DNA from: a virus
Taxonomy: Duplodnaviria > Heunggongvirae > Uroviricota > Caudoviricetes
Strand: one strand, 5' to 3'
Length of the DNA: 64,000 nucleotides
Virus record (IMG/VR): IMGVR_UViG_3300032220_001761
Coordinates: 1,134 to 65,133 of that record
This document shows, piece after piece, positions 1 to 64,000 of this stretch (positions are counted from its first letter, which is position 1; every line of letters begins with the position of its first letter). Below the pieces are notes generated by a model. It was not told the origin of the DNA, did no database searches, and worked only from the letters and a program-made list of their open reading frames with translations. The translations under genes and the position numbers were made by a program.

Positions 1-293
1 AAAAAATGGCTAGCAAATAAAACACCTTCCTTTATTATTTCTACCTGCAATCTTAATTCCTCTTCATTCTTTTTAACTATGTAGAACTTTAAACTGTTGC
101 CTGTGAATAAAAAATTAACAGAGTAGATTAATATTCTTTCTTTTTTAAATTTCCAAGGTGAGAATCCTTTAAAAGGTACAAATGAAAATCCATGTATCTT
201 CTTCTTTATAAACGGAAATAAAGGAAGCTTACTTCGTAACGAAGATAAAATATTGCTATGAAAAAATTTCACATATTATTTATCACAAAAAAT

Positions 294-461
294 CTACAAA
301 CTGTATTTATTGCCTCCTAATTTTTCTTCAAGCTGCTCGAGAGTAAATTTTTTAAATGCAACTATAAGAAGTTCCATCTTCATTTCGTCCTCTAATGTTT
401 CAATTCTAAAATCTGGATCTATCTTACTCATAGATTCCGCTAGGTCATATAAATTTTCCAT
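294..461 (-). CDS. small hypothetical protein (about 55 aa). Not in the ORF track (<60 aa). More protein-like than the overlapping + ORF 310..525
   Basis: Reverse-strand ATG at 461 to stop at 294. Charged, mixed composition (MENLYDLAESMSKIDPDF...). The + ORF 310..525 is low-complexity (S/I/F-rich). Confidence 0.3.
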   Translation of the reverse strand: MENLYDLAESMSKIDPDFRIETLEDEMKMELLIVAFKKFTLEQLEEKLGGNKYSL

Positions 462-488
462 CTCTAATTATTTGTTTAATATTTCTAT

Positions 489-833
489 TTGTGTAATAAA
501 ATATTGTTTCGGAACAAAAAAATAAAAAGTGATAAAACATACATGACTTCGATTAAGAATAAAGTAGATCCAGAAAAATTAGAGAACTGGTTCATCGATA
601 ACCGTGAATTAGTTTATACAAGGTCTATAGAGACTGCTAAACAGATGGTAGATAATAAGGATTTAAACGAGGAGATACTTTTCGAATTTTACTGGGGAGA
701 TGCTGTATATTCTAAAATTTTCATGGCAAGAAAAGATATAAAAACAGCCATGGAAAAAGCTCTTAAATATTTCGTTTCGGAAGAGATGTTTGAAAAAGCT
801 CAGGAGATAAAAAATCTCACGGATGCGCTTTGA
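489..833 (+). CDS. hypothetical protein (start more likely the Met at 543)
   Basis: ORF with balanced composition. No recognisable motif. Confidence 0.4.
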   Translation: MCNKILFRNKKIKSDKTYMTSIKNKVDPEKLENWFIDNRELVYTRSIETAKQMVDNKDLNEEILFEFYWGDAVYSKIFMARKDIKTAMEKALKYFVSEEMFEKAQEIKNLTDAL

Positions 834-946
834 AATAGTAGAAAAATCTAAATATTTACGATTTTTTGCCTAAATATTTTTTTTGTTAACATCTTATTGT
901 TAATTTAGCAGTGTAATTAAAAAGATACAAACAAATACTTAAAGAC

Positions 947-1159
947 ATGGGTTCCAAGATTACTCCTACTGAGAAAGGTAAAATCAACGTAAGAGACGAG
1001 AAAGAATTTAAGCTTTGGATAAAGTTTATCGCATCCGTTTACAAAAGCGGCGGTGATATTAACAAGCCAGCTGATATTCTATGGAAAAGTTTCGAAGGGG
1101 AAATTAAAATGGCGGAGACAAGATGTAGGATTAAAAACCAATCCGCAATCTTTTCTTAA
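947..1159 (+). CDS. hypothetical small protein
   Basis: 70-aa ORF, lysine/glutamate-rich, in an intergenic slot. Confidence 0.35.
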   Translation: MGSKITPTEKGKINVRDEKEFKLWIKFIASVYKSGGDINKPADILWKSFEGEIKMAETRCRIKNQSAIFS

Positions 1160-1164
1160 GGCAA

Positions 1165-1737
1165 TTAGTAAAAGAAAATCGAAGATTTTTTAATTCTGGC
1201 TTTTGAAATCCTGTAATTTTTGCGGGAAATTCGATTATCGATTAAAAAATTAAAGAAATCTCCATTTTTAACATTCTTGACCATGGACCTTTCTGTGTTT
1301 TTACATAAAACACTAGTTATTTCCATTTGTCCTTTGTTGATATAATAGTGTGGAAAAAAGCTCTTAAAAAACGTCTTTGTGTTATCTATAGTATAAGCAC
1401 AGCTTTTATTGGTTATGATATTTCTGTTGATCTCGTCCATTAAAAAATCTCTATCTTCTAACACTACCCCAGGTGAAACCCAAAAACAATATGGGGTATA
1501 AACACCAAATTGCGGATTTTTTTCCTTAAAATCCAAACACTCTATTTTTATTGTTCTGTAAAAATCTGAAGACGCCTGGGCTGCATATTGCACGGATCCA
1601 TCGTTAGATCCATAATCTAAAATTATTACGCTAACTCCCCTTATCTTGGTCTGTAATAAAATGCTGTTTAAGGTCGATTTTAGTCCTTCTAGCGTGTTAT
1701 TTGAAGGAATCAATATGGTAACTAGGGTATTAATCAA
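1165..1737 (-). CDS. glycosyltransferase family 2 (GT-A fold)
   Basis: N-terminal VTILIPSNN...L.SIL.QT and DYGSNDGS, matching the GT2 nucleotide-sugar binding region (IPTYN...SL.NQT, DDGSTD). Confidence 0.6.
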   Translation of the reverse strand: MINTLVTILIPSNNTLEGLKSTLNSILLQTKIRGVSVIILDYGSNDGSVQYAAQASSDFYRTIKIECLDFKEKNPQFGVYTPYCFWVSPGVVLEDRDFLMDEINRNIITNKSCAYTIDNTKTFFKSFFPHYYINKGQMEITSVLCKNTERSMVKNVKNGDFFNFLIDNRISRKNYRISKARIKKSSIFFY

Positions 1738-1743
1738 ATCGCT

Positions 1744-2064
1744 TTATTTAAAAAATAATTGATGGATAGTAAGAGCCACAGCACCTACAAATAATATTCT
1801 AAAAAGTCTATTCATACTAGGAAGAATTATCTCCGGTAAAAAATCCTTAATAGGTTTATCTTTTTCTGATATCCTTATCCTATTTCTTGTCATCATAAGG
1901 ATAAAACTAAGTCCTATTATTTGATAGTATTGAAAAGATGAAAGATAAGGAATTTCATAAACTTTAACTATTACATAGACCACTAGTGCTTCCAAAAGAG
2001 CTAGAGGTAAAGCTATTAATACTGCTAAAAATATTGCAGAGGTTATTCTTTTTATTAATTCCAT
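1744..2064 (-). CDS. small integral membrane protein
   Basis: Two to three hydrophobic helices (AIFLAVLIALPLALLEALVVYVIV; IIGLSFILMM; LFVGAVALTI). Confidence 0.45.
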   Translation of the reverse strand: MELIKRITSAIFLAVLIALPLALLEALVVYVIVKVYEIPYLSSFQYYQIIGLSFILMMTRNRIRISEKDKPIKDFLPEIILPSMNRLFRILFVGAVALTIHQLFFK

Positions 2065-2067
2065 GTC

Positions 2068-2484
2068 TTATGTATTCTCTACTGTGTGTGGGATCAATAC
2101 TCTAATACAAGTTTGCGGAAGTCTGCAATTTTTTAGATAGTTATTGATGTATCCCATAATGTTTGCTGATCCTATAGGATTAGCACTGTGTGTAACAGTC
2201 AGAGGTAATTTTTTACCTGTCGATATGCTTTGATCAACAAGCCATTTTGCACAATCGTATCCGGTTTTTTCAGTAATGTTATCGTAGTCTAGAACATAGT
2301 TCTTAGATACATTACCGAAATATTCTTTTATTGCAGAATCCCCAAGGTCATGATCGAGCGAGATTTTTTCTATATTTTCCATCCCAATTTTGCTGACTGT
2401 TTTTACAAACTCGTGATAGTTTCTACAAATGATCCATCCGCTTTCAATTGGTGTTCGTATATCGTCTAAGTAAATGTTTTCCAT
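2068..2484 (-). CDS. hypothetical protein
   Basis: 138-aa ORF. 4-bp spacing to neighbours in a co-directional block. Confidence 0.45.
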   Translation of the reverse strand: MENIYLDDIRTPIESGWIICRNYHEFVKTVSKIGMENIEKISLDHDLGDSAIKEYFGNVSKNYVLDYDNITEKTGYDCAKWLVDQSISTGKKLPLTVTHSANPIGSANIMGYINNYLKNCRLPQTCIRVLIPHTVENT

Positions 2485-2488
2485 GCCT

Positions 2489-2878
2489 CTATTTATCTGT
2501 CATTAGTCTAACCCAATTATTACATTTTTTTCCATGCTTTTTAGCATAATTTTCAGCGGTTATTTCATACGGATGATTTCTACCCTTTCTCCTATAAACA
2601 ACCTCGTATTTGTCGTACATAGAAGCTATGTTTTGCTGATAATGCTTCCATTCATGTATTATCGTTTCACATAGATCAAGACTTGATATATGATTCTGTA
2701 GGTATACTGTTATAAGATTTTTACCCTCTTTGTAATATCCCTTTAAAAAAGAATCGGTCTTTTTAGATCTAATAAAAATCCTAGGTATACCTTCGTGGTA
2801 TTTTGACGTTTTTAAATTTGCTATACACCAAATATATGCAAAGTTACAGATGTCGGTTTTTTGTTTGGTAGAAAGCAT
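2489..2878 (-). CDS. hypothetical protein with an HExxH-like motif (possible small zinc metallopeptidase-like)
   Basis: Motif CETIIHEWKHY (HEWKH = HExxH). Otherwise no match. Confidence 0.4.
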   Translation of the reverse strand: MLSTKQKTDICNFAYIWCIANLKTSKYHEGIPRIFIRSKKTDSFLKGYYKEGKNLITVYLQNHISSLDLCETIIHEWKHYQQNIASMYDKYEVVYRRKGRNHPYEITAENYAKKHGKKCNNWVRLMTDK

Positions 2879-2892
2879 AATTTTTTTCAGAG

Positions 2893-3306
2893 TTATAATA
2901 TGTCTTTGAATGAGTCTTGATCTTTTGGAATAGCATCGAAAGATAGAATTTTTTCGATATTTACCGTTCCGTCTTCGTTTACTGTCCCAATAGATCTTGA
3001 TCTAAAAACAATAGAATTATCAATCTCTGACATTATATTTTTTAATTCATTACCTTTTGGTGTATCAAGAATATTCATTTCCCCGTATAGAGTGTTATTC
3101 TCTACCCATATTCTTTCAACGTTGTGTGACACCTTAGAAAGGTTAACATCCATATCTTCCGGGAATCCCATTTGTCCAAAGAAAACGCCGTTGGTGTTTT
3201 TTTTCTCCATAAATTGATTTACAATTTCATTTACGGCTTCTTCTGTATAGATTCTTCCATTTAGATTTTTTTCACCGATTTTTAGTAGTACAGTCTTTAT
3301 CTTCAT
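2893..3306 (-). CDS. hypothetical protein
   Basis: 137-aa ORF. Overlaps next gene by 4 bp (operon-like). Confidence 0.45.
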   Translation of the reverse strand: MKIKTVLLKIGEKNLNGRIYTEEAVNEIVNQFMEKKNTNGVFFGQMGFPEDMDVNLSKVSHNVERIWVENNTLYGEMNILDTPKGNELKNIMSEIDNSIVFRSRSIGTVNEDGTVNIEKILSFDAIPKDQDSFKDIL

Positions 3307-3605
3307 AGTATTTTTATTTCCAGGAATTCTTCGCAGTCATTTCTACCAACTAAAGCAGAAGAATCCTCCTTGTTATCAATCACTTTTAAATCTCCAACGT
3401 AATCCTGGTGAAATTCATCTAGTAGGGATTTATCAACCTTTACATAGTTTGCATATCCTTTTTTTGTAATGTTATTAAAACTAAATGACCCGGATAAAAT
3501 TCTAGAGACCAATCTTCTATTTTTTGCCATAGGATCTTCAATAGATGAAAGATCTAATTCTGGATTGAATCCGATGGATTCTAATTTTCGCTTTTCGATT
3601 TTCAT
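3303..3605 (-). CDS. hypothetical protein
   Basis: 100-aa ORF. 4-bp overlaps on both sides. Confidence 0.45.
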   Translation of the reverse strand: MKIEKRKLESIGFNPELDLSSIEDPMAKNRRLVSRILSGSFSFNNITKKGYANYVKVDKSLLDEFHQDYVGDLKVIDNKEDSSALVGRNDCEEFLEIKIL

Positions 3606-4120
3606 ATTCCGTATTTTCCTTTTATGATTCTTCTGCTATCAATATCAGATTGTATAAAATTTGCGATTGCTTCAATCTCCGATTCAACCGAACCTATCAT
3701 TCTCATTCCTGGGTAGAACAAGATACCTTTGATGATTTTATCGTTGACAGAAAGACGATCTCCTCTGCTTGGCTCGACTCTATATTCTTTGAATTTTTCT
3801 TGTAGCCCTTTGAGAACTTGCCAATAAGGTCTGCATTTTTTTGCCAGAGAGTTGTACTCCTCAGAACCTGAAAAAACCATCTGGCCGCTTTCGTTAATAA
3901 TAAAGAAACCCCTACCAAAGGAATGGCCATAATCCCCATAGAGGTGTGTCGACTCATACGAGTTGATCGATCTCCCACCGTTTTCATATACTGTAACAGT
4001 GTTTCCCATATGATCTTTGTAGGTTTCTTTGATTTCTGGACCTTCCAATGAGGGTGTAACTGGGATGATTTCATCAGCTATTGTTTTTGAGAATATCTTT
4101 TTTACTATTGGGAATTTCAT
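3602..4120 (-). CDS. hypothetical protein
   Basis: 172-aa ORF with balanced composition. The embedded ORF 3703..4074 in another frame is judged spurious. Confidence 0.5.
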   Translation of the reverse strand: MKFPIVKKIFSKTIADEIIPVTPSLEGPEIKETYKDHMGNTVTVYENGGRSINSYESTHLYGDYGHSFGRGFFIINESGQMVFSGSEEYNSLAKKCRPYWQVLKGLQEKFKEYRVEPSRGDRLSVNDKIIKGILFYPGMRMIGSVESEIEAIANFIQSDIDSRRIIKGKYGI

Positions 4121-4375
4121 TTGAATATTGTGTCTTGTGGTAGAGGATTCGTATTCTTTTTAGTCTTCTTTTCTTGTTTTATTTCTACTTGGATAAATTC
4201 ACAGAACTTTCTAACCATATTAGTTTTATTGTATGTCATATCTAGAAGCAAAAAGATAATTCAAATTTTAACCATCCAATAATCAATTCATAGTCTCCGT
4301 TTAATACCCTTGAATATGTCACCTTTATATAGGGAATTAAATAGAATTGATAACAAACTTCGTTTATTTGTACTT

Positions 4376-4588
4376 TCATTTTTTAAGTTTAATTTCTGGA
4401 TCAACCTCGATTATTTCAGGTGCCATGTATAAGTGCATAAGTGTCCCGGCTTTATCTGAATCCAATCCGATTAACCAATTTCTACCGAGACCTTTAATAT
4501 CATCTTTATTGATTAAAAAATTGTGGATATATTCACTTTGCTTAAGAAGATCTTGCTTTTGTTCTTCAGTTTCAACTATTATTTTCAT
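4376..4588 (-). CDS. hypothetical small acidic protein
   Basis: 70-aa ORF, 1 bp downstream of the thyA-like gene on the same strand. The overlapping + ORF 4347..4601 is low-complexity. Confidence 0.4.
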   Translation of the reverse strand: MKIIVETEEQKQDLLKQSEYIHNFLINKDDIKGLGRNWLIGLDSDKAGTLMHLYMAPEIIEVDPEIKLKK

Positions 4589-4589
4589 A

Positions 4590-5828
4590 TTAATTACTTA
4601 GCGGTGCTTTAATTGTTTCGTGTGATTGATAGTCACTTAGAATAAAATCATTAATAGAACTAGAAAATATCCCATCTCTAACATGAACTGTAGGTAAAGG
4701 GAAAGGCTCTCTTGTTTTCTTAGGTATTTTATACGAATCATAATACTCGCTTAATCCTCCTCCAAAAGGAACCATTTCAGAAACTGCTGTGCTATAAAAA
4801 TCTCCCATAGCAGTCTTTAACATATCATGTCTTTCTTCGTGAGTGTAGTTTCTGCCAATCTGCTCCTTTGCTTGTTCAATATGATTTGAATAAAGATGAA
4901 CATCACCCAAGTTACCAATCAATTCATCAGGAATCATATTAACCTCGTCTGCAATCATCATCAATAACAATCCGTAAGATGCAATGTTAAATGGTAAACC
5001 TAAGAATGTATCTACTGAACGTTGATTCCACATTAGAGAGATTGCTCGTTTAGGAACACCATAAGGTCTAAAAAACTCATCCATAGAAAATTCAACATCG
5101 AATTCTCTCATAGGTAAACCAATTTTAGGTCTATTTTTCTTCATCCAATCCAATCTTTCTTCATTACTCAACTCTCTTGTATAAACTTGAAATCCATAAT
5201 GACAAGGTGGAAGTACCATTTGGTCTAATTCTCCAACATTCCAAGCATTAACCATTAATCGTCTTGAGTCTGGATTTGTTTTAAGGTCGTTGATTAGATT
5301 TTGAATTTGGTCTATTGGTTTATAAACAATCTTTGGCCATTGTAATCTATCATCATTTGGCCATTCCACTAAATCACCAGATTTACACTTTTCTGGTGTA
5401 TTCCAACTTCTCCATTGCTTACCATAAATTGGACCTAATTCACCCCACTTCTTGGCAAACTCATCATCTATTTTGATCTTCTCAATGAATTCTTCTTGTG
5501 ACAATAACTTATCTTTTTCAGTTTCACCAATTACATCTAATGCTTTTTTTTCATAATTCTTATAAGCATCACCATCCCAAATATGACAATTATTATCAAC
5601 AAGGTATTTGATATTAGTATCGCCACGTAAGAACCAAATCAATTCAGTTACAACTGTCTTAAATGGCATCTTTTTGGTTGTAAGGAGTGGGAATCCTTCT
5701 GACATCTTATGACGGATTTGTCTTCCGAATACTGATAGTGTACCAGTCCCTGTTCTGTCTTTCTTTTCTACACCATTATCAAGGATATCTTGAAGGAGTG
5801 CTATGTATGTTTTATCTAGGTTGTTCAT
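4590..5828 (-). CDS. thyA: thymidylate synthase (ThyA) family enzyme with three large insertions (412 aa). Could be a dUMP methylase or a dUMP hydroxymethylase
   Basis: ThyA motifs present: ELGPIYGKQWRSW (dUMP-binding loop), MVLPPCHYGFQ (catalytic Cys), NQRSVDTFLGLPFNIASYGLL with Asn retained in PFNIAS (uracil specificity), and C-terminal HETIKAP. About 100 extra residues inserted relative to 264-320 aa ThyA. Confidence 0.75.
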   Translation of the reverse strand: MNNLDKTYIALLQDILDNGVEKKDRTGTGTLSVFGRQIRHKMSEGFPLLTTKKMPFKTVVTELIWFLRGDTNIKYLVDNNCHIWDGDAYKNYEKKALDVIGETEKDKLLSQEEFIEKIKIDDEFAKKWGELGPIYGKQWRSWNTPEKCKSGDLVEWPNDDRLQWPKIVYKPIDQIQNLINDLKTNPDSRRLMVNAWNVGELDQMVLPPCHYGFQVYTRELSNEERLDWMKKNRPKIGLPMREFDVEFSMDEFFRPYGVPKRAISLMWNQRSVDTFLGLPFNIASYGLLLMMIADEVNMIPDELIGNLGDVHLYSNHIEQAKEQIGRNYTHEERHDMLKTAMGDFYSTAVSEMVPFGGGLSEYYDSYKIPKKTREPFPLPTVHVRDGIFSSSINDFILSDYQSHETIKAPLSN

Positions 5829-6030
5829 TATCCTTATTATCGTATTTCATTTCAATATAGTAAAGTTGCCCACTCGGAGGTGGCATTGGAGAAACCTCTA
5901 CGTCTTTGGCATCTACTTGTTTAAATTCTACCTTGGTCCATTTAAAACCCCAAGCCTTTGCTAGTTTATCTAAAAAACTTTGCGGATACCTGTGTTTAAA
6001 TCCTCCTAATAATCTGCTCATTTCTATCAA
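5812..6030 (-). CDS. hypothetical protein
   Basis: 72-aa ORF overlapping the thyA-like start by 17 bp. Confidence 0.4.
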   Translation of the reverse strand: MIEMSRLLGGFKHRYPQSFLDKLAKAWGFKWTKVEFKQVDAKDVEVSPMPPPSGQLYYIEMKYDNKDNEQPR

Positions 6031-6281
6031 TTTTTTTTATAAAATCTCTCGTAGTTTTCATCGAATATTTTGTCTATCTGTTCTTTGTACTTAGGATCTT
6101 CTGAAACAATTTCCATTAGATCCCTATACATTTGATAGCCAAATCTAAGATCTCTTAGATATCCTTTGCAGTAATCGCCTTTTTCGGATTGCTTGCAAAC
6201 TAAAGCAGAACAGCATCCTTCTTCTCCACAAGCATCACACTCTTTACAGTATGGTAAATAGGTATTTTCGTTATACTCCAT
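6027..6281 (-). CDS. small cysteine-rich (probable zinc-binding) protein
   Basis: CKECDACGEEGCCSALVCKQSEKGDYCKGY cluster. Confidence 0.4.
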   Translation of the reverse strand: MEYNENTYLPYCKECDACGEEGCCSALVCKQSEKGDYCKGYLRDLRFGYQMYRDLMEIVSEDPKYKEQIDKIFDENYERFYKKN

Positions 6282-6537
6282 CCTCCTCAGGCTGCGGGTT
6301 AAAATTCTCGAAATGTGGATTCTCTAATTGCTTAAATCCCCCTTCGCTATCATCGTACATGTAGGCGAGTGTTACTATGCAATTTCTTAAACCTTCCATT
6401 TCATTTTCAATAGAATCTACACCTATTACAATTGTAGGATCTGAGTCTTTATCCCTGGTATTCTTATTCAATTTTCTAGTTAATGAATTATAGCTAGATA
6501 ATAGGTGGTTTCTTAAACCATCCATGCTTACTGTCAT
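6271..6537 (-). CDS. hypothetical protein
   Basis: 88-aa ORF in operon-like tandem. Confidence 0.4.
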   Translation of the reverse strand: MTVSMDGLRNHLLSSYNSLTRKLNKNTRDKDSDPTIVIGVDSIENEMEGLRNCIVTLAYMYDDSEGGFKQLENPHFENFNPQPEEDGV

Positions 6538-6725
6538 GATTTCTCCGTATTGTAGTGTTCTAATTGATCCTCATTAAAAATATGTAGTAATCCATATTCG
6601 TCCATTTCGCCAACTACGCGAATATTTCCTCCTACCGTTTTGAATACACTTACTATTGTACAAGGAAATTTATATCCCTTAGACTTGTAAGCTTTATCTC
6701 CTACTTTGAATTTTGTATTTTCCAT
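6534..6725 (-). CDS. hypothetical small protein
   Basis: 63-aa ORF with 4-bp overlap. Confidence 0.35.
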   Translation of the reverse strand: MENTKFKVGDKAYKSKGYKFPCTIVSVFKTVGGNIRVVGEMDEYGLLHIFNEDQLEHYNTEKS

Positions 6726-6726
6726 T

Positions 6727-7197
6727 TTAGTATGTTTTTCCTTCTGTGTTGATGCCTATAAATTCGTCAAGTTTTTTCAAATCAGGTTTCATTGAACCTG
6801 GATATTTTGAGTAATTGATTGTTTCTCCTTTGCTGTCAGTAATAATAAGTTCTCCATGAACAAAGTTCTGAATTTCCATCACAGATAAAACACCAACATG
6901 TTTTTTGTATTGATCTATAATTTCGTATCCGTGATCTCTAAGAACAGCAGTTAGGATAGGGCCTTCACTATTCAGAAGTTCCATTGATTTTGATTTTTCC
7001 ATATTATAAAAATTATCATCTATTTCTTCATAGAAATATTCGTTGTTTGGATCTTCCTCTTCTCCACAAAAGCTAATGCAATGATGTATAAGTTTAATAT
7101 TTTCCTCAGAACAGAAAAGAATAGAAATAACTCTTGTTTCTGTTGTGTCCCCAGTATCTGGATCTATGTGTTTGTACTTTAGCTTATATAGTGGCAT
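6727..7197 (-). CDS. hypothetical protein
   Basis: 156-aa ORF. Confidence 0.45.
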   Translation of the reverse strand: MPLYKLKYKHIDPDTGDTTETRVISILFCSEENIKLIHHCISFCGEEEDPNNEYFYEEIDDNFYNMEKSKSMELLNSEGPILTAVLRDHGYEIIDQYKKHVGVLSVMEIQNFVHGELIITDSKGETINYSKYPGSMKPDLKKLDEFIGINTEGKTY

Positions 7198-7216
7198 ATA
7201 GTAAATGTAAGTTTTC

Positions 7217-7537
7217 TTATGATTTTATTCTGAAATAATTATTAACACACAGATACTCATAAAGTCCTTTTAAATCCTCACAAATAGGATTTTTATTTTC
7301 GTCCCAAGCATTCATATCTTTTCTTGGCTCACCCGAAATAGCATCTTTTTCCCACAGGAACCACTCTAACCAGTCAAGTCCTTCTGGTGTTAATATTTCT
7401 TCCCATAACATTCTAAAAAGGGTATGATACTGGTCAGTAAAATCTAGAATGTCAACCCCAACAGAGTATGCTTTTTTTACTTTTTTATCCTGTTCCGAAA
7501 GAAGGTTAATGTATTTTTCAAGCTTTTCGTACTCCAT
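7217..7537 (-). CDS. hypothetical protein
   Basis: 106-aa ORF. First gene of the minus block, diverging from the 7609 gene. Confidence 0.45.
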   Translation of the reverse strand: MEYEKLEKYINLLSEQDKKVKKAYSVGVDILDFTDQYHTLFRMLWEEILTPEGLDWLEWFLWEKDAISGEPRKDMNAWDENKNPICEDLKGLYEYLCVNNYFRIKS

Positions 7538-7568
7538 AATTACTTATTTTTAGGTGCAAAAACAAAGA

Positions 7569-7582
7569 AAGTTCCGGAACTT
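7569..7582. promoter_or_regulatory. 14-bp perfect palindrome AAGTTCCGGAACTT in a 71-bp divergent intergenic region (candidate operator)
   Basis: Read directly. It equals its own reverse complement. Lies between divergently transcribed genes 7217..7537(-) and 7609..8232(+). Confidence 0.4.
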
Positions 7583-7608
7583 AAGCTATTAGCAATCATA
7601 AAATAAGC

Positions 7609-8232
7609 ATGATATATTTTACATCAGATACACATTACAGCCACAAGAATCTTGTTAAAGGAACTTCAAGATGGGAGGATACTTCACGATGTAGGGATTT
7701 TAAATCTCTAAAGGAGCATGACGATTTAATAGTTAATTCTATAAATTCTTTAGTAGGACAGGAAGATACCCTTTATCATCTAGGTGATTGGAGTTTTGGT
7801 GGGATCGAAAACATAGAAATTTTCAGAAGAAGAATCAACTGCTTTGATGTCCATTTGATTTTAGGAAACCACGATCAGCATATTGAAGCTAATCCTGAAA
7901 ACTTTATACATCTTTTTAGCAGTATTTCACACTATAAAGAAATAAGTGTTGGTGGAAATAAAATAGTATTAAGTCATTGGCCAATGAAGGTGTGGCATAA
8001 ATCACATCGAGGTTCTTGGCAATTACATGGTCACTGTCACGATCATCTTAGACCTGATGAATGGTGGACTAAATCAAAACCGCAGGAAAGAAGAAGAACA
8101 ATGGACGTGGGGATGGACACCAACGATTATAAACCTTGGTCTTTTGAAGTTCTCGAGAAAATGATGTTGAAATTAACTAAGCATCCTGACGGACTAGACA
8201 ACCATAAGCCTTTTAGATCTGAGGAAGACTAA
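7609..8232 (+). CDS. calcineurin-like metallophosphoesterase
   Basis: Metallophosphoesterase motifs DTHYSH (DxH), LGDWSFGG (GDxx), ILGNHD (GNH[DE]), HGHCH. Confidence 0.65.
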   Translation: MIYFTSDTHYSHKNLVKGTSRWEDTSRCRDFKSLKEHDDLIVNSINSLVGQEDTLYHLGDWSFGGIENIEIFRRRINCFDVHLILGNHDQHIEANPENFIHLFSSISHYKEISVGGNKIVLSHWPMKVWHKSHRGSWQLHGHCHDHLRPDEWWTKSKPQERRRTMDVGMDTNDYKPWSFEVLEKMMLKLTKHPDGLDNHKPFRSEED

Positions 8233-9277
8233 TACTCTGCAATAATCCATCAGGAACTTTATTTTCTATTTCCGACCAAACAGATGGTGCTGTGGCAGTA
8301 GAATCATTAGTCATGGTTAAAGCTTTTCCAGCCCACTCGCTTTTTACAGCAAGATTTAAAGCCTGTATATGTGATGTAGCTTCTAAACTTTCTTTAGATA
8401 AAGATTCAAGTATTATCTTAGAGGCTTCTCCTATTAGATTTAAGCAACAGTCTTTATGATTTTTATCCACCGTTAAGTCGTGGAATTCAAATATACTGGA
8501 TTTATAATTTTTACTAGTTTGCCCGTTTATCTTTATTAAAAGAGCATTTCCTATTTCTGTTAATGCCTTCTGCTTCAGATCCGAGATTTCAGATTCGTTT
8601 TTAGCTTCTGTGTGACAAATAAGATCTGAATGAATTTCTAACATGGTGTTTATAGCTTGAACCTCTTTAGCACCGTGTATTCCTTCAATCGATAATTTTA
8701 CATGATCGTCATTAAAGATCTTATCAGGATCGATGTTTGGAAGATCAATCCCTATGAATTCTGACATATAATCAAGAACCACACTCATAGCTTGATCCGG
8801 AGTTTTAGTTGTGGTATTTAGCCATATATGGTTGGCAACATGAGTAAATGGAGTTATTGCTCTGTATTTGAAAAAGAATTCCGCATCTATTTTTAACTCA
8901 CCGTTATAAGCGAGTCCAGTTACAGTATCAATTCCACCTTTTATTATTATATCACCTTCTGAAAAATCAGAAGGAGTTTGGAATACACCAAAAGAATCAG
9001 TAGTAGAGTTTTTAATAGATCCGTCAGAATATAAAAAAATGACCTGTGCTCCTGAAAGAGTAGCATCTGAAGCTACCCCAGAAAACCCGCCATTTCCAAA
9101 AACACCTACAAAATAATCGCCAGTATCGCTATCTCCTTCTTCATAAGAGAATGGTATTTTTTTCTTGAGAGCTTCATAAATCTGTTGCTCTCTTTCCTTC
9201 TCTTTTTCCCAGATTTTGTACTTAATTCTAAGCTGTTCTTCTGTAAGCCCTGGATATTTTTCTCTAAAACTTTTCAT
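8213..9277 (-). CDS. hypothetical protein
   Basis: 354-aa ORF. Converges on and overlaps 7609..8232 by 20 bp. No family recognised. Confidence 0.5.
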   Translation of the reverse strand: MKSFREKYPGLTEEQLRIKYKIWEKEKEREQQIYEALKKKIPFSYEEGDSDTGDYFVGVFGNGGFSGVASDATLSGAQVIFLYSDGSIKNSTTDSFGVFQTPSDFSEGDIIIKGGIDTVTGLAYNGELKIDAEFFFKYRAITPFTHVANHIWLNTTTKTPDQAMSVVLDYMSEFIGIDLPNIDPDKIFNDDHVKLSIEGIHGAKEVQAINTMLEIHSDLICHTEAKNESEISDLKQKALTEIGNALLIKINGQTSKNYKSSIFEFHDLTVDKNHKDCCLNLIGEASKIILESLSKESLEATSHIQALNLAVKSEWAGKALTMTNDSTATAPSVWSEIENKVPDGLLQSISLPQI

Positions 9278-9302
9278 TCTAGATTATATATCCCCTCAAT
9301 TA

Positions 9303-10298
9303 TTATCTAGGACCAAGGAAGCCTAAATTACCGCCTCTTTTTATTTTAGGAGCCTTTTTCATATCTGTAAGATTTCCTAGAGCTTCTGAAAAATCTTTTC
9401 CCATTACAATAACAGATATGATTAATTCTTTAAGATGAGATAATGACATACCCTCGGTTGATTCTATCCAAACAGGCATATCTACATTACTAAGATCCTC
9501 TTCAGATAGCTTATTTTTTATGTATGCTTCTCTAATTTCTTTAGAAGGCATTTCAACTTGATATCTTCTATCAAATCTTGAAGGTCTGTTAGTTATTCTT
9601 TCTTGTAGTTTTTCCGGATAGTTAGTGGTTGCTATATAAACAACATTTTCGATTTGCTTAACTCCATCAAGGATATTTAAAAGCTTGGTTGTCGAATAAC
9701 GGTCTTCACCAGCAAGAGCATCAATATCCTCAAGAATAACAATTAAAGGTCTTTCTGGCTCGATCTTACGAATGGTTGGAATAAATTCAACGAAAGATTT
9801 AAAATCGTCTTCCTCCTTAATGTTTATTACAATTCCGTTCTCTCTATCGATTAATTTCTTTATACAAAGCTGTATTATCCCTGATTTTCCACACCCAGGT
9901 TCTCCCCATAAAAGTATACCTCTTTTGTGTACGAAGTTGTATTTTCTGTAAACATCTTTTTTGTCCCAAAATAGCTGTATATCGCTAAGGATACTTTGTA
10001 TCTCTGGTGATGGCAATTCGTAAAGTTCATCTACCTTCAATTTTTGTTTAACCATGACATGGGTCTGAAGGTTAGAATTCCATATGATCTCATAGAGACC
10101 AGATGGAACTTTCGGTATCGAAACGTAAGAAGGGGCAAATGTCTCATTTTGAAGTATAGACCATTCAGTTGGAGATTGGATATCTATGTTATCTAATCCT
10201 TCCTGGTCCATTATATAGTCGTCTATAATGTGGTTATTTCTCATATTTTTAATTAAGCGGTTTATACCTGACTGCCTCATCCCTCTCTTATTTTTCAT
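9303..10298 (-). CDS. AAA+ ATPase (classic AAA clade)
   Basis: Walker A GEPGCGKSG, Walker B IVILEDIDA, second region of homology NRPSRFDRR with arginine fingers. Confidence 0.8.
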   Translation of the reverse strand: MKNKRGMRQSGINRLIKNMRNNHIIDDYIMDQEGLDNIDIQSPTEWSILQNETFAPSYVSIPKVPSGLYEIIWNSNLQTHVMVKQKLKVDELYELPSPEIQSILSDIQLFWDKKDVYRKYNFVHKRGILLWGEPGCGKSGIIQLCIKKLIDRENGIVINIKEEDDFKSFVEFIPTIRKIEPERPLIVILEDIDALAGEDRYSTTKLLNILDGVKQIENVVYIATTNYPEKLQERITNRPSRFDRRYQVEMPSKEIREAYIKNKLSEEDLSNVDMPVWIESTEGMSLSHLKELIISVIVMGKDFSEALGNLTDMKKAPKIKRGGNLGFLGPR

Positions 10299-11397
10299 TC
10301 AATAGAAACTTGTTACTTATAGCCTTGAACGAGATTTTTCTGTTCTTGCTCCTCATAACAACTCCCTCACGATCGAAATGCTGATTAAGAATTGATTTTC
10401 CATCAGCATATTTTAAAATCTCTTCTATTGTAGAAGGGAGAATATAATTTGTTTCTATTTTTGGAACTGTTTCTAAGCCTAACACATTAATAGTTTCCTC
10501 GAATTCATTTAGACCTGCATACTCATGATTATCAATATTAAATACGTTGAAGAAGTATACTTTTTGTCCCTTAATTTTATAAGGATTTCCTTGTATTCCC
10601 TCTCCCACTAATTCACCTTGGAAAGATACATTGTACCCTAGAGATTTCATCTTATTTTCTAGATTCATTTCCCTTGCTACTCTCCAGAATGTATTTCCTT
10701 CTGTTTCCAAAAGTTCTAAATTTCTAGAGCAAACACCAAATACACCGTCATTATAGTAGAAGGTTGAAGATGATCCATCAAGTTTTTCAGAAACGTAAAA
10801 TCCATCAGAAAACTCTTCTCTCCATTTTTCTACCTCAGAGCTTAGATTTTGTATTCTCTCCTCGTCGGTTTTTGGTATGAAAGAAGGAAAAAGACCTTTA
10901 GCAAGTCCAGCTAATTCTGCTGGCATAGGTGGCTCGTATTTAACGATACCAAGTACTTCCGTAAGATCCTCTCCTTCTCTTACAGGAACCATGTCTTTAG
11001 GTGTTATCAAAACTCCGTTTGGCTCTATAGCAAAAAAAGTACCTTCTTCTAAAACCAATGCAGTTTCAGAGAGCCTATAATTTGCAGAGTTGATAGCATC
11101 CTTTAGTGGTATTATCAATCCTTGAGAAACCTGCCCTCTAAGTTTGATTGTCTTTAATCTGAATCCCTCAGACCCATCAGCCATTTTTTTATAGGATGAC
11201 TTACGTAGAAATTCGAACTGCTCCTTTATAGGAAGAAATGAATCAATCTCGCAATAAACTGCTAGATCTCCAACTTTATGTCCTACATTTTTTGCTACGA
11301 CCACTTTCCATCCGTTTACAATTGCTAACTCTATAGCATCTGCACCTTCGATAGGAAGAATATCTTTTATCTTTTGTATACTTGCTAGTTTTCTCAT
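10288..11397 (-). CDS. ATP-dependent RNA ligase (Rnl family, N-terminal OB-like domain plus nucleotidyltransferase domain)
   Basis: Ligase motif I EKLDGSS (KxDG), motif IV EGVV, motif V KISFKAISNKF. N-terminal ASIQKIKDILPIEGADAIELAIVNGWKVVVAK resembles the DraRnl/Pab1020-type N-domain. Confidence 0.7.
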   Translation of the reverse strand: MRKLASIQKIKDILPIEGADAIELAIVNGWKVVVAKNVGHKVGDLAVYCEIDSFLPIKEQFEFLRKSSYKKMADGSEGFRLKTIKLRGQVSQGLIIPLKDAINSANYRLSETALVLEEGTFFAIEPNGVLITPKDMVPVREGEDLTEVLGIVKYEPPMPAELAGLAKGLFPSFIPKTDEERIQNLSSEVEKWREEFSDGFYVSEKLDGSSSTFYYNDGVFGVCSRNLELLETEGNTFWRVAREMNLENKMKSLGYNVSFQGELVGEGIQGNPYKIKGQKVYFFNVFNIDNHEYAGLNEFEETINVLGLETVPKIETNYILPSTIEEILKYADGKSILNQHFDREGVVMRSKNRKISFKAISNKFLLNEK

Positions 11398-11681
11398 CTT
11401 ATATTTTGTTTTGCACGTTCTAAATTAATTTCACCTATGTAATAAAAATCTGCTTCCACACAGGTACCAACACCCCAAACAGGTTTTACCCCGTCCCATA
11501 TTCCTTCAGAGTCCCTATAAATTATATCTAAAGTACGTATTTTATTACCGACGGTCTCAGTAATTTCATTTATCACGTTAGTAATATCGTTAGTTACAGA
11601 TTTTCCTCCAATATTTAGATCTACTATATGAAGGACATTACCCGTAATCTTCCAATCATAGTGGCTTGTTCCCATTTTCAT
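11394..11681 (-). CDS. hypothetical protein
   Basis: 95-aa ORF, 4-bp overlap with the RNA ligase. Confidence 0.45.
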   Translation of the reverse strand: MKMGTSHYDWKITGNVLHIVDLNIGGKSVTNDITNVINEITETVGNKIRTLDIIYRDSEGIWDGVKPVWGVGTCVEADFYYIGEINLERAKQNIR

Positions 11682-11779
11682 TTTTTCCTAATTTAATAAT
11701 GCAATTTTAGAAAATTCTTACCATATAAAAAAACTTTTAAGGATAAAAATATTCACAACCCGGTTTTAATATATAAATC

Positions 11780-12172
11780 ATGAATTCGATCTTACTAGAT
11801 TTTTCTTGGTATTATGAAAACCCTATAGATTTCGAGCATAAGCAATGGGTTCTTTTTTCATATCTGCAGAAGGTAGATAATGCTTTTTATGAAAGAAATT
11901 TTTCCCCGTGGCTTTTACATACTGAAAAATTGTGCGACGATATGAGAATATCTTTAGAATATCTTCGCAGCTTTCAAAAGGGAATAACAAAGAAATCTTT
12001 ACTTCTATCAATGGAGGGAATAAAAATGATTGAAGCCAAACCTACAACTAAAGAGATAGAGGTTGTAGAGGAAATAGTTAATTTTTCAATACCACTTTTA
12101 GAACAAAGAATAGATCTAGGAAGAAAACTACACAAACAATATCCAACAATTCTATATGATACAGAATTATAA
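11780..12172 (+). CDS. hypothetical protein
   Basis: 130-aa ORF. Confidence 0.45.
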   Translation: MNSILLDFSWYYENPIDFEHKQWVLFSYLQKVDNAFYERNFSPWLLHTEKLCDDMRISLEYLRSFQKGITKKSLLLSMEGIKMIEAKPTTKEIEVVEEIVNFSIPLLEQRIDLGRKLHKQYPTILYDTEL

Positions 12173-12365
12173 TGACTACATGGAGCAGATCAAGAAGAAA
12201 CTTGATGCTATGAATAAAGCAGCAGGATTCGATCCAAATGCTGCAAAAATAGAGAGAGCACATGCAAATAATTCAATGCCTTCTAATGAAATCTTTGACA
12301 TGATAGGAGCAGGAGCTCAAAGATATTTACAACAGAAAAAAGATCAAGAGAAAAATAATCTATAA
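12156..12365 (+). CDS. hypothetical small protein
   Basis: 69-aa ORF between 11780 gene and the sigma factor. Confidence 0.3.
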   Translation: MIQNYNDYMEQIKKKLDAMNKAAGFDPNAAKIERAHANNSMPSNEIFDMIGAGAQRYLQQKKDQEKNNL

Positions 12366-12421
12366 TCCGTAACTAAATCCATTTCTACTTGTAGAATATT
12401 GAAATCTTAAGACCAAACTAG

Positions 12422-13294
12422 ATGAAGGATTTCAAGATAAATATTAGGTACACGGACACATCTGAAAACCTTTCAAGATATTTCTCAGAAGTTAGTAAAC
12501 ACAAGATTCTGAGCCCAGATGAAGAGGCAGAATTAGCATTTAAAGCAAAAGAAGGGGATCCAATTGCTAAGGATAAAATAATAAAGTCCAACCTCAGATT
12601 TGTAATTACAGTTGCAAAATCATACGCTTCAAAAAATTCTCCACTGGAAGATTTGATATCAGAGGGAAATAAAGGATTAGTAGAAGCTATAGAAATCTTT
12701 GACCCAACAACAGGATTCAAATTTATAAGCTATGCTGTTTGGCACATAAGAAAAAATATATTCGTATATCTTAATAATCATTCCCGAATGGTAAGACTTC
12801 CTCAGAATGTTTTAAGCGAGATGAAGAAGGTAGAAAAAGTACAGGATTACTTTGTAAGAAATTATGGAAGGGAAGGGAATTATAAAGAGATAATTGAATT
12901 GATGGAAGAAAATGGTATGGGAATACCATCAGATAGAATATTAGACATCATAGAAAATAAGCCAGTTACGATAGCTTTAGATTCTGGTAATTCTAGTGAG
13001 AATGAAGCTCTTTCCCCTATAGACTGGCTAAAATCGGAAGATGATATAGACGTTACTATTTTTAGAACTGACGAAAAAGAAATTGTTGATCAAATACTTC
13101 CTTACTTAAATGATATAGACAGGAAGATCGTTAAAATGAAATACGGTTTAGATGACAAGGGTGAAAGATCCTATTCGGAAATAGGCATGTACTTCGAAAG
13201 ATCCAGTGAATGGGTTAGATTATCTCTCAGAAAAGCAATTAAGAGAATGATGGTAATAGCAAGAAGGAAAAAAATAGAATTACCTTTTAGATAA
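12422..13294 (+). CDS. RNA polymerase sigma-70 family factor
   Basis: Region 2 DLISEGNKGLVEAIEIFDP..GFKFISYAVWHIRKNI and region 4 helix-turn-helix YSEIGMYFERSSEWVRLSLRKAIKRM. Confidence 0.8.
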   Translation: MKDFKINIRYTDTSENLSRYFSEVSKHKILSPDEEAELAFKAKEGDPIAKDKIIKSNLRFVITVAKSYASKNSPLEDLISEGNKGLVEAIEIFDPTTGFKFISYAVWHIRKNIFVYLNNHSRMVRLPQNVLSEMKKVEKVQDYFVRNYGREGNYKEIIELMEENGMGIPSDRILDIIENKPVTIALDSGNSSENEALSPIDWLKSEDDIDVTIFRTDEKEIVDQILPYLNDIDRKIVKMKYGLDDKGERSYSEIGMYFERSSEWVRLSLRKAIKRMMVIARRKKIELPFR

Positions 13295-13613
13295 TATCTG
13301 TCTCTTGTATCTTAAACGGTAATTGGTTTTTGTATCGGTAAAAATAAAAAAGAGCGTATTCGTCTTCGTTCATAGAAGAGGTATCGTATATTCTTTCGCT
13401 CCATTCTCCTTTAGCCGGGTCAGTTTTAAGATACTTCATCGCTACATCAGATCCTTTCTCTATAAGATCTATTAACTGCCTATTAAGTCTATCCTTTTCT
13501 TCCTTAGCTTTTTTTAAGGAGAGAGAAATTCCTTGTATCCATTCTCTTGGAGTATCACCTTTGATAGAATAGTACCCCATTATAATATACACTTTTTTAC
13601 TTTTTGTCTCCAT
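13287..13613 (-). CDS. hypothetical protein
   Basis: 108-aa ORF converging on the sigma gene. Confidence 0.45.
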   Translation of the reverse strand: METKSKKVYIIMGYYSIKGDTPREWIQGISLSLKKAKEEKDRLNRQLIDLIEKGSDVAMKYLKTDPAKGEWSERIYDTSSMNEDEYALFYFYRYKNQLPFKIQETDII

Positions 13614-13916
13614 TTATTCGTTTCAATAATTCAATCTCTTTCTTTTTTATTCTCTCATCATAAGAATCCATCTTTCTTCCATTGGTGAAAAACCACCCAA
13701 ATTTAGAATCAATTAAATAATCCAATTTTAAAAAAAATAATTTCATTGCTTACACTTTTAATAAGGTCAATTTAATACAAATTTTCTTTTTGACCAAAGA
13801 AACTTTTTAACATATATAGGTTTAAATGTATTATGTCACTAGCATCTATAATACTAATAATAATCTTATACCAATCTATTGGTTTATTGCTAATATATCT
13901 AAACGGAGAAAAAGAA

Positions 13917-13994
13917 ATGAATCCGATAGCTATACCAATTTTTGTTTTAGCTTGGCCTTTAGTTTTTATCGGTAGATGGCTTAGAATTTTTTAG
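13917..13994 (+). CDS. candidate 25-aa hydrophobic micropeptide (MNPIAIPIFVLAWPLVFIGRWLRIF)
   Basis: ATG preceded by GGAG 8 nt upstream. Single predicted TM helix. Sits in an otherwise empty 377-bp AT-rich gap. Too short for the ORF track. Confidence 0.25.
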   Translation: MNPIAIPIFVLAWPLVFIGRWLRIF

Positions 13995-14626
13995 TCCCAC
14001 CATCCTCTTATCCCTGATCCATCAAATTGTCTTAACCAATTATCATATGATTCGTTATGATCAGTTCCCTCAGGTGATTGTTGAAATTTGCTATAATCTT
14101 GGCCTTCTAGTGTAGTCCATAATTCTTTAAACATACTTTCCTCGATCTCTCTGGCTCTATCAAATATTCTTCTGTTGTTATCCTTCTCCTCCTCAGTTTC
14201 ATTATCCACAAGTGATACGGTTCCATTTCCTTCACCAGAATCTTCAAATTCCCAATCTCTATGAATAATGCTTATTCCTAGATCTTTTTCAGCAAGGTCT
14301 ATAAAATCCTCTTTTCTAAAATGACCAAGTATCTCAACTACTCTTCGCATTTTTTGAATTTTCTTTTCTGATGTTTCTCTTACCTCATTACCTCTTTCAT
14401 CCACATTTTTTGCAATGTCAGAAATAGAGGTTTCAATAAAGTTAAAAACCGTATGGTGACCAGACCACCATCGGTGATTGTAGAGGGCTTTTCTGAAAAT
14501 CCATATATTTCTGAAAAATCTTGGGAGATCATATCTTAAAAAATCCCAGGTCTTCCAGTACCATCTTTCTCGGGCAATCATTTTTTCGAAGCTTTCGAAA
14601 AATGTGTCTTTAAATTTTACTTCCAT
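13991..14626 (-). CDS. hypothetical protein
   Basis: 211-aa ORF, Trp/Arg-rich N-terminus, acidic C-terminal half. Confidence 0.45.
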   Translation of the reverse strand: MEVKFKDTFFESFEKMIARERWYWKTWDFLRYDLPRFFRNIWIFRKALYNHRWWSGHHTVFNFIETSISDIAKNVDERGNEVRETSEKKIQKMRRVVEILGHFRKEDFIDLAEKDLGISIIHRDWEFEDSGEGNGTVSLVDNETEEEKDNNRRIFDRAREIEESMFKELWTTLEGQDYSKFQQSPEGTDHNESYDNWLRQFDGSGIRGWWD

Positions 14627-14696
14627 ATCAATCTTATTTATTCACCACACAAAGGTTTCTTTTTTAAATCAGGATAAATACAAGAATAAAACATAC

Positions 14697-15551
14697 ATGA
14701 TGAAACACATCAAGACAAGAAATCAATTTTTAAACGAACAGCTATTTGGTAACGCCTACGGGCAATTATTAGATCTTTTAGGAATAGGAGATCCTAAAGA
14801 TATAAAAGAACCTAAGGCATCAGTGGTTAACGGGGAAGTTAAGTTTAACCAGTCTGGAGATAAAGCAAAAAATATACAGATACTAATTGATACCATGAAA
14901 AAACACGGCATCACTAATCCTTACACACAAATTGCAATTTTAGGAGTTATAGGTAAGGAAAGTAACTACATTCCAAAGATTGAAAAAGGATACGGAAATA
15001 CATCAAATCAAAGAATCAGAAAAATATTTGGATCAAGAGTTAGCGATTTAAGTGATGCACAATTAGACCAAATTAAAAAAGACGACGCTAAGTTTTTTGA
15101 TCTTGTTTATGGTCCAGGTGACAAGACTGGAAAATCTCAAAAATATGGAAATTCTTCTGTTGGTGACGGATGGAAATACAGAGGTAGAGGATTCAATCAA
15201 TTAACCTTTAAAGGATCTTACGAAAAGATGCAAAAGCTCTTGGATGCTAAAACTAAATTGAATAAATCTGCTAACATTGTAACTAATCCAGATCTTTTAG
15301 ACGATCCAGAGGTTGCTGCAGAAATTGCAACGCTATATTTTATATCAAGAGCAGCAAGTCCTCAAATGGCTCAAAAGTTCGGTGTATCCGATATAAATGG
15401 ATTTAAAGACCAATTTACTGCAACTAAAGCTATGACTAACGCAAACGCAGGATGGGGCAACGATGTAACGAACGATGAAGGATTTACAAGAGCTCAACAA
15501 TACGCTGCTAACTTTAACGTGGATCAGTCAGGAACTGCATCCATGGCTTGA
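14697..15551 (+). CDS. glycoside hydrolase family 19 (chitinase/lysozyme-like) protein. Paralog of the 51758 endolysin
   Basis: GH19 core motifs ILGVIGKESNY..., KYRGRGFNQLTFKGSY. Start moved to Met at 14697 because the ORF-track start at 14604 overlaps the upstream minus gene. Confidence 0.65.
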   Translation: MMKHIKTRNQFLNEQLFGNAYGQLLDLLGIGDPKDIKEPKASVVNGEVKFNQSGDKAKNIQILIDTMKKHGITNPYTQIAILGVIGKESNYIPKIEKGYGNTSNQRIRKIFGSRVSDLSDAQLDQIKKDDAKFFDLVYGPGDKTGKSQKYGNSSVGDGWKYRGRGFNQLTFKGSYEKMQKLLDAKTKLNKSANIVTNPDLLDDPEVAAEIATLYFISRAASPQMAQKFGVSDINGFKDQFTATKAMTNANAGWGNDVTNDEGFTRAQQYAANFNVDQSGTASMA

Positions 15552-15677
15552 TATATAATAAGTTAACTTTTTGACTCGTGTTCCATTGATCGAAATGGAA
15601 TCCTATAGGGGAAGGCTGCTATTGAAAGCTTAAAGTCTTTCTTATTTTTTATCCCCACAAATAAAATAATTTTTTAA

Positions 15678-17945
15678 ATGAAAAACTTTTTGGTTTTATT
15701 GTTGTGCTTTATAGCACACGTGGGATTTTCGCAAAATCTATTTAAGGACGTAAACAAGCAGGTAATGCTTGTTCCAACACCAGGACAAGAAACGTCTCTG
15801 GTAAATTTTGTATCTGAAAGTAATTCTGAGATTGTATTACACTTTAAGGAACTAAATTGGTATTTGATAAAAATACCAGACGAAGTTTCCCAGGACGAAT
15901 ATCTTTCATATTGTAAGGGTAAAAATTTCATAAAAGCATTTTATAAGGATGAGGTTATGGAATACAACAGGGATTATATTCCAAACGATCCTAATTTTAA
16001 TCTATCCTGGCACTTAAAACAAGCATCAGATGCAGATATAGATGCAGACGAGGCTTGGGATTTAGTATCTAATAATGGTGGCTACACAACAGTTGCAGTT
16101 TTTGATGGTGGATTCGAGCCATTGCACGAGGATCTAGTAGGTAACTACAATAACATTTTTAATGCTGTTACAAATCTTCCTTATAATGGAGCTTTTGCAA
16201 ATTCATTTGATAGACATGGGGTTGCTTGTTCTGGAGTTATAGCTGCTGTTACCAATAATGGAATTGGTGTATCAAGCGTGGGAAATAATCTGGTTCAGGT
16301 TATGCCAATCAATATAATGTCGGGTGTTTATAGTGGAGGATCTTTTAATACATCTTCTTCGATTCAAATTAATGCTATAAATGCTGCAATGGCTAATCCA
16401 ACTTGTGTTGCTATATCTATGTCATACAGCGGATCTTCTTTTAGCCAAGCACTAAATGATGCCTTTTTGACCGCTAGTACAACAGCTAGAGGTGGAAAAG
16501 GAATACTATGTTTTGCAAGTTCTGGTAATGGATATTCAGGAACTGCAACAAATTATCCAGCTTGGTACCCTTCAGTATGGGGTGTTGGAGCTACAGGTCA
16601 ATCAGATACAAAAGCATCTTTCTCCAATTTTGGTCAAATATGTGACATATCAGCTCCAGGATCTTCAATAGTAACAACTGATAGAATAGGTTCAGAAGGA
16701 TATAGCTCCACTTCGAATTATGCAACAGTATCAGGAACTTCTTTTAGTTGTCCAATGACAGCTGCAGCATCAGCATTGGTTGCTTATAGAAATAGTACAT
16801 TAACTGCCGATCAGATTATGTCTATACTATCCCAGACTTGCGATAAAGTTGGAGGATATTCATACACAAATAATCCAAATTTTCCATATTCGACTAGATC
16901 TAATGAATTAGGATACGGAAGAATTAATCTGAAGAATGCAATATTAATGACCCCAGACAACGGAGGGGGAACACCTCCTCCTGTTACAAATCATGATATT
17001 GTTCTAATAAACCCATCAGTTTCTCCACAGACTGGATTATATGGATCTACAATTTCTATATCATGTACACAATTAACAATGAATCCTTCATTGGGAAGTG
17101 TAAATAGTATTATACAATATAGATATTCTTCCAATACAACATGGGGTGATGCTGACGACATTATAATAGGAACTGACACAACGGTTCTTGGTGGAGGTGT
17201 TATATCTGGGACTGAAAATATTTCCTTTATAGTTCCAAGCCAGTCCGGAACTAAATACATTCTAATTAAGTCTAATTTTGATGGATCTATAATAGAATCT
17301 AATTATAGCAATAATCTAGGTGTGGCTAATTTTATACCTATAGATCCTAATATAGCTCTTGCTGATTTGTCGGTGGAATATTTACTTCCTACAACTTCTG
17401 AAATTGTTTTAACTCCTAATCAGATCTCTGTCAATTTTAGATGGAGATTTACAAACACAGGGACAGTTCCTATTACATCCTTCTCATATGAGAAAAAATG
17501 GGTAAATTGCACAGGAAGTTTTATTTTTAGCTGTTACTCAAATTCGTCATGGAGCGGAAATCTTTTACCTGGTCAATCAGTAGTTCTTCCAGGACAGAAT
17601 TCTTGGATTTCATCAAATACTTGCCCACAGCTATCTAATCCTTCCTCGACAGTTTGTTTTGTTCCTTTAGGTGGATCTAACACATACAGGACAACGATTG
17701 TTTCAGTGAATGGATCAACTGGAGATTATAATTCTTTAAATAACATAAGGGATATTAACTTTTCAAGACCTCTTCCTGCAGAAGGATCTGTTGATCTCTA
17801 CAGTGTAGATCCAACATACGTTGAAATATACACAGTTACAGGCAGTCTTTTAGATAAAGCAAGATGGGATGAATTACCTAGCGGGATCTATCTAGTAAAA
17901 GAGATTTATCCAGATGAAACTAGAGTGATAAAAAGAGCAAAATAA
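15678..17945 (+). CDS. secreted subtilisin-like serine protease (S8) with C-terminal beta domains and a type IX secretion (Por) C-terminal sorting domain
   Basis: Signal peptide MKNFLVLLLCFIAHVGFSQ. Catalytic triad contexts VAVFDGG (Asp), HGVACSGVIAA (His), GTSFSCPMTAAAS (Ser). CARDB-like segment. C-terminus ELPSGIYLVKEIYPDETRVIKRAK resembles the T9SS CTD. Confidence 0.8.
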   Translation: MKNFLVLLLCFIAHVGFSQNLFKDVNKQVMLVPTPGQETSLVNFVSESNSEIVLHFKELNWYLIKIPDEVSQDEYLSYCKGKNFIKAFYKDEVMEYNRDYIPNDPNFNLSWHLKQASDADIDADEAWDLVSNNGGYTTVAVFDGGFEPLHEDLVGNYNNIFNAVTNLPYNGAFANSFDRHGVACSGVIAAVTNNGIGVSSVGNNLVQVMPINIMSGVYSGGSFNTSSSIQINAINAAMANPTCVAISMSYSGSSFSQALNDAFLTASTTARGGKGILCFASSGNGYSGTATNYPAWYPSVWGVGATGQSDTKASFSNFGQICDISAPGSSIVTTDRIGSEGYSSTSNYATVSGTSFSCPMTAAASALVAYRNSTLTADQIMSILSQTCDKVGGYSYTNNPNFPYSTRSNELGYGRINLKNAILMTPDNGGGTPPPVTNHDIVLINPSVSPQTGLYGSTISISCTQLTMNPSLGSVNSIIQYRYSSNTTWGDADDIIIGTDTTVLGGGVISGTENISFIVPSQSGTKYILIKSNFDGSIIESNYSNNLGVANFIPIDPNIALADLSVEYLLPTTSEIVLTPNQISVNFRWRFTNTGTVPITSFSYEKKWVNCTGSFIFSCYSNSSWSGNLLPGQSVVLPGQNSWISSNTCPQLSNPSSTVCFVPLGGSNTYRTTIVSVNGSTGDYNSLNNIRDINFSRPLPAEGSVDLYSVDPTYVEIYTVTGSLLDKARWDELPSGIYLVKEIYPDETRVIKRAK

Positions 17946-18353
17946 ATGATATCTAAGAATTTCATTATTCTATTGTTCGTCTTTATTTCAAGCGTATCTT
18001 ATTCTCAATCTACTAAGGATTCTTATATAAGAGAGCTTGAAATAAAGATAGAACAGCAGCAGCTATCGATAGATTCACTGGATTTTTATTTACAGTCCTC
18101 AAAAATAGTTATGCTTAAGCAAAACGAAAAGAGGAAGATCTGGATGAAAATAGCAGGATCTGAAATGTTAGTAGGAGCTGGTATAGGTATAGGTGTTTTA
18201 ACAGGATTATGGGTTCCAGTTTTCATGGGTGTTGCATTGGTTGAACTTTTTATAATCACTGAAGGAAATTATAGACTAAATCTAAAATCTATAAAAAAGA
18301 ATAAACCAATTTACAGGAGGGATAAGCCAGACGGTAAATTAGGTCACAAATAA
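17946..18353 (+). CDS. small exported/membrane protein
   Basis: Signal peptide (ILLFVFISSVSYSQ) and a C-terminal TM helix. Start codon abuts the protease stop. Confidence 0.45.
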   Translation: MISKNFIILLFVFISSVSYSQSTKDSYIRELEIKIEQQQLSIDSLDFYLQSSKIVMLKQNEKRKIWMKIAGSEMLVGAGIGIGVLTGLWVPVFMGVALVELFIITEGNYRLNLKSIKKNKPIYRRDKPDGKLGHK

Positions 18354-18355
18354 AA

Positions 18356-18733
18356 ATGAAAATGAAAAAAATATGTTTTTTAATAATCCTTTCTTTAGTT
18401 GTCCTTTCCTCATTTAAACCAAGAGAAGATAAAGACGGAATAATTTACTGGATAGACAGAGAGGAAAAAGATGTTTTTATAAGCGTATTTGGTGCAAGAT
18501 ATAATATCGAGTACGAGATAGCAGACTCTCTGGTCGAAAGATTTGAAAAGGATACGATCACTAGACAGATAGAAATAAACTCCAAAATAGGAGTTATAAC
18601 AGGATGCTATGATTACTATGACAATGTCAACCATATCTTAGTTACTTTCTGTGTAGACAAATATGAGCTATCTAATGGTGATGTATACTATCCAAGGAAG
18701 ACTACAGATTATTGCTCTTGTATAGGATTTTAA
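18356..18733 (+). CDS. small secreted protein
   Basis: Signal peptide MKMKKICFLIILSLVVLSSF. Four Cys. Confidence 0.45.
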   Translation: MKMKKICFLIILSLVVLSSFKPREDKDGIIYWIDREEKDVFISVFGARYNIEYEIADSLVERFEKDTITRQIEINSKIGVITGCYDYYDNVNHILVTFCVDKYELSNGDVYYPRKTTDYCSCIGF

Positions 18734-18737
18734 TAAA

Positions 18738-19328
18738 TCACTTAATAATATAATCCTTATACGAACTAGTTTTAGGCTTTTCGTTGGCGAAGTAGTATAC
18801 CTCTGTTACTTCCCCGTATTTTATTTCTTTAGTAAATCCACTAGGTACAGTTGCTCCAGTAGGTAGTTTTATAGATTTCTCATCAAATTTAAGGATGATA
18901 TGAACGCTAACTTTCGTTTTTAAAGCAATCTCCCTTTCGTGTATTTCCAATAATCTCCATGCCCCTCTATTTAGGTATTGATCTTGTAGGGCACAATTTA
19001 GATAAGAGAATGTTTTTTGTATTGTAGCTCTGTCGCAAGAAAAATCCGCAGCAGGAGCCATATGTCCTTTATCGTAAATATTATTTTCGTAATCCTCCTT
19101 AGATGAGGTATGAATGCTATCGTTTGTGTAAAAATCTAATCCTGCTCTAGAAGCTTTACCTCCTGGACACTGAACGTTGTACCAAACCTCTAATGGCTGC
19201 TCAAGATCTTCCGAATAGATCACTGTATAAATCCCTGCATCTACTTTTCTTGGTTGTCTATCATCAGTTGTAAGGGATAATAAAAAGAATGATAGTATTA
19301 ATAATGATAGAATTAATAGTTTTTTCAA
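18738..19328 (-). CDS. secreted DNA/RNA non-specific endonuclease (Serratia-nuclease/EndoG family)
   Basis: Signal peptide. Active-site motif DKGHMAPAADF (DRGH-type) followed by NCALQDQYLNRGAWRLLE (N..PQ..LN.G.W..LE). Confidence 0.7.
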   Translation of the reverse strand: MKKLLILSLLILSFFLLSLTTDDRQPRKVDAGIYTVIYSEDLEQPLEVWYNVQCPGGKASRAGLDFYTNDSIHTSSKEDYENNIYDKGHMAPAADFSCDRATIQKTFSYLNCALQDQYLNRGAWRLLEIHEREIALKTKVSVHIILKFDEKSIKLPTGATVPSGFTKEIKYGEVTEVYYFANEKPKTSSYKDYIIK

Positions 19329-19672
19329 TTTCTGAACTTATGTGGGTAGAGCATTCTTAATTCATGCCCCATTGGTATATCTTTTTTTCTTATACCAAAT
19401 ATCTTTTCCTCCGGACAAGGATCTAATGAATTTTGTAATCTTCCATTAATCCACGTCTCAATGGTTTTAAAATTATTGTTGCAAGCCCAAGTCTCAATTG
19501 ATCTGTTCCAGATTGATCCCTCATTGAAAGGGAATCTTATATTTGTTCCGTTAACAACCTCTTTTATTTGGCTTCCTTGCAATTCTACAGTGATTTCTCC
19601 AGCCATTTTATGTCTGAGCATCATTGTTCTTTGATTAAAGTTTTCGTATAGTTCTAAATTTTTCATTACCAA
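19325..19672 (-). CDS. hypothetical protein
   Basis: 115-aa ORF, 4-bp overlap. Confidence 0.4.
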   Translation of the reverse strand: MVMKNLELYENFNQRTMMLRHKMAGEITVELQGSQIKEVVNGTNIRFPFNEGSIWNRSIETWACNNNFKTIETWINGRLQNSLDPCPEEKIFGIRKKDIPMGHELRMLYPHKFRN

Positions 19673-20238
19673 GGTCTGCTTGATTTTATTCCGAGTAATT
19701 TGCGATACCTCGCTACGTTACAAGCCCAATACCTAGCTTTCCATTTAGGTCCTGGACTATCACAACCCATTCTTTTTCTGAAGGATCTAGCTTTAGCAGG
19801 GTCATTATTATTAACTCTCATCCCCGGCTCTCCGAATCCAACCTTAACTACGTTTCCTTTCTCGTTTTTAGTATAGACCGCAAATTTTCTTGGACCTGAT
19901 GGTGTTCTAAAAGGTCTGTTAAGATTAACTTTTTTTCCTCTATACTCTGCTTCGTTAACATCCTCAATATCTTCAAACGGGATGTCTAGAAAAACTATTT
20001 TGTTTTCGAAGATAGCAGTTTTACCAGCATCAGTACCTATTAACCAGATCTCATCATCTGTAAGGCCTATCTTTCCATCATTGTATAAATTTCTTGCCTC
20101 ACAAACAAGTCCTAGCCATGCTTCAGAGTCCACTCTGAAAACGCTCTCAAAAAGACCTATATTTTGGTCAAAATGGTACGAAAGATTCTCTGATATTGAA
20201 TGATCTCCAAAATTATCAAATTCGTCTATATTTCTCAT
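19666..20238 (-). CDS. hypothetical protein with basic C-terminus
   Basis: 190-aa ORF. C-terminal RSFRKRMGCDSPGPKWKARYW. Confidence 0.45.
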   Translation of the reverse strand: MRNIDEFDNFGDHSISENLSYHFDQNIGLFESVFRVDSEAWLGLVCEARNLYNDGKIGLTDDEIWLIGTDAGKTAIFENKIVFLDIPFEDIEDVNEAEYRGKKVNLNRPFRTPSGPRKFAVYTKNEKGNVVKVGFGEPGMRVNNNDPAKARSFRKRMGCDSPGPKWKARYWACNVARYRKLLGIKSSRPW

Positions 20239-20258
20239 ATAGACTATATATCCAGATT

Positions 20259-21449
20259 TTAATCTAATGAATAGAACTTCCTTCTTATATTGATCAACAT
20301 AGAGGAAGTTAAATCTGGATCAACAGTATCTGGTAGATCTGATTCATTAAATAAACGATCGATTTCTAGAATGTCATTTTCAGCACGATCGATTAAGCTT
20401 TGCAAATCAACTTCACCTCTACGAATGGCCAACAGTTCTTGAGCATTTTCTCTTCTAACTAAGATACCTTTACCCTGAGCAATTTCTTTAGCCATTTCAA
20501 GTAGCCTACGACAGTGCATCATGTTTTTACCATCGATCTTTTGACCGTGAGTTTCAACATCAACCCATCTTTGTAAGTTTCTTTTATCTAGCCATTCTTG
20601 GTATTCGTTGTAATCTTTACAATGTTGAGTGTATCCATCTTTATTGTAAATGATATTACAGATCGGTTTTTCTCCTTTAGGAATAGAAGATAAACGTAAT
20701 TGGTTCGATTCTGCTAGGTTAGATCCCTCCCCAGTTTTCACAAGACCTTTATATCCAAATCCGAAAGGTTCCCCCTTTATATTTTGAGAATCCTTTTGGA
20801 ATCTACGTAATTCTCCTGGGATAGATTCACTAAAACAACAATAAGCAATACTATCAAAGAAAACTGCATATAGGTCTCTGGCGTTAGGAACATTAGAAAC
20901 CCCACAGAATTTTTCTTCAAATCCTTCCTTCTCGTTCCATATCTTCCATGGGATTGATTTTTCACCTTCAATAACATAGCAGAAATCAAGAACATCCTTT
21001 CTGGTAACCTTTTCTTTTTCCCAGTTTTGCTTCTTATCCTGTCCTTTTGCCTTCTTGATCTGTTGGATAGCATATCCACCAAACGAATTAGAGCACTTTT
21101 TAGTGATAAATTGGTCCCGTAGCTCAATTATTTCCCCTATCAATGGGTGTTTGTATAGAATACAGTCTTCTGGTGTGTTTAAGAGCTCTAAAATAGTTGG
21201 ATTATTAGAAGCAACTAATTCTAGAAATCTTTTGACCTCATAAAAAACTGTGTCGTTCTTGTCGTCATTGATCTGCTCTTTATAATGGAAGCCTAAGATG
21301 TCGTCTATCTTTTGTATATAAACACCAGCATAGTCTATATCAGAGGTAGGTAAAGCAGTACCATAAGCCTGTGATCCTCTTTTAACAATAAGTAAGGGCT
21401 GAGCCCCAGGGGACTTGCTTTCTATCAAGTCCAAAAATTCTTGTAACAT
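20259..21449 (-). CDS. polymerase-beta-superfamily nucleotidyltransferase (minimal NTase N-domain plus helical C-domain)
   Basis: NTase signature KRGSQAYGTALPTSDIDYAGVY (GS...SDxD). Confidence 0.5.
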   Translation of the reverse strand: MLQEFLDLIESKSPGAQPLLIVKRGSQAYGTALPTSDIDYAGVYIQKIDDILGFHYKEQINDDKNDTVFYEVKRFLELVASNNPTILELLNTPEDCILYKHPLIGEIIELRDQFITKKCSNSFGGYAIQQIKKAKGQDKKQNWEKEKVTRKDVLDFCYVIEGEKSIPWKIWNEKEGFEEKFCGVSNVPNARDLYAVFFDSIAYCCFSESIPGELRRFQKDSQNIKGEPFGFGYKGLVKTGEGSNLAESNQLRLSSIPKGEKPICNIIYNKDGYTQHCKDYNEYQEWLDKRNLQRWVDVETHGQKIDGKNMMHCRRLLEMAKEIAQGKGILVRRENAQELLAIRRGEVDLQSLIDRAENDILEIDRLFNESDLPDTVDPDLTSSMLINIRRKFYSLD

Positions 21450-21856
21450 TATAGCAATTTTAAATGATTAGTAACAGGATCTATTTCATCCGCCCAATTT
21501 GGTCCAATGGCAATACATGTTTTTGTAGGTACACCACTAAATTCAGTAAGACCCGCATCAGTGATTATAGATGCAATAAGTCCCGCATCCTTAGCCTTTT
21601 CGTATATCTCTATTAATTCAGATTCGGAATCTACTGAAACACAAACCTTAGTAAATAACCCATTGATCCAAGACTCCATTGGGGTTCCACTTTCAAGTAT
21701 GAGTGTTTTTTCTTGAATTTCTTTTCTGTGCGACAATATAACCATTCGATCTAGTACTGCTGCCATTGATGCGTGTGCACCTTGAGCTACCATCTTGCCT
21801 TTTCTCATATTCAGGTCTTTGCGCATGACAATAACCTGCTTTGCTATTCTTTCCAT
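21449..21856 (-). CDS. peptidyl-tRNA hydrolase, PTH2 family
   Basis: QVIVMRKDLNMRKGKMVAQGAHAS, ITDAGLTEF...TKTCIAIGP, VTNHLKLL, all matching PTH2 conserved blocks. Confidence 0.75.
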   Translation of the reverse strand: MERIAKQVIVMRKDLNMRKGKMVAQGAHASMAAVLDRMVILSHRKEIQEKTLILESGTPMESWINGLFTKVCVSVDSESELIEIYEKAKDAGLIASIITDAGLTEFSGVPTKTCIAIGPNWADEIDPVTNHLKLL

Positions 21857-21898
21857 ACCGTAAAGATAGAAATTTCCAGTTAAATAAAAAAATGTTTC

Positions 21899-22402
21899 TT
21901 AATAATGAAGGTCTAGAAAAAGAACATCTGGGTCATCTTTATAGAAAACTGGACACCAGACAGGATGATATTGGGTCTTTAAATTATCATCTAGTTCCAT
22001 TATGTATTTTTGAGGATCTTCTATTTTAGGAAATTTACCAGGTTCTCCATTTTTTCTCCTGCTTATTTCATCCTTCATACGAATGTTCATTGTTTCAACA
22101 TCGTAATATGAATCTCCTTTCTTAAGGTATACTCCCCAACCATCAGATTTAGATCCGGGAGGATATATTCCATCTTCAGTGTCTGGGCATCCGGCCATTC
22201 CTGAAATATCATTTCCCTCGTAATATCGATCTTCTACTCTTTCAACAATCACAGGAGCATCGTCGGGAAGATTGTTTTCCTCTATGAATTTTTTAAGTGC
22301 ACCAACAGTTAAAAACCCACTTTTTGTGTAGCTAAAAAGTTTTTCTTTGTCTATCTTATTCATTCCAGTAAGTATTAATGTGGGTTTGTTTTGTATATCC
22401 AT
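21899..22402 (-). CDS. hypothetical protein
   Basis: 167-aa ORF. Confidence 0.45.
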   Translation of the reverse strand: MDIQNKPTLILTGMNKIDKEKLFSYTKSGFLTVGALKKFIEENNLPDDAPVIVERVEDRYYEGNDISGMAGCPDTEDGIYPPGSKSDGWGVYLKKGDSYYDVETMNIRMKDEISRRKNGEPGKFPKIEDPQKYIMELDDNLKTQYHPVWCPVFYKDDPDVLFLDLHY

Positions 22403-22643
22403 AGATGGTTATGGATATTTAAAAAGTCTAATTCCATTTCAAAACGAGGTGAATGATCACTCTCATACCGGTCCAAGTTTATTTTAAAGTTAAAGAAATC
22501 TACTCCATCGGAATAATCTCTAACTTTAGCAAATAGTTGTACCTCCCAATAGAGGTTTCTTTTTTTGGAGATTGAGCCAAATTTACAGATTCCTAAAAAT
22601 CCAATCATACCATGTTAAATTTGTATTCCATAACTTGGAATTT

Positions 22644-22907
22644 TTATTTAATCTTGTTAAGCCAATCGTTTAGGTGCTCGTAGATTTCTTTTTCTTCCCA
22701 CTCGTATTGGGTGAATCCATTTCTGCAATATTCACCAAAATTGATCATATCAACAGCAGTAAATCCAGGGGTCATTTTAAGAACATCTTCTACTTTCTTA
22801 GGATCTGCTTCTTCACCTAATTTTTCAATTTCCTTCCATTCTTTTTCGATCTTATCAGGATCTAGAGCATTAAATTTCTCAGAGAGAGATTCTATAATAG
22901 GATTCAT
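22644..22907 (-). CDS. hypothetical small acidic protein
   Basis: 87-aa ORF. Confidence 0.4.
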   Translation of the reverse strand: MNPIIESLSEKFNALDPDKIEKEWKEIEKLGEEADPKKVEDVLKMTPGFTAVDMINFGEYCRNGFTQYEWEEKEIYEHLNDWLNKIK

Positions 22908-22950
22908 ATATTTTTTTTATTTTTTACACCTTTAAATCATTAAGTTTCAG

Positions 22951-23667
22951 TTACCCCAGACACACTGAGCATTTTCCTTCTCTAGTTGAGGGGGATTCAA
23001 ATTTAAAAGGGATCTCGCCGTCAACCACTACAGTTTCAGTTTCTATCTCAACCTTTTCGTCTGCTATTATTTTTTGTATATCTGAAAAATCTAAAGAGTT
23101 AAATTTCTCTTTCCATCCTGGATATCCAGGCTCAGATTCAAACTCGCCTTTGGTATATTCTCTTACGTAACTTCTTATAGGTGCTTCGTCCTCTCTCATC
23201 TTAGATTCGTCCAATACCATGATTCGATCTACCCAATAATAAGCCTGATGTGCAGTTAATCCATAATCAGAAATCCATTCTCTATAGTCCCCATATTTTC
23301 TAATCTTATTGCCAATCTGAAGTGGGTTAGCATCAACTATAAATGCCTCTTCTATTTGGTCTCCCATCATATCTAAAGGGCCTGCTAAAACATACTCTGA
23401 GTTTATTTTAAAAAGAACCTCCGGGTCGACATATTCGATTTTTCCGTTTACAAAGAATAAAAGAAGCATTTCATTGGATTTTTCAATGTCATCTATTCTT
23501 CTAGTTTTTTCAGACTGATCCTCTAATAAAGTATAGGAATCGTTTTTTTCTTTGATCCTAAATATTTGATTGTTACCTGAACTTATTAGGAATACTCCTT
23601 CTTTTAAAAATTCAGGGAAAAATCTACAAGGAACTAATTTTGCTAAAGTTGTTTTGAATTGTATCAT
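22951..23667 (-). CDS. hypothetical protein
   Basis: 238-aa ORF ending GKCSVCLG. Confidence 0.45.
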   Translation of the reverse strand: MIQFKTTLAKLVPCRFFPEFLKEGVFLISSGNNQIFRIKEKNDSYTLLEDQSEKTRRIDDIEKSNEMLLLFFVNGKIEYVDPEVLFKINSEYVLAGPLDMMGDQIEEAFIVDANPLQIGNKIRKYGDYREWISDYGLTAHQAYYWVDRIMVLDESKMREDEAPIRSYVREYTKGEFESEPGYPGWKEKFNSLDFSDIQKIIADEKVEIETETVVVDGEIPFKFESPSTREGKCSVCLG

Positions 23668-23739
23668 GTCATTTTTATTATTGTTCGAGCTTATGTTTCA
23701 TAGCCCAAATATAGAAAAATCCTAAAAGATACATACAAT

Positions 23740-24072
23740 ATGTGTCTAGGTTATGTTTATCTAATAGTCGAGTCAGACCAAAACGGGAACGAAAAATATA
23801 AAATTGGGGTGACTAAAAAGAACCCAGAGGAAAGGGTTAAGAAATTAAGAACTGGAAATTCCAACGAACTTTTTGTAATAAGGAAATATGAAAGTTACAA
23901 TTATAGGAAAATAGAAAAATGGCTACATAGAAAGTATTCAGGACAAAGAACAATATCTATGAATGAATTTTTTAACCTAACAGATGATCAAGTAGCAAAC
24001 TTTATAGATGACTGTAAAAAAATAGATAAAATTATAAGCTATATGCTTGAGAATAACCCGTATTTTAAATAG
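23740..24072 (+). CDS. GIY-YIG-like / T5orf172-domain protein
   Basis: GYVYLIVESDQNGNEKYKIGVTKKNPEERVKKLRTGN...EKWLHRKY matches the GIY-YIG/T5orf172 core (GYVY..KIG.T....R...L). Confidence 0.55.
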   Translation: MCLGYVYLIVESDQNGNEKYKIGVTKKNPEERVKKLRTGNSNELFVIRKYESYNYRKIEKWLHRKYSGQRTISMNEFFNLTDDQVANFIDDCKKIDKIISYMLENNPYFK

Positions 24073-24074
24073 AT

Positions 24075-24641
24075 CTAATCTTTTATTCCAAAGTTATTTA
24101 AAAGAGATCCGCCAGATCCAGCATAAGCATCAACCCATTCTTGATTTAACATCGCATTAATTAGCCTTACAAATCTAGTTCTTGTTTTCATTTCTTTTCT
24201 TAGCATAGAACCAAATTCTATTGGACGATCTTCCATAATATCAAGCATATCTAAGAATGCTTCTATAACTTTTGTTTTCTCATCCTCAGTGCCTTTACCA
24301 AAAATAGTATAGGATTCTTGGAAGATTTTAAGCTGAGCTTCTAGATCTTGTTTTTCGTCTATCCATTTTTCCTCCTGTTTACCCCAACTTTCTATTTCGG
24401 ATTCAAATTTGGAATTTTCTTTTTCTAGTTTTGAATATGAATCTTCTAATCCATAGATCTCGTCGTCTTTTTTCTCGACAGTTTTTTCCAGATCCCTAAT
24501 ATCCTCTTCTAGCTCGTCTATTCTATCCACGAGATCAGAATTTTTATCCTCTAAAGATTCTATCTGGTCCAACAGTTTTTGAATGTAATCGTTAGATACT
24601 TCCTCCTCGTTTAATTTATATTCGCTAAAATTCTTTATCAT
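24075..24641 (-). CDS. coiled-coil protein
   Basis: Heptad-rich acidic sequence (LEDKNSDLVDRIDELEEDIRDLEKTVEKKDDEI). Confidence 0.45.
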   Translation of the reverse strand: MIKNFSEYKLNEEEVSNDYIQKLLDQIESLEDKNSDLVDRIDELEEDIRDLEKTVEKKDDEIYGLEDSYSKLEKENSKFESEIESWGKQEEKWIDEKQDLEAQLKIFQESYTIFGKGTEDEKTKVIEAFLDMLDIMEDRPIEFGSMLRKEMKTRTRFVRLINAMLNQEWVDAYAGSGGSLLNNFGIKD

Positions 24642-25222
24642 TTCTTTTCCTTCCTATTCTTTTTAGCTTGTTGATATAATTTCTTATCACTCATCTTGGT
24701 AGTTTTACCGCCGGTTACAAAAGAATTAACTCTTGCCATAGCCCATTGCTGTGGGGTTGTTCCTGGAATATGACCTGTTTTCCAAGCAGCATATCCTCTT
24801 TTCCATACCTGAGTTAGAATACCCTGAGGAAACCCTGTTTTATCTGATTTATTTTTTAACGCTTTTCTTACAGGACTGCTTGGTGAGCTAGCTCCCTCCA
24901 TTAAAAACCCCTCAATCTCTAATATTTCAGACTCTGACATATTGTTCAGCTCTTGAATAAATTCATTTTCAATTTCCTCCATTACTTCCATAAACTGGTA
25001 AGGATCTGTCATTAAATTTTCGCCAAACATTTGCTTGTATTTTTTAGTGTATTTACTAGATTTTGTATCTACAGGTTTACCTTTTCCTGCTTTTCCCGAC
25101 TTATAATCAGCGTCCCATGGTCCATAAGCAGAGGAGTCATCATCGGCTTTATGTCCGTGTTTTTTGATCTCCCTCTTCATTATGTTGGGATTTTTTGTGA
25201 GGTATTTTTTTGGAAGTTTCAC
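24638..25222 (-). CDS. hypothetical basic protein
   Basis: 194-aa ORF, 4-bp overlap with downstream gene. Confidence 0.45.
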   Translation of the reverse strand: MKLPKKYLTKNPNIMKREIKKHGHKADDDSSAYGPWDADYKSGKAGKGKPVDTKSSKYTKKYKQMFGENLMTDPYQFMEVMEEIENEFIQELNNMSESEILEIEGFLMEGASSPSSPVRKALKNKSDKTGFPQGILTQVWKRGYAAWKTGHIPGTTPQQWAMARVNSFVTGGKTTKMSDKKLYQQAKKNRKEKK

Positions 25223-25250
25223 TAGACTACATTTATTTCTATATGTATCT

Positions 25251-25263
25251 CTGAAAATTTCAG
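25251..25263. promoter_or_regulatory. inverted repeat CTGAAA-A-TTTCAG upstream of the plus-strand block starting at 25299
   Basis: Read directly in the 76-bp gap between divergent genes. Confidence 0.25.
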
Positions 25264-25298
25264 AAAAGATTTTTTTTATATGTTAGAAGTTTCTATCT

Positions 25299-25724
25299 TT
25301 GGCCCAAGAAACAAACAATGAGGTCTTCAGTAATATAGCCATGATAAGAAGCAAATATAGCAGGAGAATAAGGAAAAAGAAGAGACTGGGCGAATTTACA
25401 GAGAACGGATTTCTCATTTATCTTTATTGTGGGGAAGACAAAGACTTTTTCATAATCGATTCATTTATCGACCTTATTGTTAAAAAAAGGATGTATTGCT
25501 CCGGGGGTGGTGATTCTAAAAAATATTCATTCCTTGTAGAAAGACAAAGAAAAGAAATAACACCAGAAGAGAGAGAATTTGTAATAGAGGAGGCTAGAAA
25601 AATACAAGGGGTAAATGATGTATTAGCTTTAGATTTAGTCAATCTATGGTACAGCGACTCAGATGAGTATTTCGAAAAAGCAGAAGAAAAAATTAAAGAG
25701 CATGAAGAAAAAAGAGGAATATAA
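25299..25724 (+). CDS. hypothetical protein
   Basis: 141-aa ORF. Confidence 0.4.
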   Translation: MAQETNNEVFSNIAMIRSKYSRRIRKKKRLGEFTENGFLIYLYCGEDKDFFIIDSFIDLIVKKRMYCSGGGDSKKYSFLVERQRKEITPEEREFVIEEARKIQGVNDVLALDLVNLWYSDSDEYFEKAEEKIKEHEEKRGI

Positions 25725-26244
25725 ACAACAAATCCTTGGAGAAGTATTTACACCTGTTTTTATGACAGAGGATGAATTCGAAAAAGGATACAAAGAATCT
25801 ATATTTTGGACAGATAAGGATTTCATGTCAGAGTATAGAAAGCACATAGCTGCAATGTCTCATGTATCTGAATGTGCGAAGATATACATTCTTAAAAATT
25901 GGGCGAAGGTCAAGGATTGGAGCGAATTAGATGTGGTTATAGTACATGGTCCTTCTGGAAAAATGACGGAATACTATAATTATGTTCCTAGAGAAATTAA
26001 CAACGACCATAAAATAAAGGAAGGGGCTTATTCAAATCTGTTAAAAGAAATTGATGAGAAAAACAAGCTAAAGCATAATCCCATAAGGGAATTTAACGAG
26101 GTTATCCTTGACCCCACAGACGGTGATTTTTCAGTTACAGTAAATGGCAACGAAGAGCACTGGTGGATACAAGACGAAGCTGTTATAATAATAGCAGATT
26201 ATATTGAAGAACAATTAAAAAAACAAGATAATGAGGAAGCTTAA
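25663..26244 (+). CDS. hypothetical protein (start probably the Met at 25702)
   Basis: 193-aa ORF with lysine-rich N-terminus. Confidence 0.45.
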   Translation: MSISKKQKKKLKSMKKKEEYKQQILGEVFTPVFMTEDEFEKGYKESIFWTDKDFMSEYRKHIAAMSHVSECAKIYILKNWAKVKDWSELDVVIVHGPSGKMTEYYNYVPREINNDHKIKEGAYSNLLKEIDEKNKLKHNPIREFNEVILDPTDGDFSVTVNGNEEHWWIQDEAVIIIADYIEEQLKKQDNEEA

Positions 26245-27127
26245 CTTAGCAAATCCAGAAAAAAGTGGGATAGAATTTCAAATTTCTAAATTCCCAGATG
26301 GTCAGCAATCAGTGACTATAAATTCTCCGTTCTTAGCATCAACAGAACCTATAACAATAATCTCTAGAATGAACTCGTTCCGAGATCTTGAGCTTATCAT
26401 CTGTGCTAATGTCGCATTAAAAGAAATAGGAACTAAAGAAATCCATCTCTTTGTACCTTATTTTTTAGGAGCAAGATCAGATCGTAAATTCGTAGACGGA
26501 GGATCTAACTACCTAAAAGATGTCATCTGTCCTATCATCAACATGCAGAATTTCGAAACGGTTACGGTTTTAGATCCTCACTCTGATGTTTTAGAAGCTT
26601 GTCTTAAAAATTTCAGAAAAGAAACCAATATTGAATTTGTAAGAAAAGCTCTTACAAAGATCGATAATACAAATGATGCTAGAGAAAAAATGGTTATCAT
26701 TTCACCTGATGCAGGAGCAATGAAAAAGATCTATCAGGTTGCAGAAGCATTCTCGTTAGACAAAATTGTTATCGCTGCTAAACACAGGGATTTGAAATCT
26801 GGAAAGATTACTCACACGGAAGTACCAGATCTCAATAAATATTCACCAGATTCAAACTTTGTCATTATAGATGACATCTGCGATGGAGGTAGAACATTTA
26901 CTGAAATATCTAAAGTAATCAAATCTCATGTCTGGCCGAGGGACGAATATTTCAGAGGTAAGATCTATTTGATTATTACCCATGGTATTTTCTCTGCTGG
27001 TCTTTTAGATTTGAGTAGAAACTTCGACAATGTATTTACAACAAACAGTGTAAGGGATCTTGAGGTCGAGGATTTTTCAGATTACACTGTATCAAAAGAT
27101 TTTGTAATCCAATTTGAAGTTGTCTAA
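26231..27127 (+). CDS. ribose-phosphate pyrophosphokinase (PRPP synthetase) family protein. Candidate ADP-ribose pyrophosphokinase (Adps) of an NAD+ reconstitution pathway
   Basis: Prs-like blocks: FPDGQ (FsDGE), LELIICANVALKEIGTKEIHLFVPYFLGARSDRK (PYfgYaRQDRK), ISPDAGAMKK, and PRPP-binding loop VIIDDICDGGRT. Confidence 0.7.
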   Translation: MRKLNLANPEKSGIEFQISKFPDGQQSVTINSPFLASTEPITIISRMNSFRDLELIICANVALKEIGTKEIHLFVPYFLGARSDRKFVDGGSNYLKDVICPIINMQNFETVTVLDPHSDVLEACLKNFRKETNIEFVRKALTKIDNTNDAREKMVIISPDAGAMKKIYQVAEAFSLDKIVIAAKHRDLKSGKITHTEVPDLNKYSPDSNFVIIDDICDGGRTFTEISKVIKSHVWPRDEYFRGKIYLIITHGIFSAGLLDLSRNFDNVFTTNSVRDLEVEDFSDYTVSKDFVIQFEVV

Positions 27128-27129
27128 TT

Positions 27130-27498
27130 ATGAAAACAGAATTTAAAATCTCATCTATAGTCGGTATAAAAACCATTAATGAGAGAGAAAATACGTCATT
27201 TCAATGGTTTGATGAAATTCCAAGTAAATCTACATTTTTTGGAATGTTCAAATCTGAAAAAGTATCAGAAGGATTTGGAGAGATTGGGTACAATACGAGG
27301 TATACGGATCTGGACCTAATAAAAAGAGGTTATAACGTAAGTGGAAAGAAGGTATTTTACAGACCATATGCTACAGTCTATTTGGAACACGAGTACGAGG
27401 TACAAAAAACATTTAGATCCAATGAAGAAATGTCAGCATGGGTAAACTACCTAAAGACTGAAAATGGTGGAAATTTTGAAATTGTTAATCACAAATGA
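27130..27498 (+). CDS. hypothetical protein
   Basis: 122-aa ORF between the Prs-like and macro genes. 4-bp overlap downstream. Confidence 0.45.
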   Translation: MKTEFKISSIVGIKTINERENTSFQWFDEIPSKSTFFGMFKSEKVSEGFGEIGYNTRYTDLDLIKRGYNVSGKKVFYRPYATVYLEHEYEVQKTFRSNEEMSAWVNYLKTENGGNFEIVNHK

Positions 27499-28019
27499 GA
27501 TACGAAGAAATACAGGGGGATCTAATCAAATTAGCCAAAGAAGCTAAATTTGATGTTATAGCTCACGGATGCAATTGTCATTCACAAATGGGAGCTGGTT
27601 TAGCACCTCAAATGGCTAAAGCTTTTGGATGTGATAAATTCGAAATGGAATCTTGGGGATCCACTATTGAAAAACTTGGATGTATAGATTTTGAAACATT
27701 GGTATTAGGAAAAAATTCAATTTGGAGTTTAGCTGATGCAGACAACAAAGAAGGTGATCCTGAACTAGCAGTAGTTAATGCCTACACCCAATATAACTAT
27801 GGAAGAAATCACTCGGATGGGGATTTAAAACCTATAGATTATGAAGCACTTACCCTTTGCATGAGAAAAATGAATAAAATTTTTACAGGCAAACATATAG
27901 GTCTTCCACAAATAGGTGCAGGATTAGCAGGAGGAAATTGGAACAGAATTAAAAACATTATTCAAACAGAACTAGTTGACTGCAAAGTCACTGTAGTCAT
28001 TTACAACAAATTAGTATGA
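27495..28019 (+). CDS. macro domain protein (TARG1/OARD1-like ADP-ribose processing)
   Basis: VIAHGCNCHSQMGAGLA and GLPQIGAGLAGG match the OARD1-type macro ADP-ribose pocket (hGCNC..mGaGiA ... G.GlaGG). Confidence 0.65.
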   Translation: MRYEEIQGDLIKLAKEAKFDVIAHGCNCHSQMGAGLAPQMAKAFGCDKFEMESWGSTIEKLGCIDFETLVLGKNSIWSLADADNKEGDPELAVVNAYTQYNYGRNHSDGDLKPIDYEALTLCMRKMNKIFTGKHIGLPQIGAGLAGGNWNRIKNIIQTELVDCKVTVVIYNKLV

Positions 28020-28471
28020 CACTAAAAGACAAAATTCAAAAAGAATTCGTTGAAGCTATGAAAGCTAAAAACGATGTTGCTAAATCTGCCCTTAGCGGAT
28101 TAAAGGCAAAAATTACAGAGGCTGAAAAGGCTAACGGAAACGTATCCCTTGGAGATCCAGAGGTTGTTAAAGTCGTAAGCTCCGCAATCAAACAAAGAAA
28201 GCAATCTGTTGATGCTTTTGAGCAAGCTGGAAGAACTGATCTAGCCAATAAAGAAAAAGGCGAGATTATAGTATTGGAAACATTCCTTCCTAAGCAAATG
28301 ACAGAGGACGAGATTGAAAAGGCCGTAAGAGAAATCATTGCAAATATGCCAGAAGTTGCTACCAATGCTAATGCTCTTCAAGGAAAAACAATGGGTGCTT
28401 TCAACAAAGCTTATTCAGGTCAAGCAGATTCTAAAGTTGTAATGGAGATCATTAAAAAAGTAACAACATGA
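28016..28471 (+). CDS. GatB/YqeY domain protein
   Basis: DKIQKEFVEAMKAKNDVAKSALSGLKAKI...QRKQSVDAFEQAGRTDLANKEKGEIIVLETFLP...ANALQGKTMGAFNKAYSGQADSKVV follows the YqeY/GatB C-terminal domain pattern. Confidence 0.65.
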   Translation: MTLKDKIQKEFVEAMKAKNDVAKSALSGLKAKITEAEKANGNVSLGDPEVVKVVSSAIKQRKQSVDAFEQAGRTDLANKEKGEIIVLETFLPKQMTEDEIEKAVREIIANMPEVATNANALQGKTMGAFNKAYSGQADSKVVMEIIKKVTT

Positions 28472-28692
28472 AACCTATAACAGCTAAAGAAGCTAGAGAA
28501 ATAACTGATGCTTATTCCGAAGCGGGAATGGACGATATTCTAAAAAATATCAGAGAAGGTGCTGCTGGTGGAAATGACCATTTAACAATGGACTACGTTT
28601 CAAAAGGTCAAAAAAAGGTTTTGGAATCTCTTGGATATGGTGTTAATTGGCATGACATGGGGAGAGATGGGTATTGGAAAATTTCATGGTAA
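28468..28692 (+). CDS. hypothetical small protein
   Basis: 74-aa ORF, 4-bp overlap. Confidence 0.4.
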   Translation: MKPITAKEAREITDAYSEAGMDDILKNIREGAAGGNDHLTMDYVSKGQKKVLESLGYGVNWHDMGRDGYWKISW

Positions 28693-28736
28693 AAACAAGA
28701 AAATATTAATCAATACTATTTACACTGGAGTGGATA

Positions 28737-28925
28737 ATGGATAAAAAATTAGAATCTGAGTACATCTATTGGGTAAAGAGGCTAAGGCTCGAAGACCTTC
28801 ATACAGAAATGCAAAATATAGAGTGGGGGATTCAAAATATAAAATCCGAAAAAACTTTAGAAAATGTCCTTGTCAAAAAAGGAATACTCGAAAAAGAATA
28901 CGAAACAAGAAATAACAAGAAATAA
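28737..28925 (+). CDS. hypothetical small protein
   Basis: 62-aa ORF. Confidence 0.3.
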   Translation: MDKKLESEYIYWVKRLRLEDLHTEMQNIEWGIQNIKSEKTLENVLVKKGILEKEYETRNNKK

Positions 28926-28926
28926 A

Positions 28927-29418
28927 ATGGAAAAAAATAGCAAATACTATTTCTTCTATAAAACAAGGCATCCATTTTCCAATTGGCATCCATGTTCATT
29001 TGAAGACAAAGAAGGAAATCAATACACTTGCTCAGAGCAATACATGATGGCTCAGAAAGCTTTACTCTTTGGAGATAAAGAAATATTTGAAGAAATCATG
29101 GACGAACCGGATCCAAAATTTCAAAAAGAATTGGGAAGGAAGGTTAAAGGGTTCGATTCTAAGATATGGAACGATAATGCGAAAAGAATAGTTTATGAAG
29201 GATGTAAGCTTAAATTTGAACAAAATGAAAAGTTACTAAAAGTATTACTTGATACAAAAGGAACTTTTCTAGTAGAGGCTTCTCCATATGATAGAATCTG
29301 GGGTATAGGTCTTGGAGAAGACGATCCAGCAATACACGATCCTGCTAATTGGAATGGATTGAATTGGCTAGGTGAAGTTCTTACCGACTTAAGAGATGAC
29401 ATAATTAATAATCAATAA
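28927..29418 (+). CDS. NADAR-domain (YbiA-like) N-glycosidase / ADP-ribosyl glycohydrolase
   Basis: FSNWHPCSF...YTCSEQYMMAQKALLFGD...LGRKVKGFD...KFEQNEKLLKVLLDTKGTFLVEASPYDRIWGIGL matches the NADAR/YbiA family. Start set to Met at 28927, immediately after the preceding stop. Confidence 0.65.
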   Translation: MEKNSKYYFFYKTRHPFSNWHPCSFEDKEGNQYTCSEQYMMAQKALLFGDKEIFEEIMDEPDPKFQKELGRKVKGFDSKIWNDNAKRIVYEGCKLKFEQNEKLLKVLLDTKGTFLVEASPYDRIWGIGLGEDDPAIHDPANWNGLNWLGEVLTDLRDDIINNQ

Positions 29419-29430
29419 AAACAAAACAAA

Positions 29431-30993
29431 ATGTTCAAACCAAACAGTTTATTCTACAGCGACGGCTATAAGATTGGCCACAAAAAAATGCTTGCTAAAG
29501 GAACTTCTCGTCTTTATGGTACATGGATTCCTAGAAGCATTAAGCATGCTCCTAAAGGTGTTAAGAAAATCCTTTCATTCGGACAACAACTTGCAATGAA
29601 ATGGCTTCATGATGAATTTTCAGAAAACTTTTTTAAACTATCCAAAGAAGATGCAATGCAATTCGGAAATGATATGTCATTGTATCTTGGTATGGATTAT
29701 GATGCTTCGCACTTTGAAGCTCTTCATGATCTAGGATATCTTCCAATTCGTGTAAAATCTTTACCAGAGGGGATCGAGACTTTACCAAATATCCCTCATA
29801 TGACATTCATTAACACTCTTGATGGATTTGCTTGGCTTACTCTTTATCTTGAAACTATCATTTCTTCACTTTCTTGGAAGCCTTCAACTTCGGCAACCAT
29901 TGCATTACAATACAAAAGAAACGTGGTTGAATGGGTAATGAAAACGGATCCAGCAAATTCTTTCCTCATTCCTTTTCTTTGCCATGATTTTTCTGCTAGG
30001 GGATTAAGTCCTTGGGATATGTTATCAAGCGGTCTAGGACACGCTACATCATTTCTAGGATCTGATACAATCATTTGTATCCCAGGAGCACGTTACTTCT
30101 ATAACGAGCCTAATGACCAAGTTGCAATCTACTCTGTAAATGCTTCTGAACACTCCGTATCGACAACTAAGATTTTTACAGTTGGTGAACAACAAATGAT
30201 AGCGGATTGGTTGGTAGATTTTCCTAAAGGTATCTTATCAATTGTATCTGATACTTTTGACCTTTGGAAGTTAATCACCGAGTACTTACCAGCAAATAAA
30301 GAAGCTATCATGGCTCGTGACGGTAAGTTAGTTATTCGTCCCGATTCTGGTGATCCTGTTGATATTATTTGTGGAATCAATACAAGGAATGATCCTGATA
30401 ATCGTTACGTTAAATTAGCTGGTACTCCTGAATACAAAGGAGTAATTGAATTACTTTGGGACATCTTCGGTGGCACAACCAATGAACAGGGTTACAAAGT
30501 ACTAGATCCTCATATCGGAGCAATCTATGGGGATTCAATTAATTTGGATCGTCAAATTCAAATCTATGAAAGATTGGAAGCTAAAGGTTTTGCTGCAACT
30601 AACATTGTTTTAGGAGTAGGATCTTTTACGTACCAAATGAACACTAGAGATACTTTTGGTTTTGCAGCTAAAGGAGCTTGGTTCGAGGTTAAAGAAGAGA
30701 TTGGTCAAACAGTTGATACATTACAGCCAATTTACAAATACACTGGATTTGATATTTTTAAGGATCCTGTAACAGATGATGGTACTAAAAAATCTCTAAA
30801 AGGTATGGTTGCTGTATTTGAAAATGACGGAGACCATTATGTTAAGATTCAATGTACACAGGAAGAAGAGGAAACAGGATTACTACAAGTTATCTATGAA
30901 AATGGTAATTTTTATAACCAATCTTCATTAACTGAGATTAGAGCAAAAATCAATGAGCTTTGTAACGAAAAAGTTCTTGAAACAGAAATTTAA
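29431..30993 (+). CDS. nicotinamide phosphoribosyltransferase (NAMPT/NadV) family protein. Candidate nicotinamide-ADPR transferase (Namat)
   Basis: N-terminal SDGYKIGHKKM...GTSRLYGTWIPRS (TDSYK..H...YP.T...ys.R) and overall 520-aa NAMPT-like length. Confidence 0.8.
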   Translation: MFKPNSLFYSDGYKIGHKKMLAKGTSRLYGTWIPRSIKHAPKGVKKILSFGQQLAMKWLHDEFSENFFKLSKEDAMQFGNDMSLYLGMDYDASHFEALHDLGYLPIRVKSLPEGIETLPNIPHMTFINTLDGFAWLTLYLETIISSLSWKPSTSATIALQYKRNVVEWVMKTDPANSFLIPFLCHDFSARGLSPWDMLSSGLGHATSFLGSDTIICIPGARYFYNEPNDQVAIYSVNASEHSVSTTKIFTVGEQQMIADWLVDFPKGILSIVSDTFDLWKLITEYLPANKEAIMARDGKLVIRPDSGDPVDIICGINTRNDPDNRYVKLAGTPEYKGVIELLWDIFGGTTNEQGYKVLDPHIGAIYGDSINLDRQIQIYERLEAKGFAATNIVLGVGSFTYQMNTRDTFGFAAKGAWFEVKEEIGQTVDTLQPIYKYTGFDIFKDPVTDDGTKKSLKGMVAVFENDGDHYVKIQCTQEEEETGLLQVIYENGNFYNQSSLTEIRAKINELCNEKVLETEI

Positions 30994-31005
30994 TAAGTAT
31001 TGAAT

Positions 31006-31043
31006 CCTCTGCTGTAAATCCCCAACGGCAGAGGGTTTATTTT
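31006..31043 (+). terminator. rho-independent terminator after the NAMPT-like gene
   Basis: CCTCTGC...GCAGAGG stem followed by GTTTATTTT. Confidence 0.6.
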
Positions 31044-31075
31044 AAAGGGGTTTAATTTTTTTCAAATAAACAAAA

Positions 31076-32935
31076 ATGTTAGAAACAGTAATTCAGTATT
31101 GGTGGACAATTATTCCACTGTTAGCAATTGTATTCTACAAGTTTACATTGCGTGTATTTTTCGGGATGGTAATTATCCCGGAAGATAAAATCGGTTTGGT
31201 AACCAAAAAATTCGTTCTCTTCGGAGCAAACAAACAATTACCAGACGGAAAAATTATTGCTCTCAACGGAGAAGCAGGTTATCAAGCAAATGCTTTAGCT
31301 CCTGGTTTATACTGGGGTTACTGGGTTTGGCAGTTCTCTGTAGATCAAGCGGATCTTACAGTCATTCCTAAAGGGAAAATTGGTTTGTTGTCAGCAAAGG
31401 ACGGAACGCAACTTCCTACTGGTGCTATCCTTGCACGTCACGTAGAATGTGACAACTTCCAGGATACAGTTGCTTTCCTAAACAACAAGGGACAAAGAGG
31501 TAAACAGGTCGGTTATCTAAACAACGGGGTTTACCGTATTAATACATTCCTATTTGATATAGCAATTGCGGATATCACTTATATAGAAGACGGAATGGTT
31601 GGTGTTGTAACTACATTGGATGGAACACCATTAGATCAAGGAAACATTGCTGGTAAAGTTATTCCAGGACACAACAATTTCCAGGATTTTGATAAATTCT
31701 TAAGCAGTGGCGGACAACGTGGTCTACAAGAACAAGTAATTCAAGCTGGTAACTATTCTCTTAATCCTTGGGCAGTTGAGGTTGAAAAAGTTCCAATGAC
31801 AGAAATCGCTATTGGACACGTAGGTGTGGTAATTTCATATGTTGGGGACAAAGGCGAAGATTTAACTGGATCTGGCTTCAAGCATGGTAATATTGTTAGA
31901 GAAGGACAAAAAGGTGTATGTATTACTCCTTTCGATCCTGGTAAATATGCGGTTAACCCTTACACACATAAAATTGAAAGAGTCCCAACAACAAACCTTG
32001 TATTGAACTGGGCAAACGCAAGAACAGAATCGCATAACTTAGATAAGAGTTTAAGTACGATCACTGTTCGTTCAAAAGACGGCTTCCCGTTTAATCTTGA
32101 TGTATCCCAAATTATTCACATTCCTTCTACGGAAGCTCCGAAGGTGATTGCACGATTTGGATCTATGCAAAACTTGGTATCTCAAGTATTAGAGCCAACT
32201 ATCGGTAACTACTTCCGTAACTCTGCTCAAGGCTCAGATGTTATTGCTTTCTTAGCTACCCGACAAGATCGTCAAAATGCAGCTAAAGAAGCTATCAGTA
32301 AGGTTTTAGAGGAATACAACGTTCATGCGGTTGATACACTTATAGGTGATATAGTTCCACCTGATTCTCTAATGAAGACCTTAACCGACCGTAAGATTGC
32401 ACAGGAAGAAGAGGTAACTTTCGAAACACAGCGTAAAGCACAAGACCAACGTAAGACACTAGAGTCTGCTAAGGCTCTTGCTGATATGCAAGGTAAAATG
32501 GTAGCTGCACAACAATCAGTTGAAATCTCACAACGTGAAGCAGAAGCAGCAGTTAAGAAATCAGAAGGGGAAGCGAAAGCATTAGAACTTAAAGCTGGTG
32601 CTCAGGCAAAAGCTAAAAAGCTAATGGCTGAAGCTGATGCTGCTCAGATTAAATTAACAGGTGAAGCTGAAGCATCAAAAATTGCAGCAATTGGTAAATC
32701 TACAGCGGAAGCTTACGAGAAACAGGTTAAAGCAATGGGTGCAGATAACTTCGGTAAATTAAAAGTTACTGAGATGATAGGTACAAACGGAATCAAGATC
32801 ATTCCTGAGATTCTAATCTCTGGCAACGGAGATTCATCTCCGATTAATGGACTTTTAGGGATGGAACTTCTTAAGCAAATTCAAGAAAAGAAAGAAAAAT
32901 CTGGAAACATTAATGAGGGTAAGGTGATAGAATAA
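31076..32935 (+). CDS. flotillin/SPFH-family membrane protein (YqiK-like)
   Basis: N-terminal TM helix. Internally duplicated NFQD...GQRG.Q repeats. Ala/Glu/Lys-rich C-terminal coiled-coil region (AKALELKAGAQAKAKKLMAEADAAQIKLTGEAEASKIAAIGKSTAEAYEKQ) typical of bacterial flotillins. Confidence 0.65.
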   Translation: MLETVIQYWWTIIPLLAIVFYKFTLRVFFGMVIIPEDKIGLVTKKFVLFGANKQLPDGKIIALNGEAGYQANALAPGLYWGYWVWQFSVDQADLTVIPKGKIGLLSAKDGTQLPTGAILARHVECDNFQDTVAFLNNKGQRGKQVGYLNNGVYRINTFLFDIAIADITYIEDGMVGVVTTLDGTPLDQGNIAGKVIPGHNNFQDFDKFLSSGGQRGLQEQVIQAGNYSLNPWAVEVEKVPMTEIAIGHVGVVISYVGDKGEDLTGSGFKHGNIVREGQKGVCITPFDPGKYAVNPYTHKIERVPTTNLVLNWANARTESHNLDKSLSTITVRSKDGFPFNLDVSQIIHIPSTEAPKVIARFGSMQNLVSQVLEPTIGNYFRNSAQGSDVIAFLATRQDRQNAAKEAISKVLEEYNVHAVDTLIGDIVPPDSLMKTLTDRKIAQEEEVTFETQRKAQDQRKTLESAKALADMQGKMVAAQQSVEISQREAEAAVKKSEGEAKALELKAGAQAKAKKLMAEADAAQIKLTGEAEASKIAAIGKSTAEAYEKQVKAMGADNFGKLKVTEMIGTNGIKIIPEILISGNGDSSPINGLLGMELLKQIQEKKEKSGNINEGKVIE

Positions 32936-32938
32936 AGG

Positions 32939-33415
32939 ATGAAATTACAAGTCCTTAAACCAACTGACGGTGACTCTGTAAAAAACAGAGTCACCGTTTT
33001 TCTTGCAGGATCTATTGAGATGGGTGCTGCAGAAGATTGGCAAACAAAATTAGCCAACGATTTACAAGACATCCCGGTAACACTTTTTAACCCAAGAAGA
33101 GATTCTTGGGATTCTTCATGGGAGCAAAGAATGTCTAATCCAGAGTTCAGATACCAGGTAAACTGGGAGATGAACATGCTAGAATCTTCCGATATAATAT
33201 TTCTTTATCTTTCTCCGGAAACTAAATCCCCTATTTCACTACATGAATTAGGACTTCATGCTGACAGTGGAAAAATGATAGTTTGTTGTCCCGATGGATT
33301 TTGGAGAAAGGGAAACGTTGAAATAACTTGTGCTAGACACGGTATTCCTTTATACAACGATATAAACCATGCAAAGGATGCTTTAATCACGCTAATAAGC
33401 TCTAAAACAATATAA
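32939..33415 (+). CDS. nucleoside 2-deoxyribosyltransferase-like / DNPH1-like N-glycoside hydrolase fold protein
   Basis: VFLAGSIE (iYlAGP-type start), ...SLHELGLHADSGKMIV (catalytic-Glu ELG motif of the NDT/DNPH1 family). 3 bp after the flotillin stop. Confidence 0.5.
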   Translation: MKLQVLKPTDGDSVKNRVTVFLAGSIEMGAAEDWQTKLANDLQDIPVTLFNPRRDSWDSSWEQRMSNPEFRYQVNWEMNMLESSDIIFLYLSPETKSPISLHELGLHADSGKMIVCCPDGFWRKGNVEITCARHGIPLYNDINHAKDALITLISSKTI

Positions 33416-33416
33416 A

Positions 33417-34343
33417 ATGAATGATTTAAAATTTTTGAATACTGCCTTCGTAATAAAAAAGGACAGTAAAACAGGTGGGAACGGAACTATTACCTATATG
33501 GATTTAGAAATGTCACCATCTTCCGACAGGGTTGAAACCTGGGGACTTACAGAAGCAGGGGAAGCCCCACACGAACTTAGAATGGTTACTAGATCTAAAT
33601 TTTTTGAGCTTCAAAGATTTCAGGTAAAGTCGACATACCCTTCAGAACTTATATCTGATCTTAATTATTACCACGGAGTAGATGGTAATTCTATGATTGA
33701 TGAGGCATTGAATAATGAGATGGATCAATCTCTCATTAAAAATCTATACAAAAAATACAGTGAGATTGGAGAAATAACAAGGGTATCCCAATATACAAAA
33801 TGGCAAAAGTTCATTCTTAAAATCTCCCCTAAAATGATTTTTACCAATTATATTAAAGAGGATAGAAATGGATCTGAAATGCTCTATAATAAGATTGTGG
33901 TAGAAGCTAATAAGATAGCATCTAGAACAAGAATAAAACCAGGAGATTTTATTGTATGTGGTTCACTAGTAGGGTCTTTATTACAGGATCACCCAGGATT
34001 TTCATTCGAGTCATTAAATAACTCGATCTCTATGAAAACACCTAGCATAGACTATGTTGGAAACATTGCAGGAAGAATAGCTGTTTATGTTAATGCAAAT
34101 GAAAAGTTTAGTGATGGATGGGTAATTATAGGCAGAAAAACAAACACACATGAAACTGGTGTCTATTTTATTTATGAGGACAGAGAAAAAATTCAACTAG
34201 CGGATATAGATCCATCAAAAAATAAATTTGGTATAACACAAAGAGCTGCAATAGTTGATACCCACGGGGCAGAAAAATCATTTTCAAAAATACACTTCAC
34301 AGTGGGTAAAAAACCATTCTGGAAAAAACTTTTTAATATTTAA
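33417..34343 (+). CDS. hypothetical protein
   Basis: 308-aa ORF, 1 bp after the upstream stop. Confidence 0.5.
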   Translation: MNDLKFLNTAFVIKKDSKTGGNGTITYMDLEMSPSSDRVETWGLTEAGEAPHELRMVTRSKFFELQRFQVKSTYPSELISDLNYYHGVDGNSMIDEALNNEMDQSLIKNLYKKYSEIGEITRVSQYTKWQKFILKISPKMIFTNYIKEDRNGSEMLYNKIVVEANKIASRTRIKPGDFIVCGSLVGSLLQDHPGFSFESLNNSISMKTPSIDYVGNIAGRIAVYVNANEKFSDGWVIIGRKTNTHETGVYFIYEDREKIQLADIDPSKNKFGITQRAAIVDTHGAEKSFSKIHFTVGKKPFWKKLFNI

Positions 34344-34351
34344 AAAAATCC

Positions 34352-35845
34352 ATGGCTATCTTAGGAGATATTAAATATATCGACATGGATATTAATGATC
34401 CATTAGAATTTAAAGAATTCCCAGGGAGAATAGTTTTAGTTACTTCTTTTTTAGATATAGGGAGAGGAAACTGGAAGGATTATTCAAGAAATGCAGATAC
34501 CTATATAAGATCTTTTTTGAATTATCTAGATTATGAGTATGAGATGATAATATTCATAGACGAGAGATACCATAGTGAAATAGTCGGGTATTACAATGAA
34601 TCTAAGTATAAAAATAAAACGATAATCCCAATTAATAAGGATTGGTGCAATGAAAATTTAGATTCGTGGAAAAAGTTAAATTCCTATAATAACATAATGT
34701 CATCAGATTACTATAAAGGAATTGTAGGGCATAGGATAACATCAGGGTCTCCAGAAAATATATCACCAGAGTATAACATTATAAATCATTCAAAGATAGA
34801 TTTTTTAAAGTATTGTATAGATAACAGATTATCAGAATCTGATTTTTTCTGCTGGACTGATTTTGGATACTTCAATGCAATACTCCAAAATAATAATGAT
34901 TACTATCCTAAATCTATTTTAAGCAACAAGAAATTTAATTACGACAAGATAAGTTTTTTTCTTAGAAACAAAATAGAGGAGGTAGATGCAGATACTATCT
35001 ACACTCTAATAAATTCACCAGAGAAATTTACTGGATCATTTTGGGGTGGAAATACAAAAAATATAAATGCTCTTCATAGTTTATATCATGAATCTTTAGA
35101 TGAAATGATGGAGCAAAATATAGCTGACGACGATCAGCATGTATACCTAAAATGTTTTTTAAAAAATCCAGGAATTTTCCAACTGTACTTATCTAATAAA
35201 GAATGGCCAAAAGCTCTTAAATACATGGAGGACAAAAAATATTATACAGGGAAGAAATTTTTTGATTGCGGAACTCACTTTTTTGAAGGATTTGAGAAAT
35301 TCGCTAAAATGTATAATATTGATGATAAATGGAAATGCTATTGTTTCGAAGCTAATCCTATCACTTATTCGATGTCAATAAAAAAGATGAAAGAATTAAT
35401 AGGTGTGGGGCACAATATAGATTATTTCAATTTAGCAGTTACTAATAAAAACACAGAAATCAAAATAAACTGTGCATTAGATTCAGGATCTTTTACAAAT
35501 CAAGGATCAAATATATTAGATTCCCCGCCAGATAGAGACATAGTATATGGGGGTGTTTTTAATTATAACAGCGATTCTTTTTATGTTAGAGGATTAATAT
35601 TCTCAGACTTTCTAAAACAAACTGTAAATGAAGGAGATTTTGTTGTAATTAAAATGGACATAGAGGGATCTGAATTTGATGTTATGGATTCACTAATTGA
35701 AACTGGAACATTCAAACTTATAAGCCAGATTTATGTAGAATATCACGAAAGATTTTTTGAAGATGTTGAAGCTTATAGTGAGAAGAAAAAATCATACGAA
35801 AGAATATTCAAAGAACACAATATAGCAATAAAAGAATGGGAATAG
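34352..35845 (+). CDS. two-domain protein: N-terminal putative glycan-modifying domain plus C-terminal FkbM-family methyltransferase domain
   Basis: C-terminal FkbM blocks FDCGTHFFEGF...YCFEANPITY...NLAV...GDFVVIKMDIEGSEFDVM...IYVEYHE. Confidence 0.5.
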   Translation: MAILGDIKYIDMDINDPLEFKEFPGRIVLVTSFLDIGRGNWKDYSRNADTYIRSFLNYLDYEYEMIIFIDERYHSEIVGYYNESKYKNKTIIPINKDWCNENLDSWKKLNSYNNIMSSDYYKGIVGHRITSGSPENISPEYNIINHSKIDFLKYCIDNRLSESDFFCWTDFGYFNAILQNNNDYYPKSILSNKKFNYDKISFFLRNKIEEVDADTIYTLINSPEKFTGSFWGGNTKNINALHSLYHESLDEMMEQNIADDDQHVYLKCFLKNPGIFQLYLSNKEWPKALKYMEDKKYYTGKKFFDCGTHFFEGFEKFAKMYNIDDKWKCYCFEANPITYSMSIKKMKELIGVGHNIDYFNLAVTNKNTEIKINCALDSGSFTNQGSNILDSPPDRDIVYGGVFNYNSDSFYVRGLIFSDFLKQTVNEGDFVVIKMDIEGSEFDVMDSLIETGTFKLISQIYVEYHERFFEDVEAYSEKKKSYERIFKEHNIAIKEWE

Positions 35846-36420
35846 GAGAGCTTCACAGTCTAGGGATAAGATATGGAACTGACAAGGCAACATATCACGA
35901 TTATCTTAATTTTTACGAAAATAATATAGGTCATTTAAAAAACGAAAGGATTAATATTATGGAAATAGGATTTCTGCACGGGAATTCTATAAAAATGTGG
36001 CTAGATTACTTTACAAATGCTAGAATATATTGCTTAGATATTATAGATTGCTCTTTTACTCACGAAAGATTTCACTATATTAAGATATCACAGGATAATC
36101 CTATTTTAGATAATATTTTTCCAGATTCTTTTTTCGACTTAATTATAGATGATGGTAGTCATATGACATCACATCAGATAAAATCTTTAGAGATATTATG
36201 GAAAAAAGTAAAATCTCCAGGATTTTACATATTAGAGGATTTACATACATCATTTTCTAAGGAGTATGTTGATACTGAAATAACAGCATATGAAATAATA
36301 AATGGGGAGAAATCTATACAATCTATTTCTCCTATCATGGAAGAAACATCTTCTATTGAAATATTTAGAAAAAATCACGGGGTTGGTTCTAATAGTTTAA
36401 CCTCAATCTTAAAAAAATAA
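35836..36420 (+). CDS. SAM-dependent methyltransferase (CmcI/TylF-like)
   Basis: YGTDKATYHDYLNFY N-terminal motif and MEIGFLHGNSIKMW...ARIYCLDI SAM-binding region. Confidence 0.45.
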   Translation: MGIGELHSLGIRYGTDKATYHDYLNFYENNIGHLKNERINIMEIGFLHGNSIKMWLDYFTNARIYCLDIIDCSFTHERFHYIKISQDNPILDNIFPDSFFDLIIDDGSHMTSHQIKSLEILWKKVKSPGFYILEDLHTSFSKEYVDTEITAYEIINGEKSIQSISPIMEETSSIEIFRKNHGVGSNSLTSILKK

Positions 36421-36426
36421 AAAATT

Positions 36427-37008
36427 ATGGCGGTTTCCAGAAAAACATTTAGAATTTGCGAAAATTATTTCGTCTCTGGTAAAAAAATAGCTGAATTGGG
36501 ATCACAATTTGTTGTCGGTGAAGAATGGGGATCTTATGGTCCTCCATATTTTAAAGATGTTTTCAAACATCTTGACATAACATCATTTGATTACAATGGA
36601 GAGAATGGAGCAATAAAAGTAGATCTTTCCATTCCTATAGGCGAAGAATACAAAAATCAGTATGACATAGTCACTAATTTTGGAACAACAGAACATGTTT
36701 CAAATCAGCACACATGTTGGAAAAATATTTTTGATATGCTAAAACCTGATGGCTTAGTCATTAGCGAGATACCAAGAAAAAATAATTGGCCAAACCATTG
36801 TAAATACTATTATGACGAAGTTAGTTTTAATTCACTGTCGGATGATTTTATAATAATGGAAATCTCCAATATATTCTATGATGGACAAGGAGATTTAATC
36901 TATACGGTTTTAAGAAAAAAACATGATGGTGAATTTAAAACTACCACATACAATCTAATGAATTCTGTACAGGTTGATCAATATTTTGTAGACCCACAAG
37001 GACATTAA
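36427..37008 (+). CDS. hypothetical protein (possibly another methyltransferase-fold protein)
   Basis: 193-aa ORF, KKIAELGSQ.. weakly SAM-motif-like. Confidence 0.4.
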   Translation: MAVSRKTFRICENYFVSGKKIAELGSQFVVGEEWGSYGPPYFKDVFKHLDITSFDYNGENGAIKVDLSIPIGEEYKNQYDIVTNFGTTEHVSNQHTCWKNIFDMLKPDGLVISEIPRKNNWPNHCKYYYDEVSFNSLSDDFIIMEISNIFYDGQGDLIYTVLRKKHDGEFKTTTYNLMNSVQVDQYFVDPQGH

Positions 37009-37026
37009 AAATAAAAAAATAAAAAA

Positions 37027-38631
37027 ATGGATAAGTTAATAGATTGCTTCACATTCTATAATGAGCTAGATATGCTAGAGCTCAGATTTAGAGAGATATA
37101 TGATACTGTCGATAAATTCATAATAGTTGAAGCCGATAAAACATTCGGAGGAGAAAAAAAGCCTTTTTTACTGGATGAGAACATAGAAAGATTCTCTAAA
37201 TGGAGTGATAAAATAATTCATATCAAGATAAATTTTCCTAATATAGGATCAAATCCTTGGGACTATGAAAGGTATCAAAGGAATTCTTTCATGCAAGCTC
37301 TGTATTTTTTAGGATTGACAGATTCTGACAAGGTTATGATAACAGATGTTGATGAAATCCCAGATCCCAATACTATCTCATACATTAAGACTTATCCATT
37401 GAATGGAATTTATAAATTAGAGATGGATCATTATTTTGGTTCTTTTAGAAATAAAATGTCCAATCCGGAAAAATGGTATCATCCTAAGATAATGAATTGG
37501 GGGCATCTTAAAAATTCAACCCCAGATAACTGTAGATCCGACTTCAATTGCCAATGGTGGGAAAGAGGAGGATGGCATCTTTCTTATTTCGGAGGTCCAG
37601 AAAAGATATCAAAAAAGATTGGAAGTTTTTCTCATCAAGAATACAATAATGAAGTAATAAGGGATGTAAACAGGATATCAGATAAAATAAAATCTAACAG
37701 GGATTTTTTAGATGATTGGAGATCCTTCGTTAATATAAACCCGGAATCTAATCCTTATCTACCAAAAAATTGGAGAATACTTGAAAAATACGAAGAGGAG
37801 TATTTTCCTGAACTTTATGCTAAAAAAGATTTAGTCCTAGGATCTGCTATAAACATAGATCTAAATTCCATAATGACATTTATTAGGTCGTTGAGAAAAT
37901 ACAATAAAGAATGTAGCATATCAATCATAGTTGAAAATAATATAGACGAAGTTAAAAAATCTTCTATCAAAAAGGAGGGGGTAAATCTTATTTTTACATC
38001 AATCAGTACATTTTTAGAATCACCAATAAATAACATCAGATACCTAAAGTTTTTTGAATTTATCAAAGATCATGAAAATGAATATAAAAACGTATTGATC
38101 TCTGATGTTAGAGACGTTTATTTTCAAAATGATCCATTTAAAGGATTGGAAAAAAACTCAATATTCTTTGCTGAGGAGGATGAATCTAAGACAATAAAGG
38201 ATGATGATAGATTTAACTCGAGATGGATTAGACAAACATATGGGGATATTATTTTAGAGGATCTAAATAATGAAAAAATAACATGCTGTGGAACAGTAAT
38301 AGGATCATATAGAAACATATCAGCATATCTAGAATTTATGACTAATGAAATAATTAGATTCTATAAAGAGAAAAATCCTTTCTTTAATGATATGCTAGAC
38401 ACAGCAATTCATACCTATATTTATTACAAAAGGAGGGATTTGCTAGAAAATCCTTCTATGAAAAATAATGGGGATTTATTTGGGACAGTGGGAATAACGG
38501 TAAAAGAATTCCCAGATAAAATAACAATAAAGAATAATTTAATAGAGGTGAACGGAAAAATTCCTTCTATAATCCATCAATACGATAGGTCAGAATGGTT
38601 AAAAAAATTTATTAATCTAAATTCAAAATAA
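37027..38631 (+). CDS. glycosyltransferase family 17-like (bisecting-GlcNAc-transferase-like N-domain) with a C-terminal extension
   Basis: LIDCFTFYNELDMLELRFREIYDTVDKFIIVEADKTFGGEKKP matches the GT17 N-terminal signature (CF.F.NE.D.LE.R...L...VD.F.IVE...TF.G..K). Confidence 0.55.
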   Translation: MDKLIDCFTFYNELDMLELRFREIYDTVDKFIIVEADKTFGGEKKPFLLDENIERFSKWSDKIIHIKINFPNIGSNPWDYERYQRNSFMQALYFLGLTDSDKVMITDVDEIPDPNTISYIKTYPLNGIYKLEMDHYFGSFRNKMSNPEKWYHPKIMNWGHLKNSTPDNCRSDFNCQWWERGGWHLSYFGGPEKISKKIGSFSHQEYNNEVIRDVNRISDKIKSNRDFLDDWRSFVNINPESNPYLPKNWRILEKYEEEYFPELYAKKDLVLGSAINIDLNSIMTFIRSLRKYNKECSISIIVENNIDEVKKSSIKKEGVNLIFTSISTFLESPINNIRYLKFFEFIKDHENEYKNVLISDVRDVYFQNDPFKGLEKNSIFFAEEDESKTIKDDDRFNSRWIRQTYGDIILEDLNNEKITCCGTVIGSYRNISAYLEFMTNEIIRFYKEKNPFFNDMLDTAIHTYIYYKRRDLLENPSMKNNGDLFGTVGITVKEFPDKITIKNNLIEVNGKIPSIIHQYDRSEWLKKFINLNSK

Positions 38632-38637
38632 CAAAAA

Positions 38638-39183
38638 ATGAGAAATAAAATTTTCGACAAAATATGGGATCTACAGACTAAAGTCCCTACTATAAATAAG
38701 TTCTTCTCTTTTAGTCTTGAAGACTTACATGAAAATCCAGAAAAATGTCTGGAGGAGATAGAGCATTATCTAGAAAAACACGGAGATAAAATAGAGGATT
38801 TTTCATTCGAATCATGGATTGACGAAGATACCTTTAAGCCTGTTCTTATGTTAAAGATGGTACCTGTTGAAGAATTGGCGAAACATCTATTCCCTTCGAA
38901 TGTTCTAAACCTTCTTCTTCCCTCATCTAAAGAATCAGAGATCCTAAGAAATAGAATCACTTCAGTTCTTTCGAAATATGCTTTTGATTTTAACGATGAT
39001 GATACTAGAAAAGCTATGGCTAGTGATCTAGAATTCGTTCTTTCTGGGGTAGAAGTACTGGATAAAACCACATTTGAAAATATTGACAAAGGGATACTTA
39101 ATTTCATCGTAAGACACGATGATCATGAAATGACATTACAAGAGTATTTGGAGCTTGTAGCGGACAAAAAAAGATATGAATAA
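38638..39183 (+). CDS. hypothetical protein
   Basis: 181-aa ORF. Confidence 0.45.
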   Translation: MRNKIFDKIWDLQTKVPTINKFFSFSLEDLHENPEKCLEEIEHYLEKHGDKIEDFSFESWIDEDTFKPVLMLKMVPVEELAKHLFPSNVLNLLLPSSKESEILRNRITSVLSKYAFDFNDDDTRKAMASDLEFVLSGVEVLDKTTFENIDKGILNFIVRHDDHEMTLQEYLELVADKKRYE

Positions 39184-39574
39184 AGAGATTTTAAATATAG
39201 CTTTAATAGCACACGACGGAAAAAAAGCTGACATGGTTAGCTTTGTAGCGAAAAGGTTGGATTTTTTCAACAGAAATAGCGTAGAAATTTACGCTACAGG
39301 TACTACTGGTAAGTTTTTGAAGTTTGCCGGGATACAAAAAGTTCATCCTATGCTCAGTGGGCCTAACGGTGGAGATGCACAAATAGGTGCTATGGTTGCA
39401 GAAGGAAAAATAAAGGCTGTGCTCTTTTTTAGAGATCCTTTGAATCCACACCCACATGAACCAGATATACAGATGTTAATGAGAATATGTGATGTTCACA
39501 CTGTTCCTTTAGCAACTAATTACATGACAGCAAAATATGTAATAGACTGGTTTGATACTAATATCCCTGAATAA
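39176..39574 (+). CDS. mgsA: methylglyoxal synthase
   Basis: Collinear with E. coli MgsA: IALIAHDGKKADMV, YATGTTGKF, MLSGPNGGDAQIGAMVAEGKI, LFFRDPLNPHPHEPD, PLATN. The catalytic His-Asp and GGD residues are conserved. Confidence 0.8.
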   Translation: MNKEILNIALIAHDGKKADMVSFVAKRLDFFNRNSVEIYATGTTGKFLKFAGIQKVHPMLSGPNGGDAQIGAMVAEGKIKAVLFFRDPLNPHPHEPDIQMLMRICDVHTVPLATNYMTAKYVIDWFDTNIPE

Positions 39575-39611
39575 TTTCAAGGTATATCACATATAGGATA
39601 TTTTAATTGGA

Positions 39612-40715
39612 TTATGAGAAGTTTTCAGATATTTGATTATCTTCAAATGATCCGCCAGCTCCGGCACCTCCAAAATGACCCCCTCCAAAATGTGTTTCGT
39701 GTTTATCTTCAAATAGGGTAGAACCATCTCCAACTACTTCTCTTAACAGGAAATAGTTTATCATATAATTTTGATCATCTAAATTATTGGTTAGATATAA
39801 ACCATTTTCGTCAGTTTCTGTAATACTCTTAGCTTTAGGCGTAAAGTCTTGGATTCTTTTCAGATAGCTTCTTTTGGTTAAATCCCCGTGCCATATATGA
39901 AAAAGATTTCCTTTAACATATCCAATCTTTCCTTGTACAACCCAATAGAATTTTGATGACCATCCGTTTACATTTCCGAGATCATCAGAAAAAGATTTGG
40001 CTATACATGAGTGACCAATTTGGCCTGCTGCTGCATGTGCAATTATATGATCCGCTCCACCGACCAAGGCTTTATCGAAAAGTGGAACCTCCTCTAATAC
40101 TTCTCTTCTTGCACCCCATGCAAATCCTACATGACCGTGGATATCATAATTTTCTCTGGCAGATAGATGTTTAGAGTAAACGTAATTAGCGCAGAAGCTT
40201 CTCCACATATCAGGATGCCTTAAATCTTTATCCATGGAAAACTTCTTGTGATTTTCAAAATCAAAATTGGGTTTGTCCATATCTTTTTGAAGATGAATGC
40301 ACCATTCAAAAGGTTGAATAATCTTATTAGAATGAAGTTCTTGAACTCCTTCTACTATCCAATTTTCGTTGTCAAAAATAACATCCGCGTCTACCCAGAA
40401 AACAAATTTATATTCCTCTGGAAGTGTTGAAACTATTTTATTCAAAAGCGATTCCTTGTGCCATAGGAGATTTTTTGTTCTTATGACAGATACATTCTTG
40501 AGATGAGAAAACTCCGGTGAATCTTCACCAATTACACACTCAATAATCCTGAAATTTGTGTGCTTAATAGATTCATAGAATTTCATGAATGCTTTTCTTC
40601 GATACTCAGATTTCTGAGGGTTAAAGAAGCAAGAAATTATAACAGCCTCCGGATGGGATTTGTATCCAGATTGTTTTTGTTTTTTAAAAAAATTTGAAAA
40701 GAACATTTTATGCAA
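39612..40715 (-). CDS. putative GT-A-fold glycosyltransferase with glycine-rich C-terminus
   Basis: FVFWVDADVIF (DxD-type motif), overall nucleotide-diphospho-sugar transferase-like. C-terminal HFGGGHFGGAGAGGSF. Confidence 0.4.
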   Translation of the reverse strand: MHKMFFSNFFKKQKQSGYKSHPEAVIISCFFNPQKSEYRRKAFMKFYESIKHTNFRIIECVIGEDSPEFSHLKNVSVIRTKNLLWHKESLLNKIVSTLPEEYKFVFWVDADVIFDNENWIVEGVQELHSNKIIQPFEWCIHLQKDMDKPNFDFENHKKFSMDKDLRHPDMWRSFCANYVYSKHLSARENYDIHGHVGFAWGARREVLEEVPLFDKALVGGADHIIAHAAAGQIGHSCIAKSFSDDLGNVNGWSSKFYWVVQGKIGYVKGNLFHIWHGDLTKRSYLKRIQDFTPKAKSITETDENGLYLTNNLDDQNYMINYFLLREVVGDGSTLFEDKHETHFGGGHFGGAGAGGSFEDNQISENFS

Positions 40716-41214
40716 GTCTTAAGGGTGATAAAAATTTTCTCAATGCAACTATTTTTTCGGCTTCCTGTGGATCTGATGAAAAATTCTCGACCCAAGAATC
40801 ATAAGGGGGGATAAAATCACCGCCTCCGGCCTTGGCGTAGTCTGAAACGATCTTTTCGTAATCTGTCCAGTTTTCCTTATCCCAAACTCTATCTTCTACC
40901 AAGAAAACAACAGCTGTTAATTGATCTCCTAGATCTGGCTCATAGAATAAAGCGACCTTCTTTTCACCAATCAGCATTCTTAAAAATGAAGCATGTTGAT
41001 TAAGAGTACCAGGAGAAATTGGATTTGTACTTGTTGTGCCTCCATTTAAGATGATAAAGGTCTTATCCTCTTTAGCCCATCTTTGGTATTCAGGTGTTTC
41101 TCCATAGAGTAACCCATACTCAACTACTGCATGTCCAAATTGTATCCCTTGTTGGATAGGACTGATGTTATATGGGACTAACCCATACATTCTATATTTT
41201 CTTTCTGTATTCAT
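40708..41214 (-). CDS. hypothetical protein, possibly a divergent PTH2-fold protein
   Basis: YGLVPYNISPIQQGIQFGHAVVEY and ALFYEPDLGDQLTAVVF loosely parallel the PTH2 blocks (DL.M..GK.AAQ..HA and DAGRTQI..GS.TV.AIGP). Confidence 0.35.
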   Translation of the reverse strand: MNTERKYRMYGLVPYNISPIQQGIQFGHAVVEYGLLYGETPEYQRWAKEDKTFIILNGGTTSTNPISPGTLNQHASFLRMLIGEKKVALFYEPDLGDQLTAVVFLVEDRVWDKENWTDYEKIVSDYAKAGGGDFIPPYDSWVENFSSDPQEAEKIVALRKFLSPLRLA

Positions 41215-41948
41215 TGCTTTTCAAATGTTGGTTTTAACCATAATCCCCTACCAAAAACTAGTTTAGTAAATCCTGGAAGTACTTCTTCTACAGATCTGAA
41301 AAGCTCTAGTGTTCTAACAGTATCAGCTTTCATCATCTTGTAAACTTCCTCCCTGATTCTTTCAGCACTAACCACCTTTTCTAATTTTTCAAGGATATCA
41401 GGCTGGTTCATTGCATTCATGATGTCAAGATGAATATCAAATCCCTTAGTAATTGAGAATCTCAAAGCTCTTAAGAATCTCAAAGGATCGTCCATCATAG
41501 TTTTGTATGCGGGCAGGGGGGTTCTCAAAATTCTTCTCTCGAGATCCTTTACCCCTCCGAATAGATCTATCAGATTACCATCGACATCTTTTGCCATGGC
41601 ATTAAGAGTAAAATCTCTTCGGATCAAATCGTCTTCAAGTGTTCCTAGAACAAGAATAGGGTTTCTTGTCCCTTCTTGGTATCCTATCTCTTTCCTAGCC
41701 ATAACAAAGTCAGCGACTAGGCCATTGAATTTATGATCCTTTGGAAACTTAGCTCTAATCGTAAACATTTCTGGAGTAGACAAGAATATTTCGTATCCCC
41801 TTTCTTTCATCCATTGCGTCATCTCATCGAATCCCTCACCTACAGTCTTGTTTAGATCATCAAGAACAAAGGTAAAGTCAATATCCTTAGATTCGATACC
41901 TAGTATCTCATCTCTTACGCATCCTCCTACAAAAAATATCTCTGGCAT
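41211..41948 (-). CDS. tRNA nucleotidyltransferase (CCA/CC/A-adding enzyme, class II head-and-neck only)
   Basis: IFFVGGCVRDEILG..SKDIDFTF (GGxVRD...DxD), RRDFTLNAMA, DPLRFLRALRF. Confidence 0.8.
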   Translation of the reverse strand: MPEIFFVGGCVRDEILGIESKDIDFTFVLDDLNKTVGEGFDEMTQWMKERGYEIFLSTPEMFTIRAKFPKDHKFNGLVADFVMARKEIGYQEGTRNPILVLGTLEDDLIRRDFTLNAMAKDVDGNLIDLFGGVKDLERRILRTPLPAYKTMMDDPLRFLRALRFSITKGFDIHLDIMNAMNQPDILEKLEKVVSAERIREEVYKMMKADTVRTLELFRSVEEVLPGFTKLVFGRGLWLKPTFEKQ

Positions 41949-41951
41949 ATC

Positions 41952-41992
41952 TCAAAAATTATCCCGCTAGAATAGAAACTTCTAGCGGGATA
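41952..41992 (-). terminator. intrinsic terminator for the minus-strand vWA operon
   Basis: 12-bp perfect stem ATCCCGCTAGAA/TTCTAGCGGGAT with a 7-nt loop. On the minus strand it is followed by TAATTTTTG. Confidence 0.6.
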
Positions 41993-42010
41993 AAAAAATG
42001 TTTATGAGTA

Positions 42011-42670
42011 TTATTTTGATTCGTCTCTTTGCTTATCATTAAAATCAAGATCCTTTGAAATCTGATCTAGATCAAAATCTGATAGATTCAAAGAAGCAAG
42101 TTTAGAGCTTCTGTATTTCTTCATGTTGCTAGAAACGCTCTGGAAAACATTAGAAGTAGAAAGATCATTGCTCGAATAGTTAATCGAGTTAGATCCTTTA
42201 ATACCAATAGAACCACCTGCTTGTATTGCGTCCTGATTTGCAGCCAAGAATAAGAATTTCCATCCCTCGTTGGTTTGAGTCTCAATCATTTTCATGATAG
42301 CCTCTCTCTTGTAAGTTCTGCTAGCATTTTCTTCTCCATCTGTGATGATTACAAAAATCACGTCACGGTCGGTTTTTAGATCCTCAATTGTTTTACCAAT
42401 TGCATCAAGAAGAGCAGTAGATCCACGTGGAATAAATGTCTCATTCAACACTAGGTTATCCACGTTTTTAACAGGTACGCTCTGATAGTTCATCTCGTAT
42501 CTGTCATCGAATTGTACAAGGGTAACAAATGCTTCGCCCTCTGCATTTTTTTGTTCGTCAAGGAATTTATTAAACCCTTCTACAGTTGCTTTATCAATTC
42601 CTCTCATTGACCCAGATCGGTCTAGCACCATAACGATCTCAGTCTGTGCTAATTTTTTTTCTTCTTTCAT
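42011..42670 (-). CDS. von Willebrand factor A domain protein
   Basis: MIDAS motif VMVLDRSGSM, plus ...TALLDAIG... and VIFVIITDGEEN. Confidence 0.7.
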   Translation of the reverse strand: MKEEKKLAQTEIVMVLDRSGSMRGIDKATVEGFNKFLDEQKNAEGEAFVTLVQFDDRYEMNYQSVPVKNVDNLVLNETFIPRGSTALLDAIGKTIEDLKTDRDVIFVIITDGEENASRTYKREAIMKMIETQTNEGWKFLFLAANQDAIQAGGSIGIKGSNSINYSSNDLSTSNVFQSVSSNMKKYRSSKLASLNLSDFDLDQISKDLDFNDKQRDESK

Positions 42671-43929
42671 TTTGTAAATATTTGTTTAACACTGGAAATT
42701 AAATTATTCCATTTTTTCTTTATAGAGTCTTTTACAGAAAGAATTCGGTTATCGATTCTTTTTATAAGTTCCTCCTCGTCTGTAACTATATTATTAACCA
42801 CTGCCCAGTAACAAAGACCAAATGTCAAGAGAATAGTAATTATATAGGTTGTAATTATAGCCCAGGTTGGGGGATCGACAGTAACGTAATTAAACTCTTT
42901 GAAATCCTTTCTTTCAAAGTCTTTCATGCTCTTATCGATAGCTGCTGTTATTCTTTCTGGATTAAACATATCAATGTTCACGATATCCTCTCTTAGATTA
43001 ACCAGGATCTCTCTATTAGGTGTCCAAGAAAAGGCCTTAACCCATTGCATATGGTTAGTAGCAGATGAAAGACCTATACAGACAACAAGATCATTGTCGT
43101 TTCCTCCGTCCCAGTAAGATTCTTGCATTAAAGCTGCAGTTTGTGGTTGATCCTGGAATAAAAGTACCCATATCTTCCCGTGTTTTTTCGGTCCCCAATA
43201 CCCAGATGAATATTGCAATAACCTATCGAATGTCCATTTATCATTATCGCTAATCCATTGGATAGAATCCTCTCCAAGTAAAACGTCTTGTCTGAATTCG
43301 TTCAATTCGGGGTAATCGTACAGTTTGTATGTTTTCTTATCGTCTTCAGAAACCTCCGGGAAATCAAATGCTGAATGAGCAGCTTGTATTCTGTTTTCGT
43401 ACCAATGTGAAGTTACTGTTTGTTCAGAAGTAAGATGGTTTTTATCCCAATAGATTTCATACTTATCTCCGTCTTGTCCGCAAGATCCGTTATAATTTAT
43501 ACTTCTATTTAATTCTACAAATTGAAGGCTTGCTTTCCATCTTTTTTGCAGTTCCGTATAGAAATCCCTATTGATAGAAAATGATTCTCCTAGATCATTA
43601 ACCACCTTATATTGTGGAGGATTTTCATCGCAGTATGAACAATCATAATAAACTGTAGTTGTGGTTTTACCAACTTTGACTGTTCTACTACATGTTTTAT
43701 GAACCCATGTTGTGTAGGGCTCGTAATACTCAGCTTTTACTACTAATGCAGAATGATATTCAGTATCTGTAGTTTCGATCTTCTCCACACTAAATTTAAA
43801 AATAAGGGTAAAGATCAAACAAGCAAGAATTGGAATTAAAACTTCCCACCAAGCCAAATGTGATCTAAACCACCTTAGCATAATAAAAGCTCCAATCAAT
43901 GGAATTAAAAGAGACAGCCAGATTACCAT
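42667..43929 (-). CDS. large membrane protein with an extracytoplasmic domain
   Basis: Two N-terminal TM helices and one C-terminal TM helix. Cys-rich middle domain. 4-bp overlap with the vWA gene. Confidence 0.5.
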   Translation of the reverse strand: MVIWLSLLIPLIGAFIMLRWFRSHLAWWEVLIPILACLIFTLIFKFSVEKIETTDTEYHSALVVKAEYYEPYTTWVHKTCSRTVKVGKTTTTVYYDCSYCDENPPQYKVVNDLGESFSINRDFYTELQKRWKASLQFVELNRSINYNGSCGQDGDKYEIYWDKNHLTSEQTVTSHWYENRIQAAHSAFDFPEVSEDDKKTYKLYDYPELNEFRQDVLLGEDSIQWISDNDKWTFDRLLQYSSGYWGPKKHGKIWVLLFQDQPQTAALMQESYWDGGNDNDLVVCIGLSSATNHMQWVKAFSWTPNREILVNLREDIVNIDMFNPERITAAIDKSMKDFERKDFKEFNYVTVDPPTWAIITTYIITILLTFGLCYWAVVNNIVTDEEELIKRIDNRILSVKDSIKKKWNNLISSVKQIFTK

Positions 43930-43949
43930 TCTTTATAGATTAAATTGTT

Positions 43950-44372
43950 TTAAGCCATTGGCTTTAATTTTACTTCGTAAATGATGATATCCGCAGGATC
44001 CTTCATAAAGTAGAATTTGTCTATAATCTCTATGAACGATATTCCATGGAACCATGAGATATTACTTTTTCCCTCACCTTTCTTAGCCCATAAAACCTCA
44101 TAATTCATCCGATTAGTTTTATAATCAGACCTGATATAAGTGAGCATTGATTTTAGAGAATCAATCTTGTTTTTCGAGGTGCATTTATGAAAAAGAAATC
44201 TCTCTCCGTGATTTTTAGAAATTGTAATAAGAGAAAGATCTGTCTCGTCGTCGTTTTCCTGATAGTCAAAATAAACTATGACATCGCTAAGCTCTTTTTT
44301 AATTTCATCTTCTAGTTTTAGTTCCTCTAATAAGATAGAAGAAGGCTTGTTATTGAATGACATTGATTCCAC
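43950..44372 (-). CDS. hypothetical protein
   Basis: 140-aa ORF. Confidence 0.45.
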   Translation of the reverse strand: MESMSFNNKPSSILLEELKLEDEIKKELSDVIVYFDYQENDDETDLSLITISKNHGERFLFHKCTSKNKIDSLKSMLTYIRSDYKTNRMNYEVLWAKKGEGKSNISWFHGISFIEIIDKFYFMKDPADIIIYEVKLKPMA

Positions 44373-44374
44373 AA

Positions 44375-44935
44375 TTAAAACACTTTAACATCGTTGTCTT
44401 TACCAGTTCTTATAACCTCATCAGTTCGGTCAGATGTAATTGGCTTATACTCTAGATGCTTACGACCTAGAAAAGCATTCCAAAGACTTCCTGGGAATTT
44501 ATCGATGAGATTATTGTGCTCCATTACTATATTCTGGATCATTTTTTCTTCCATGAAGAATCCATCTCTCTGTCCCTCTACCGTACGGCTAAGATCTTGA
44601 TACAATACAGAGACCTGGTCATAATTTGCATTAGGATTTGATTCCTGTACCCATTTCATAAATAGATCCCCTGCGTCTTTTCGTCCCTCCATAATTGCGT
44701 TTACATTTTTTGTAAAAGAGGAATCGTTCTTAAGAGCGATTTGTGATTTCTGAGAGATTGTCTTCCACATTTTATCGTAGAAGGCTGTTCTTTCGTCCAT
44801 CTTTTGTTTAAACCTGTTTGATAAATCAATTTCTCCATTAGAGAAAGAAAGAAAAGATCCAATTGTTACCATGAATAAAATGGCGATAATCCCTACAATT
44901 GAGAGAGATACGATCAACTTTTTGTTAATGTTCAT
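44375..44935 (-). CDS. N-terminally membrane-anchored protein
   Basis: TM helix LIVSLSIVGIIAILFMVTIGSFL, then a soluble domain. Confidence 0.45.
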   Translation of the reverse strand: MNINKKLIVSLSIVGIIAILFMVTIGSFLSFSNGEIDLSNRFKQKMDERTAFYDKMWKTISQKSQIALKNDSSFTKNVNAIMEGRKDAGDLFMKWVQESNPNANYDQVSVLYQDLSRTVEGQRDGFFMEEKMIQNIVMEHNNLIDKFPGSLWNAFLGRKHLEYKPITSDRTDEVIRTGKDNDVKVF

Positions 44936-45031
44936 TTTTTTTATTTTTAAACTGGTTTCTTATTAATATAGGGTGAAACCTTGCCCTTTGTTTTTACTTA
45001 AAGAATTTTATATAGTTTCAATATATAAGAT

Positions 45032-45307
45032 ATGAACGAGCTACCATTTGAAGAAAAATGGATAAACCCTAATCAATCCATTAGAAAGTTTTCTTCTGAA
45101 TTAGATGATGAAGAACTAAAGTGGCATACGGACAACGAAGATCGAATCATCGAATGCACACATCCTACTGATTGGGAATTTCAATTCGATAACCTATTAC
45201 CACAGCCAATAGTTGGAAAAATCATCATACATGCAGGTACTTGGCATAGATTGATAAAAGGTACCGGTGATATTGAAATTAAAATCACGAGGATTAATCT
45301 TAGTTAA
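45032..45307 (+). CDS. hypothetical protein
   Basis: 91-aa ORF. Confidence 0.4.
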   Translation: MNELPFEEKWINPNQSIRKFSSELDDEELKWHTDNEDRIIECTHPTDWEFQFDNLLPQPIVGKIIIHAGTWHRLIKGTGDIEIKITRINLS

Positions 45308-45690
45308 GACATAAAATACATAACAACACCAATCAGATTTACAAAATGAGCTAGTCTAATAATTATTGCAAAAAGTGATTGGCCTTTACTCATCAACATC
45401 ATCAATGATATTAACCCGGAACATCCCAAAGCTGGATAGGTCATAAATGGAGGTTCCATTCCTTTTATGATAGATCCAACACAAATGACAGAGAGAATAA
45501 GGCCTATTCCGAGATTTAAAGCCCTCATCGCTTTTGCAGCACCATTATTAATCTCCCAAAGTACACTGCTGACTGAAGTTATCAGAGCGCATACAATTAA
45601 AATTATTTCTTTTGTTTCCATGGAGTAAAGATAGAAATTACTACTCAAGATAAAAAATGTTTTCTGTAAAAAATAAGATAAATATATCAT
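45304..45690 (-). CDS. small polytopic membrane protein
   Basis: Three to four hydrophobic helices. Confidence 0.45.
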   Translation of the reverse strand: MIYLSYFLQKTFFILSSNFYLYSMETKEIILIVCALITSVSSVLWEINNGAAKAMRALNLGIGLILSVICVGSIIKGMEPPFMTYPALGCSGLISLMMLMSKGQSLFAIIIRLAHFVNLIGVVMYFMS

Positions 45691-45865
45691 GACAAATGAA
45701 GAGCACCTCGAAGAGATTCTACACCATGCCCATCAGTTAGGAATAGTGAAGGAGTTAGAAAGTAGGATACCGGCAAATGTAAAATACCCCGATCTTTCAA
45801 CAGTTTATCTCCGCGAGATGCTCAAGATTGTAAAGGAAAAGAATCTTACCTATTCATCAGATTAA
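45689..45865 (+). CDS. hypothetical small protein (58 aa, below ORF-track cutoff)
   Basis: ATG at 45689 to TAA at 45863 in an otherwise empty gap. Charged/helical composition. Confidence 0.3.
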   Translation: MTNEEHLEEILHHAHQLGIVKELESRIPANVKYPDLSTVYLREMLKIVKEKNLTYSSD

Positions 45866-46645
45866 CGATTTAATCTCAGATAAGATTTCTCTGAACCTTG
45901 GAATTTCTTTAATCCCCTCCTTATATGCAAGACCTTCTTCTAAGAGGTCATAAGTTTTTACAACAGTACTTCCTGTGTTGTCCTTGTTAGCCAATACAAA
46001 TACAGTGTCCGCAATTGCACAAGAGGATTCAATATCGTGGGATACAACCACTAAGGTATTCATCTCATCTAGATTTGATACCTTAACTAGCAGATCAACA
46101 ACCTTGTCCTTCATTATCGTATCTAATCCAGAAAATGGTTCATCCAAAAGAATAAACTTGTTCCCTGCTAGAACCTGCTGTAGAATAGAAACTCTCTGTC
46201 TCTGTCCTCCTGAAAGATCACATGGGTATTTTTCAAGTTGATCGGATAGCTCAAAATGCTCTGCATATTGATTGATGATGTCAGTTTTTTCTTTACCCTT
46301 AAGGCTGGTTAAAGCTAGGGAAAGGTTTGACATAATAGTTCGATGGTTAAATAAAGGGTAGTCTTGAGGAACCACTCCCATCTCTCCGGTTTTAACATCG
46401 TGCTGGTCTTCACCTACCTTAATCTCTCCGGATGTGGATTTATTGTAACCAGATAGCAATTTGAATAAGGATGTTTTACCACATCCGCTTCTTCCACATA
46501 TTGCTATAATCTGTCCTTGAGTAAATCCAGGTCTTGTAACGTTATGGACCTGCATATTGATATCCCTTAGGATTGGTCTCTCATCGTAAGTAAGACTTAC
46601 ATTATTTACAGAGAGGATCAACTGTTCTTTTTTGTAATCGATCAT
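45857..46645 (-). CDS. ABC transporter ATP-binding protein (SsuB/TauB-like)
   Basis: Walker A GRSGCGKTS, signature LSGGQRQRVSIL, Walker B FILLDEPFSGLD, H-loop VVVSHD. Confidence 0.85.
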   Translation of the reverse strand: MIDYKKEQLILSVNNVSLTYDERPILRDINMQVHNVTRPGFTQGQIIAICGRSGCGKTSLFKLLSGYNKSTSGEIKVGEDQHDVKTGEMGVVPQDYPLFNHRTIMSNLSLALTSLKGKEKTDIINQYAEHFELSDQLEKYPCDLSGGQRQRVSILQQVLAGNKFILLDEPFSGLDTIMKDKVVDLLVKVSNLDEMNTLVVVSHDIESSCAIADTVFVLANKDNTGSTVVKTYDLLEEGLAYKEGIKEIPRFREILSEIKSLI

Positions 46646-47454
46646 TTTCTCAAAATTTTATTGATCCATAAATTATTGTATCTCTTAGTATCTGTATAAG
46701 GGAAGATCCAAACTTTCATTACGTCGAATAGGTAATCGAATATAATACCCAGTGCGAGAATAACTATCAAGACTCCAAATACATCGTCGATCTTTAGATA
46801 CTTATTTGATTTGATCATCATTGTACCTAGTCCTCCTTCAGACATACAAATCCCTTCTACTGAGGTTATCATCATCCAGGCGATAGCAAAATTCTGTCTG
46901 ATAACTTCCAGTACTAAATGGAGCTTACCTCGGATAACCACTTCATAAAGTGTTTTCCATGTGTTGAATTTAAGAGAATAGCAAAGCTCATATTCTTTTT
47001 TTGGTATATCCTCTATGTAAGATAATAGAGATGTAACAAAGTATGGTATAATACCAAATAGGAGCAGTGAAATCTTAATATCGCTTCCGTCCTGGATAAG
47101 TATAGTGAATACAAATAAAAGTCCCGTATAAGTCAAAAAACGAAGCTTAGAGACAAATACTGTTATTCCTTTAAATGCAGGTATTAATGAAAGGTATACT
47201 AGCAAAAGGGAAATTGATATGGATATTAGCATCCCCTTTAAAATTAGTCCCAGAGTTGCAAAGAAGTTATCCAAGAATCCTGCTCCTGTAATAATATTCC
47301 AAGATGAATTTAATATACCGAGAGGCTTAGGAACTAATTCATTCCCGTTTATCTGAGCTAGGAATACGAATAGTGTAATTTGGATTGCTGCAATAATCAG
47401 CATTGTCCTTACACTTATGTTTGTTAAAAATAGAGGTGAAAATATCTTTTTCAT
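46642..47454 (-). CDS. ABC transporter permease (SsuC/TauC-like)
   Basis: Six hydrophobic segments, 270 aa. 4-bp overlap with the ATPase gene. Confidence 0.6.
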   Translation of the reverse strand: MKKIFSPLFLTNISVRTMLIIAAIQITLFVFLAQINGNELVPKPLGILNSSWNIITGAGFLDNFFATLGLILKGMLISISISLLLVYLSLIPAFKGITVFVSKLRFLTYTGLLFVFTILIQDGSDIKISLLLFGIIPYFVTSLLSYIEDIPKKEYELCYSLKFNTWKTLYEVVIRGKLHLVLEVIRQNFAIAWMMITSVEGICMSEGGLGTMMIKSNKYLKIDDVFGVLIVILALGIIFDYLFDVMKVWIFPYTDTKRYNNLWINKILRK

Positions 47455-47469
47455 TTTCTTTTTTAAAAA

Positions 47470-47499
47470 GAAGGACTATCCAGTTAAGAATAGTCCTTC
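47470..47499. terminator. 10-bp perfect hairpin GAAGGACTAT/ATAGTCCTTC between the binding-protein gene and the permease gene. Possible internal terminator/attenuator
   Basis: Read directly. Flanked by T-runs on both strands (TTTTTAAAAAAG on the minus strand). Confidence 0.45.
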
Positions 47500-47510
47500 A
47501 GATTATTTTA

Positions 47511-49286
47511 TTATTGACCTAAGATTGAGATTTCCACTCTTCGGTTTTGAGCTCTTCCTGATGCGCTCGAGTTATCAGCAATCGGATTTGAAGATCCGTA
47601 TCCTTTAGACTCTAGACGTGTAGGGGTCAATCCTTTTTCTTTTAGGTAGTTCAATACTGACAAAGCTCTTTGCTCTGATAGATTCATATTAGATGATTCG
47701 TTACCTACATTATCAGTATAACCTCCAATAAGGATCTTAGTACCATCTGCAGTTACAGCATCTTGGAAAATTTGATCTAATACATCTTTAGAAGATTCAG
47801 AGATTTGTGCAGATCCAGTAACGAATTCTATATGGTAAGATTTATTACCAATTTTATTGGTCATCTTAGTATTAGAGTAATCTGTCAAATTGATTTTACC
47901 TTTCAATAGATCCGGGTTATTCGCAACTACTGACATTAGTACAGATTTATCAAAAGCCTTAGTGTAGTCCAAGTACGAAGGTAAATCCTTAGAGTAATAC
48001 TTAGATTGTAGAGTACCAAAAGTGTTATAGATAGATTTGTAGATGTCAATGTTATCAGTTTTACCCTCTACATAGATACCTAACATATTAGCCATATCAC
48101 CTAAGTTAAATACCATTGAACCTCCTAAGTGTGTGTCCTCGTCAGCTTTGATACCATTGTAGTAATCGTACCAGTATTTCCCATTTTGCTCATCGTAGAT
48201 TTTAGCATTCAATTCACAAGCAAATTTCTTAGCATCATCGAAAGAACGAATTTGATCGCCTGCAATAGCAGCATCTTTTGTAATTTCTTCAGCTTCTGTG
48301 CGGTGATCATTTAACCACTTACGACATGTAATGGTAATGTTAGGCATAATTGAAGAATATTCCTTAGTGGAAATAATTGTTACACCGCCACGTCCATTAT
48401 GTGCATTAACGTCTCCAGGCGTCCATGTTGCAACTAGATCTGCTGTGACAGTAGTATCACGACCAATTGTTTTACCGTTCTTAACAATGTGACGTGATTC
48501 TTTATAGCCTGAGTTATATTTAACTACCGCATCCAAGAAATCTTTACAATACATGAAGTTAAGAGCCTCTGGGTCATATGTTGTCTCGTCTACGTTAACC
48601 TTAACCCCGTTGTCTCCTGCTAATTTAAGAGCTAAGTCAAGGTCACCGTCCATACGATATCCAACAATAGTTGCTCCTTTGAGATTTTGTTTATTGTCCT
48701 TATATTTTCGGTCTCCAATAACTTGGTCTTCTCCGTAAGATTTACCAGTTGTCAAGAAAGCTACAGGTTGATATTCAGGGCCTAAATCTTTAACAGCATT
48801 AGAGATACCTGTAATATAAGCTGGAATACCAGATCCCATGAAGGTAATAAATACGCCAGGAGTTTTAGGATTTTCCTTGTATTCTTTACAGAACTTAACT
48901 AGTTCTGCACAAGATTGAGCGCAATCGTCTTGGCGAATAAGGCTAATATCCAATCCAGAGCGATCAAATAATGATCCTTTAGTTGTTTGTTTACCTCCGT
49001 TTGCATAAGCCATCCCGTTTTGAGATTGCCAAGCCATGATGTACCAGTTGATTTTAGTACCTCCGTTGTTTGCAGGAGCTTCTGAAGGTAGACTCAATTT
49101 GATAGCTGCGTTTCCAGAAAGGGAAGCTTCAGGAGAGTCTGGAATTGCCACTTGACCGAAGGTTTTTGAATCCTCAACATCATGAGGTCGTTTATCCCAC
49201 CAAAATACTTTAAGTGAGAAAGCTAAAGCTACTGCGAATAGTCCGATTACGACTTTACCGCTTGTTTTCAATTTTACATTTGCCAT
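47511..49286 (-). CDS. membrane-anchored periplasmic solute-binding-like protein fused to a C-terminal OmpA/MotB peptidoglycan-binding domain
   Basis: N-terminal TM helix. About 400-aa middle domain. C-terminal OmpA-family block ILIGGYTDNVGNESSNMNLSEQRALSVLNYL...NRRVEISI. Confidence 0.65.
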   Translation of the reverse strand: MANVKLKTSGKVVIGLFAVALAFSLKVFWWDKRPHDVEDSKTFGQVAIPDSPEASLSGNAAIKLSLPSEAPANNGGTKINWYIMAWQSQNGMAYANGGKQTTKGSLFDRSGLDISLIRQDDCAQSCAELVKFCKEYKENPKTPGVFITFMGSGIPAYITGISNAVKDLGPEYQPVAFLTTGKSYGEDQVIGDRKYKDNKQNLKGATIVGYRMDGDLDLALKLAGDNGVKVNVDETTYDPEALNFMYCKDFLDAVVKYNSGYKESRHIVKNGKTIGRDTTVTADLVATWTPGDVNAHNGRGGVTIISTKEYSSIMPNITITCRKWLNDHRTEAEEITKDAAIAGDQIRSFDDAKKFACELNAKIYDEQNGKYWYDYYNGIKADEDTHLGGSMVFNLGDMANMLGIYVEGKTDNIDIYKSIYNTFGTLQSKYYSKDLPSYLDYTKAFDKSVLMSVVANNPDLLKGKINLTDYSNTKMTNKIGNKSYHIEFVTGSAQISESSKDVLDQIFQDAVTADGTKILIGGYTDNVGNESSNMNLSEQRALSVLNYLKEKGLTPTRLESKGYGSSNPIADNSSASGRAQNRRVEISILGQ

Positions 49287-49325
49287 TTTGTTTTGTTTTT
49301 AATTATTACTGATTTTACTGATTTT

Positions 49326-50318
49326 TTACTTTAAAAGACTGTCGTACGAATCTGAGCTCGATTTAGGTGTAGGTATTGCTACAACAGGTTGAGCGGTTTG
49401 ACCCTCATTATTGTACGTGAATAATTCAGGCTTGTATTCTTCAAGCATTCTTAATCCTTCAACTTGATAAGAAGCATTTTCCAAATCAATAGACTTCATA
49501 AAGTCTGAAGAATAACTGATTGCTTTTTTCATTGAAGCAAGTTTACCTGCGATGTCATCCTTAAGATAGTCCATGCTTTGTTCTACCATTAAGCGTTTTT
49601 CCACGTCTCCGTTGAAGATGGACATTGCAGATTTAAGAGCATTGTTACCCTTGGTTACCGAGTGGTAAAGATCTTTTTTCAACTCCAAGTCATTTTTCAT
49701 GTCATCCAACATGTACTTAGAATTCTTGTGCACCTGTGTGAGATAATCACCTATCTTTTGTAGGTTGTCTCGTATTGGTGTTAATTGTTGGATATACCCA
49801 TCCAATCTAGAAACTTGACGTGTAGCATTAGCAAGTTCCATTCCCATGTTGTTTGCTTTTGCAGCAGCAGCTATATCAAGTTGCTTACGCTTCTCTTTTT
49901 CTTTTTCCTTGATCTTAGCATCGATCCCTTCTTTTTGGCCATCAACCTCGATTGTTTTATTATAGAGGTTATCCCTCTCTTTTTCGATGTCCTTGATGTA
50001 ATCCTCCGCTATAATAAAAGGATCCAATTCAATCACAATACCTACCAATTTCTTCAAAAGAATTTCGTAAAGGTAGAAGAGGCTCATCCACAATTTACGG
50101 TTTGATAAGATCATATAGAGGGCGAAAGCAACCGCACATGCAATACCAAAATTAACGGTATTCCAAACGATAGTAGTTAAGATCGGGATTAGGAAATAGC
50201 CTATTGCCCCAAGAATACCCAATCCTAGGATTGTCCCGATTTTACCTCCTGGTCGATTCCAGTAGGATTTAATTTTGTTGTCTTTAGAGTCTCCCGTAGG
50301 AAATACTTGTGTGTTCAT
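49326..50318 (-). CDS. membrane protein with cytoplasmic coiled coil
   Basis: Two to three N-terminal TM helices, then a lysine/glutamate heptad region. Confidence 0.45.
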   Translation of the reverse strand: MNTQVFPTGDSKDNKIKSYWNRPGGKIGTILGLGILGAIGYFLIPILTTIVWNTVNFGIACAVAFALYMILSNRKLWMSLFYLYEILLKKLVGIVIELDPFIIAEDYIKDIEKERDNLYNKTIEVDGQKEGIDAKIKEKEKEKRKQLDIAAAAKANNMGMELANATRQVSRLDGYIQQLTPIRDNLQKIGDYLTQVHKNSKYMLDDMKNDLELKKDLYHSVTKGNNALKSAMSIFNGDVEKRLMVEQSMDYLKDDIAGKLASMKKAISYSSDFMKSIDLENASYQVEGLRMLEEYKPELFTYNNEGQTAQPVVAIPTPKSSSDSYDSLLK

Positions 50319-50327
50319 CCTTTTACT

Positions 50328-51026
50328 TTATTTGATTAGACTATTAATTTTTTGTAGATCTGATGAGATGATAACCTTACGAGCTTCGCATGCTGCTTTA
50401 TAAGTCATCGATTTCTGATTTGCTTTTTGTTCTTGATCTAAGGCCTCTGATTCCAATTTAGAAATCTCAGAAAATTCATTTGCAATCTCTTGCTGAAGGT
50501 TCTTAATCATCTCCTCCCTTTCGGAAATTGATTTTCTTTTTTGTTCTGCTGCAGAACGTTTACTTTGTACTTCTGCTAAGATCTTTTGATCAATTGCATT
50601 ATTGAATTTGCTAGCATCCTCATCAATAATATTAATGTAGTGGTTTGCAGATTCTACCAATTTTTCTTTGGTTAATCCCTGTACCTGTAAACCTCCAAAT
50701 GCTGCAGGAAATTTTATTTCCTCTGTTAGAGTGTTCATTGCCTGACACATTTTAGAAAATTCAAAATAGTCAGGTCCAGGAAGATTTGCCTTTTCAAATA
50801 ATTCATCAAAATGCTGATTGAACTTCTGAAGGTCGTCCTGTGAAACAGATACTGCGCCTTGATATGGAGACGGTGAAGCTCCAGGTACTGGAGGTACCGT
50901 TGTAGTTTTTGTGAGAGATGGTGGAGCGTTCTTTGGAACTGATTCCGTAGGTGTCTCGTCACGTTCGATGAAAAAATCTAAAAATCCCATTTGCCTTGAT
51001 TTGTTTTTTTGATTAATACTCCCCAA
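50328..51026 (-). CDS. coiled-coil protein
   Basis: Pro-rich linker, then a long helical region. Confidence 0.45.
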   Translation of the reverse strand: MGSINQKNKSRQMGFLDFFIERDETPTESVPKNAPPSLTKTTTVPPVPGASPSPYQGAVSVSQDDLQKFNQHFDELFEKANLPGPDYFEFSKMCQAMNTLTEEIKFPAAFGGLQVQGLTKEKLVESANHYINIIDEDASKFNNAIDQKILAEVQSKRSAAEQKRKSISEREEMIKNLQQEIANEFSEISKLESEALDQEQKANQKSMTYKAACEARKVIISSDLQKINSLIK

Positions 51027-51027
51027 A

Positions 51028-51043
51028 GATAGAAACTTCTATC
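51028..51043. promoter_or_regulatory. inverted repeat GATAGAA-AC-TTCTATC just upstream of the 50328..51026 start
   Basis: Read directly. Confidence 0.25.
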
Positions 51044-51102
51044 TGATAAAAAAAATATTTCCTTATTTTTATAGCATATTCATGAAAAATTTCTAATCCA
51101 AC

Positions 51103-51130
51103 AAAAAAAGCCGGGGTGTCCCGGCTTTTA
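51103..51130 (-). terminator. bidirectional-type intrinsic terminator after the lysis-gene block
   Basis: AGCCGGG-GTGT-CCCGGCT hairpin with A7 upstream and T4 downstream (T7 tract on the minus strand). Confidence 0.65.
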
Positions 51131-51152
51131 AATATAGTGATAGTGTTTCAGT

Positions 51153-51752
51153 TTAAGCTATGTCTGATGATAATAATAATGTATAACTAAAATGGTTCCC
51201 GTGGATTTTTTTAGCTTTTTTACAAATAGACATGAATTCATTAAAGTCCTTAACCTTTTTGAACACCTGACACCCTTCACTCCAATTTTCAACATATTCT
51301 GATTCAGTTTTTGGATTAGATCTATGTATGTTTATTCCAAACATACCCTGATCAACCGTAACCTCTTCAAATAACATATCTCTGTTTCTGTCTCTCCAAA
51401 CCTTTACCTCTCCGTTTCTTTGACAAAGAGCTTCATATTTTCCTTGGTGTAGATCTATAGACCAAACCCCTCTATATTGCCCAGGGATTAATCTAGCAAC
51501 ACCATTGGGGTTATGGAATTCTTTAACAGCTTTAGTTCCAGGATCTGTAGTGCACGACCAGCAATATGATTCCCACATATTGTTAACCTTGTAGCTAATC
51601 GTCATCCAGTCATCAAAAACATTAGTAACCTTTTTTTCAGTTGAATGGTTTCTTATTCCTACGATATTAACATCATAATCTAATGGGCTATCAAACCACG
51701 CATAGCCTTTTTTTCTGACTGCATTTTCTATTTGTTCTCTTGTAAAGTTCAT
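51153..51752 (-). CDS. putative cell-wall-active enzyme (L,D-transpeptidase/YkuD-like His-Cys fold?). Lysis-cassette member
   Basis: INIHRSNPKTESEYVENWSEGCQVF resembles the YkuD catalytic HG...S.GC[IV]R block. Immediately downstream of the GH19 endolysin. Confidence 0.35.
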   Translation of the reverse strand: MNFTREQIENAVRKKGYAWFDSPLDYDVNIVGIRNHSTEKKVTNVFDDWMTISYKVNNMWESYCWSCTTDPGTKAVKEFHNPNGVARLIPGQYRGVWSIDLHQGKYEALCQRNGEVKVWRDRNRDMLFEEVTVDQGMFGINIHRSNPKTESEYVENWSEGCQVFKKVKDFNEFMSICKKAKKIHGNHFSYTLLLSSDIA

Positions 51753-51757
51753 ATTGA

Positions 51758-52585
51758 TTACTTAAGTAAAGAATAATACTCGTTGAAGTGCTTTATTCTG
51801 TCAGGTAAACCTATAGTACCACCGTTAACTCTCTTAGTAACTGCGGTAACGGTTGCTTCGTCTGCACCCTTGTCACAAATAGACCAAAGTCCGTTATTAT
51901 TGAAAAAGAAAGCTGCTGACATTAGAGGGTATTTAGTAGCAACAAGATCAGGATTTGCTAAGATATCCTCATCTACCATTTTATCAAAAGCAGAATAGTT
52001 AGATTTTCCTGTTAATTGGATATAGCCTCTACCTCTGAATTTATAACCTTCACCTGAAGCCTCGTCACCATTACCCATCCTGGACGAATAAACACGATTA
52101 GCAATTTTCTCAGGCTGTCTTGCATACGATTCGTTTAGATTACCTGGAAAATATTTAGGGAATATCTTCTTTAATCCGTCTGATGAATAATTAAGATTCT
52201 CACTAATTGCTTTGAAACCTCCTGATTCATGACCACACTGTGCTAAAAAGTGTGCTAGTCTTAGTGTATTAGTGATATTGAATTTTTTTGCAGTGTCAGG
52301 GATCTGAGCGATAACTGCATCTGGGATGTGACCCTTGAGTTTATCTAATTTGAAAACTGATGTGTCGAAGACACTTTCAGAGACACTTTGTCCTTGAGCG
52401 GGTGAGCTAAACATTTTAGCCCAAGTTGCAGCACCAACAATACCATCTGCGGTTAGACCATTTGCAGACTGCCACTGTTTAACTGCTTTTTCAGTTCCTG
52501 GACCGAAACTTCCGTCGGCTCCAATTCCTAATTTTTGTTGAAGTTTTTTTACATCCTCTCCGGATGAACCAATTTTTAATAGCAT
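51758..52585 (-). CDS. endolysin: N-terminal peptidoglycan-binding domain plus GH19 glycoside hydrolase
   Basis: PG_binding_1-like DVKKLQQKLGIGADGSFGPGTEKAVKQWQSANGLTADGIVGAATWAKM. GH19 blocks LAHFLAQCGHESGGF and YKFRGRGYIQLTGKSNY. Confidence 0.8.
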   Translation of the reverse strand: MLLKIGSSGEDVKKLQQKLGIGADGSFGPGTEKAVKQWQSANGLTADGIVGAATWAKMFSSPAQGQSVSESVFDTSVFKLDKLKGHIPDAVIAQIPDTAKKFNITNTLRLAHFLAQCGHESGGFKAISENLNYSSDGLKKIFPKYFPGNLNESYARQPEKIANRVYSSRMGNGDEASGEGYKFRGRGYIQLTGKSNYSAFDKMVDEDILANPDLVATKYPLMSAAFFFNNNGLWSICDKGADEATVTAVTKRVNGGTIGLPDRIKHFNEYYSLLK

Positions 52586-52627
52586 AGGGATATATTTTTA
52601 AATATATATCCCCTAATCTTGGTGTAT

Positions 52628-52870
52628 TTACCTATATTCTACGATTTGTATTTCTATCGTATCTCCCTTTTTATATTCCCTGTAAACTGGAAATATTCTA
52701 CCACAAGAATATACTCGCCATCTTTTTCTCATTATCTCGTCATGGACAGAAATCACAGGAACCACTTCGCATGAATCTATTGCACATTTAACTACAGTAA
52801 CATTCTTCTCCATATTGTTACACGAGGAGAGTACTAATAAAATCGATCCTAAAAAAATTACGTTTTTCAT
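52628..52870 (-). CDS. small lipoprotein (spanin candidate)
   Basis: Lipobox LLVLSSC after signal peptide. Adjacent to the endolysin. Confidence 0.45.
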   Translation of the reverse strand: MKNVIFLGSILLVLSSCNNMEKNVTVVKCAIDSCEVVPVISVHDEIMRKRWRVYSCGRIFPVYREYKKGDTIEIQIVEYR

Positions 52871-53085
52871 ATTGTTGGTTTAAAGCATCTCATATAAACT
52901 TCTATTCTTTCTTCTGATATACTAAGACAAAAATTTAATTGGACTTCTGGATTTCCTTTAGGGTGGCTTTTTCTGATTGAATCATATAATTCCTTTCTTC
53001 TTGGGTCGGTTATTGAGGTCATGAATATTTTACCAAGAAATCCTATGATTGTTTCTCTTTTGCGTATTCTATAATATCCTTGCAT
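52867..53085 (-). CDS. hypothetical small protein
   Basis: 72-aa ORF, 4-bp overlap. Confidence 0.35.
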   Translation of the reverse strand: MQGYYRIRKRETIIGFLGKIFMTSITDPRRKELYDSIRKSHPKGNPEVQLNFCLSISEERIEVYMRCFKPTI

Positions 53086-53765
53086 TTATTTGGATAGAAA
53101 ATTTCTATCCAGGTTCTAGCCATTTTTTTATATAAAGGAGCATCTTCGTCCTCACCCCAATAATTCTTTCCCGAGATCAATGTAAAACACTCTCCGAAGC
53201 TAGATTTATTTGCATCCTTATTTTTTGACCAAGATTCATAATCTGAGTGAAATTTACTAATTACAAATCTAAACATCTTGGTTATTGGAATTACACTGCT
53301 GTACCCAATATCACCATTTTTCTTCCTATAGTAACTGATTGAATATCTTCTCCAGCTTGGATTGTATCTTTCGTCTTCTGGATAATTCCAGCCTTTATCT
53401 TTAGGCTCGATTTTAATCATCCAATTAAAAATATAGATGCTCTTTGATCTTTTCTTTTTCTTTATTTGACCTAACTGGTAGTAGTGTTGCCAAGAATCTA
53501 GTGCATAAGGAGTTCCTGATACTGAGCACTTTTCTATTACCTCAGAAGCAACCCCAAAATTTATCCCCTTAGGGGGATGTGTAAAGATATCACCATCCTC
53601 TATCCAAGTACATCTTAGATTATTAGCTATACAATATTTATTTACACATTGATATCCATCCTTCATTGACGGATCTCCATTAGGATTTGAAACATGTTCA
53701 CTAAGATCCTGGTACCTTTCTCTGTGGGTTACCTCTAAAGGTTTTTCACAACATGGACATCTCAT
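53043..53765 (-). CDS. hypothetical protein with N-terminal CxxC pair
   Basis: MRCPCCEKPLEVTHRE start. Trp/Tyr-rich. Confidence 0.45.
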   Translation of the reverse strand: MRCPCCEKPLEVTHRERYQDLSEHVSNPNGDPSMKDGYQCVNKYCIANNLRCTWIEDGDIFTHPPKGINFGVASEVIEKCSVSGTPYALDSWQHYYQLGQIKKKKRSKSIYIFNWMIKIEPKDKGWNYPEDERYNPSWRRYSISYYRKKNGDIGYSSVIPITKMFRFVISKFHSDYESWSKNKDANKSSFGECFTLISGKNYWGEDEDAPLYKKMARTWIEIFYPNKCKDIIEYAKEKQS

Positions 53766-53812
53766 ATTTAATCTTTTTCACAAGATTAAATAGATTTTTC
53801 CAGATAAAAAAA

Positions 53813-54394
53813 TTATTCAGGTTTTTTATTACTCTCAGAGGCATATTTAACCCCCATGATAGTACCGACTATAGAAAAAGCATTTGTTAAAAGTATACCA
53901 AACATATTACTCCAGGTAGATCCTATTATTTGTGTATCCTTCCCTGTTATCATTGCGATAGAATACATAATAGTAGTAATAACACCAACACCCAATATTA
54001 CTAAAAGAGCAACTTTTACTATTGTCCCTATTAATTCTGTTTGTGTCTTTTTTTGTATAATATCTAAATCGTTTAATGCAATATCTTTTGCCGCTAAAGC
54101 TTCGTTTTTAGAATCTTCCGCTTCTTGAAGTGCGGCTTTAAGCTCTTCGTTTATTCTTAAATTCTCATCTTCTGAAGCTTGTAATTCACGGTTTCTTTCC
54201 TGTACTTGCTTTGTAATTTCAAGTCTTTTCTTTCTGCTTTCTTTATCCTTTTCTATGGAAGTTGAAAGATATGCTTTAAATTCATTATCCCCATCTTCAG
54301 CTTCGATTAGCTTCAATATATTACCCTCTAATCCTATTCTTTTATTTTTCTGGATCTCAAGTAAGCAATCTCGGACTTCTTTACTAACTTTCAT
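53813..54394 (-). CDS. coiled-coil protein with two C-terminal TM helices
   Basis: Long helical N-part, then VKVALLVILGVGVITTIMYSIAMI and FGILLTNAFSIVGTIMGV. Confidence 0.45.
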   Translation of the reverse strand: MKVSKEVRDCLLEIQKNKRIGLEGNILKLIEAEDGDNEFKAYLSTSIEKDKESRKKRLEITKQVQERNRELQASEDENLRINEELKAALQEAEDSKNEALAAKDIALNDLDIIQKKTQTELIGTIVKVALLVILGVGVITTIMYSIAMITGKDTQIIGSTWSNMFGILLTNAFSIVGTIMGVKYASESNKKPE

Positions 54395-54825
54395 TATTTG
54401 TAAATTTTAAAAGGATTAGTTCTATTTTTATACCCAGGAAAATCTTTTCTGAATTCTTCTAATCTAGGTTCAATATCATCAGATTTTATAATCCAAAATT
54501 GAGCTCCTGATTTAACTGCTTTTGCTTGTTCTTCCGGCTCGTTAGACGAAGAAATAATCCCAATAACAACATTATTACCATAATCGAAATTTATTTTTCT
54601 AACCAGTTCTATCCCATCATAAGAAGAACCTATTATATTCAAATCAACAAATACACATTCGGGTTTACCGTTTGAATTTTTTTGCCACCCTTCAAAAAGT
54701 TTAGCAGCCTCATCAGAGCTGTCAAGGCTTTCAAGAGAAAGTGAAATATCAAGAAGACTACAAGCATCTTCAAATACGAGGTGAAATAGACTTTCGTCAT
54801 CCACTAATAAAATAGAATCAATCAT
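54394..54825 (-). CDS. stand-alone response-regulator receiver (REC) domain protein
   Basis: ILLVDDESL, acidic pocket, phospho-acceptor context CVFVDLNIIG, no output domain. Confidence 0.7.
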   Translation of the reverse strand: MIDSILLVDDESLFHLVFEDACSLLDISLSLESLDSSDEAAKLFEGWQKNSNGKPECVFVDLNIIGSSYDGIELVRKINFDYGNNVVIGIISSSNEPEEQAKAVKSGAQFWIIKSDDIEPRLEEFRKDFPGYKNRTNPFKIYK

Positions 54826-56947
54826 TTTTTAGGTTTATTTTTATTTGACTTCCAATATCTGGAAGTTTATCGCAAGAAACACTGAACCCGTGTTCTTCGA
54901 GTATAGCTATACATATGTTTAATCCCAAACCTGTTCCAGACTCTTTTTGCCCTTCTTTACGTGTATATGGTTGTGAAAGTATTTTAAATTCCTCTGAGCT
55001 TAGACCTCTACCATTATCCTCAATGTATAATGTATCATCATTCCTATAGATTTTTACAATCTTATTATTACTATCATTATATTTTAAACCGTTTCTAATT
55101 AAGTTATCTAATGCTGTACAAAAAAGAGCTTCATTTACGCTTAATTCCCCTAGTTCTAATAGATTAACCTGTGGTCTATATGCAGTTGCAGATAAGTAGT
55201 CTTCGAGAATGTCGTTAAGTTTACACTCAGATCTATTAAGAACTACGTCTTTTTTTACAAGATTGGTAAATTCATATACCCCTTTATAAACCTTCTGCGT
55301 ATGTCTAAGTCCTTCCTTAATCATTTTTATAGGGGCTTCAATTTTAAGATCCTTTACTTGGTCATCTGATAATCTTCTATCCAAAGAGCTCAATCCACGA
55401 GGCATATAAGTATTAATCCCACTGTGCATGTCATGTCTAAGAATCTTAGCAGCATGTTCAAGATAGGTATTTTTCTTTTCTATCTCTTTTTGTTGATTAA
55501 AATTTTCAGTAATATCGGTAGCAATTTTCATTATCCGATAAGGTTTTCCGTCATTTCCTATAATAGGATTGTAAGTTGCTTGAAGATAAATTAGTGTACC
55601 ATCTTTTTTCCTTCTTGTGATTTCTCCTCTAAAGAATGTTCCTTCTCTTAGGGATTTCCAAAAATCTTTATATTCATCGCTATCTTTTAATGAATTTTCT
55701 ACAAATAAGCTGTGGTGCTTTCCAACAATTTCATCATGAGAATATCCCAAGGTATCTAAAAAAGCATTATTTGCAAATTTTATATTACCATCTAGATCAA
55801 ATTCAATAACAGCATTCGATCTATTAATGGCGTTCATTCTGTTAGATATTTCAACCTCTTTTCTTTTTAATTCTGTTACGTCTTGTCTTATAGAAGAGAA
55901 TCCAATAAGTTTATCATTATTAAATTTAGCTTTTATAAAAGTGTCAACGTAATATAAACTCCCGTCTTTAGCTTTATTTACACAAACTGAATTCCAGATT
56001 TTTTTATCTTTTATTACAGTTTTGTACATATTAGTCCAAAACTCTTTAGGGTGTGTACCCGAGTTTACTATGTTATGATCCTTTCCAATAACATCTTCTA
56101 ATGTATACCCAGAAACATCGGTAAATCTTTGGTTTACATAAGTTATTTTACCATTTTTGTCTGCAACTGAAATAATAGAAGAAGCATCTAAGAATTTATC
56201 ATTCTCTATCATTTGCTCAGATAAAAAATTAGATTCTTTAACAGAAAATCCAAATGAATATAATGAAGAGATCATTTGTAAATAAGAAATCTCTAGAACT
56301 TTCCATTCTCTTTGTGTTAGATTTTCAATACATATAACACCTATTAAAGATCCCTTATAATATATTGGGATATCAAGCATTGATTTTATACCGAGGGGCC
56401 TAAGATAAGAATCAGTAAAGCATGATGTTGCAATATGAGTTTCCGCATCATTTGCAACGATTATTGGATCATTTTCTAATGCTTCGAAATATTGATAAAA
56501 ATCTTTTTTAAAAATCTCAATCCCATTATAAAATTTATTCTCTCCTCTTACATAAAGTTGATCGCAGATAATAGATTCTTTATTTTCCGAATAAAGCCAT
56601 ACTGAAACCCTATCAGTTTCAGTAACCATTGATATTTCCCTTGTGATTAATTTTGCAGAACCAGATATATCACCAACATAAAAGCATTCACTTCTAGACT
56701 GCCATATAAGGGAGGAATTTAATTCAAATGTGTATTTATTTTCCTTGATCGATTCCTTGCTTTTTTTGATAAAATCTTTCATTATCAGCCAGAAAAGTGG
56801 TACAAATGAAAGGAAGCACAGATACTCTATCCCTCTAGTATTTGGGGTTGACGGTACTATCTCAAATAGTACTGAGGTCTTTACTAAAAAAAACACTAGC
56901 ATAATAGCTAGCGCAAGACCAAATAGAAGATTAGATCTCTTTAGCAT
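54818..56947 (-). CDS. sensor histidine kinase with N-terminal TM segments and PAS-like repeats
   Basis: H-box ILRHDMHSGINTY, N/G boxes NLIRNGLKY, IEDNGRGL, GTGLGLNICIAILEEHG. Repeated PAS-like blocks (GKITYVNQRFTDVSGYTLEDVIGK..; GNIKFANNAFLDTLGYSHDEIVGK..). Confidence 0.8.
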   Translation of the reverse strand: MLKRSNLLFGLALAIMLVFFLVKTSVLFEIVPSTPNTRGIEYLCFLSFVPLFWLIMKDFIKKSKESIKENKYTFELNSSLIWQSRSECFYVGDISGSAKLITREISMVTETDRVSVWLYSENKESIICDQLYVRGENKFYNGIEIFKKDFYQYFEALENDPIIVANDAETHIATSCFTDSYLRPLGIKSMLDIPIYYKGSLIGVICIENLTQREWKVLEISYLQMISSLYSFGFSVKESNFLSEQMIENDKFLDASSIISVADKNGKITYVNQRFTDVSGYTLEDVIGKDHNIVNSGTHPKEFWTNMYKTVIKDKKIWNSVCVNKAKDGSLYYVDTFIKAKFNNDKLIGFSSIRQDVTELKRKEVEISNRMNAINRSNAVIEFDLDGNIKFANNAFLDTLGYSHDEIVGKHHSLFVENSLKDSDEYKDFWKSLREGTFFRGEITRRKKDGTLIYLQATYNPIIGNDGKPYRIMKIATDITENFNQQKEIEKKNTYLEHAAKILRHDMHSGINTYMPRGLSSLDRRLSDDQVKDLKIEAPIKMIKEGLRHTQKVYKGVYEFTNLVKKDVVLNRSECKLNDILEDYLSATAYRPQVNLLELGELSVNEALFCTALDNLIRNGLKYNDSNNKIVKIYRNDDTLYIEDNGRGLSSEEFKILSQPYTRKEGQKESGTGLGLNICIAILEEHGFSVSCDKLPDIGSQIKINLKND

Positions 56948-56988
56948 TACAAGTTTATAGAAATATATATTCCTATAATGCTAGGTAA

Positions 56989-57420
56989 TCAAGTGAAACT
57001 TTTAATTTCTTTAGATAATTCTCTTTCTTTTATTGAATTTCTTTTATCGTAATTCTTTTTACCTTTAGCAAGGGAAACCTTCAATTTAATTTTACCTCTT
57101 TCATTAGAAAATATCAGTGTTGGGACTATCGTAATTCCTTGATCTAATCCTCTTTCCAATTTGTTAAGTTCCTTTCTTTTAAGTAAAAGCTTTCTTACCC
57201 TTAAAGGATCAGGTGAAAAATCTCCCATGGGAGATATGTTTAATCCCTTTATGTAAAGCTCGTTTTTTTCTAAATAACAAAAAGCATCCACCATAGATAC
57301 TTTACCTGCTGCTATCGATTTTACTTCGGATCCAAATAATTGGATGCCAGCTGTGTATTCTTCGATAAAGAAATAATCGAAAGAAGCTTTTCTATTTTTT
57401 ATGTGTATATTCTTAGGCAC
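56989..57420 (-). CDS. smpB: SsrA-binding protein SmpB
   Basis: Near-collinear with bacterial SmpB: NRKASFDYFFIEEYTAGIQLFGSEVKS..AGK, RVRKLLLKRKEL, GKIKLKVSLAKGKKNYDKR and basic C-terminal tail. Confidence 0.85.
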   Translation of the reverse strand: MPKNIHIKNRKASFDYFFIEEYTAGIQLFGSEVKSIAAGKVSMVDAFCYLEKNELYIKGLNISPMGDFSPDPLRVRKLLLKRKELNKLERGLDQGITIVPTLIFSNERGKIKLKVSLAKGKKNYDKRNSIKERELSKEIKSFT

Positions 57421-57778
57421 TTACTGAAAAATAAATTATTTTAGGAAAATCCCCAAATACAAATTTAGTCACATCGCAAAGCCACATATCTAGATTAAAG
57501 TGTGATATTCCCTTATACGAGTCTAATCTATACCAAGCTCCTTCTCCGAGTTCCCATCCCTCAAGTCTACCTAATTCTTTTATTTTCAGATTGTCTGATC
57601 CTTCAAAATACTCATCAGAAAGAACTACATGCACTTCCGCTTCTCCCTCAGCTAGTATATCTAAAAAAGAATCCGCTCCTGCAACCATTTGAAGTTCTGC
57701 TTTAGTACCTTCCCACTCTGGTAGATCTACATACCAATTTCCATTCGTCTCTTTGTAAAATCTAAATCTTCTTGTCAT
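57413..57778 (-). CDS. hypothetical protein
   Basis: 121-aa ORF. Confidence 0.45.
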   Translation of the reverse strand: MTRRFRFYKETNGNWYVDLPEWEGTKAELQMVAGADSFLDILAEGEAEVHVVLSDEYFEGSDNLKIKELGRLEGWELGEGAWYRLDSYKGISHFNLDMWLCDVTKFVFGDFPKIIYFSVSA

Positions 57779-58578
57779 ATTTTTATTTTTAAAGCCTCGT
57801 CATAATCTTCCCAAAGACAATCAATAAAGTAGTGATTAACTCCTTTACACCAATCTGTTTTAATACCTCTTTGAGGTGTATGACCAACAACCTGATTTAT
57901 CCCTTCTAATGGATATTCATTGAAAACCCTAGGTCTTACCCAAACCGGACCAGCCCATAGGTCAAATCCCCCACTCTGTGCATCAACATTAAAAAGAATA
58001 TCAAGTCTCATTTCTAATGCTGTATTAAGAAGATCACAAAGATCTAGTTCTTTTAGAATGTCATAGAATCTGTGGTTTGGATTATAAACTTCTTTTCTTA
58101 ACTCAGTAAGCCATCCACTTGTAACCCCTGCGTGTGTCCATAACCATTGCTGTCCATCATCACCAACCTCATAGTGTGCTAATTTGAAACCTGCTTCTTT
58201 ATCCGTATAGATATCAAGAAGATCATGTTTCATCTCTGGCCTGAATCCGCTACATATTTCATTTTCTATAAAATATTGAACATCATGATTTCCAATAAGA
58301 AGCTCCACTCTATTCGGAACCATTTTTTTAAAGAAAACTATATCTCTTAGATTATTTAAAATAACATCGTTTTTTAGATCATAGCTGTCTGCATAATCAC
58401 CAACGAAAATAATCTTGTCATATTTCATATAGGGATAATCATCCCAAAAAGTATCATCACCAGGAGCACCATTTTCCACTGCAGTCTTCCACAGGTTAAA
58501 TTCATATGGACTTCCATGTGTATGGAACATCCAACGATCTCTTCCGTGTATATCTCCCAGTGTTAATATCATTTTCAT
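57775..58578 (-). CDS. calcineurin-like metallophosphoesterase
   Basis: LGDIHGR, FVGDYAD, IGNHD, VGHTP motifs. Confidence 0.65.
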   Translation of the reverse strand: MKMILTLGDIHGRDRWMFHTHGSPYEFNLWKTAVENGAPGDDTFWDDYPYMKYDKIIFVGDYADSYDLKNDVILNNLRDIVFFKKMVPNRVELLIGNHDVQYFIENEICSGFRPEMKHDLLDIYTDKEAGFKLAHYEVGDDGQQWLWTHAGVTSGWLTELRKEVYNPNHRFYDILKELDLCDLLNTALEMRLDILFNVDAQSGGFDLWAGPVWVRPRVFNEYPLEGINQVVGHTPQRGIKTDWCKGVNHYFIDCLWEDYDEALKIKI

Positions 58579-58615
58579 CTTTCCGTAAAATTAATAGAAA
58601 AATCCAAATAAAAAA

Positions 58616-59089
58616 TTAAATATCGACGTTTAATTTCTTAAATAGATGCTCAGGCATGGATCTTTTAATAATCTGATCCTCCGTTGTTGGCCAGTATCCT
58701 AGAACTTTTAGCATGTTTAGAAGCACTCTTTCATTTGCAGTCTCCACCTTAAAGTTTCCGTGATGGAAGATAGAAGTAACAGTTGCAAGTGCCCAATCCT
58801 TCATAGAATTAGTTGAGTTTTGCTCCCCTTGAACTCTTCCAAGAATACTTATATTCATTAAAGCACTCTTTAGTTTCTCCTTATCGTCACCGATGATTTC
58901 AATGATTTCGTCTACAAGAACATCCATTATTTGTTCGTGCATTAGATCCCCCTGATATCCTCCATGTCGTAATTCAGATTCCAATTGAGCATATCTCAAT
59001 GCGTACTTTAGAGCATCATTATTTTTCATGCTTAATTTTTTTATTGTTTTTATCCCTACACTCTTTACAAAGCTGATAGACCCATCCAT
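58616..59089 (-). CDS. hypothetical protein (start probably the internal Met near 59029)
   Basis: 157-aa ORF. The N-terminal 20 codons overlap the next gene. Confidence 0.4.
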   Translation of the reverse strand: MDGSISFVKSVGIKTIKKLSMKNNDALKYALRYAQLESELRHGGYQGDLMHEQIMDVLVDEIIEIIGDDKEKLKSALMNISILGRVQGEQNSTNSMKDWALATVTSIFHHGNFKVETANERVLLNMLKVLGYWPTTEDQIIKRSMPEHLFKKLNVDI

Positions 59090-59471
59090 AATTTACAGAC
59101 TTAACTGATTGATTGGATCCGCACTTCTCGCATGTATTGTTACATTTTTTTTCGGCCTCCGATATCACGTTCCCTATATCCTGACCAAAAAATCCATAAA
59201 TCCTTAAAGTAGCATACTTATCCTTTATGTCTGTAATTATTTGGCCTTTGGTTAATTTTTCTCTGATCTTATACCAAAACTTACTTTTAACCTTAACAAC
59301 AGAGTTATCAGTGGCCAAATAATGAATTTTTCTTTTCAAAAACATAGGTATCCAAGAAGGCCACATTTCCTTCTCTATTTTAATTATAGCTTCCTCAACT
59401 ATAGGAACCCATCCTTTAGGAACCCCTGGATAAGAGTATCCAATGTGTCTATATTTCTCTGATATCTTCAT
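59019..59471 (-). CDS. hypothetical protein with C-terminal zinc-ribbon-like CxxC...CxxC
   Basis: CEKCGSNQSVKSVNYGWVYQLCKEC. Confidence 0.45.
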   Translation of the reverse strand: MKISEKYRHIGYSYPGVPKGWVPIVEEAIIKIEKEMWPSWIPMFLKRKIHYLATDNSVVKVKSKFWYKIREKLTKGQIITDIKDKYATLRIYGFFGQDIGNVISEAEKKCNNTCEKCGSNQSVKSVNYGWVYQLCKECRDKNNKKIKHEK

Positions 59472-59784
59472 TATAATTGTTTAGATAGATTAGGGATTTG
59501 ATCCACATCAATAAACAGATAGATGAATCTATTACCTTAAGTGGATGGTCAGGAAGTCCTAAGGAAACAAGTATTATGTACATTAAAGCTGATAAACCAA
59601 CTATTCCAAATGCACCTCTCCATATCCACGGAGATAAGGAATTAGAGAACATTCTTATTATAATATAGATAAAAAAAACCAGGTATGGTAATTCTATATA
59701 AATCCTAGGTGGTAGAGAAAATATCTGTGCAATCTCCTTAGCTGAAGCTATTGCAAGAAAAATCGCGTATGCTGTTTTTCCCAT
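59449..59784 (-). CDS. small polytopic membrane protein
   Basis: Three hydrophobic helices. Confidence 0.4.
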   Translation of the reverse strand: MGKTAYAIFLAIASAKEIAQIFSLPPRIYIELPYLVFFIYIIIRMFSNSLSPWIWRGAFGIVGLSALMYIILVSLGLPDHPLKVIDSSICLLMWIKSLIYLNNYNEDIREI

Positions 59785-60242
59785 TATTTCTGTTTAATTC
59801 TTGATTCGTATTTTTTCTTTACTGTCAATCCTATAGGAATAGCAGATCCCTCCTCGTCGATTCTAACAAAGGTTGCTCTAGCTTTAAGACAAACAACTTC
59901 AGCATCGTTTCTGACATTGTATTTTCTCATTTCTATCAGGATAGTTATAGAAGTGTTTCCAATGCTTTCTATTCCGCAATATGTTTTAATCACATTACCG
60001 ACTTTCATTGGGATAAGAAATTCGGAATCCAAACTTCTAGTTACCATCATAGGTGTATCACAGATCTCAGCAGCGAAAAAAGCACTTATCTCATCCACGT
60101 GAGCCAATAATATTCCACCGAAAGCATTATTATGAACCCCAAGATCCTTAGTCATACAAACCCATGTTGATCTCATCACCATACCTCCTTCCTGGAGTGT
60201 CAAGATGTTTATATCGGTTATCTGCTTCATTCTGTCTACCAT
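59784..60242 (-). CDS. acyl-CoA thioesterase, hotdog fold (YciA-like)
   Basis: AFGGILLAHVDEISAFFA...MMVTRSLDSEFLIPMKVGNVI...SITILIEMRKY...AT(F)VRIDEEGSAIPI follows the YciA/4HBT family pattern. Confidence 0.65.
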   Translation of the reverse strand: MVDRMKQITDINILTLQEGGMVMRSTWVCMTKDLGVHNNAFGGILLAHVDEISAFFAAEICDTPMMVTRSLDSEFLIPMKVGNVIKTYCGIESIGNTSITILIEMRKYNVRNDAEVVCLKARATFVRIDEEGSAIPIGLTVKKKYESRIKQK

Positions 60243-60262
60243 GATTAAAATTAATGTGTGAG

Positions 60263-60547
60263 TTATTTATACTTTTTTGATGTTTGAGAAACACTCGAGC
60301 TAAAAGCTCCAACTCCAAGACAAAAACCAAAAGCATACCATCCGCCATTGTTATTAGGAGCGTAAACGGCAACATCGTCCCATATTAGCATACCTATAAA
60401 ATCAAAAGGAGCTATCATACCGTGCCATAAACCTCCCCAGAAACCATATACGTGACCGCTAACGCACTCGTGAACGTCTTGACTATCTGCACATCCGGTA
60501 AGAGATAAAAGCGCAAATACGAGTAAGAAAATAGTGTATTTTTTCAT
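60263..60547 (-). CDS. lipoprotein
   Basis: Start taken at MKKYTIFLLVFALLSLTGC (lipobox LTGC). Gly/Trp-rich mature part. Confidence 0.45.
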   Translation of the reverse strand: MKKYTIFLLVFALLSLTGCADSQDVHECVSGHVYGFWGGLWHGMIAPFDFIGMLIWDDVAVYAPNNNGGWYAFGFCLGVGAFSSSVSQTSKKYK

Positions 60548-60592
60548 TCTTTCCTTTATCATTGTTAGAGCAAAAGAAAGAAATAATTTCAA

Positions 60593-61315
60593 TTAATGTA
60601 GATAATTCTTAAGAATAAATTTATCCCCCTCCCAAATAATATAGCTAGTATTTTCTATCCAGTCACCAGTATTCAAATATCTTATCCCATCAGCCTCTTT
60701 ATCAGACGGTGTATGTATATGACCACATATAACGGTATTGCAATCTCTTTTGATACACTGCCTTATTAACTCAGATTCAAATTGGGTAATAAACTTAATG
60801 GCTTGTTTTACATTATTTTTTAAAAATTTACTAAGACTTGTTTTAATACCTATCTTTTTAGCCCATTGATCTATCCCTATAGCAAAATCGTATCCAACAG
60901 ATCCTAAGATACCAAGCCATCTTAATTTAACTACCCCATCATATAAATCTCCATGAACTATCCAAACATCGCCTTCTATAAATTCATTAACAATCGATAT
61001 ATTTCCAATTGAATGTGGAGCATATTCTCTAAGAAATTCGTCATGATTGCCAGTAATGTATATGACCTCTTTCTTTTTTGATATTTTTAAAATTTTCTTG
61101 ATTACTTTAATGTGGGATTCAGGGAACCAATGATATTTTTTAATTAACCATCCATCTATTATATCGCCAACTAAAATTAGCCTATCGTATTTTTCTTTTG
61201 CTAAAAGCTTTAGTAAATCTTCTGTCCTAGATCCTTTAGATCCTAAGTGGACGTCACTTATTATTAGAGTTCTTTTATTATTTCCAGTACCCGTGATCTG
61301 CTTTAAAATACTCAT
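60593..61315 (-). CDS. LpxH-like metallophosphoesterase (UDP-2,3-diacylglucosamine pyrophosphatase family)
   Basis: LIISDVHLGS, LILVGDIIDGW, ITGNHDEFL, VHGDLYD, CGHIH. 240 aa as in LpxH. Confidence 0.65.
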   Translation of the reverse strand: MSILKQITGTGNNKRTLIISDVHLGSKGSRTEDLLKLLAKEKYDRLILVGDIIDGWLIKKYHWFPESHIKVIKKILKISKKKEVIYITGNHDEFLREYAPHSIGNISIVNEFIEGDVWIVHGDLYDGVVKLRWLGILGSVGYDFAIGIDQWAKKIGIKTSLSKFLKNNVKQAIKFITQFESELIRQCIKRDCNTVICGHIHTPSDKEADGIRYLNTGDWIENTSYIIWEGDKFILKNYLH

Positions 61316-61973
61316 TGTTATTTTTATTTTTCCAAAATCCTATCAGGAGTTTTATCATATAAAAAACACCCTTGTTATGGAATCTTCTAGGGGATGTATA
61401 AATTTTAGAATACAGTATTACGAATTTGGACGGATTAACAAGTTTGCTTAATTTATAATCCTCTGCAACTTTTGCATTAATATCAAACATTCCATATTTT
61501 TTAAAAGCATTAGAATCCCATAATTGAAATCCACCTAAAGCAAATGGACTTTTGTATTTGCTTATTAACTGTAAGATGTAAAAAATAAACATTACGACAG
61601 AATACGGAAAATCTGTATATGTTCTAATGGTAAGTAATTCTTTTCCCGATATCCTATCAATACAATTTTTAATTGTATTTTTATCCTTTAAGATCATATC
61701 AGCATCTAAAAAAAGAACATACGGGGTTCTACAAAAAGAAAATCCATTATTTCTTGCAACTGAGGGTAATCCCCCTTTAGTCACAAATACATCAATATTT
61801 TTTAAATCAGAATTAAGAACTATGTCTATTGTATTATCATCGCTAGAATCGCAGATGATTACCCTCGTACCATTTATACTGTTTTGAGAATCAATTGACT
61901 CCAAAAAATAATAGATACCTCTTTCTTCATTCTTACAAGGAACTACTATAGTCAAAAGATCTTTTATCCCCAT
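61278..61973 (-). CDS. glycosyltransferase family 2
   Basis: LLTIVVPCKNEERGI..FLESIDSQ and VLFLDADM (DxD). Confidence 0.7.
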   Translation of the reverse strand: MGIKDLLTIVVPCKNEERGIYYFLESIDSQNSINGTRVIICDSSDDNTIDIVLNSDLKNIDVFVTKGGLPSVARNNGFSFCRTPYVLFLDADMILKDKNTIKNCIDRISGKELLTIRTYTDFPYSVVMFIFYILQLISKYKSPFALGGFQLWDSNAFKKYGMFDINAKVAEDYKLSKLVNPSKFVILYSKIYTSPRRFHNKGVFYMIKLLIGFWKNKNNNEYFKADHGYWK

Positions 61974-62040
61974 CCATTATATATTTAGATGAGCGCGTAT
62001 TAAGCAGTAAAAAATTCTTTATTAAATTATTAACAAATAA

Positions 62041-63462
62041 TTAGAATCTCTTAAGAACATAAAGTTTGTTACTAGATCTTGTGTATGCTGTGTACTTTAT
62101 TCTATTTCTCTCTATAACATCCAGATTTACGTTTATGTCATCCTCGAGAACGAATGTTGTTACATAGGTGCTTCCTTGAGATTTATGAGCAGTTATTGCA
62201 TAGGCATAACTTACATCTGCATACCTTCTTAAAAAATCATAGTATTTTACCCAGGATTTTTCCTTCCCTTTCTTTTCTATTGCGATCTTCTTCAGATTAT
62301 TTGCAATTCTATCAAAATCAAATTGACTGCTCTCGTGGAGAATATCAATATACATCTTAATATTTTTATCCTCGTCGTTTAGATAGATTACTCCTGTCTC
62401 GTAATATTTTATATGTAAGATCTCGTCATCTAACTTAAACCTGCTTTCCTTTATCTTATAATCCTCTACAGTAAATTCGTCATTAGTATTGAAGATTATC
62501 TCGTTATTTTCAATAATAGGATTATTCGCTATAAGCTTTTCTCCTATCAATATTTTTGATTCCTGTGATTTTTCACCATATATGACCTTCCTTACAAGAT
62601 TATTCATAGTGGCCACTGTTTTATTTCTCCAAGCAATAATCTTAGCGTATTCTGGGTCGCTTTTAAAATCTTCAGAATTGAAATATACATCCAATATGGA
62701 CTGGAAGCTTTCTTTTATGTCAGGAGAACTCAGATTAAGAAATTCTATACCTTCGCCAGATTCTGATAAGATTGATTCCTTCCCTGTATCAATAGTTGGA
62801 TTTTCTAGACTCTCTCTTATTTTTACAGATGTATCAATTATAGGATTTCCTTTCTTCTGTCTCATTATAGTTTTAAGCTCTACAGTCTTAATTCCATACT
62901 GATCTGCAAGTTCGTCTCTAAAAGGAATACAATCCGGTCTTCCGACAGGTGGTATCTGTGCGGGATCTCCCATACAGATTATTTTTATCTTATCCCTATA
63001 CTTGATAATCTCATGAAAAAGATCATCGCTTAGCATGGAAACCTCATCTATAATTAAAAGCTTTGTTGATTCTATAGGAGGTCTAAAATCTCCCTGGTTA
63101 ACAAATTCCTGCTTTCCATCTGAAGTTATCCTTTCAGTTAGACCAAGCATTTTATGTATAGTGTTAAAAGAAACTCGATGGCTTAAAATACCTGTAGATC
63201 TTTTTATAACTCTAACTGATTTATTCGTTGGCCCAGTTACAGCTATTTTATACCAGCTATTATTCGGCTTCATTACTTCAAGGACGTATTTAACCAGCAG
63301 GCTAACACAAAAGGTCTTCCCCGTTCCTGCCCATCCTTTTATGACATAAATGTCGTCACTTTTACCCTGTATAAAATCTCTAAGCTCTTCAAAAGCGTTT
63401 TTTTGATCACTATTTAATACAGAAATATCTACAATATTTTTCTTTTCCTTAACTTCCCCCAT
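62041..63462 (-). CDS. Dda-like SF1B DNA helicase (RecD/Pif1 clan)
   Basis: N-terminal LNSDQKNAFEEL parallels T4 Dda LTEGQKNAFNIV. Walker A GWAGTGKTF, Walker B LIIDEVSML, motif VI AITAHKSQGST. Confidence 0.8.
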   Translation of the reverse strand: MGEVKEKKNIVDISVLNSDQKNAFEELRDFIQGKSDDIYVIKGWAGTGKTFCVSLLVKYVLEVMKPNNSWYKIAVTGPTNKSVRVIKRSTGILSHRVSFNTIHKMLGLTERITSDGKQEFVNQGDFRPPIESTKLLIIDEVSMLSDDLFHEIIKYRDKIKIICMGDPAQIPPVGRPDCIPFRDELADQYGIKTVELKTIMRQKKGNPIIDTSVKIRESLENPTIDTGKESILSESGEGIEFLNLSSPDIKESFQSILDVYFNSEDFKSDPEYAKIIAWRNKTVATMNNLVRKVIYGEKSQESKILIGEKLIANNPIIENNEIIFNTNDEFTVEDYKIKESRFKLDDEILHIKYYETGVIYLNDEDKNIKMYIDILHESSQFDFDRIANNLKKIAIEKKGKEKSWVKYYDFLRRYADVSYAYAITAHKSQGSTYVTTFVLEDDINVNLDVIERNRIKYTAYTRSSNKLYVLKRF

Positions 63463-63512
63463 GTTTTTACGGATTTAAAGTTTACAAATCTAAAAAAAAA
63501 TTCCTCAGTATA

Positions 63513-63545
63513 CAAAAAAAATCCGAGAAAATTCTCTCGGATTAT
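63513..63545 (-). terminator. intrinsic terminator after the 63559..63960 gene
   Basis: TCCGAGA-AAATTC-TCTCGGA hairpin. A8 upstream on the plus strand gives a T8 tract on the minus strand. Confidence 0.55.
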
Positions 63546-63558
63546 TATAGAGGTATTA

Positions 63559-63960
63559 TTATAGAGGGTTTCCCTCAGAATCGAAAATAATATCATTCGA
63601 TTCTATTCTATCCTTTATTTGCTCGTCCTCATATTGATCTTCGATGTCTCTCGTAATTCTTGTGAGAACACTATCCATATGTTGTTTAAACTTCTCGGAA
63701 GCTTTATCTAAATATTCGATTAATCTAGATAATTGGGATTGATCCATTTCATCCTCGTTTTCTATTTCGAACTGTATTCGAGTATATGTTGAATAGTCCT
63801 CGAAATAATAACTAATTTCATCCCAAAAATAAGGAGGAATTCCTAACCATCCTAAGAACATACCATCGTTAGTTACATTCAAAGCTTTTTTACAATGCAA
63901 GAAATAATTCTGATCATCTTTAGAAATATAGCTAATATCATCTCTATCATTTGCAATCAT
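63559..63960 (-). CDS. hypothetical acidic protein
   Basis: 133-aa ORF. Confidence 0.4.
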   Translation of the reverse strand: MIANDRDDISYISKDDQNYFLHCKKALNVTNDGMFLGWLGIPPYFWDEISYYFEDYSTYTRIQFEIENEDEMDQSQLSRLIEYLDKASEKFKQHMDSVLTRITRDIEDQYEDEQIKDRIESNDIIFDSEGNPL

Positions 63961-64000
63961 TGGATTGCCATCAAGGGGATGATTATAATTAGTGCCAAAG

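What the first reader, a model, noticed from the sequence alone, without database searches (positions are those of the whole stretch)
39176..39574. Bona fide methylglyoxal synthase in a phage-like genome
The 132-aa protein is collinear with E. coli MgsA, including the catalytic His/Asp and the GGD phosphate-binding motif. MgsA converts DHAP to the toxic electrophile methylglyoxal. I am not aware of a characterised phage mgsA. It could divert host triose phosphates, relieve phosphate stress to free Pi for nucleotide synthesis, or produce methylglyoxal as a growth-arrest or anti-competitor signal.
Basis: partly seen in the sequence, partly recalled or inferred. Interest (0 to 1): 0.6.

Follow-up and report, generated by a model that had tools for sequence, protein, structure and literature searches.

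The report
Phage-encoded methylglyoxal synthase gene
A large uncultured phage carries an intact copy of the bacterial enzyme that turns the glycolytic intermediate DHAP into methylglyoxal plus free phosphate; it belongs to a widespread phage-specific branch of that enzyme family and is an untested auxiliary metabolic gene, not a new kind of system.

Summary
ORF 39176-39574 (+) encodes a 132-aa protein that passes both NCBIfam methylglyoxal synthase equivalog cutoffs. It keeps every catalytic and phosphate-binding residue of E. coli MgsA, and its model superposes on solved MgsA structures (TM 0.82-0.87).

The genome is a real but uncultured large phage: the window holds a Gp23-family head-protein homologue, endolysin, Rnl1-type RNA ligase, Dda helicase, NAMPT, PRPP synthetase, ThyA and a sigma factor. 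The same arrangement recurs in independent assemblies and in sister phages on 162-320 kb contigs.

At least 156 IMG/VR contigs carry relatives. The best 80 give 54 distinct sequences that form a near-exclusive viral clade, whose closest cellular relatives are Bacteroidota at 64% identity or less. Selection is strongly purifying (pN 0.05-0.06 with saturated pS). The enzyme shows no viral-specific active-site change.

The most likely role is an auxiliary metabolic gene that runs the methylglyoxal bypass in infected cells, releasing Pi from triose phosphate. That role is inferred, not shown.

Two metagenome surveys have already listed mgsA as a viral AMG, but I found no characterised phage enzyme. 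Verdict: new member of a known kind, moderate interest.

The parts
39176..39574 (+). mgsA: methylglyoxal synthase (EC 4.2.3.3), 132 aa. It is the short type, without the E. coli C-terminal tail that carries Arg150.
   Evidence: ORF. Pfam and NCBIfam equivalog cutoffs passed. PDB sequence matches at E 4e-37. Catalytic residues conserved. AF2 model pLDDT 89.4 with TM 0.82-0.87 to solved MgsA structures. Purifying selection.
38638..39183 (+). 181-aa lineage-specific ORF of unknown function. Its stop overlaps the mgsA start by 8 nt (ATGAATAA), which suggests translational coupling.
   Evidence: ORF. Only 18 homologues, all at least 63% identical, with no Pfam domain. It always lies directly upstream of mgsA in the sister phages, and the junction is conserved. 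AF2 model is mediocre (pLDDT 74, pTM 0.42) and gives no significant fold match. No PADLOC hit.
37027..38631 (+). 534-aa protein with a Glyco_transf_17 domain, directly upstream of ORF181-mgsA. It corresponds to the N-terminal ~520 residues of a 1209-1215-aa GT17-methyltransferase fusion protein that occupies the same position in the sister phages.
   Evidence: Pfam GT17 from precomputed annotation. Sister phage gene tables. 52% identity over 520-530 residues to the fusion proteins.
34352..37008 (+). Three ORFs of glycan-modification type: HtrL_YibB + FkbM methyltransferase (497 aa), a 194-aa ORF that weakly matches the methyltransferase part of the sister fusion protein, and a 193-aa Methyltransf_23-like ORF. 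This is the variable part of the block that ends in mgsA.
26231..30993 (+). Head of the same co-directional gene block: PRPP synthetase, NADAR and NAMPT (an NAD-salvage module). This is context showing that mgsA sits in an auxiliary-metabolism region.
   Evidence: PHROGs, Pfam and NCBIfam matches. Tightly spaced co-directional ORFs from 26231 to 39574.

Best explanation
The gene encodes an active methylglyoxal synthase carried by an uncultured large (roughly 160-320 kb) T4-like phage.

Enzyme chemistry (established knowledge of MgsA): Asp67 (E. coli Asp71) abstracts the C3 proton of dihydroxyacetone phosphate. His94/His13 and Asp97 help form the enediol(ate). Phosphate, held by Lys17, Thr41/43/44 and Ser61/Gly62, is eliminated, and the enol product tautomerises to methylglyoxal.

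Origin: the gene belongs to a phage-specific clade that descends from a Bacteroidota-type mgsA and has been kept under strong purifying selection in many large phages.

Inferred role: an auxiliary metabolic gene that opens the methylglyoxal bypass during infection. It would release inorganic phosphate trapped in triose phosphate, relieve sugar-phosphate build-up, and let carbon reach pyruvate through host glyoxalases without the Pi- and ADP-requiring lower glycolysis. This would favour phage nucleotide and NAD synthesis. Because the phosphate site is intact, the enzyme is probably still inhibited by Pi and so self-limiting.

My confidence in the enzyme identity is about 0.9 and in the phage clade about 0.85. 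The physiological role is inference, at about 0.45.
For: Enzyme identity:
- Both NCBIfam equivalog cutoffs are passed.
- Solved MgsA chains match at E 4e-37.
- All catalytic and phosphate-binding residues are conserved (reference verified), and they are essentially invariant across 200 viral and cellular sequences.
- The AF2 model (pLDDT 89.4) has solved MgsA structures as its top 26 PDB hits, at TM 0.82-0.87 and rmsd 1.6-2.0 A.
- The viral consensus differs from the cellular consensus at only two conservative, non-catalytic positions.

Functional retention: against the sister phages pN is 0.048-0.060 while pS is 0.71-0.87. Gene GC is 36.6% against 33.8% for the window.

Phage context:
- The window encodes NAMPT, ThyA, Dda helicase, RlaP, RNA ligase, endolysins, a sigma factor, PRPP synthetase and a Gp23-domain protein.
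- The identical locus appears in two independent assemblies.
- Sister phages on 162-320 kb contigs show the same synteny.

Phage clade:
- 156 IMG/VR contigs carry relatives; 24 of the best 80 are at least 100 kb.
- 78 of 80 viral loci share no flanking gene with isolate Bacteroidota mgsA loci, whereas cellular loci do share flanks with each other.
- In 13 distinct viral lineages a T4-type major head protein lies within 10 kb of mgsA.
- The NJ tree places 54 viral and 34 metagenome sequences in one clade containing only 4 'genome' sequences, and a near-identical clade recurs in bootstraps (mean best Jaccard 0.986).
- The closest cellular proteins are 64% identical or less, nearly all from Bacteroidota.

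Role:
- mgsA is the last gene of a co-directional block that begins with an NAD-salvage module.
- In other lineages it lies near thyA, RNA ligase, NAMPT and the CCA-adding enzyme.
- Short MgsA enzymes that lack the Arg150 tail still show phosphate cooperativity (nH 1.5; PMC4133812).
Against: - There is no biochemical, expression or metabolite evidence.
- The TIGR00160 cutoff is passed by only 2.3 bits.
- No phosphate-acquisition gene lies nearby. The neighbouring ABC transporter is NitT/TauT-like, not Pst.
- No glyoxalase I, II or III homologue was found in the window or in any fetched locus, so any bypass depends entirely on host detoxification. Otherwise methylglyoxal would be toxic to a cell the phage still needs.
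- The sampling environment, and therefore P limitation, could not be established.
- The host is unknown. Bacteroidota is inferred from the MgsA tree alone.
- Exact monophyly of the viral clade has only about 49% NJ bootstrap support.
- The selection of sequences for the tree (the best 80 from each collection) is biased towards the query.
Confidence: 0.55

Rival explanations
1. Methylglyoxal itself is the product that matters. The phage makes the electrophile on purpose, to arrest host growth and macromolecular synthesis (host takeover), to exclude superinfecting phages, or to harm neighbouring competitor cells after lysis. Phosphate release would be incidental.
For: The enzyme is intact and under strong purifying selection. 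The window and the fetched viral loci encode no glyoxalase-type detoxification gene, so the phage adds a source of methylglyoxal without adding a sink. From established knowledge, methylglyoxal is growth-arresting and damages DNA and protein at sub-millimolar levels.
Against: The phosphate site is fully conserved, as are the allosteric-path residues Asp14, Pro88 and Arg103 (E. coli D20, P92, R107). No viral-specific substitution suggests deregulation, so the enzyme probably stays inhibited at normal Pi, which suits a dedicated toxin generator poorly. Most Bacteroidota already have mgsA and presumably have detoxification systems. No PADLOC defence or exclusion signature was found.
Confidence: 0.2
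2. MgsA works with the adjacent glycosyltransferase/methyltransferase genes and the coupled 181-aa ORF. It would supply a three-carbon unit (methylglyoxal, or lactaldehyde or lactate derived from it) for a phage-directed modification of a glycan or another macromolecule.
For: The order GT17 protein -> ORF181 -> mgsA is conserved in all window-clade phages, even where the rest of the neighbourhood is rearranged. The ATGAATAA start/stop overlap is also conserved. A second lineage (P0022, 73% identical) has mgsA next to a sugar-nucleotide modification cluster of cupin, PfkB, epimerase, WbqC, hexapeptide transferase and DegT genes.
Against: In most other viral lineages mgsA has unrelated neighbours such as the major head protein, thyA or helicases. 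The window's GT and MT proteins have homologues only in the sister phages. I know of no pathway that uses free methylglyoxal as a glycan building block. ORF181 has no recognisable fold or domain.
Confidence: 0.08
3. The protein has the MGS fold but a different activity, as in other MGS-like domain proteins, so the name is misleading.
For: PF02142 also covers non-MgsA domains (the CPS allosteric domain and PurH). CPS domains do appear as weaker fold hits at TM 0.62-0.68. TIGR00160 is only narrowly passed.
Against: NF003559 is passed by 75 bits. Identity to biochemically and structurally characterised MgsAs is 42-52% over the full length. Every catalytic residue is present. The top 26 fold hits are all MgsA.
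Confidence: 0.04
4. The gene is not really phage-borne. It would be host DNA, either mis-assembled into a phage contig or part of a bacterial island.
For: The 64-kb window contains no terminase, portal or tail gene among the ORFs scanned. Its only head-protein homologue is a short 308-aa Gp23-domain protein. Some INPHARED 'phage' hits are UNVERIFIED, unannotated fragments.
Against: The same locus is assembled independently in ENA and Logan data. It is conserved in sister phages from many samples on contigs of 162-320 kb. Both flanks are phage-type genes. GC is ameliorated to the phage. No flanking gene is shared with bacterial mgsA loci. In 13 other lineages a full-length T4-type major head protein lies within 10 kb.
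Confidence: 0.03

Closest known systems
Short-type bacterial methylglyoxal synthases with solved structures (Thermus sp. GH5 2xw6/2x8w, T. thermophilus 1wo8, B. subtilis 6f2c, Borrelia 8u2v)
   Same: Sequence matches at E 4e-37 to 2e-32, with 46-52% identity. The length is similar in the Thermus chains (126-134 aa). The fold is the same (TM 0.82-0.87) and all catalytic and phosphate-binding residues are present. The Thermus enzyme likewise has no C-terminal Arg150 tail.
   Different: This gene is encoded by a phage rather than a cell. No biochemical data exist for it. It is preceded by a translationally coupled ORF of unknown function.
E. coli MgsA (1b93/1egh), the mechanistic reference
   Same: Collinear alignment at 42% identity. 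H19, D20, K23, T45, T47, T48, S65, G66, D71, D91, H98, D101, P92 and R107 are all conserved.
   Different: It lacks about 20 C-terminal residues, including Arg150. In E. coli, Arg150 forms the inter-subunit salt bridge with Asp20 that sharpens phosphate cooperativity (PMC4133812). Pi regulation is therefore probably weaker, or of the Thermus type.
Bacteroidota MgsA (Flavobacterium, Saprospiraceae, Cyclobacteriaceae; Elizabethkingia 6phe)
   Same: These are the closest cellular relatives, at 54-64% identity and 120-130 aa. They are the probable donor lineage.
   Different: Their conserved chromosomal neighbourhoods are not shared with the viral loci. They fall outside the viral clade, apart from three Flavobacteriales/Bacteroidia MAG sequences (L083, L084, L093). 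One of these (L084) sits in a local GC dip, which suggests back-transfer.
[quoted passage not shown]
   Same: The same gene family on large, T4-like, uncultured phage scaffolds, listed as an auxiliary metabolic gene.
   Different: Those papers only list a KEGG annotation. They give no residue analysis, phylogeny, selection, synteny or function. I could not test whether their scaffolds belong to the clade described here, because their sequences are not held.
Classical central-carbon AMGs of phages (cyanophage talC, zwf, gnd, CP12; phosphate-regulon genes pstS/phoH)
   Same: The concept is the same: a host-derived metabolic gene kept under purifying selection to re-route host carbon or phosphate flux during infection (established knowledge).
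   Different: The pathway differs: it is a glycolytic bypass that produces a toxic electrophile. Unlike those examples, there is no expression or physiological evidence.

Membership tests
Methylglyoxal synthase (EC 4.2.3.3; NCBIfam NF003559 / TIGR00160; Pfam PF02142) | Scores above the curated family cutoffs over the full length | tested here: met
   NF003559 at 159.2 bits against a cutoff of 84. TIGR00160 at 149.2 bits against 146.9 (narrow). PF02142 at 59.1 bits against 24.1.
Methylglyoxal synthase (EC 4.2.3.3; NCBIfam NF003559 / TIGR00160; Pfam PF02142) | Catalytic base Asp71, and His98, His19 and Asp101 (E. coli numbering) | tested here: met
   D67, H94, H13 and D97 are conserved. The reference was verified as identical to 1b93_A. 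These positions are invariant in 199-200 of 200 relatives.
Methylglyoxal synthase (EC 4.2.3.3; NCBIfam NF003559 / TIGR00160; Pfam PF02142) | Phosphate-binding residues Lys23, Thr45, Thr47, Thr48, Ser65 and Gly66, and the GGD motif | tested here: met
   K17, T41, T43, T44, S61, G62 and G65-G66-D67 are all present and invariant across relatives.
Methylglyoxal synthase (EC 4.2.3.3; NCBIfam NF003559 / TIGR00160; Pfam PF02142) | MGS alpha/beta fold superposable on solved MgsA structures | tested here: met
   AF2 model with pLDDT 89.4 and pTM 0.84. The top 26 Foldseek PDB hits are MgsA, at TM 0.82-0.87 and rmsd 1.6-2.0 A.
Methylglyoxal synthase (EC 4.2.3.3; NCBIfam NF003559 / TIGR00160; Pfam PF02142) | Homohexameric assembly | not tested
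   Only a monomer was modelled.
Methylglyoxal synthase (EC 4.2.3.3; NCBIfam NF003559 / TIGR00160; Pfam PF02142) | Catalyses DHAP -> methylglyoxal + Pi and is inhibited by Pi | not testable with these tools
   Requires an enzyme assay.
E. coli-type long MgsA subfamily with strong phosphate cooperativity | C-terminal extension carrying Arg150, which forms a salt bridge to Asp20 of the neighbouring subunit | tested here: not met
   The protein ends 4 residues after the position aligned to E. coli residue 132 and has no equivalent Arg. It is of the short Thermus/Bacteroidota type. This is a subfamily trait and does not define MgsA as a whole.
Phage auxiliary metabolic gene (AMG) | Encoded inside a bona fide phage genome, flanked on both sides by phage genes, and not an assembly artefact | tested here: met
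   Phage-type genes lie on both sides across the 64 kb. The identical locus appears in two assemblies. Synteny holds in sister phages from many samples. No flanks are shared with bacterial mgsA loci.
Phage auxiliary metabolic gene (AMG) | Homologue of a host metabolic gene, maintained by selection in phages | tested here: met
   The closest cellular relatives are Bacteroidota MgsAs at 64% identity or less. The viral clade comprises 54 distinct IMG/VR sequences plus metagenome sequences. pN 0.05-0.06 against pS 0.71-0.87.
Phage auxiliary metabolic gene (AMG) | Expressed during infection and alters host metabolism to the phage's benefit | not testable with these tools
   No cultured phage-host pair exists. 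The closest isolates share at most 30-46% identity in core proteins.

The most novel reading that the evidence does not exclude
The phage-specific MgsA clade may be kept not for phosphate or carbon economy but as a deliberate methylglyoxal generator. The product could serve as a host-arrest or superinfection-exclusion agent. Alternatively, working with the conserved GT17 protein -> ORF181 -> MgsA triad, it could be a C3 precursor for a phage-directed chemical modification of a glycan or of nucleic acid. Methylglyoxal forms carboxyethyl adducts on guanine (established chemistry). Either would be a previously undescribed use of a reactive electrophile by a virus.
Probability: 0.12. Interest if true: 0.75.

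Novelty: new member of a known kind. Interest (0 to 1): 0.4.

Why it matters
Methylglyoxal synthase sits at a decision point of glycolysis: it trades a toxic product for the release of phosphate trapped in triose phosphate.

The gene forms a phage-specific, strongly conserved clade in many large phages. At least 156 IMG/VR contigs carry it, 24 of the best 80 are 100 kb or longer, and one sister phage is listed in 47 blocks of the assembly collection. This suggests that the bypass gives phages a recurrent advantage, plausibly where phosphate limits the synthesis of very large genomes.

It adds a glycolytic-bypass enzyme to the set of central-carbon AMGs, which cyanophage pentose-phosphate and Calvin-cycle genes currently dominate. 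It also offers a simple testable case, with an enzyme assay plus infection under high and low Pi, of whether a virus tolerates or exploits an endogenous toxin. If the role were toxin production or precursor supply instead, it would be considerably more unusual.

In itself, however, the enzyme is orthodox, and its presence in viromes has already been noted.

Tried and rejected
1. Megablast of 20 kb around the gene against 50,697 phage records found nothing. This is an uncultured lineage: the Dda helicase is at most 30% and the RNA ligase at most 46% identical to isolate phages.
2. PHROGs has no family for MgsA. PADLOC gave nothing for MgsA or its neighbours, so I dropped any link to a defence system.
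3. I tested whether the nearby ABC ATPase and permease (45857-47454) form a Pst phosphate transporter, which would have supported the Pi hypothesis. They do not: they resemble NitT/TauT-type systems and score far below every equivalog cutoff.
4. I searched for glyoxalase I and II and a DJ-1/YajL-type deglycase in the window and in all 165 loci fetched by then, and found none.
5. Sigma-70 promoter and intrinsic-terminator scans around the gene were at shuffle level and uninformative.
6. For ORF181 I tried a homologue search, an AF2 model and Foldseek against PDB and BFVD. No domain or significant fold match emerged.
7. I looked for viral-clade-specific substitutions that might indicate deregulation or a new function. 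Only F31 and V36 differ, both conservative and non-catalytic.
8. The 22 INPHARED tblastn hits are unannotated or UNVERIFIED fragments at 47% identity or less. I could not decide whether they are phage or host DNA.
9. I tried to identify the sampling environment from accession numbers in the literature and failed.
10. No tRNA genes were found in the window or in the related loci checked, so they give no host clue.
I repeated it with session proteins only.
Full report
**Observation.** An ATG-started ORF of 132 codons lies at exactly 39176-39574 on the + strand. Its product matches Pfam MGS (PF02142, E 4.9e-16). It also passes both NCBIfam methylglyoxal synthase equivalog models: NF003559 at 159.2 bits against a cutoff of 84, and TIGR00160 at 149.2 bits against 146.9, which is a narrow pass. 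phmmer against PDB sequences returns only methylglyoxal synthases, from Thermus sp. GH5 (2xw6, E 4e-37) to E. coli (1b93, E 1.4e-29).

The alignment to it is collinear. Every residue known to matter is present (E. coli -> window):
- His19 -> H13
- Asp20 -> D14
- Lys23 -> K17
- Thr45/47/48 -> T41/43/44
- Ser65/Gly66 -> S61/G62
- Asp71 -> D67, within the GGD motif
- Asp91 -> D87
- Pro92 -> P88
- His98 -> H94
- Asp101 -> D97
- Arg107 -> R103

An AlphaFold2 model built on 26 sequences (pLDDT 89.4, pTM 0.84) has solved MgsA chains as its top 26 Foldseek hits in the PDB, at TM 0.82-0.87 and rmsd 1.6-2.0 A. The MGS domains of carbamoyl-phosphate synthetase follow at TM 0.62-0.68. The one structural difference from E. 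coli is the absence of the roughly 20-residue C-terminal tail carrying Arg150. The protein is of the short type seen in Thermus and Bacteroidota. According to PMC4133812, the short Thermus enzyme still responds cooperatively to phosphate (nH 1.5), though less sharply than with an added tail.

**Is the genome a phage?** The window is 30-38% GC, has no tRNA genes, and has no DNA-level match among 50,697 phage records. Its gene content is nevertheless typical of a large T4-like phage. Searches identify:
- thymidylate synthase
- Rnl1-type RNA ligase
- phosphoesterases
- a sigma factor
- two GH19-type endolysin-like proteins
- an RlaP nucleotidyltransferase
- PRPP synthetase, NADAR and NAMPT
- a nucleoside deoxyribosyltransferase-like protein
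- a Gp23-family head-protein homologue
- a CCA-adding enzyme
- a Dda-like helicase

The exact MgsA protein is encoded on two independently assembled contigs with the same neighbours. Sister phages with 86-92% identical MgsA show the same synteny on contigs of 162-320 kb. One of them is an IMG/VR viral genome of 174,942 bp that shares 26 window genes within 20 kb. Core proteins are at most 30-46% identical to those of any isolate phage. This is therefore an uncultured lineage, and its host is unknown. Misassembly or host contamination is effectively excluded.

**Distribution and origin.** A pattern scan of IMG/VR found 156 viral contigs encoding relatives. Of the best 80, 24 are at least 100 kb and 6 at least 200 kb. 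To test whether these are really viral contexts, I called ORFs in all loci and compared them all against all. Of the 80 viral loci, 78 share no flanking gene with mgsA loci from isolate or complete Bacteroidota genomes, while most share flanks with other viral loci. As a control, cellular loci do share flanks with each other. In 13 distinct viral MgsA lineages a full-length T4-type major head protein (phrog_138, E 4e-66) lies within 10 kb of mgsA.

In species-representative genomes, the closest cellular proteins are 64% identical or less. Nearly all come from Bacteroidota, including Flavobacterium, Saprospiraceae and Cyclobacteriaceae. A neighbour-joining tree places all 54 distinct viral sequences and the 34 closest metagenome proteins in one clade. 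That clade contains only four 'genome' sequences:
- Three come from Flavobacteriales or Bacteroidia MAGs (L083, L084, L093).

The other 74 cellular sequences lie outside. Exact membership of this clade recurs in only 48.5% of 200 bootstraps, but a nearly identical clade is always present (mean best Jaccard 0.986).

One nested MAG sequence (L084) lies on a genuine 648-kb Bacteroidota contig, next to genes with a T9SS sorting domain, an ECF sigma factor and a TonB-dependent receptor. It sits in a local GC dip (0.36 against 0.40-0.50), which suggests transfer from a low-GC source such as a phage.

The simplest reading is one or a few old acquisitions from Bacteroidota, followed by long retention and spread among large phages. 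One caveat applies: both sequence sets were chosen by similarity to the query, and only NJ was available.

**Is it functional?** Against the sister phages, non-synonymous divergence is 0.048-0.060 while synonymous sites are saturated (pS 0.71-0.87), which puts dN/dS well below 0.1. Gene GC (36.6%) is close to that of the window (33.8%). The twelve catalytic and phosphate-binding positions are invariant in 199-200 of 200 viral and cellular sequences. The viral consensus differs from the cellular consensus at only two conservative, non-catalytic positions (F31 and V36). Nothing suggests a new function or deregulation. It looks like an orthodox MgsA.

**Local anatomy.** mgsA is the last gene of a tightly packed co-directional block (26231-39574). 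The block begins with the NAD-salvage genes and ends with glycan-modification genes. The mgsA start overlaps the stop of a 181-aa ORF by 8 nt (ATGAATAA), and this junction is conserved in the sister phages. That ORF has only 18 homologues, all within this phage lineage. It has no Pfam, PADLOC or fold match.

Directly upstream lies a GT17-domain protein. It corresponds to the N-terminal ~520 residues of a 1209-1215-aa GT17-methyltransferase fusion found at the same position in the sisters. The order GT17 protein -> ORF181 -> mgsA survives even where the wider neighbourhood is rearranged. A second lineage (MgsA 73% identical) has mgsA next to a sugar-nucleotide modification cluster. In most other viral lineages the neighbours are unrelated: head protein, thyA, helicases, CCA-adding enzyme. 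Promoter and terminator scans were at chance level.

**Mechanism.** Sequence and fold show that the protein has the full MgsA catalytic apparatus. From established MgsA enzymology I infer the chemistry. Asp67 abstracts the C3 proton of DHAP. His94/His13/Asp97 assist formation of the enediolate. Phosphate, bound by K17, T41, T43, T44, S61 and G62, is eliminated, and the enol tautomerises to methylglyoxal. Pi competes at the same site, so the enzyme works when DHAP is high and Pi is low.

The physiological role is inferred with less certainty. I favour an auxiliary metabolic gene that opens the methylglyoxal bypass in infected cells. It would free Pi locked in triose phosphate and keep upper glycolysis and glycerol-phosphate catabolism running. 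That would support nucleotide and NAD synthesis for a very large genome, with host glyoxalases carrying the carbon on to D-lactate and pyruvate. The orthodox, probably Pi-inhibited enzyme and the metabolic neighbourhood support this reading.

Several observations count against it, or at least fail to support it:
- No phosphate-uptake gene lies nearby. The adjacent ABC transporter is not Pst.
- No phage-encoded glyoxalase was found.
- The environment and the host are unknown.

The rivals are deliberate toxin production for host arrest or exclusion, supply of a C3 precursor to the adjacent glycan-modification genes, a different activity on the same fold, and non-phage origin. The last two are poorly supported.

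**Comparison with what is known.** The protein meets every sequence and fold criterion of the MgsA family that I could test. It does not belong to the long, E. coli-type subfamily with Arg150.

The literature searches found no characterised phage MgsA. Two metagenome surveys do list mgsA as a viral AMG:
- In Lake Baikal it lies on a dominant 120-kb scaffold typed to the T4-like phage Cr30 (PMC8066274).
- It also appears in plastisphere vOTUs (PMC12397222).

PHROGs v4 has no family for it. No annotated isolate phage in INPHARED carries it. The 22 tblastn hits there are unannotated or UNVERIFIED fragments at 47% identity or less, and I could not determine whether they are phage or host DNA.

**Verdict.** The finding is a new member of a known kind: a known enzyme in the known category of phage auxiliary metabolic genes, already noticed in viromes but never analysed or tested.

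This analysis adds four points. The gene defines a widespread phage-specific clade derived from Bacteroidota. It is under strong purifying selection. It is enzymatically orthodox. In this lineage it is locked to an unknown coupled ORF and a glycosyltransferase.

Interest is moderate (0.4). A virus that maintains a generator of a toxic electrophile is mildly surprising and easy to test, but nothing here points to a new mechanism.

Noticed in passing
window 54818-56947 (-), with 54394-54825; sister loci L168 14758-19157: The phage encodes a 709-aa GAF-PAS-PAS histidine kinase. Sister phages additionally encode a response-regulator receiver protein and a second HATPase protein next to it. That amounts to an apparent phage-borne two-component system.
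   Followed up: partly
window 56989-57420 (-); L168 19199-19627: A 143-aa ORF is homologous (74% identity to L003) to the sister-phage gene annotated with Pfam SmpB (PF01668), the tmRNA partner protein. No tmRNA gene was found in the window.
   Followed up: partly
window 45857-49286 (-): A phage-borne ABC transporter ATPase and permease (NitT/TauT-like, far below all equivalog cutoffs) lie next to a 591-aa protein with a C-terminal OmpA peptidoglycan-binding domain. The arrangement is conserved in the sister phages.
   Followed up: partly
window 33417-34343 (+): A short (308-aa) protein has a partial Gp23 major-head-protein domain (phrog_138, E 9.6e-15, covering profile positions 200-375 of 444). 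It is conserved at the same length in the sister phages. It is too short to be the capsid protein itself and may be a paralogue with another role.
   Followed up: no
window 26231-30993 (+): An NAD-salvage module: PRPP synthetase, a NADAR-family protein (also matching the riboflavin-intermediate N-glycosidase model) and NAMPT. It sits at the head of the same co-directional block as mgsA.
   Followed up: partly
window 4590-5828 (-): The thymidylate synthase homologue is unusually long (412 aa). The Pfam match spans residues 6-335 for only 233 profile positions, which implies a large insertion. thyA homologues lie within 10 kb of mgsA in 12 distinct viral lineages.
   Followed up: no
window 39612-40715 (-): The 367-aa ORF convergent with mgsA has no Pfam, NCBIfam or PADLOC match. 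It contains a 'WVDADVIF' DxD-like motif and a Gly-rich C-terminus. In sister phages an R2K/ATP-grasp-like or VWA gene occupies this position instead.
   Followed up: no
L084 5001-5381 (Flavobacteriales MAG CALTBR010000001.1, 648-kb contig): A chromosomal mgsA nests inside the viral clade. It sits in a local GC dip (0.36 against 0.40-0.50) among typical Bacteroidota genes (T9SS-tail protein, ECF sigma factor, TonB-dependent receptor). This may be a phage-to-host back-transfer.
   Followed up: partly
L166 2199-12618 (ENA ERZ1744922 NODE_7, 36 kb): A 73%-identical MgsA with a C-terminal extension (139 aa) lies directly upstream of a cupin, PfkB kinase, epimerase, WbqC, hexapeptide transferase, PhyH and DegT aminotransferase cluster. 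This is a second case of mgsA beside sugar-modification genes.
   Followed up: partly
window 9303-10298 (-): A 331-aa AAA-type ATPase gives weak matches to PADLOC IetA models (E 4e-13). IetA is a component of the IetAS anti-plasmid/anti-phage system. Here it lies next to the RNA ligase in a phage.
   Followed up: no
window 15678-17945 (+): A 755-aa subtilase-family (Peptidase_S8) protein is encoded by the phage (phrog_3677, E 3e-37).
   Followed up: no

Follow-up and report, generated by a model that had tools for sequence, protein, structure and literature searches.

A sensor kinase and a stand-alone receiver adjoin in a large phage genome

We analysed a 64,000-nucleotide stretch of DNA, hereafter the window, in which the open reading frames for a sensor histidine kinase and a receiver-only regulator adjoin, downstream of smpB. 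All window genes for which we give coordinates are on the minus strand. Moving downstream, these are a metallophosphoesterase gene (57775..58578), a DUF6717 gene (57413..57778), smpB (56989..57420; 143 aa), the kinase gene (54818..56947; 709 aa), the receiver gene (54394..54825; 143 aa) and a third conserved gene, G3 (53813..54394; 193 aa). The kinase and receiver frames, and their 8 bp overlap (ATGATTGA), are as given in a preliminary description of this DNA. The same description placed the pair immediately after smpB and the metallophosphoesterase gene. The order is correct, but the DUF6717 gene lies between those two, and a 41 bp gap separates smpB from the kinase gene. Both were overlooked, as were G3 and a GAF domain in the kinase.

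The contig is viral, rather than a piece of bacterial chromosome. The window encodes a Gp23-like capsid protein, a Dda-like helicase, a GH19 endolysin, RNA ligases, NAMPT and a sigma-like factor. This is the gene content of a huge T4-like phage, and the source is a very large freshwater phage. Furthermore, 16 relatives are IMG/VR contigs, and relatives of 591 kb and 617 kb carry T4 gp13 and T4 RNA ligase amid dense open reading frames without Pfam matches. Some window genes look cellular (ABC transporter parts, an OmpA-like protein and smpB). Besides the kinase and receiver, no other two-component parts were found in the window. Homology results for the window proteins hint at a Bacteroidota host, and such hosts have been suggested for similar phages (PMC12619734).

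The kinase has an intact catalytic core and variable inputs

The kinase was originally described as a membrane protein with at least two PAS-like repeats, and this holds. It has both Pfam and NCBIfam matches. Its layout is two transmembrane (TM) helices, GAF, PAS1, PAS2, DHp and CA. A hydropathy scan places the helices at residues 13-31 and 42-60 (56768..56911). With only about 10 residues between them, the helices are a membrane anchor and leave no periplasmic sensor domain. Conservation of the TM region is low across the kinase family, which has more than 120 clusters at ≥60% identity. The GAF domain (residues 98-229; 56261..56656; Pfam PF01590, E=1.3e-13) is an optional input module; comparison of architectures shows that it is missing from four related kinases (loci L003, L004, L005 and L021). 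The PAS pair matches Pfam at residues 246-356 and 379-481, with E values down to 5e-24. PAS2 (55505..55813), assigned by Pfam, a structure match and architecture comparison, lacks the flavin-pocket Asn and Arg and is missing from L006-type kinases. Some relatives have a second tandem kinase. PAS1-DHp-CA is the sole architecture element common to every variant.

The DHp region (55163..55483), for dimerisation and phospho-acceptance, has no match to Pfam HisKA at E≤0.01. It contains the H-box LRH505DMHSGINTY, in which H505 (codon 55433..55435) takes the position of the H-box His (ASHDIKEPL) when aligned to 8F71, a kinase of known structure. The preliminary description had named poor conservation of the H-box histidine, or of the receiver aspartate, as grounds for rejecting a two-component system. 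Neither H505 nor D506 varies among the 30 family members compared. The catalytic ATP-binding domain (HATPase_c, Pfam PF02518; residues 609-707; 54827..55123; E=8e-13) has N-box residue N619, G1 motif D644-x-G646-x-G648 and G2 motif G671-x-G673-x-G675, all invariant in 30 diverse members.

The receiver is strongly conserved and isolated from cellular receivers

By sequence, the match of the receiver to Pfam Response_reg is borderline (34.9 bits; cutoff 30.2). Its AlphaFold2 model has a (beta-alpha)5 fold (pLDDT 95.4), for which the best Foldseek matches are receiver domains. We conclude that the protein is, as first proposed, a CheY-like receiver without an output domain. Its residues include D9, D10, the phospho-acceptor D61 (54643..54645), S92-94, the aromatic W111 and K114. 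Among 14 close sequences, D9, D10, D61, S92-94 and K114 are invariant. At about 30% identity, K114 still does not vary, and conservation of D10 and D61 is ≥90%; hence, the acceptor aspartate is retained as well as the kinase histidine. The C-terminal tail is also conserved (...RLxxFxxD...FKxY), with a motif specific to the phage family. Identity is 72-94% for the receiver, the most conserved of the three genes, and 44-89% for the kinase. All three genes are under strong purifying selection, with dN/dS values, approximate because dS is saturated, of 0.02-0.07 (receiver), 0.06-0.18 (kinase) and 0.10-0.25 (G3).

The receiver family is isolated. Among 1.84 billion representatives there were 209 matches at E≤1e-3, and no cellular receiver closer than about 30% identity was found. 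All sampled contexts of the family are the kinase-receiver-G3 module. Hence, recent capture of the pair from a host, an origin raised earlier, is unlikely. Two-component genes were also said to be rare in viruses, and our searches agree: a search of 50,697 GenBank phage records gave no match to the receiver, and its model matched about 20 viral BFVD proteins at E≤1e-3. The family also includes UniProt entry A0A6J5RMP2, at 84% identity, which is named "CheY-like receiver [uncultured Caudovirales phage]". No isolate genome carrying the receiver was found, and the four matches among species-representative genomes are all labelled bacterial MAGs.

G3 is a conserved membrane protein coupled to the receiver

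G3 starts with a domain of about 75 aa (LEGNILK...RKRLxITKQVQ), continues as a coiled coil of variable length, and ends in two TM helices (residues 121-139 and 164-182). The second of these, GILLTNAFSIVGTIMGVKYAS, is nearly invariant. In the AlphaFold2 model, a single long helix leads into a TM hairpin (pLDDT 76). The family comprises 7,441 clusters, without a Pfam domain, and searches of PDB, PHROG, PADLOC and NCBIfam gave no match. G3 is a conserved membrane protein and a novel partner in a phage two-component system.

In 29 of 29 related loci, G3 is directly after the receiver gene; note that common descent of related phages, and not function, can account for such synteny. The count covers loci whose sequence extends far enough, including the 591 kb and 617 kb phage contigs. 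In the window, the receiver stop and G3 start overlap by 1 nt (TAATG). The same 1 nt overlap occurs in 16 of 20 loci (≤5 nt in the remaining loci). The trio is kept across contigs of 25-48% GC, and with receivers only 31-48% identical. On contig L025, receiver and G3 are side by side, and the 333 bp of contig upstream of the receiver contain no kinase gene. The receiver-G3 link is the tightest within the trio, and G3 probably belongs to the kinase-receiver pathway. The papers searched contain no description of the module. Kinase, receiver and G3 are a real, and apparently undescribed, phage two-component system.

smpB is an incidental neighbour

The preliminary description grouped the pair in one operon with smpB. 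The smpB product matches TIGR00086 (154.5 bits; cutoff 119.1), and no tmRNA was found in the window. The grouping does not extend to relatives: of the related contigs, only L017 and L018 have smpB next to the kinase gene, and both are copies of the phage analysed here. At L003, where the kinase is 89% identical, the DUF6717 gene abuts the kinase gene and leaves no room for smpB. The genes upstream of the kinase are unrelated at L019 and L020, and L006-type relatives have a terminator-like hairpin and an AT-rich element there. We conclude that smpB is an incidental, co-directional upstream neighbour, outside the conserved module. The 41 bp spacer of the window (56948..56988) contains palindromic AATATATATT at 56962..56971. 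Most relatives have AATAT(A/T)TA elements 20-30 nt upstream of the kinase start; elements of this type hint, weakly, at a separate start signal.

PAS1 is a putative flavin-based redox sensor

PAS1 (residues 246-356; 55880..56212) is a putative FAD-binding redox sensor, similar to MmoS PAS-A, NifL and Aer. Its structure matches include 3EWK (E=1.3e-25), 8DIK (E=9e-15) and 2GJ3 (E=1e-11). Pocket residues H291 (56075..56077), N324 (55976..55978) and R354 (55886..55888) are the equivalents of Aer H53, N85 and R115, which contact flavin (PMC9668731). All 30 family members keep these residues, and G266, unchanged. In MmoS of Methylococcus capsulatus, as in the phage protein, the PAS pair is within a histidine kinase, and PAS1-PAS2 aligns end to end with PAS-A/PAS-B (3EWK, same E value). 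PAS1 has invariant flavin-pocket His, Asn and Arg residues and an invariant Gly corresponding to MmoS G107; PAS2 lacks them, and resembles the cofactor-free PAS-B. Unlike MmoS, the phage kinase is membrane-anchored and virus-encoded, has an optional GAF domain and partners a receiver-only protein; flavin binding by it is putative. Judged from these matches and residues, PAS1 rather probably senses redox through FAD. Because they have their own intact sensor kinase, receiver and conserved membrane protein, phages carrying the trio probably sense host redox or energy state themselves.

A model for signalling by the trio

We lean, modestly, towards a model in which the trio is a phage-owned phospho-signalling module with redox input and G3-mediated membrane or envelope output. 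The kinase would be anchored in the host inner membrane and sense on the cytoplasmic side. Here PAS1, probably with bound FAD, would report on the infected cell's redox or respiratory state, and GAF, PAS2 and, in some relatives, the second tandem kinase may supply further inputs. The kinase would autophosphorylate at H505 and pass the phosphate to D61 of the receiver, a transfer that the conserved residues make very probable. Without an output domain, the receiver would have to work by protein contact. The likeliest partner would be the co-translated, membrane-anchored coiled-coil protein G3; the case for G3 as the direct target is evenly balanced. Through G3, the phage may tune a membrane- or envelope-linked step of infection. 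Since the trio often neighbours cell-wall hydrolase genes, lysis timing is the leading, but speculative, candidate.

In the window, 1.2 kb separates G3 from the downstream endolysin gene (51758..52585; PG_binding_1 and Glyco_hydro_19; phrog_181, E=2e-69). L003 has this gene in a syntenic position; in L011 and L012 it precedes the kinase gene. A 199-aa putative cell-wall hydrolase, so named from its PHROG labels and from visual reading of a motif, is encoded at 51153..51752 (phrog_3000, E=2e-35; phrog_33083 "endolysin", E=2e-15). Its H102, H143 and S158-x-G-C161 are invariant. Bacteroides, crAss-like and Pseudoalteromonas phages have homologs, and PDB, Pfam and NCBIfam gave no match. The 199-aa gene is a recurrent neighbour, adjoining the trio in 14 loci. 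One or both of the endolysin and 199-aa genes flank the trio at 14 loci, L027 and L030 (the most distant) among them, in 5 arrangements. In about half of the loci there is no lysis gene within the available flank, and no spanin layout was found after the 199-aa gene. L006-type loci have a separate, more classical holin candidate of 70 aa with two TM helices. That lysis or the envelope is the output of the trio is a tentative suggestion, and somewhat doubtful. In T4 lysis inhibition, RI and RIII act on holin T, in response to superinfection and without phosphorylation. There too, phage-encoded sensing adjusts lysis timing through a membrane protein. This is a functional analogy only; there is no homology, the signal differs, and a lysis role for the trio is speculative.

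Output could instead be directed at the host, as initially suggested, with the phosphorylated receiver, or the kinase, acting on a host kinase, phosphorelay, motility switch or protease adaptor, thereby rewiring host signalling, and G3 a bystander or only a membrane scaffold. Bacterial stand-alone receivers (CheY, DivK, Spo0F and CpdR) do typically act on other proteins, and a conserved host target would fit with the receiver being the most conserved of the trio. G3, in which TM2 is nearly invariant while the kinase helices are not, could also contact a conserved host membrane component. However, the strict adjacency and translational coupling of receiver and G3, in all loci, would be left unexplained. 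Moreover, with the nearest cellular receivers at about 30% identity, there is no sign of host-regulator mimicry and, if the host belongs to Bacteroidota, we infer that there would be no flagellar CheY target. Hence, we regard a host target as unlikely; host kinases and chemotaxis machinery rank second to the phage's own co-conserved, translationally coupled G3. Slightly less likely again is that G3 acts upstream, as an accessory membrane protein controlling the kinase, with the receiver target elsewhere. Kinases with two TM helices and a minimal loop often depend on such a protein, encoded nearby: LiaF controls LiaS, and BceAB controls BceS, both kinases without a periplasmic domain. The roughly 10-residue loop of the phage kinase, and a membrane protein from the same gene cluster, match this pattern. 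Conversely, the translational coupling of G3 is with the receiver, not the kinase, and L025 keeps G3 with the receiver although its 333 bp of upstream contig contain no kinase gene. The kinase is already equipped with as many as three cytoplasmic sensors, and its TM helices are poorly conserved while G3 TM2 is nearly invariant, which argues against specific contact between them.

By far the least probable explanation is that the trio are recently captured host passengers, or that the contig is really bacterial DNA, such as a prophage-free chromosome fragment. The four MAG labels, and the cellular-looking window genes, point this way. However, the four MAG contigs are assigned to four phyla and three keep the full trio, which is typical of mis-binned phage contigs. 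L024, a MAG-labelled contig of 2.2 kb, ends inside the receiver gene. The viral hallmark genes, the IMG/VR relatives, a receiver family isolated from cellular receivers and carried by no isolate genome, strong purifying selection with saturated dS, and a spread over 25-48% GC largely refute the idea already.

Relation to known two-component systems

In Cph1-Rcp1, RcpB, Deinococcus BphP-DrRR and RPA3017, a GAF/PAS kinase is likewise beside a receiver of about 140-150 aa without an output domain. These phytochrome-type receivers share a C-terminal extension with the phage receiver, and are among its best full-length structural matches (Foldseek TM scores 0.63-0.78). The phage H-box also resembles the phytochrome-type ASHDLxEPL. 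Conversely, sequence identity is about 20%, the phage tail motif is family-specific, G3 is a conserved third gene, and the phage kinase has no sign of a bilin-binding PHY/GAF arrangement.

Output from a lone receiver through protein-protein contact, as proposed for the phage, is found in CheA-CheY and DivJ/PleC-DivK. The acidic pocket, phospho-Asp, S/T, aromatic switch and Lys of single-domain response regulators are all in the phage receiver. In contrast to CheA-CheY, there is no CheA, CheW or receptor context in the window, and the phage family is isolated from cellular receivers. LiaFSR and BceRS-AB, like the trio, combine a two-TM, minimal-loop kinase with a small membrane protein from the same cluster. 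However, the phage kinase has large cytoplasmic sensors, and G3 is coupled to the receiver and without homology to LiaF.

Virus-encoded two-component domains are known from the hybrid kinases of EsV-1, FirrV-1, Klosneuviruses and Tupanvirus, from scattered phage receivers, and from the jumbo-phage cREC domain, which is never linked to histidine kinases (PMC7824862). The proteins of giant eukaryotic viruses are fused hybrid kinases, whereas the phage kinase and receiver are separate genes.

The kinase and receiver retain catalytic residues

The sensor histidine kinase (709 aa) is encoded on the minus strand at 54818..56947, as the preliminary description placed it. The open reading frame matches GAF, PAS and HATPase_c families in Pfam. 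Hence, the PAS repeats noted before stand, and number two (PAS1, residues 246-356; PAS2, residues 379-481), while the GAF domain (residues 98-229) had been overlooked. Two transmembrane (TM) helices, separated by a loop of ~10 residues, make up the N-terminus. Given this anchor, all of the kinase sensor domains should be cytoplasmic.

Within the phospho-acceptor region (DHp), H505 and D506 of the H-box (LRH505D506MHSGINTY) are invariant in 30 of 30 diverse family kinases. Note that the preliminary description made its kinase assignment depend on the H-box histidine, and this residue is kept throughout. The same 30 sequences share N619 of the N-box, and the G1 (D644-N-G646-R-G648) and G2 (G671-T-G673-L-G675) motifs, without exception. 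The ATP-binding domain (CA) belongs to PF02518 (E=8e-13). For the DHp, no match to HisKA-family Pfam models (HisKA, HisKA_2, HisKA_3) was obtained at E<=0.01, and homology shows up only in comparisons with full-length kinase models and PDB chains. In a solved kinase, 8F71, the H-box histidine (ASHDIKEPL) aligns with H505. This alignment points to a divergent HisKA-type DHp, for which phosphotransfer is predicted.

The stand-alone receiver (143 aa; 54394..54825, minus strand) overlaps the kinase gene by 8 bp, in the position described previously. Its match to Response_reg (PF00072) is borderline, scoring 34.9 bits against a gathering cutoff of 30.2. Residues D9, D10, D61, S92-94, W111 and K114 are all present; D9, D10, D61, S92-94 and K114 are invariant in 14 distinct close receivers. 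In receivers sharing ~30% identity, K114 again never varies, and conservation of D10 and D61 is 90% or higher. Hence, the phosphorylatable aspartate (D61), on which the earlier reading also hinged, has been retained at both distances. The AlphaFold2 model (pLDDT 95.4) has a (beta-alpha)5 fold, with a long alpha-5 and a terminal strand, and is matched to receiver domains by Foldseek with a probability of 1.00. Length and fold agree with the previous statement that the protein has no output domain. The pair is predicted to use an ordinary two-component phosphotransfer mechanism. Searching 1.84 billion representative proteins with the receiver gave only 209 matches at E<=1e-3, among them ~20 full-length relatives (~140-160 aa, 27-50% identity) that have the tail motif ...RLxxFxxD...FKxY in common.

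A membrane protein gene is linked to the receiver

The cluster has a third gene, G3, that had been overlooked. This gene (53813..54394, minus strand) encodes a 193-aa membrane protein, and its start codon overlaps the receiver stop codon (TAATG). Kinase, receiver and G3 occur in this order at all 20 related loci (numbered with the prefix L) fetched through the kinase, with the 1-nt overlap between receiver stop and G3 start in 16. Across the 20 loci, the receiver is best conserved (72-94% identity, versus 44-89% for the kinase). Codon analysis, in which dS was saturated, gave dN/dS values of 0.06-0.18 for the kinase, 0.02-0.07 for the receiver and 0.10-0.25 for G3, pointing to strong purifying selection on all three genes.

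The G3 protein begins with a domain of ~75 residues (LEGNILK...RKRLxITKQVQ), followed by a coiled coil of variable length and two C-terminal TM helices, the second of which (TM2) is nearly invariant. AlphaFold2 predicts a single helix, of 114 residues, leading into a TM hairpin. No family was identified in Pfam or NCBIfam (sub-threshold chance matches only) or in PHROGs (just weak coiled-coil noise). Similarly, PADLOC gave no match, and a Foldseek search of the PDB with the G3 model returned nothing. In public metagenomes, the G3 family comprises 7,441 clusters that have no Pfam domain and are nearly always labelled 'hypothetical protein'.

The pairing of receiver and G3 extends to distant relatives. 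Five distant receivers were looked up, giving six loci (L025-L030). In every one with sequence past the receiver, a G3 homolog follows (E 1e-72 to 6e-8), and each of these homologs has the two TM helices at its C-terminus. The receiver is preceded by a kinase except in L025, where receiver and G3 are found together and the 333 bp of contig upstream contain no kinase. The linkage is thus kept at 31-48% receiver identity. Since the receiver has no effector domain, and given the strict adjacency, the overlap and the distant linkage, G3 is the best candidate partner of the receiver. An alternative is that G3 acts like LiaF and touches the kinase in the membrane. The kinase TM helices are poorly conserved, in contrast to TM2 of G3, which argues against this alternative. 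Note that a 90-aa ORF antisense to G3 (53856..54128, plus strand) seems 'conserved' in many loci. This ORF is most likely a by-product of conservation in the G3 TM region and not a gene.

The cluster is carried by phages

The preliminary description allowed that the contig might be bacterial chromosome. The window encodes a Gp23-like capsid domain (66 bits), a GH19 endolysin (51758..52585) with a peptidoglycan-binding domain, a Dda-like helicase, two RNA ligases and a flavin-dependent-type thymidylate synthase. The Gp23-like protein matches T4-like phages, Lak phages of Prevotella and 'huge phages' of 462-735 kb. No near-DNA relative was found among annotated phages, and no protein match to the receiver or G3 among 50,697 GenBank phage records. 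Scans of the 64-kb window gave no tRNA, rRNA or other RNA recognised by Rfam. Lake-metagenome contigs, the longest of 190,674 bp, carry the exact kinase sequence, and 16 relatives are IMG/VR viral contigs. In relatives of 591,103 bp and 616,881 bp, the module is surrounded by T4 gp13, T4 RNA ligase and DnaK/DnaJ/GrpE, together with many short ORFs that have no Pfam match.

Among 185,579 species-representative genomes, the receiver was found on four MAG contigs only. These were assigned to four different phyla, and three keep the full module; the fourth (L024, 2.2 kb) stops inside the receiver gene. The spread over four phyla, with the module retained, indicates mis-binned phage DNA. Together, this pattern and the viral hallmark genes (capsid domain, endolysin and helicase) speak against a bacterial chromosome, and this reading is rejected. 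We conclude, also from the 16 IMG/VR relatives, that the contig is viral. The suggestion that the kinase-receiver pair was recently captured from a host is rejected.

The smpB neighbourhood is not conserved

The kinase had been described as lying just after smpB (56989..57420) on the minus strand. This order is correct, although a 41-bp spacer after smpB was overlooked. Further upstream, on the same strand, are a DUF6717 gene (57413..57778) and a metallophosphoesterase gene (57775..58578). SmpB scores 154.5 bits with TIGR00086, against a cutoff of 119.1, and its C-terminal basic tail, GKKNYDKRNSIKERE, can be read by eye. Neither ARAGORN nor Rfam detected a tmRNA in the 64-kb window; the tmRNA partner of the phage SmpB is either encoded elsewhere in the phage genome or the host's own. 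SmpB has already been reported in huge phages (PMC7162821).

The implied association between smpB and the kinase did not hold. The two genes adjoin only in L017 and L018, both of them copies of the phage in the window. In L003, DUF6717 is followed directly by the kinase, while lysis genes are upstream in L011, and unrelated genes in L019 and L020. At L006-type loci, a hairpin-plus-T-run terminator and a AATATTTAT element precede the kinase. The smpB neighbourhood carries no functional implication for the trio.

Read-through from smpB into the kinase may occur. The trio may also have a start signal of its own. In most loci, the smpB-kinase spacer of the window included, an AATAT(A/T)TA-like element is found 20-30 nt ahead of the kinase start. 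Since AATATWTA is not enriched in the window overall (22 observed versus 25.9 expected), we take this element only as a hint of a separate start. A scan for sigma-70 promoters across 52500..59200 gave 21 candidate sites, where 32 were expected. The sole terminator candidate near the kinase start of the window sits inside the kinase coding region. Exact copies of AATATATA occur at 56962..56971 (palindromic, so counted on both strands), 11768..11775, 45020..45027, 52601..52608 and 61978..61985. All five loci are intergenic and beside a gene start, and the exact element may function as a promoter of the phage or in translation initiation.

PAS1 resembles flavin-binding sensors

Sensor domains differ between kinases of the family. 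GAF is missing from the kinases of L003, L004, L005 and L021, PAS2 is missing from L006-type kinases, and a second, tandem kinase is found in L011, L015 and L021. The part present in every variant is PAS1-DHp-CA. The L003 kinase (L003:10013-11584) is 89% identical to that of the window (85% over the shared part in a further comparison) and is without the entire GAF domain. Hence, sensor domains are gained or lost on short evolutionary timescales. The second kinase genes (L011:12366-13805, L015:1992-3368 and L021:6287-7510) lie between the first kinase and the receiver. They encode a DHp-CA core of the same type (49-63% identity) and N-terminal regions, of ~180-270 aa, with no recognisable domain. 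This arrangement suggests two inputs into one receiver.

PAS1-PAS2 aligns with the tandem PAS domains of MmoS (3EWK, E=1.3e-25). PAS1 also matches Aer (8DIK, E=9e-15) and NifL PAS1 (2GJ3, E=1e-11), and there is a partial match in the kinase to the NCBIfam model for NifL (TIGR02938). Sensors of the MmoS/NifL/Aer type are thus the closest analogue. In Aer, H53, N85 and R115 contact flavin, as do H132, N164 and R195 of MmoS (PMC9668731). We compared the pocket set T18/H53/N85/R115 of Aer, equivalent to T103/H132/N164/R195 of MmoS, using a hand-entered Aer sequence, whose numbering reproduces the residues of PMC9668731 and whose key segments agree with HMMER alignments. The PAS1 equivalents H291, N324 and R354 are each invariant in 30 of 30 family members; S256, at the T18 position, is serine in 25 and alanine in five. 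PAS2 is without the flavin-pocket Asn and Arg, and resembles PAS-B of MmoS, which is cofactor-free. Matches to YtvA/LOV models in NCBIfam raised the prospect of a LOV photoreceptor. This was rejected, since the PAS1 segment GKDHNIVNSG has no Cys at the position of that in LOV NCRFL. Because PAS1-DHp-CA is always present, we infer that the constant signal would be the cytoplasmic redox or respiratory state, read via FAD, with accessory inputs exchanged between variants.

Possible outputs of the module

Downstream of G3 is a gene for a 199-aa hydrolase-like protein (51153..51752, minus strand) that matches phrog_33083 'endolysin' (E=2e-15). The gene lies beside the trio in 14 loci, in five arrangements, often with the GH19 endolysin, and these loci include the most divergent, L027 (25% GC) and L030. 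Residues H102, H143 and S158-x-G-C161 are invariant, and we read H...SxGC as a putative YkuD-like catalytic motif. Bacteroides, crAss-like and Pseudoalteromonas phages have homologs, as do huge phages of 634-642 kb. There was no match in Pfam or NCBIfam, and a profile search against the PDB gave chance matches only. The protein probably represents an uncharacterised endolysin family typical of Bacteroidota phages. A 'peptidoglycan-binding domain 1' label, in a crAss-like record, was discounted; it is on a 208-aa protein with no fusion.

The G3 protein has two TM helices, a short charged tail and a ~120-aa N-terminal cytoplasmic region, and its gene is directly upstream of the hydrolase-like gene in 8 loci. 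Comparison with holin families gave no match. A search for a holin-endolysin-spanin arrangement after G3 found no spanin pair, and none follows the 199-aa gene. Furthermore, a small two-TM ORF nearby is a more classical holin candidate than G3. Given the missing spanin pair and this other ORF, we demote the idea that G3 is the holin to speculation. Three minus strand genes lie between G3 and the endolysin in the window, encoding a 240-aa protein with CxxC at its start (53043..53765), a 72-aa protein (52867..53085) and an 80-aa predicted lipoprotein with an LSSC lipobox (52628..52870). The 240-aa and 72-aa proteins match no family, and the lipoprotein has sub-threshold matches only. The lipoprotein could be an o-spanin, and is the only one of the three with homologs in L003 and L011.

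In about half of the loci, there is no lysis gene within the available flank. That the trio controls lysis timing, or some other envelope step, is a reasonable but weak proposal. In its most specific form, a phage-restricted two-component system would serve as a decision device. Its flavin-PAS kinase would read host respiration or redox state, and the phosphorylated receiver would dock on G3 to gate disruption of the envelope and hence lysis timing. We consider this whole chain unlikely. If true, it would be a phosphorylation-controlled lysis clock in an abundant lineage of huge freshwater phages. To our knowledge, such a regulatory principle is not known for any phage.

Relation to known systems

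As a pair, kinase and receiver are most like phytochrome-type kinases and their stand-alone receivers with C-terminal extensions (Rcp1, DrRR and RPA3017). Two-component genes are rare in viruses, as the preliminary description stated, though not unknown. Briefly, ~20 BFVD proteins match at E<=1e-3, mostly hybrid kinases of giant eukaryotic viruses, with a few phage proteins. The receiver of the window shares 84% identity with one BFVD entry, A0A6J5RMP2 ('CheY-like receiver [uncultured Caudovirales phage]'). Hence, a member of the receiver family was already deposited, under an automatic label. A comparative review of jumbo phages describes a cREC domain only, and this is kinase-independent (PMC7824862). 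The trio is unmentioned there, in the freshwater phage study that is the probable source of A0A6J5RMP2 (PMC6802176), in work on huge phages (PMC7162821) and moraphages (PMC12619734), and in the full-text literature searched for phage two-component systems.

What is new is a trio kept by an abundant huge freshwater phage lineage; that a phage has a kinase is not. The original observation is confirmed, and its interpretation partly supported. Judged by sequence, the trio would consist of a putative flavin-PAS kinase, a phage-restricted tailed stand-alone receiver and a membrane coiled-coil protein, itself uncharacterised. Two uncharacterised protein families are thus defined, that of the tailed receiver and that of G3. 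Phages are usually thought to read the host indirectly, through the membrane-potential sensitivity of holins, the host SOS response or small-peptide communication. Possession of a kinase-to-receiver pathway, with exchangeable sensors and a membrane partner, would mean that huge phages run signal transduction during infection. The module is widespread, with ~7,400 clusters for the G3 family alone. Note that the trio proteins are small enough for heterologous expression, so phage sensing and output are testable without phage cultivation.

Other genes of the window

The Gp23-like protein (33417..34343, plus strand) has just 308 aa, and its gene is amid glycosyltransferase and SPFH genes, not in a structural block. 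The T4 gp23 protein has 521 aa. The Gp23-like protein may be a capsid paralogue or a decoration protein. A sigma-70-like factor (12422..13294, plus strand) has regions 1.2 and 2, and a weak region 4; several relatives (L003, L006-L013) have homologs close to the trio. Via this factor, the phage may itself redirect transcription. On the minus strand, 45857..49286 is a co-directional block with genes for an ABC-transporter ATPase (262 aa), a permease (270 aa) and a 591-aa protein that ends in an OmpA domain. Such cargo is unusual for a phage. Finally, a phosphoribosyltransferase-domain protein and NAMPT (520 aa; phrog_448, E=6e-156), encoded at 26231..30993 on the plus strand, look like an NAD+ salvage module of the kind that other jumbo phages are reported to carry.
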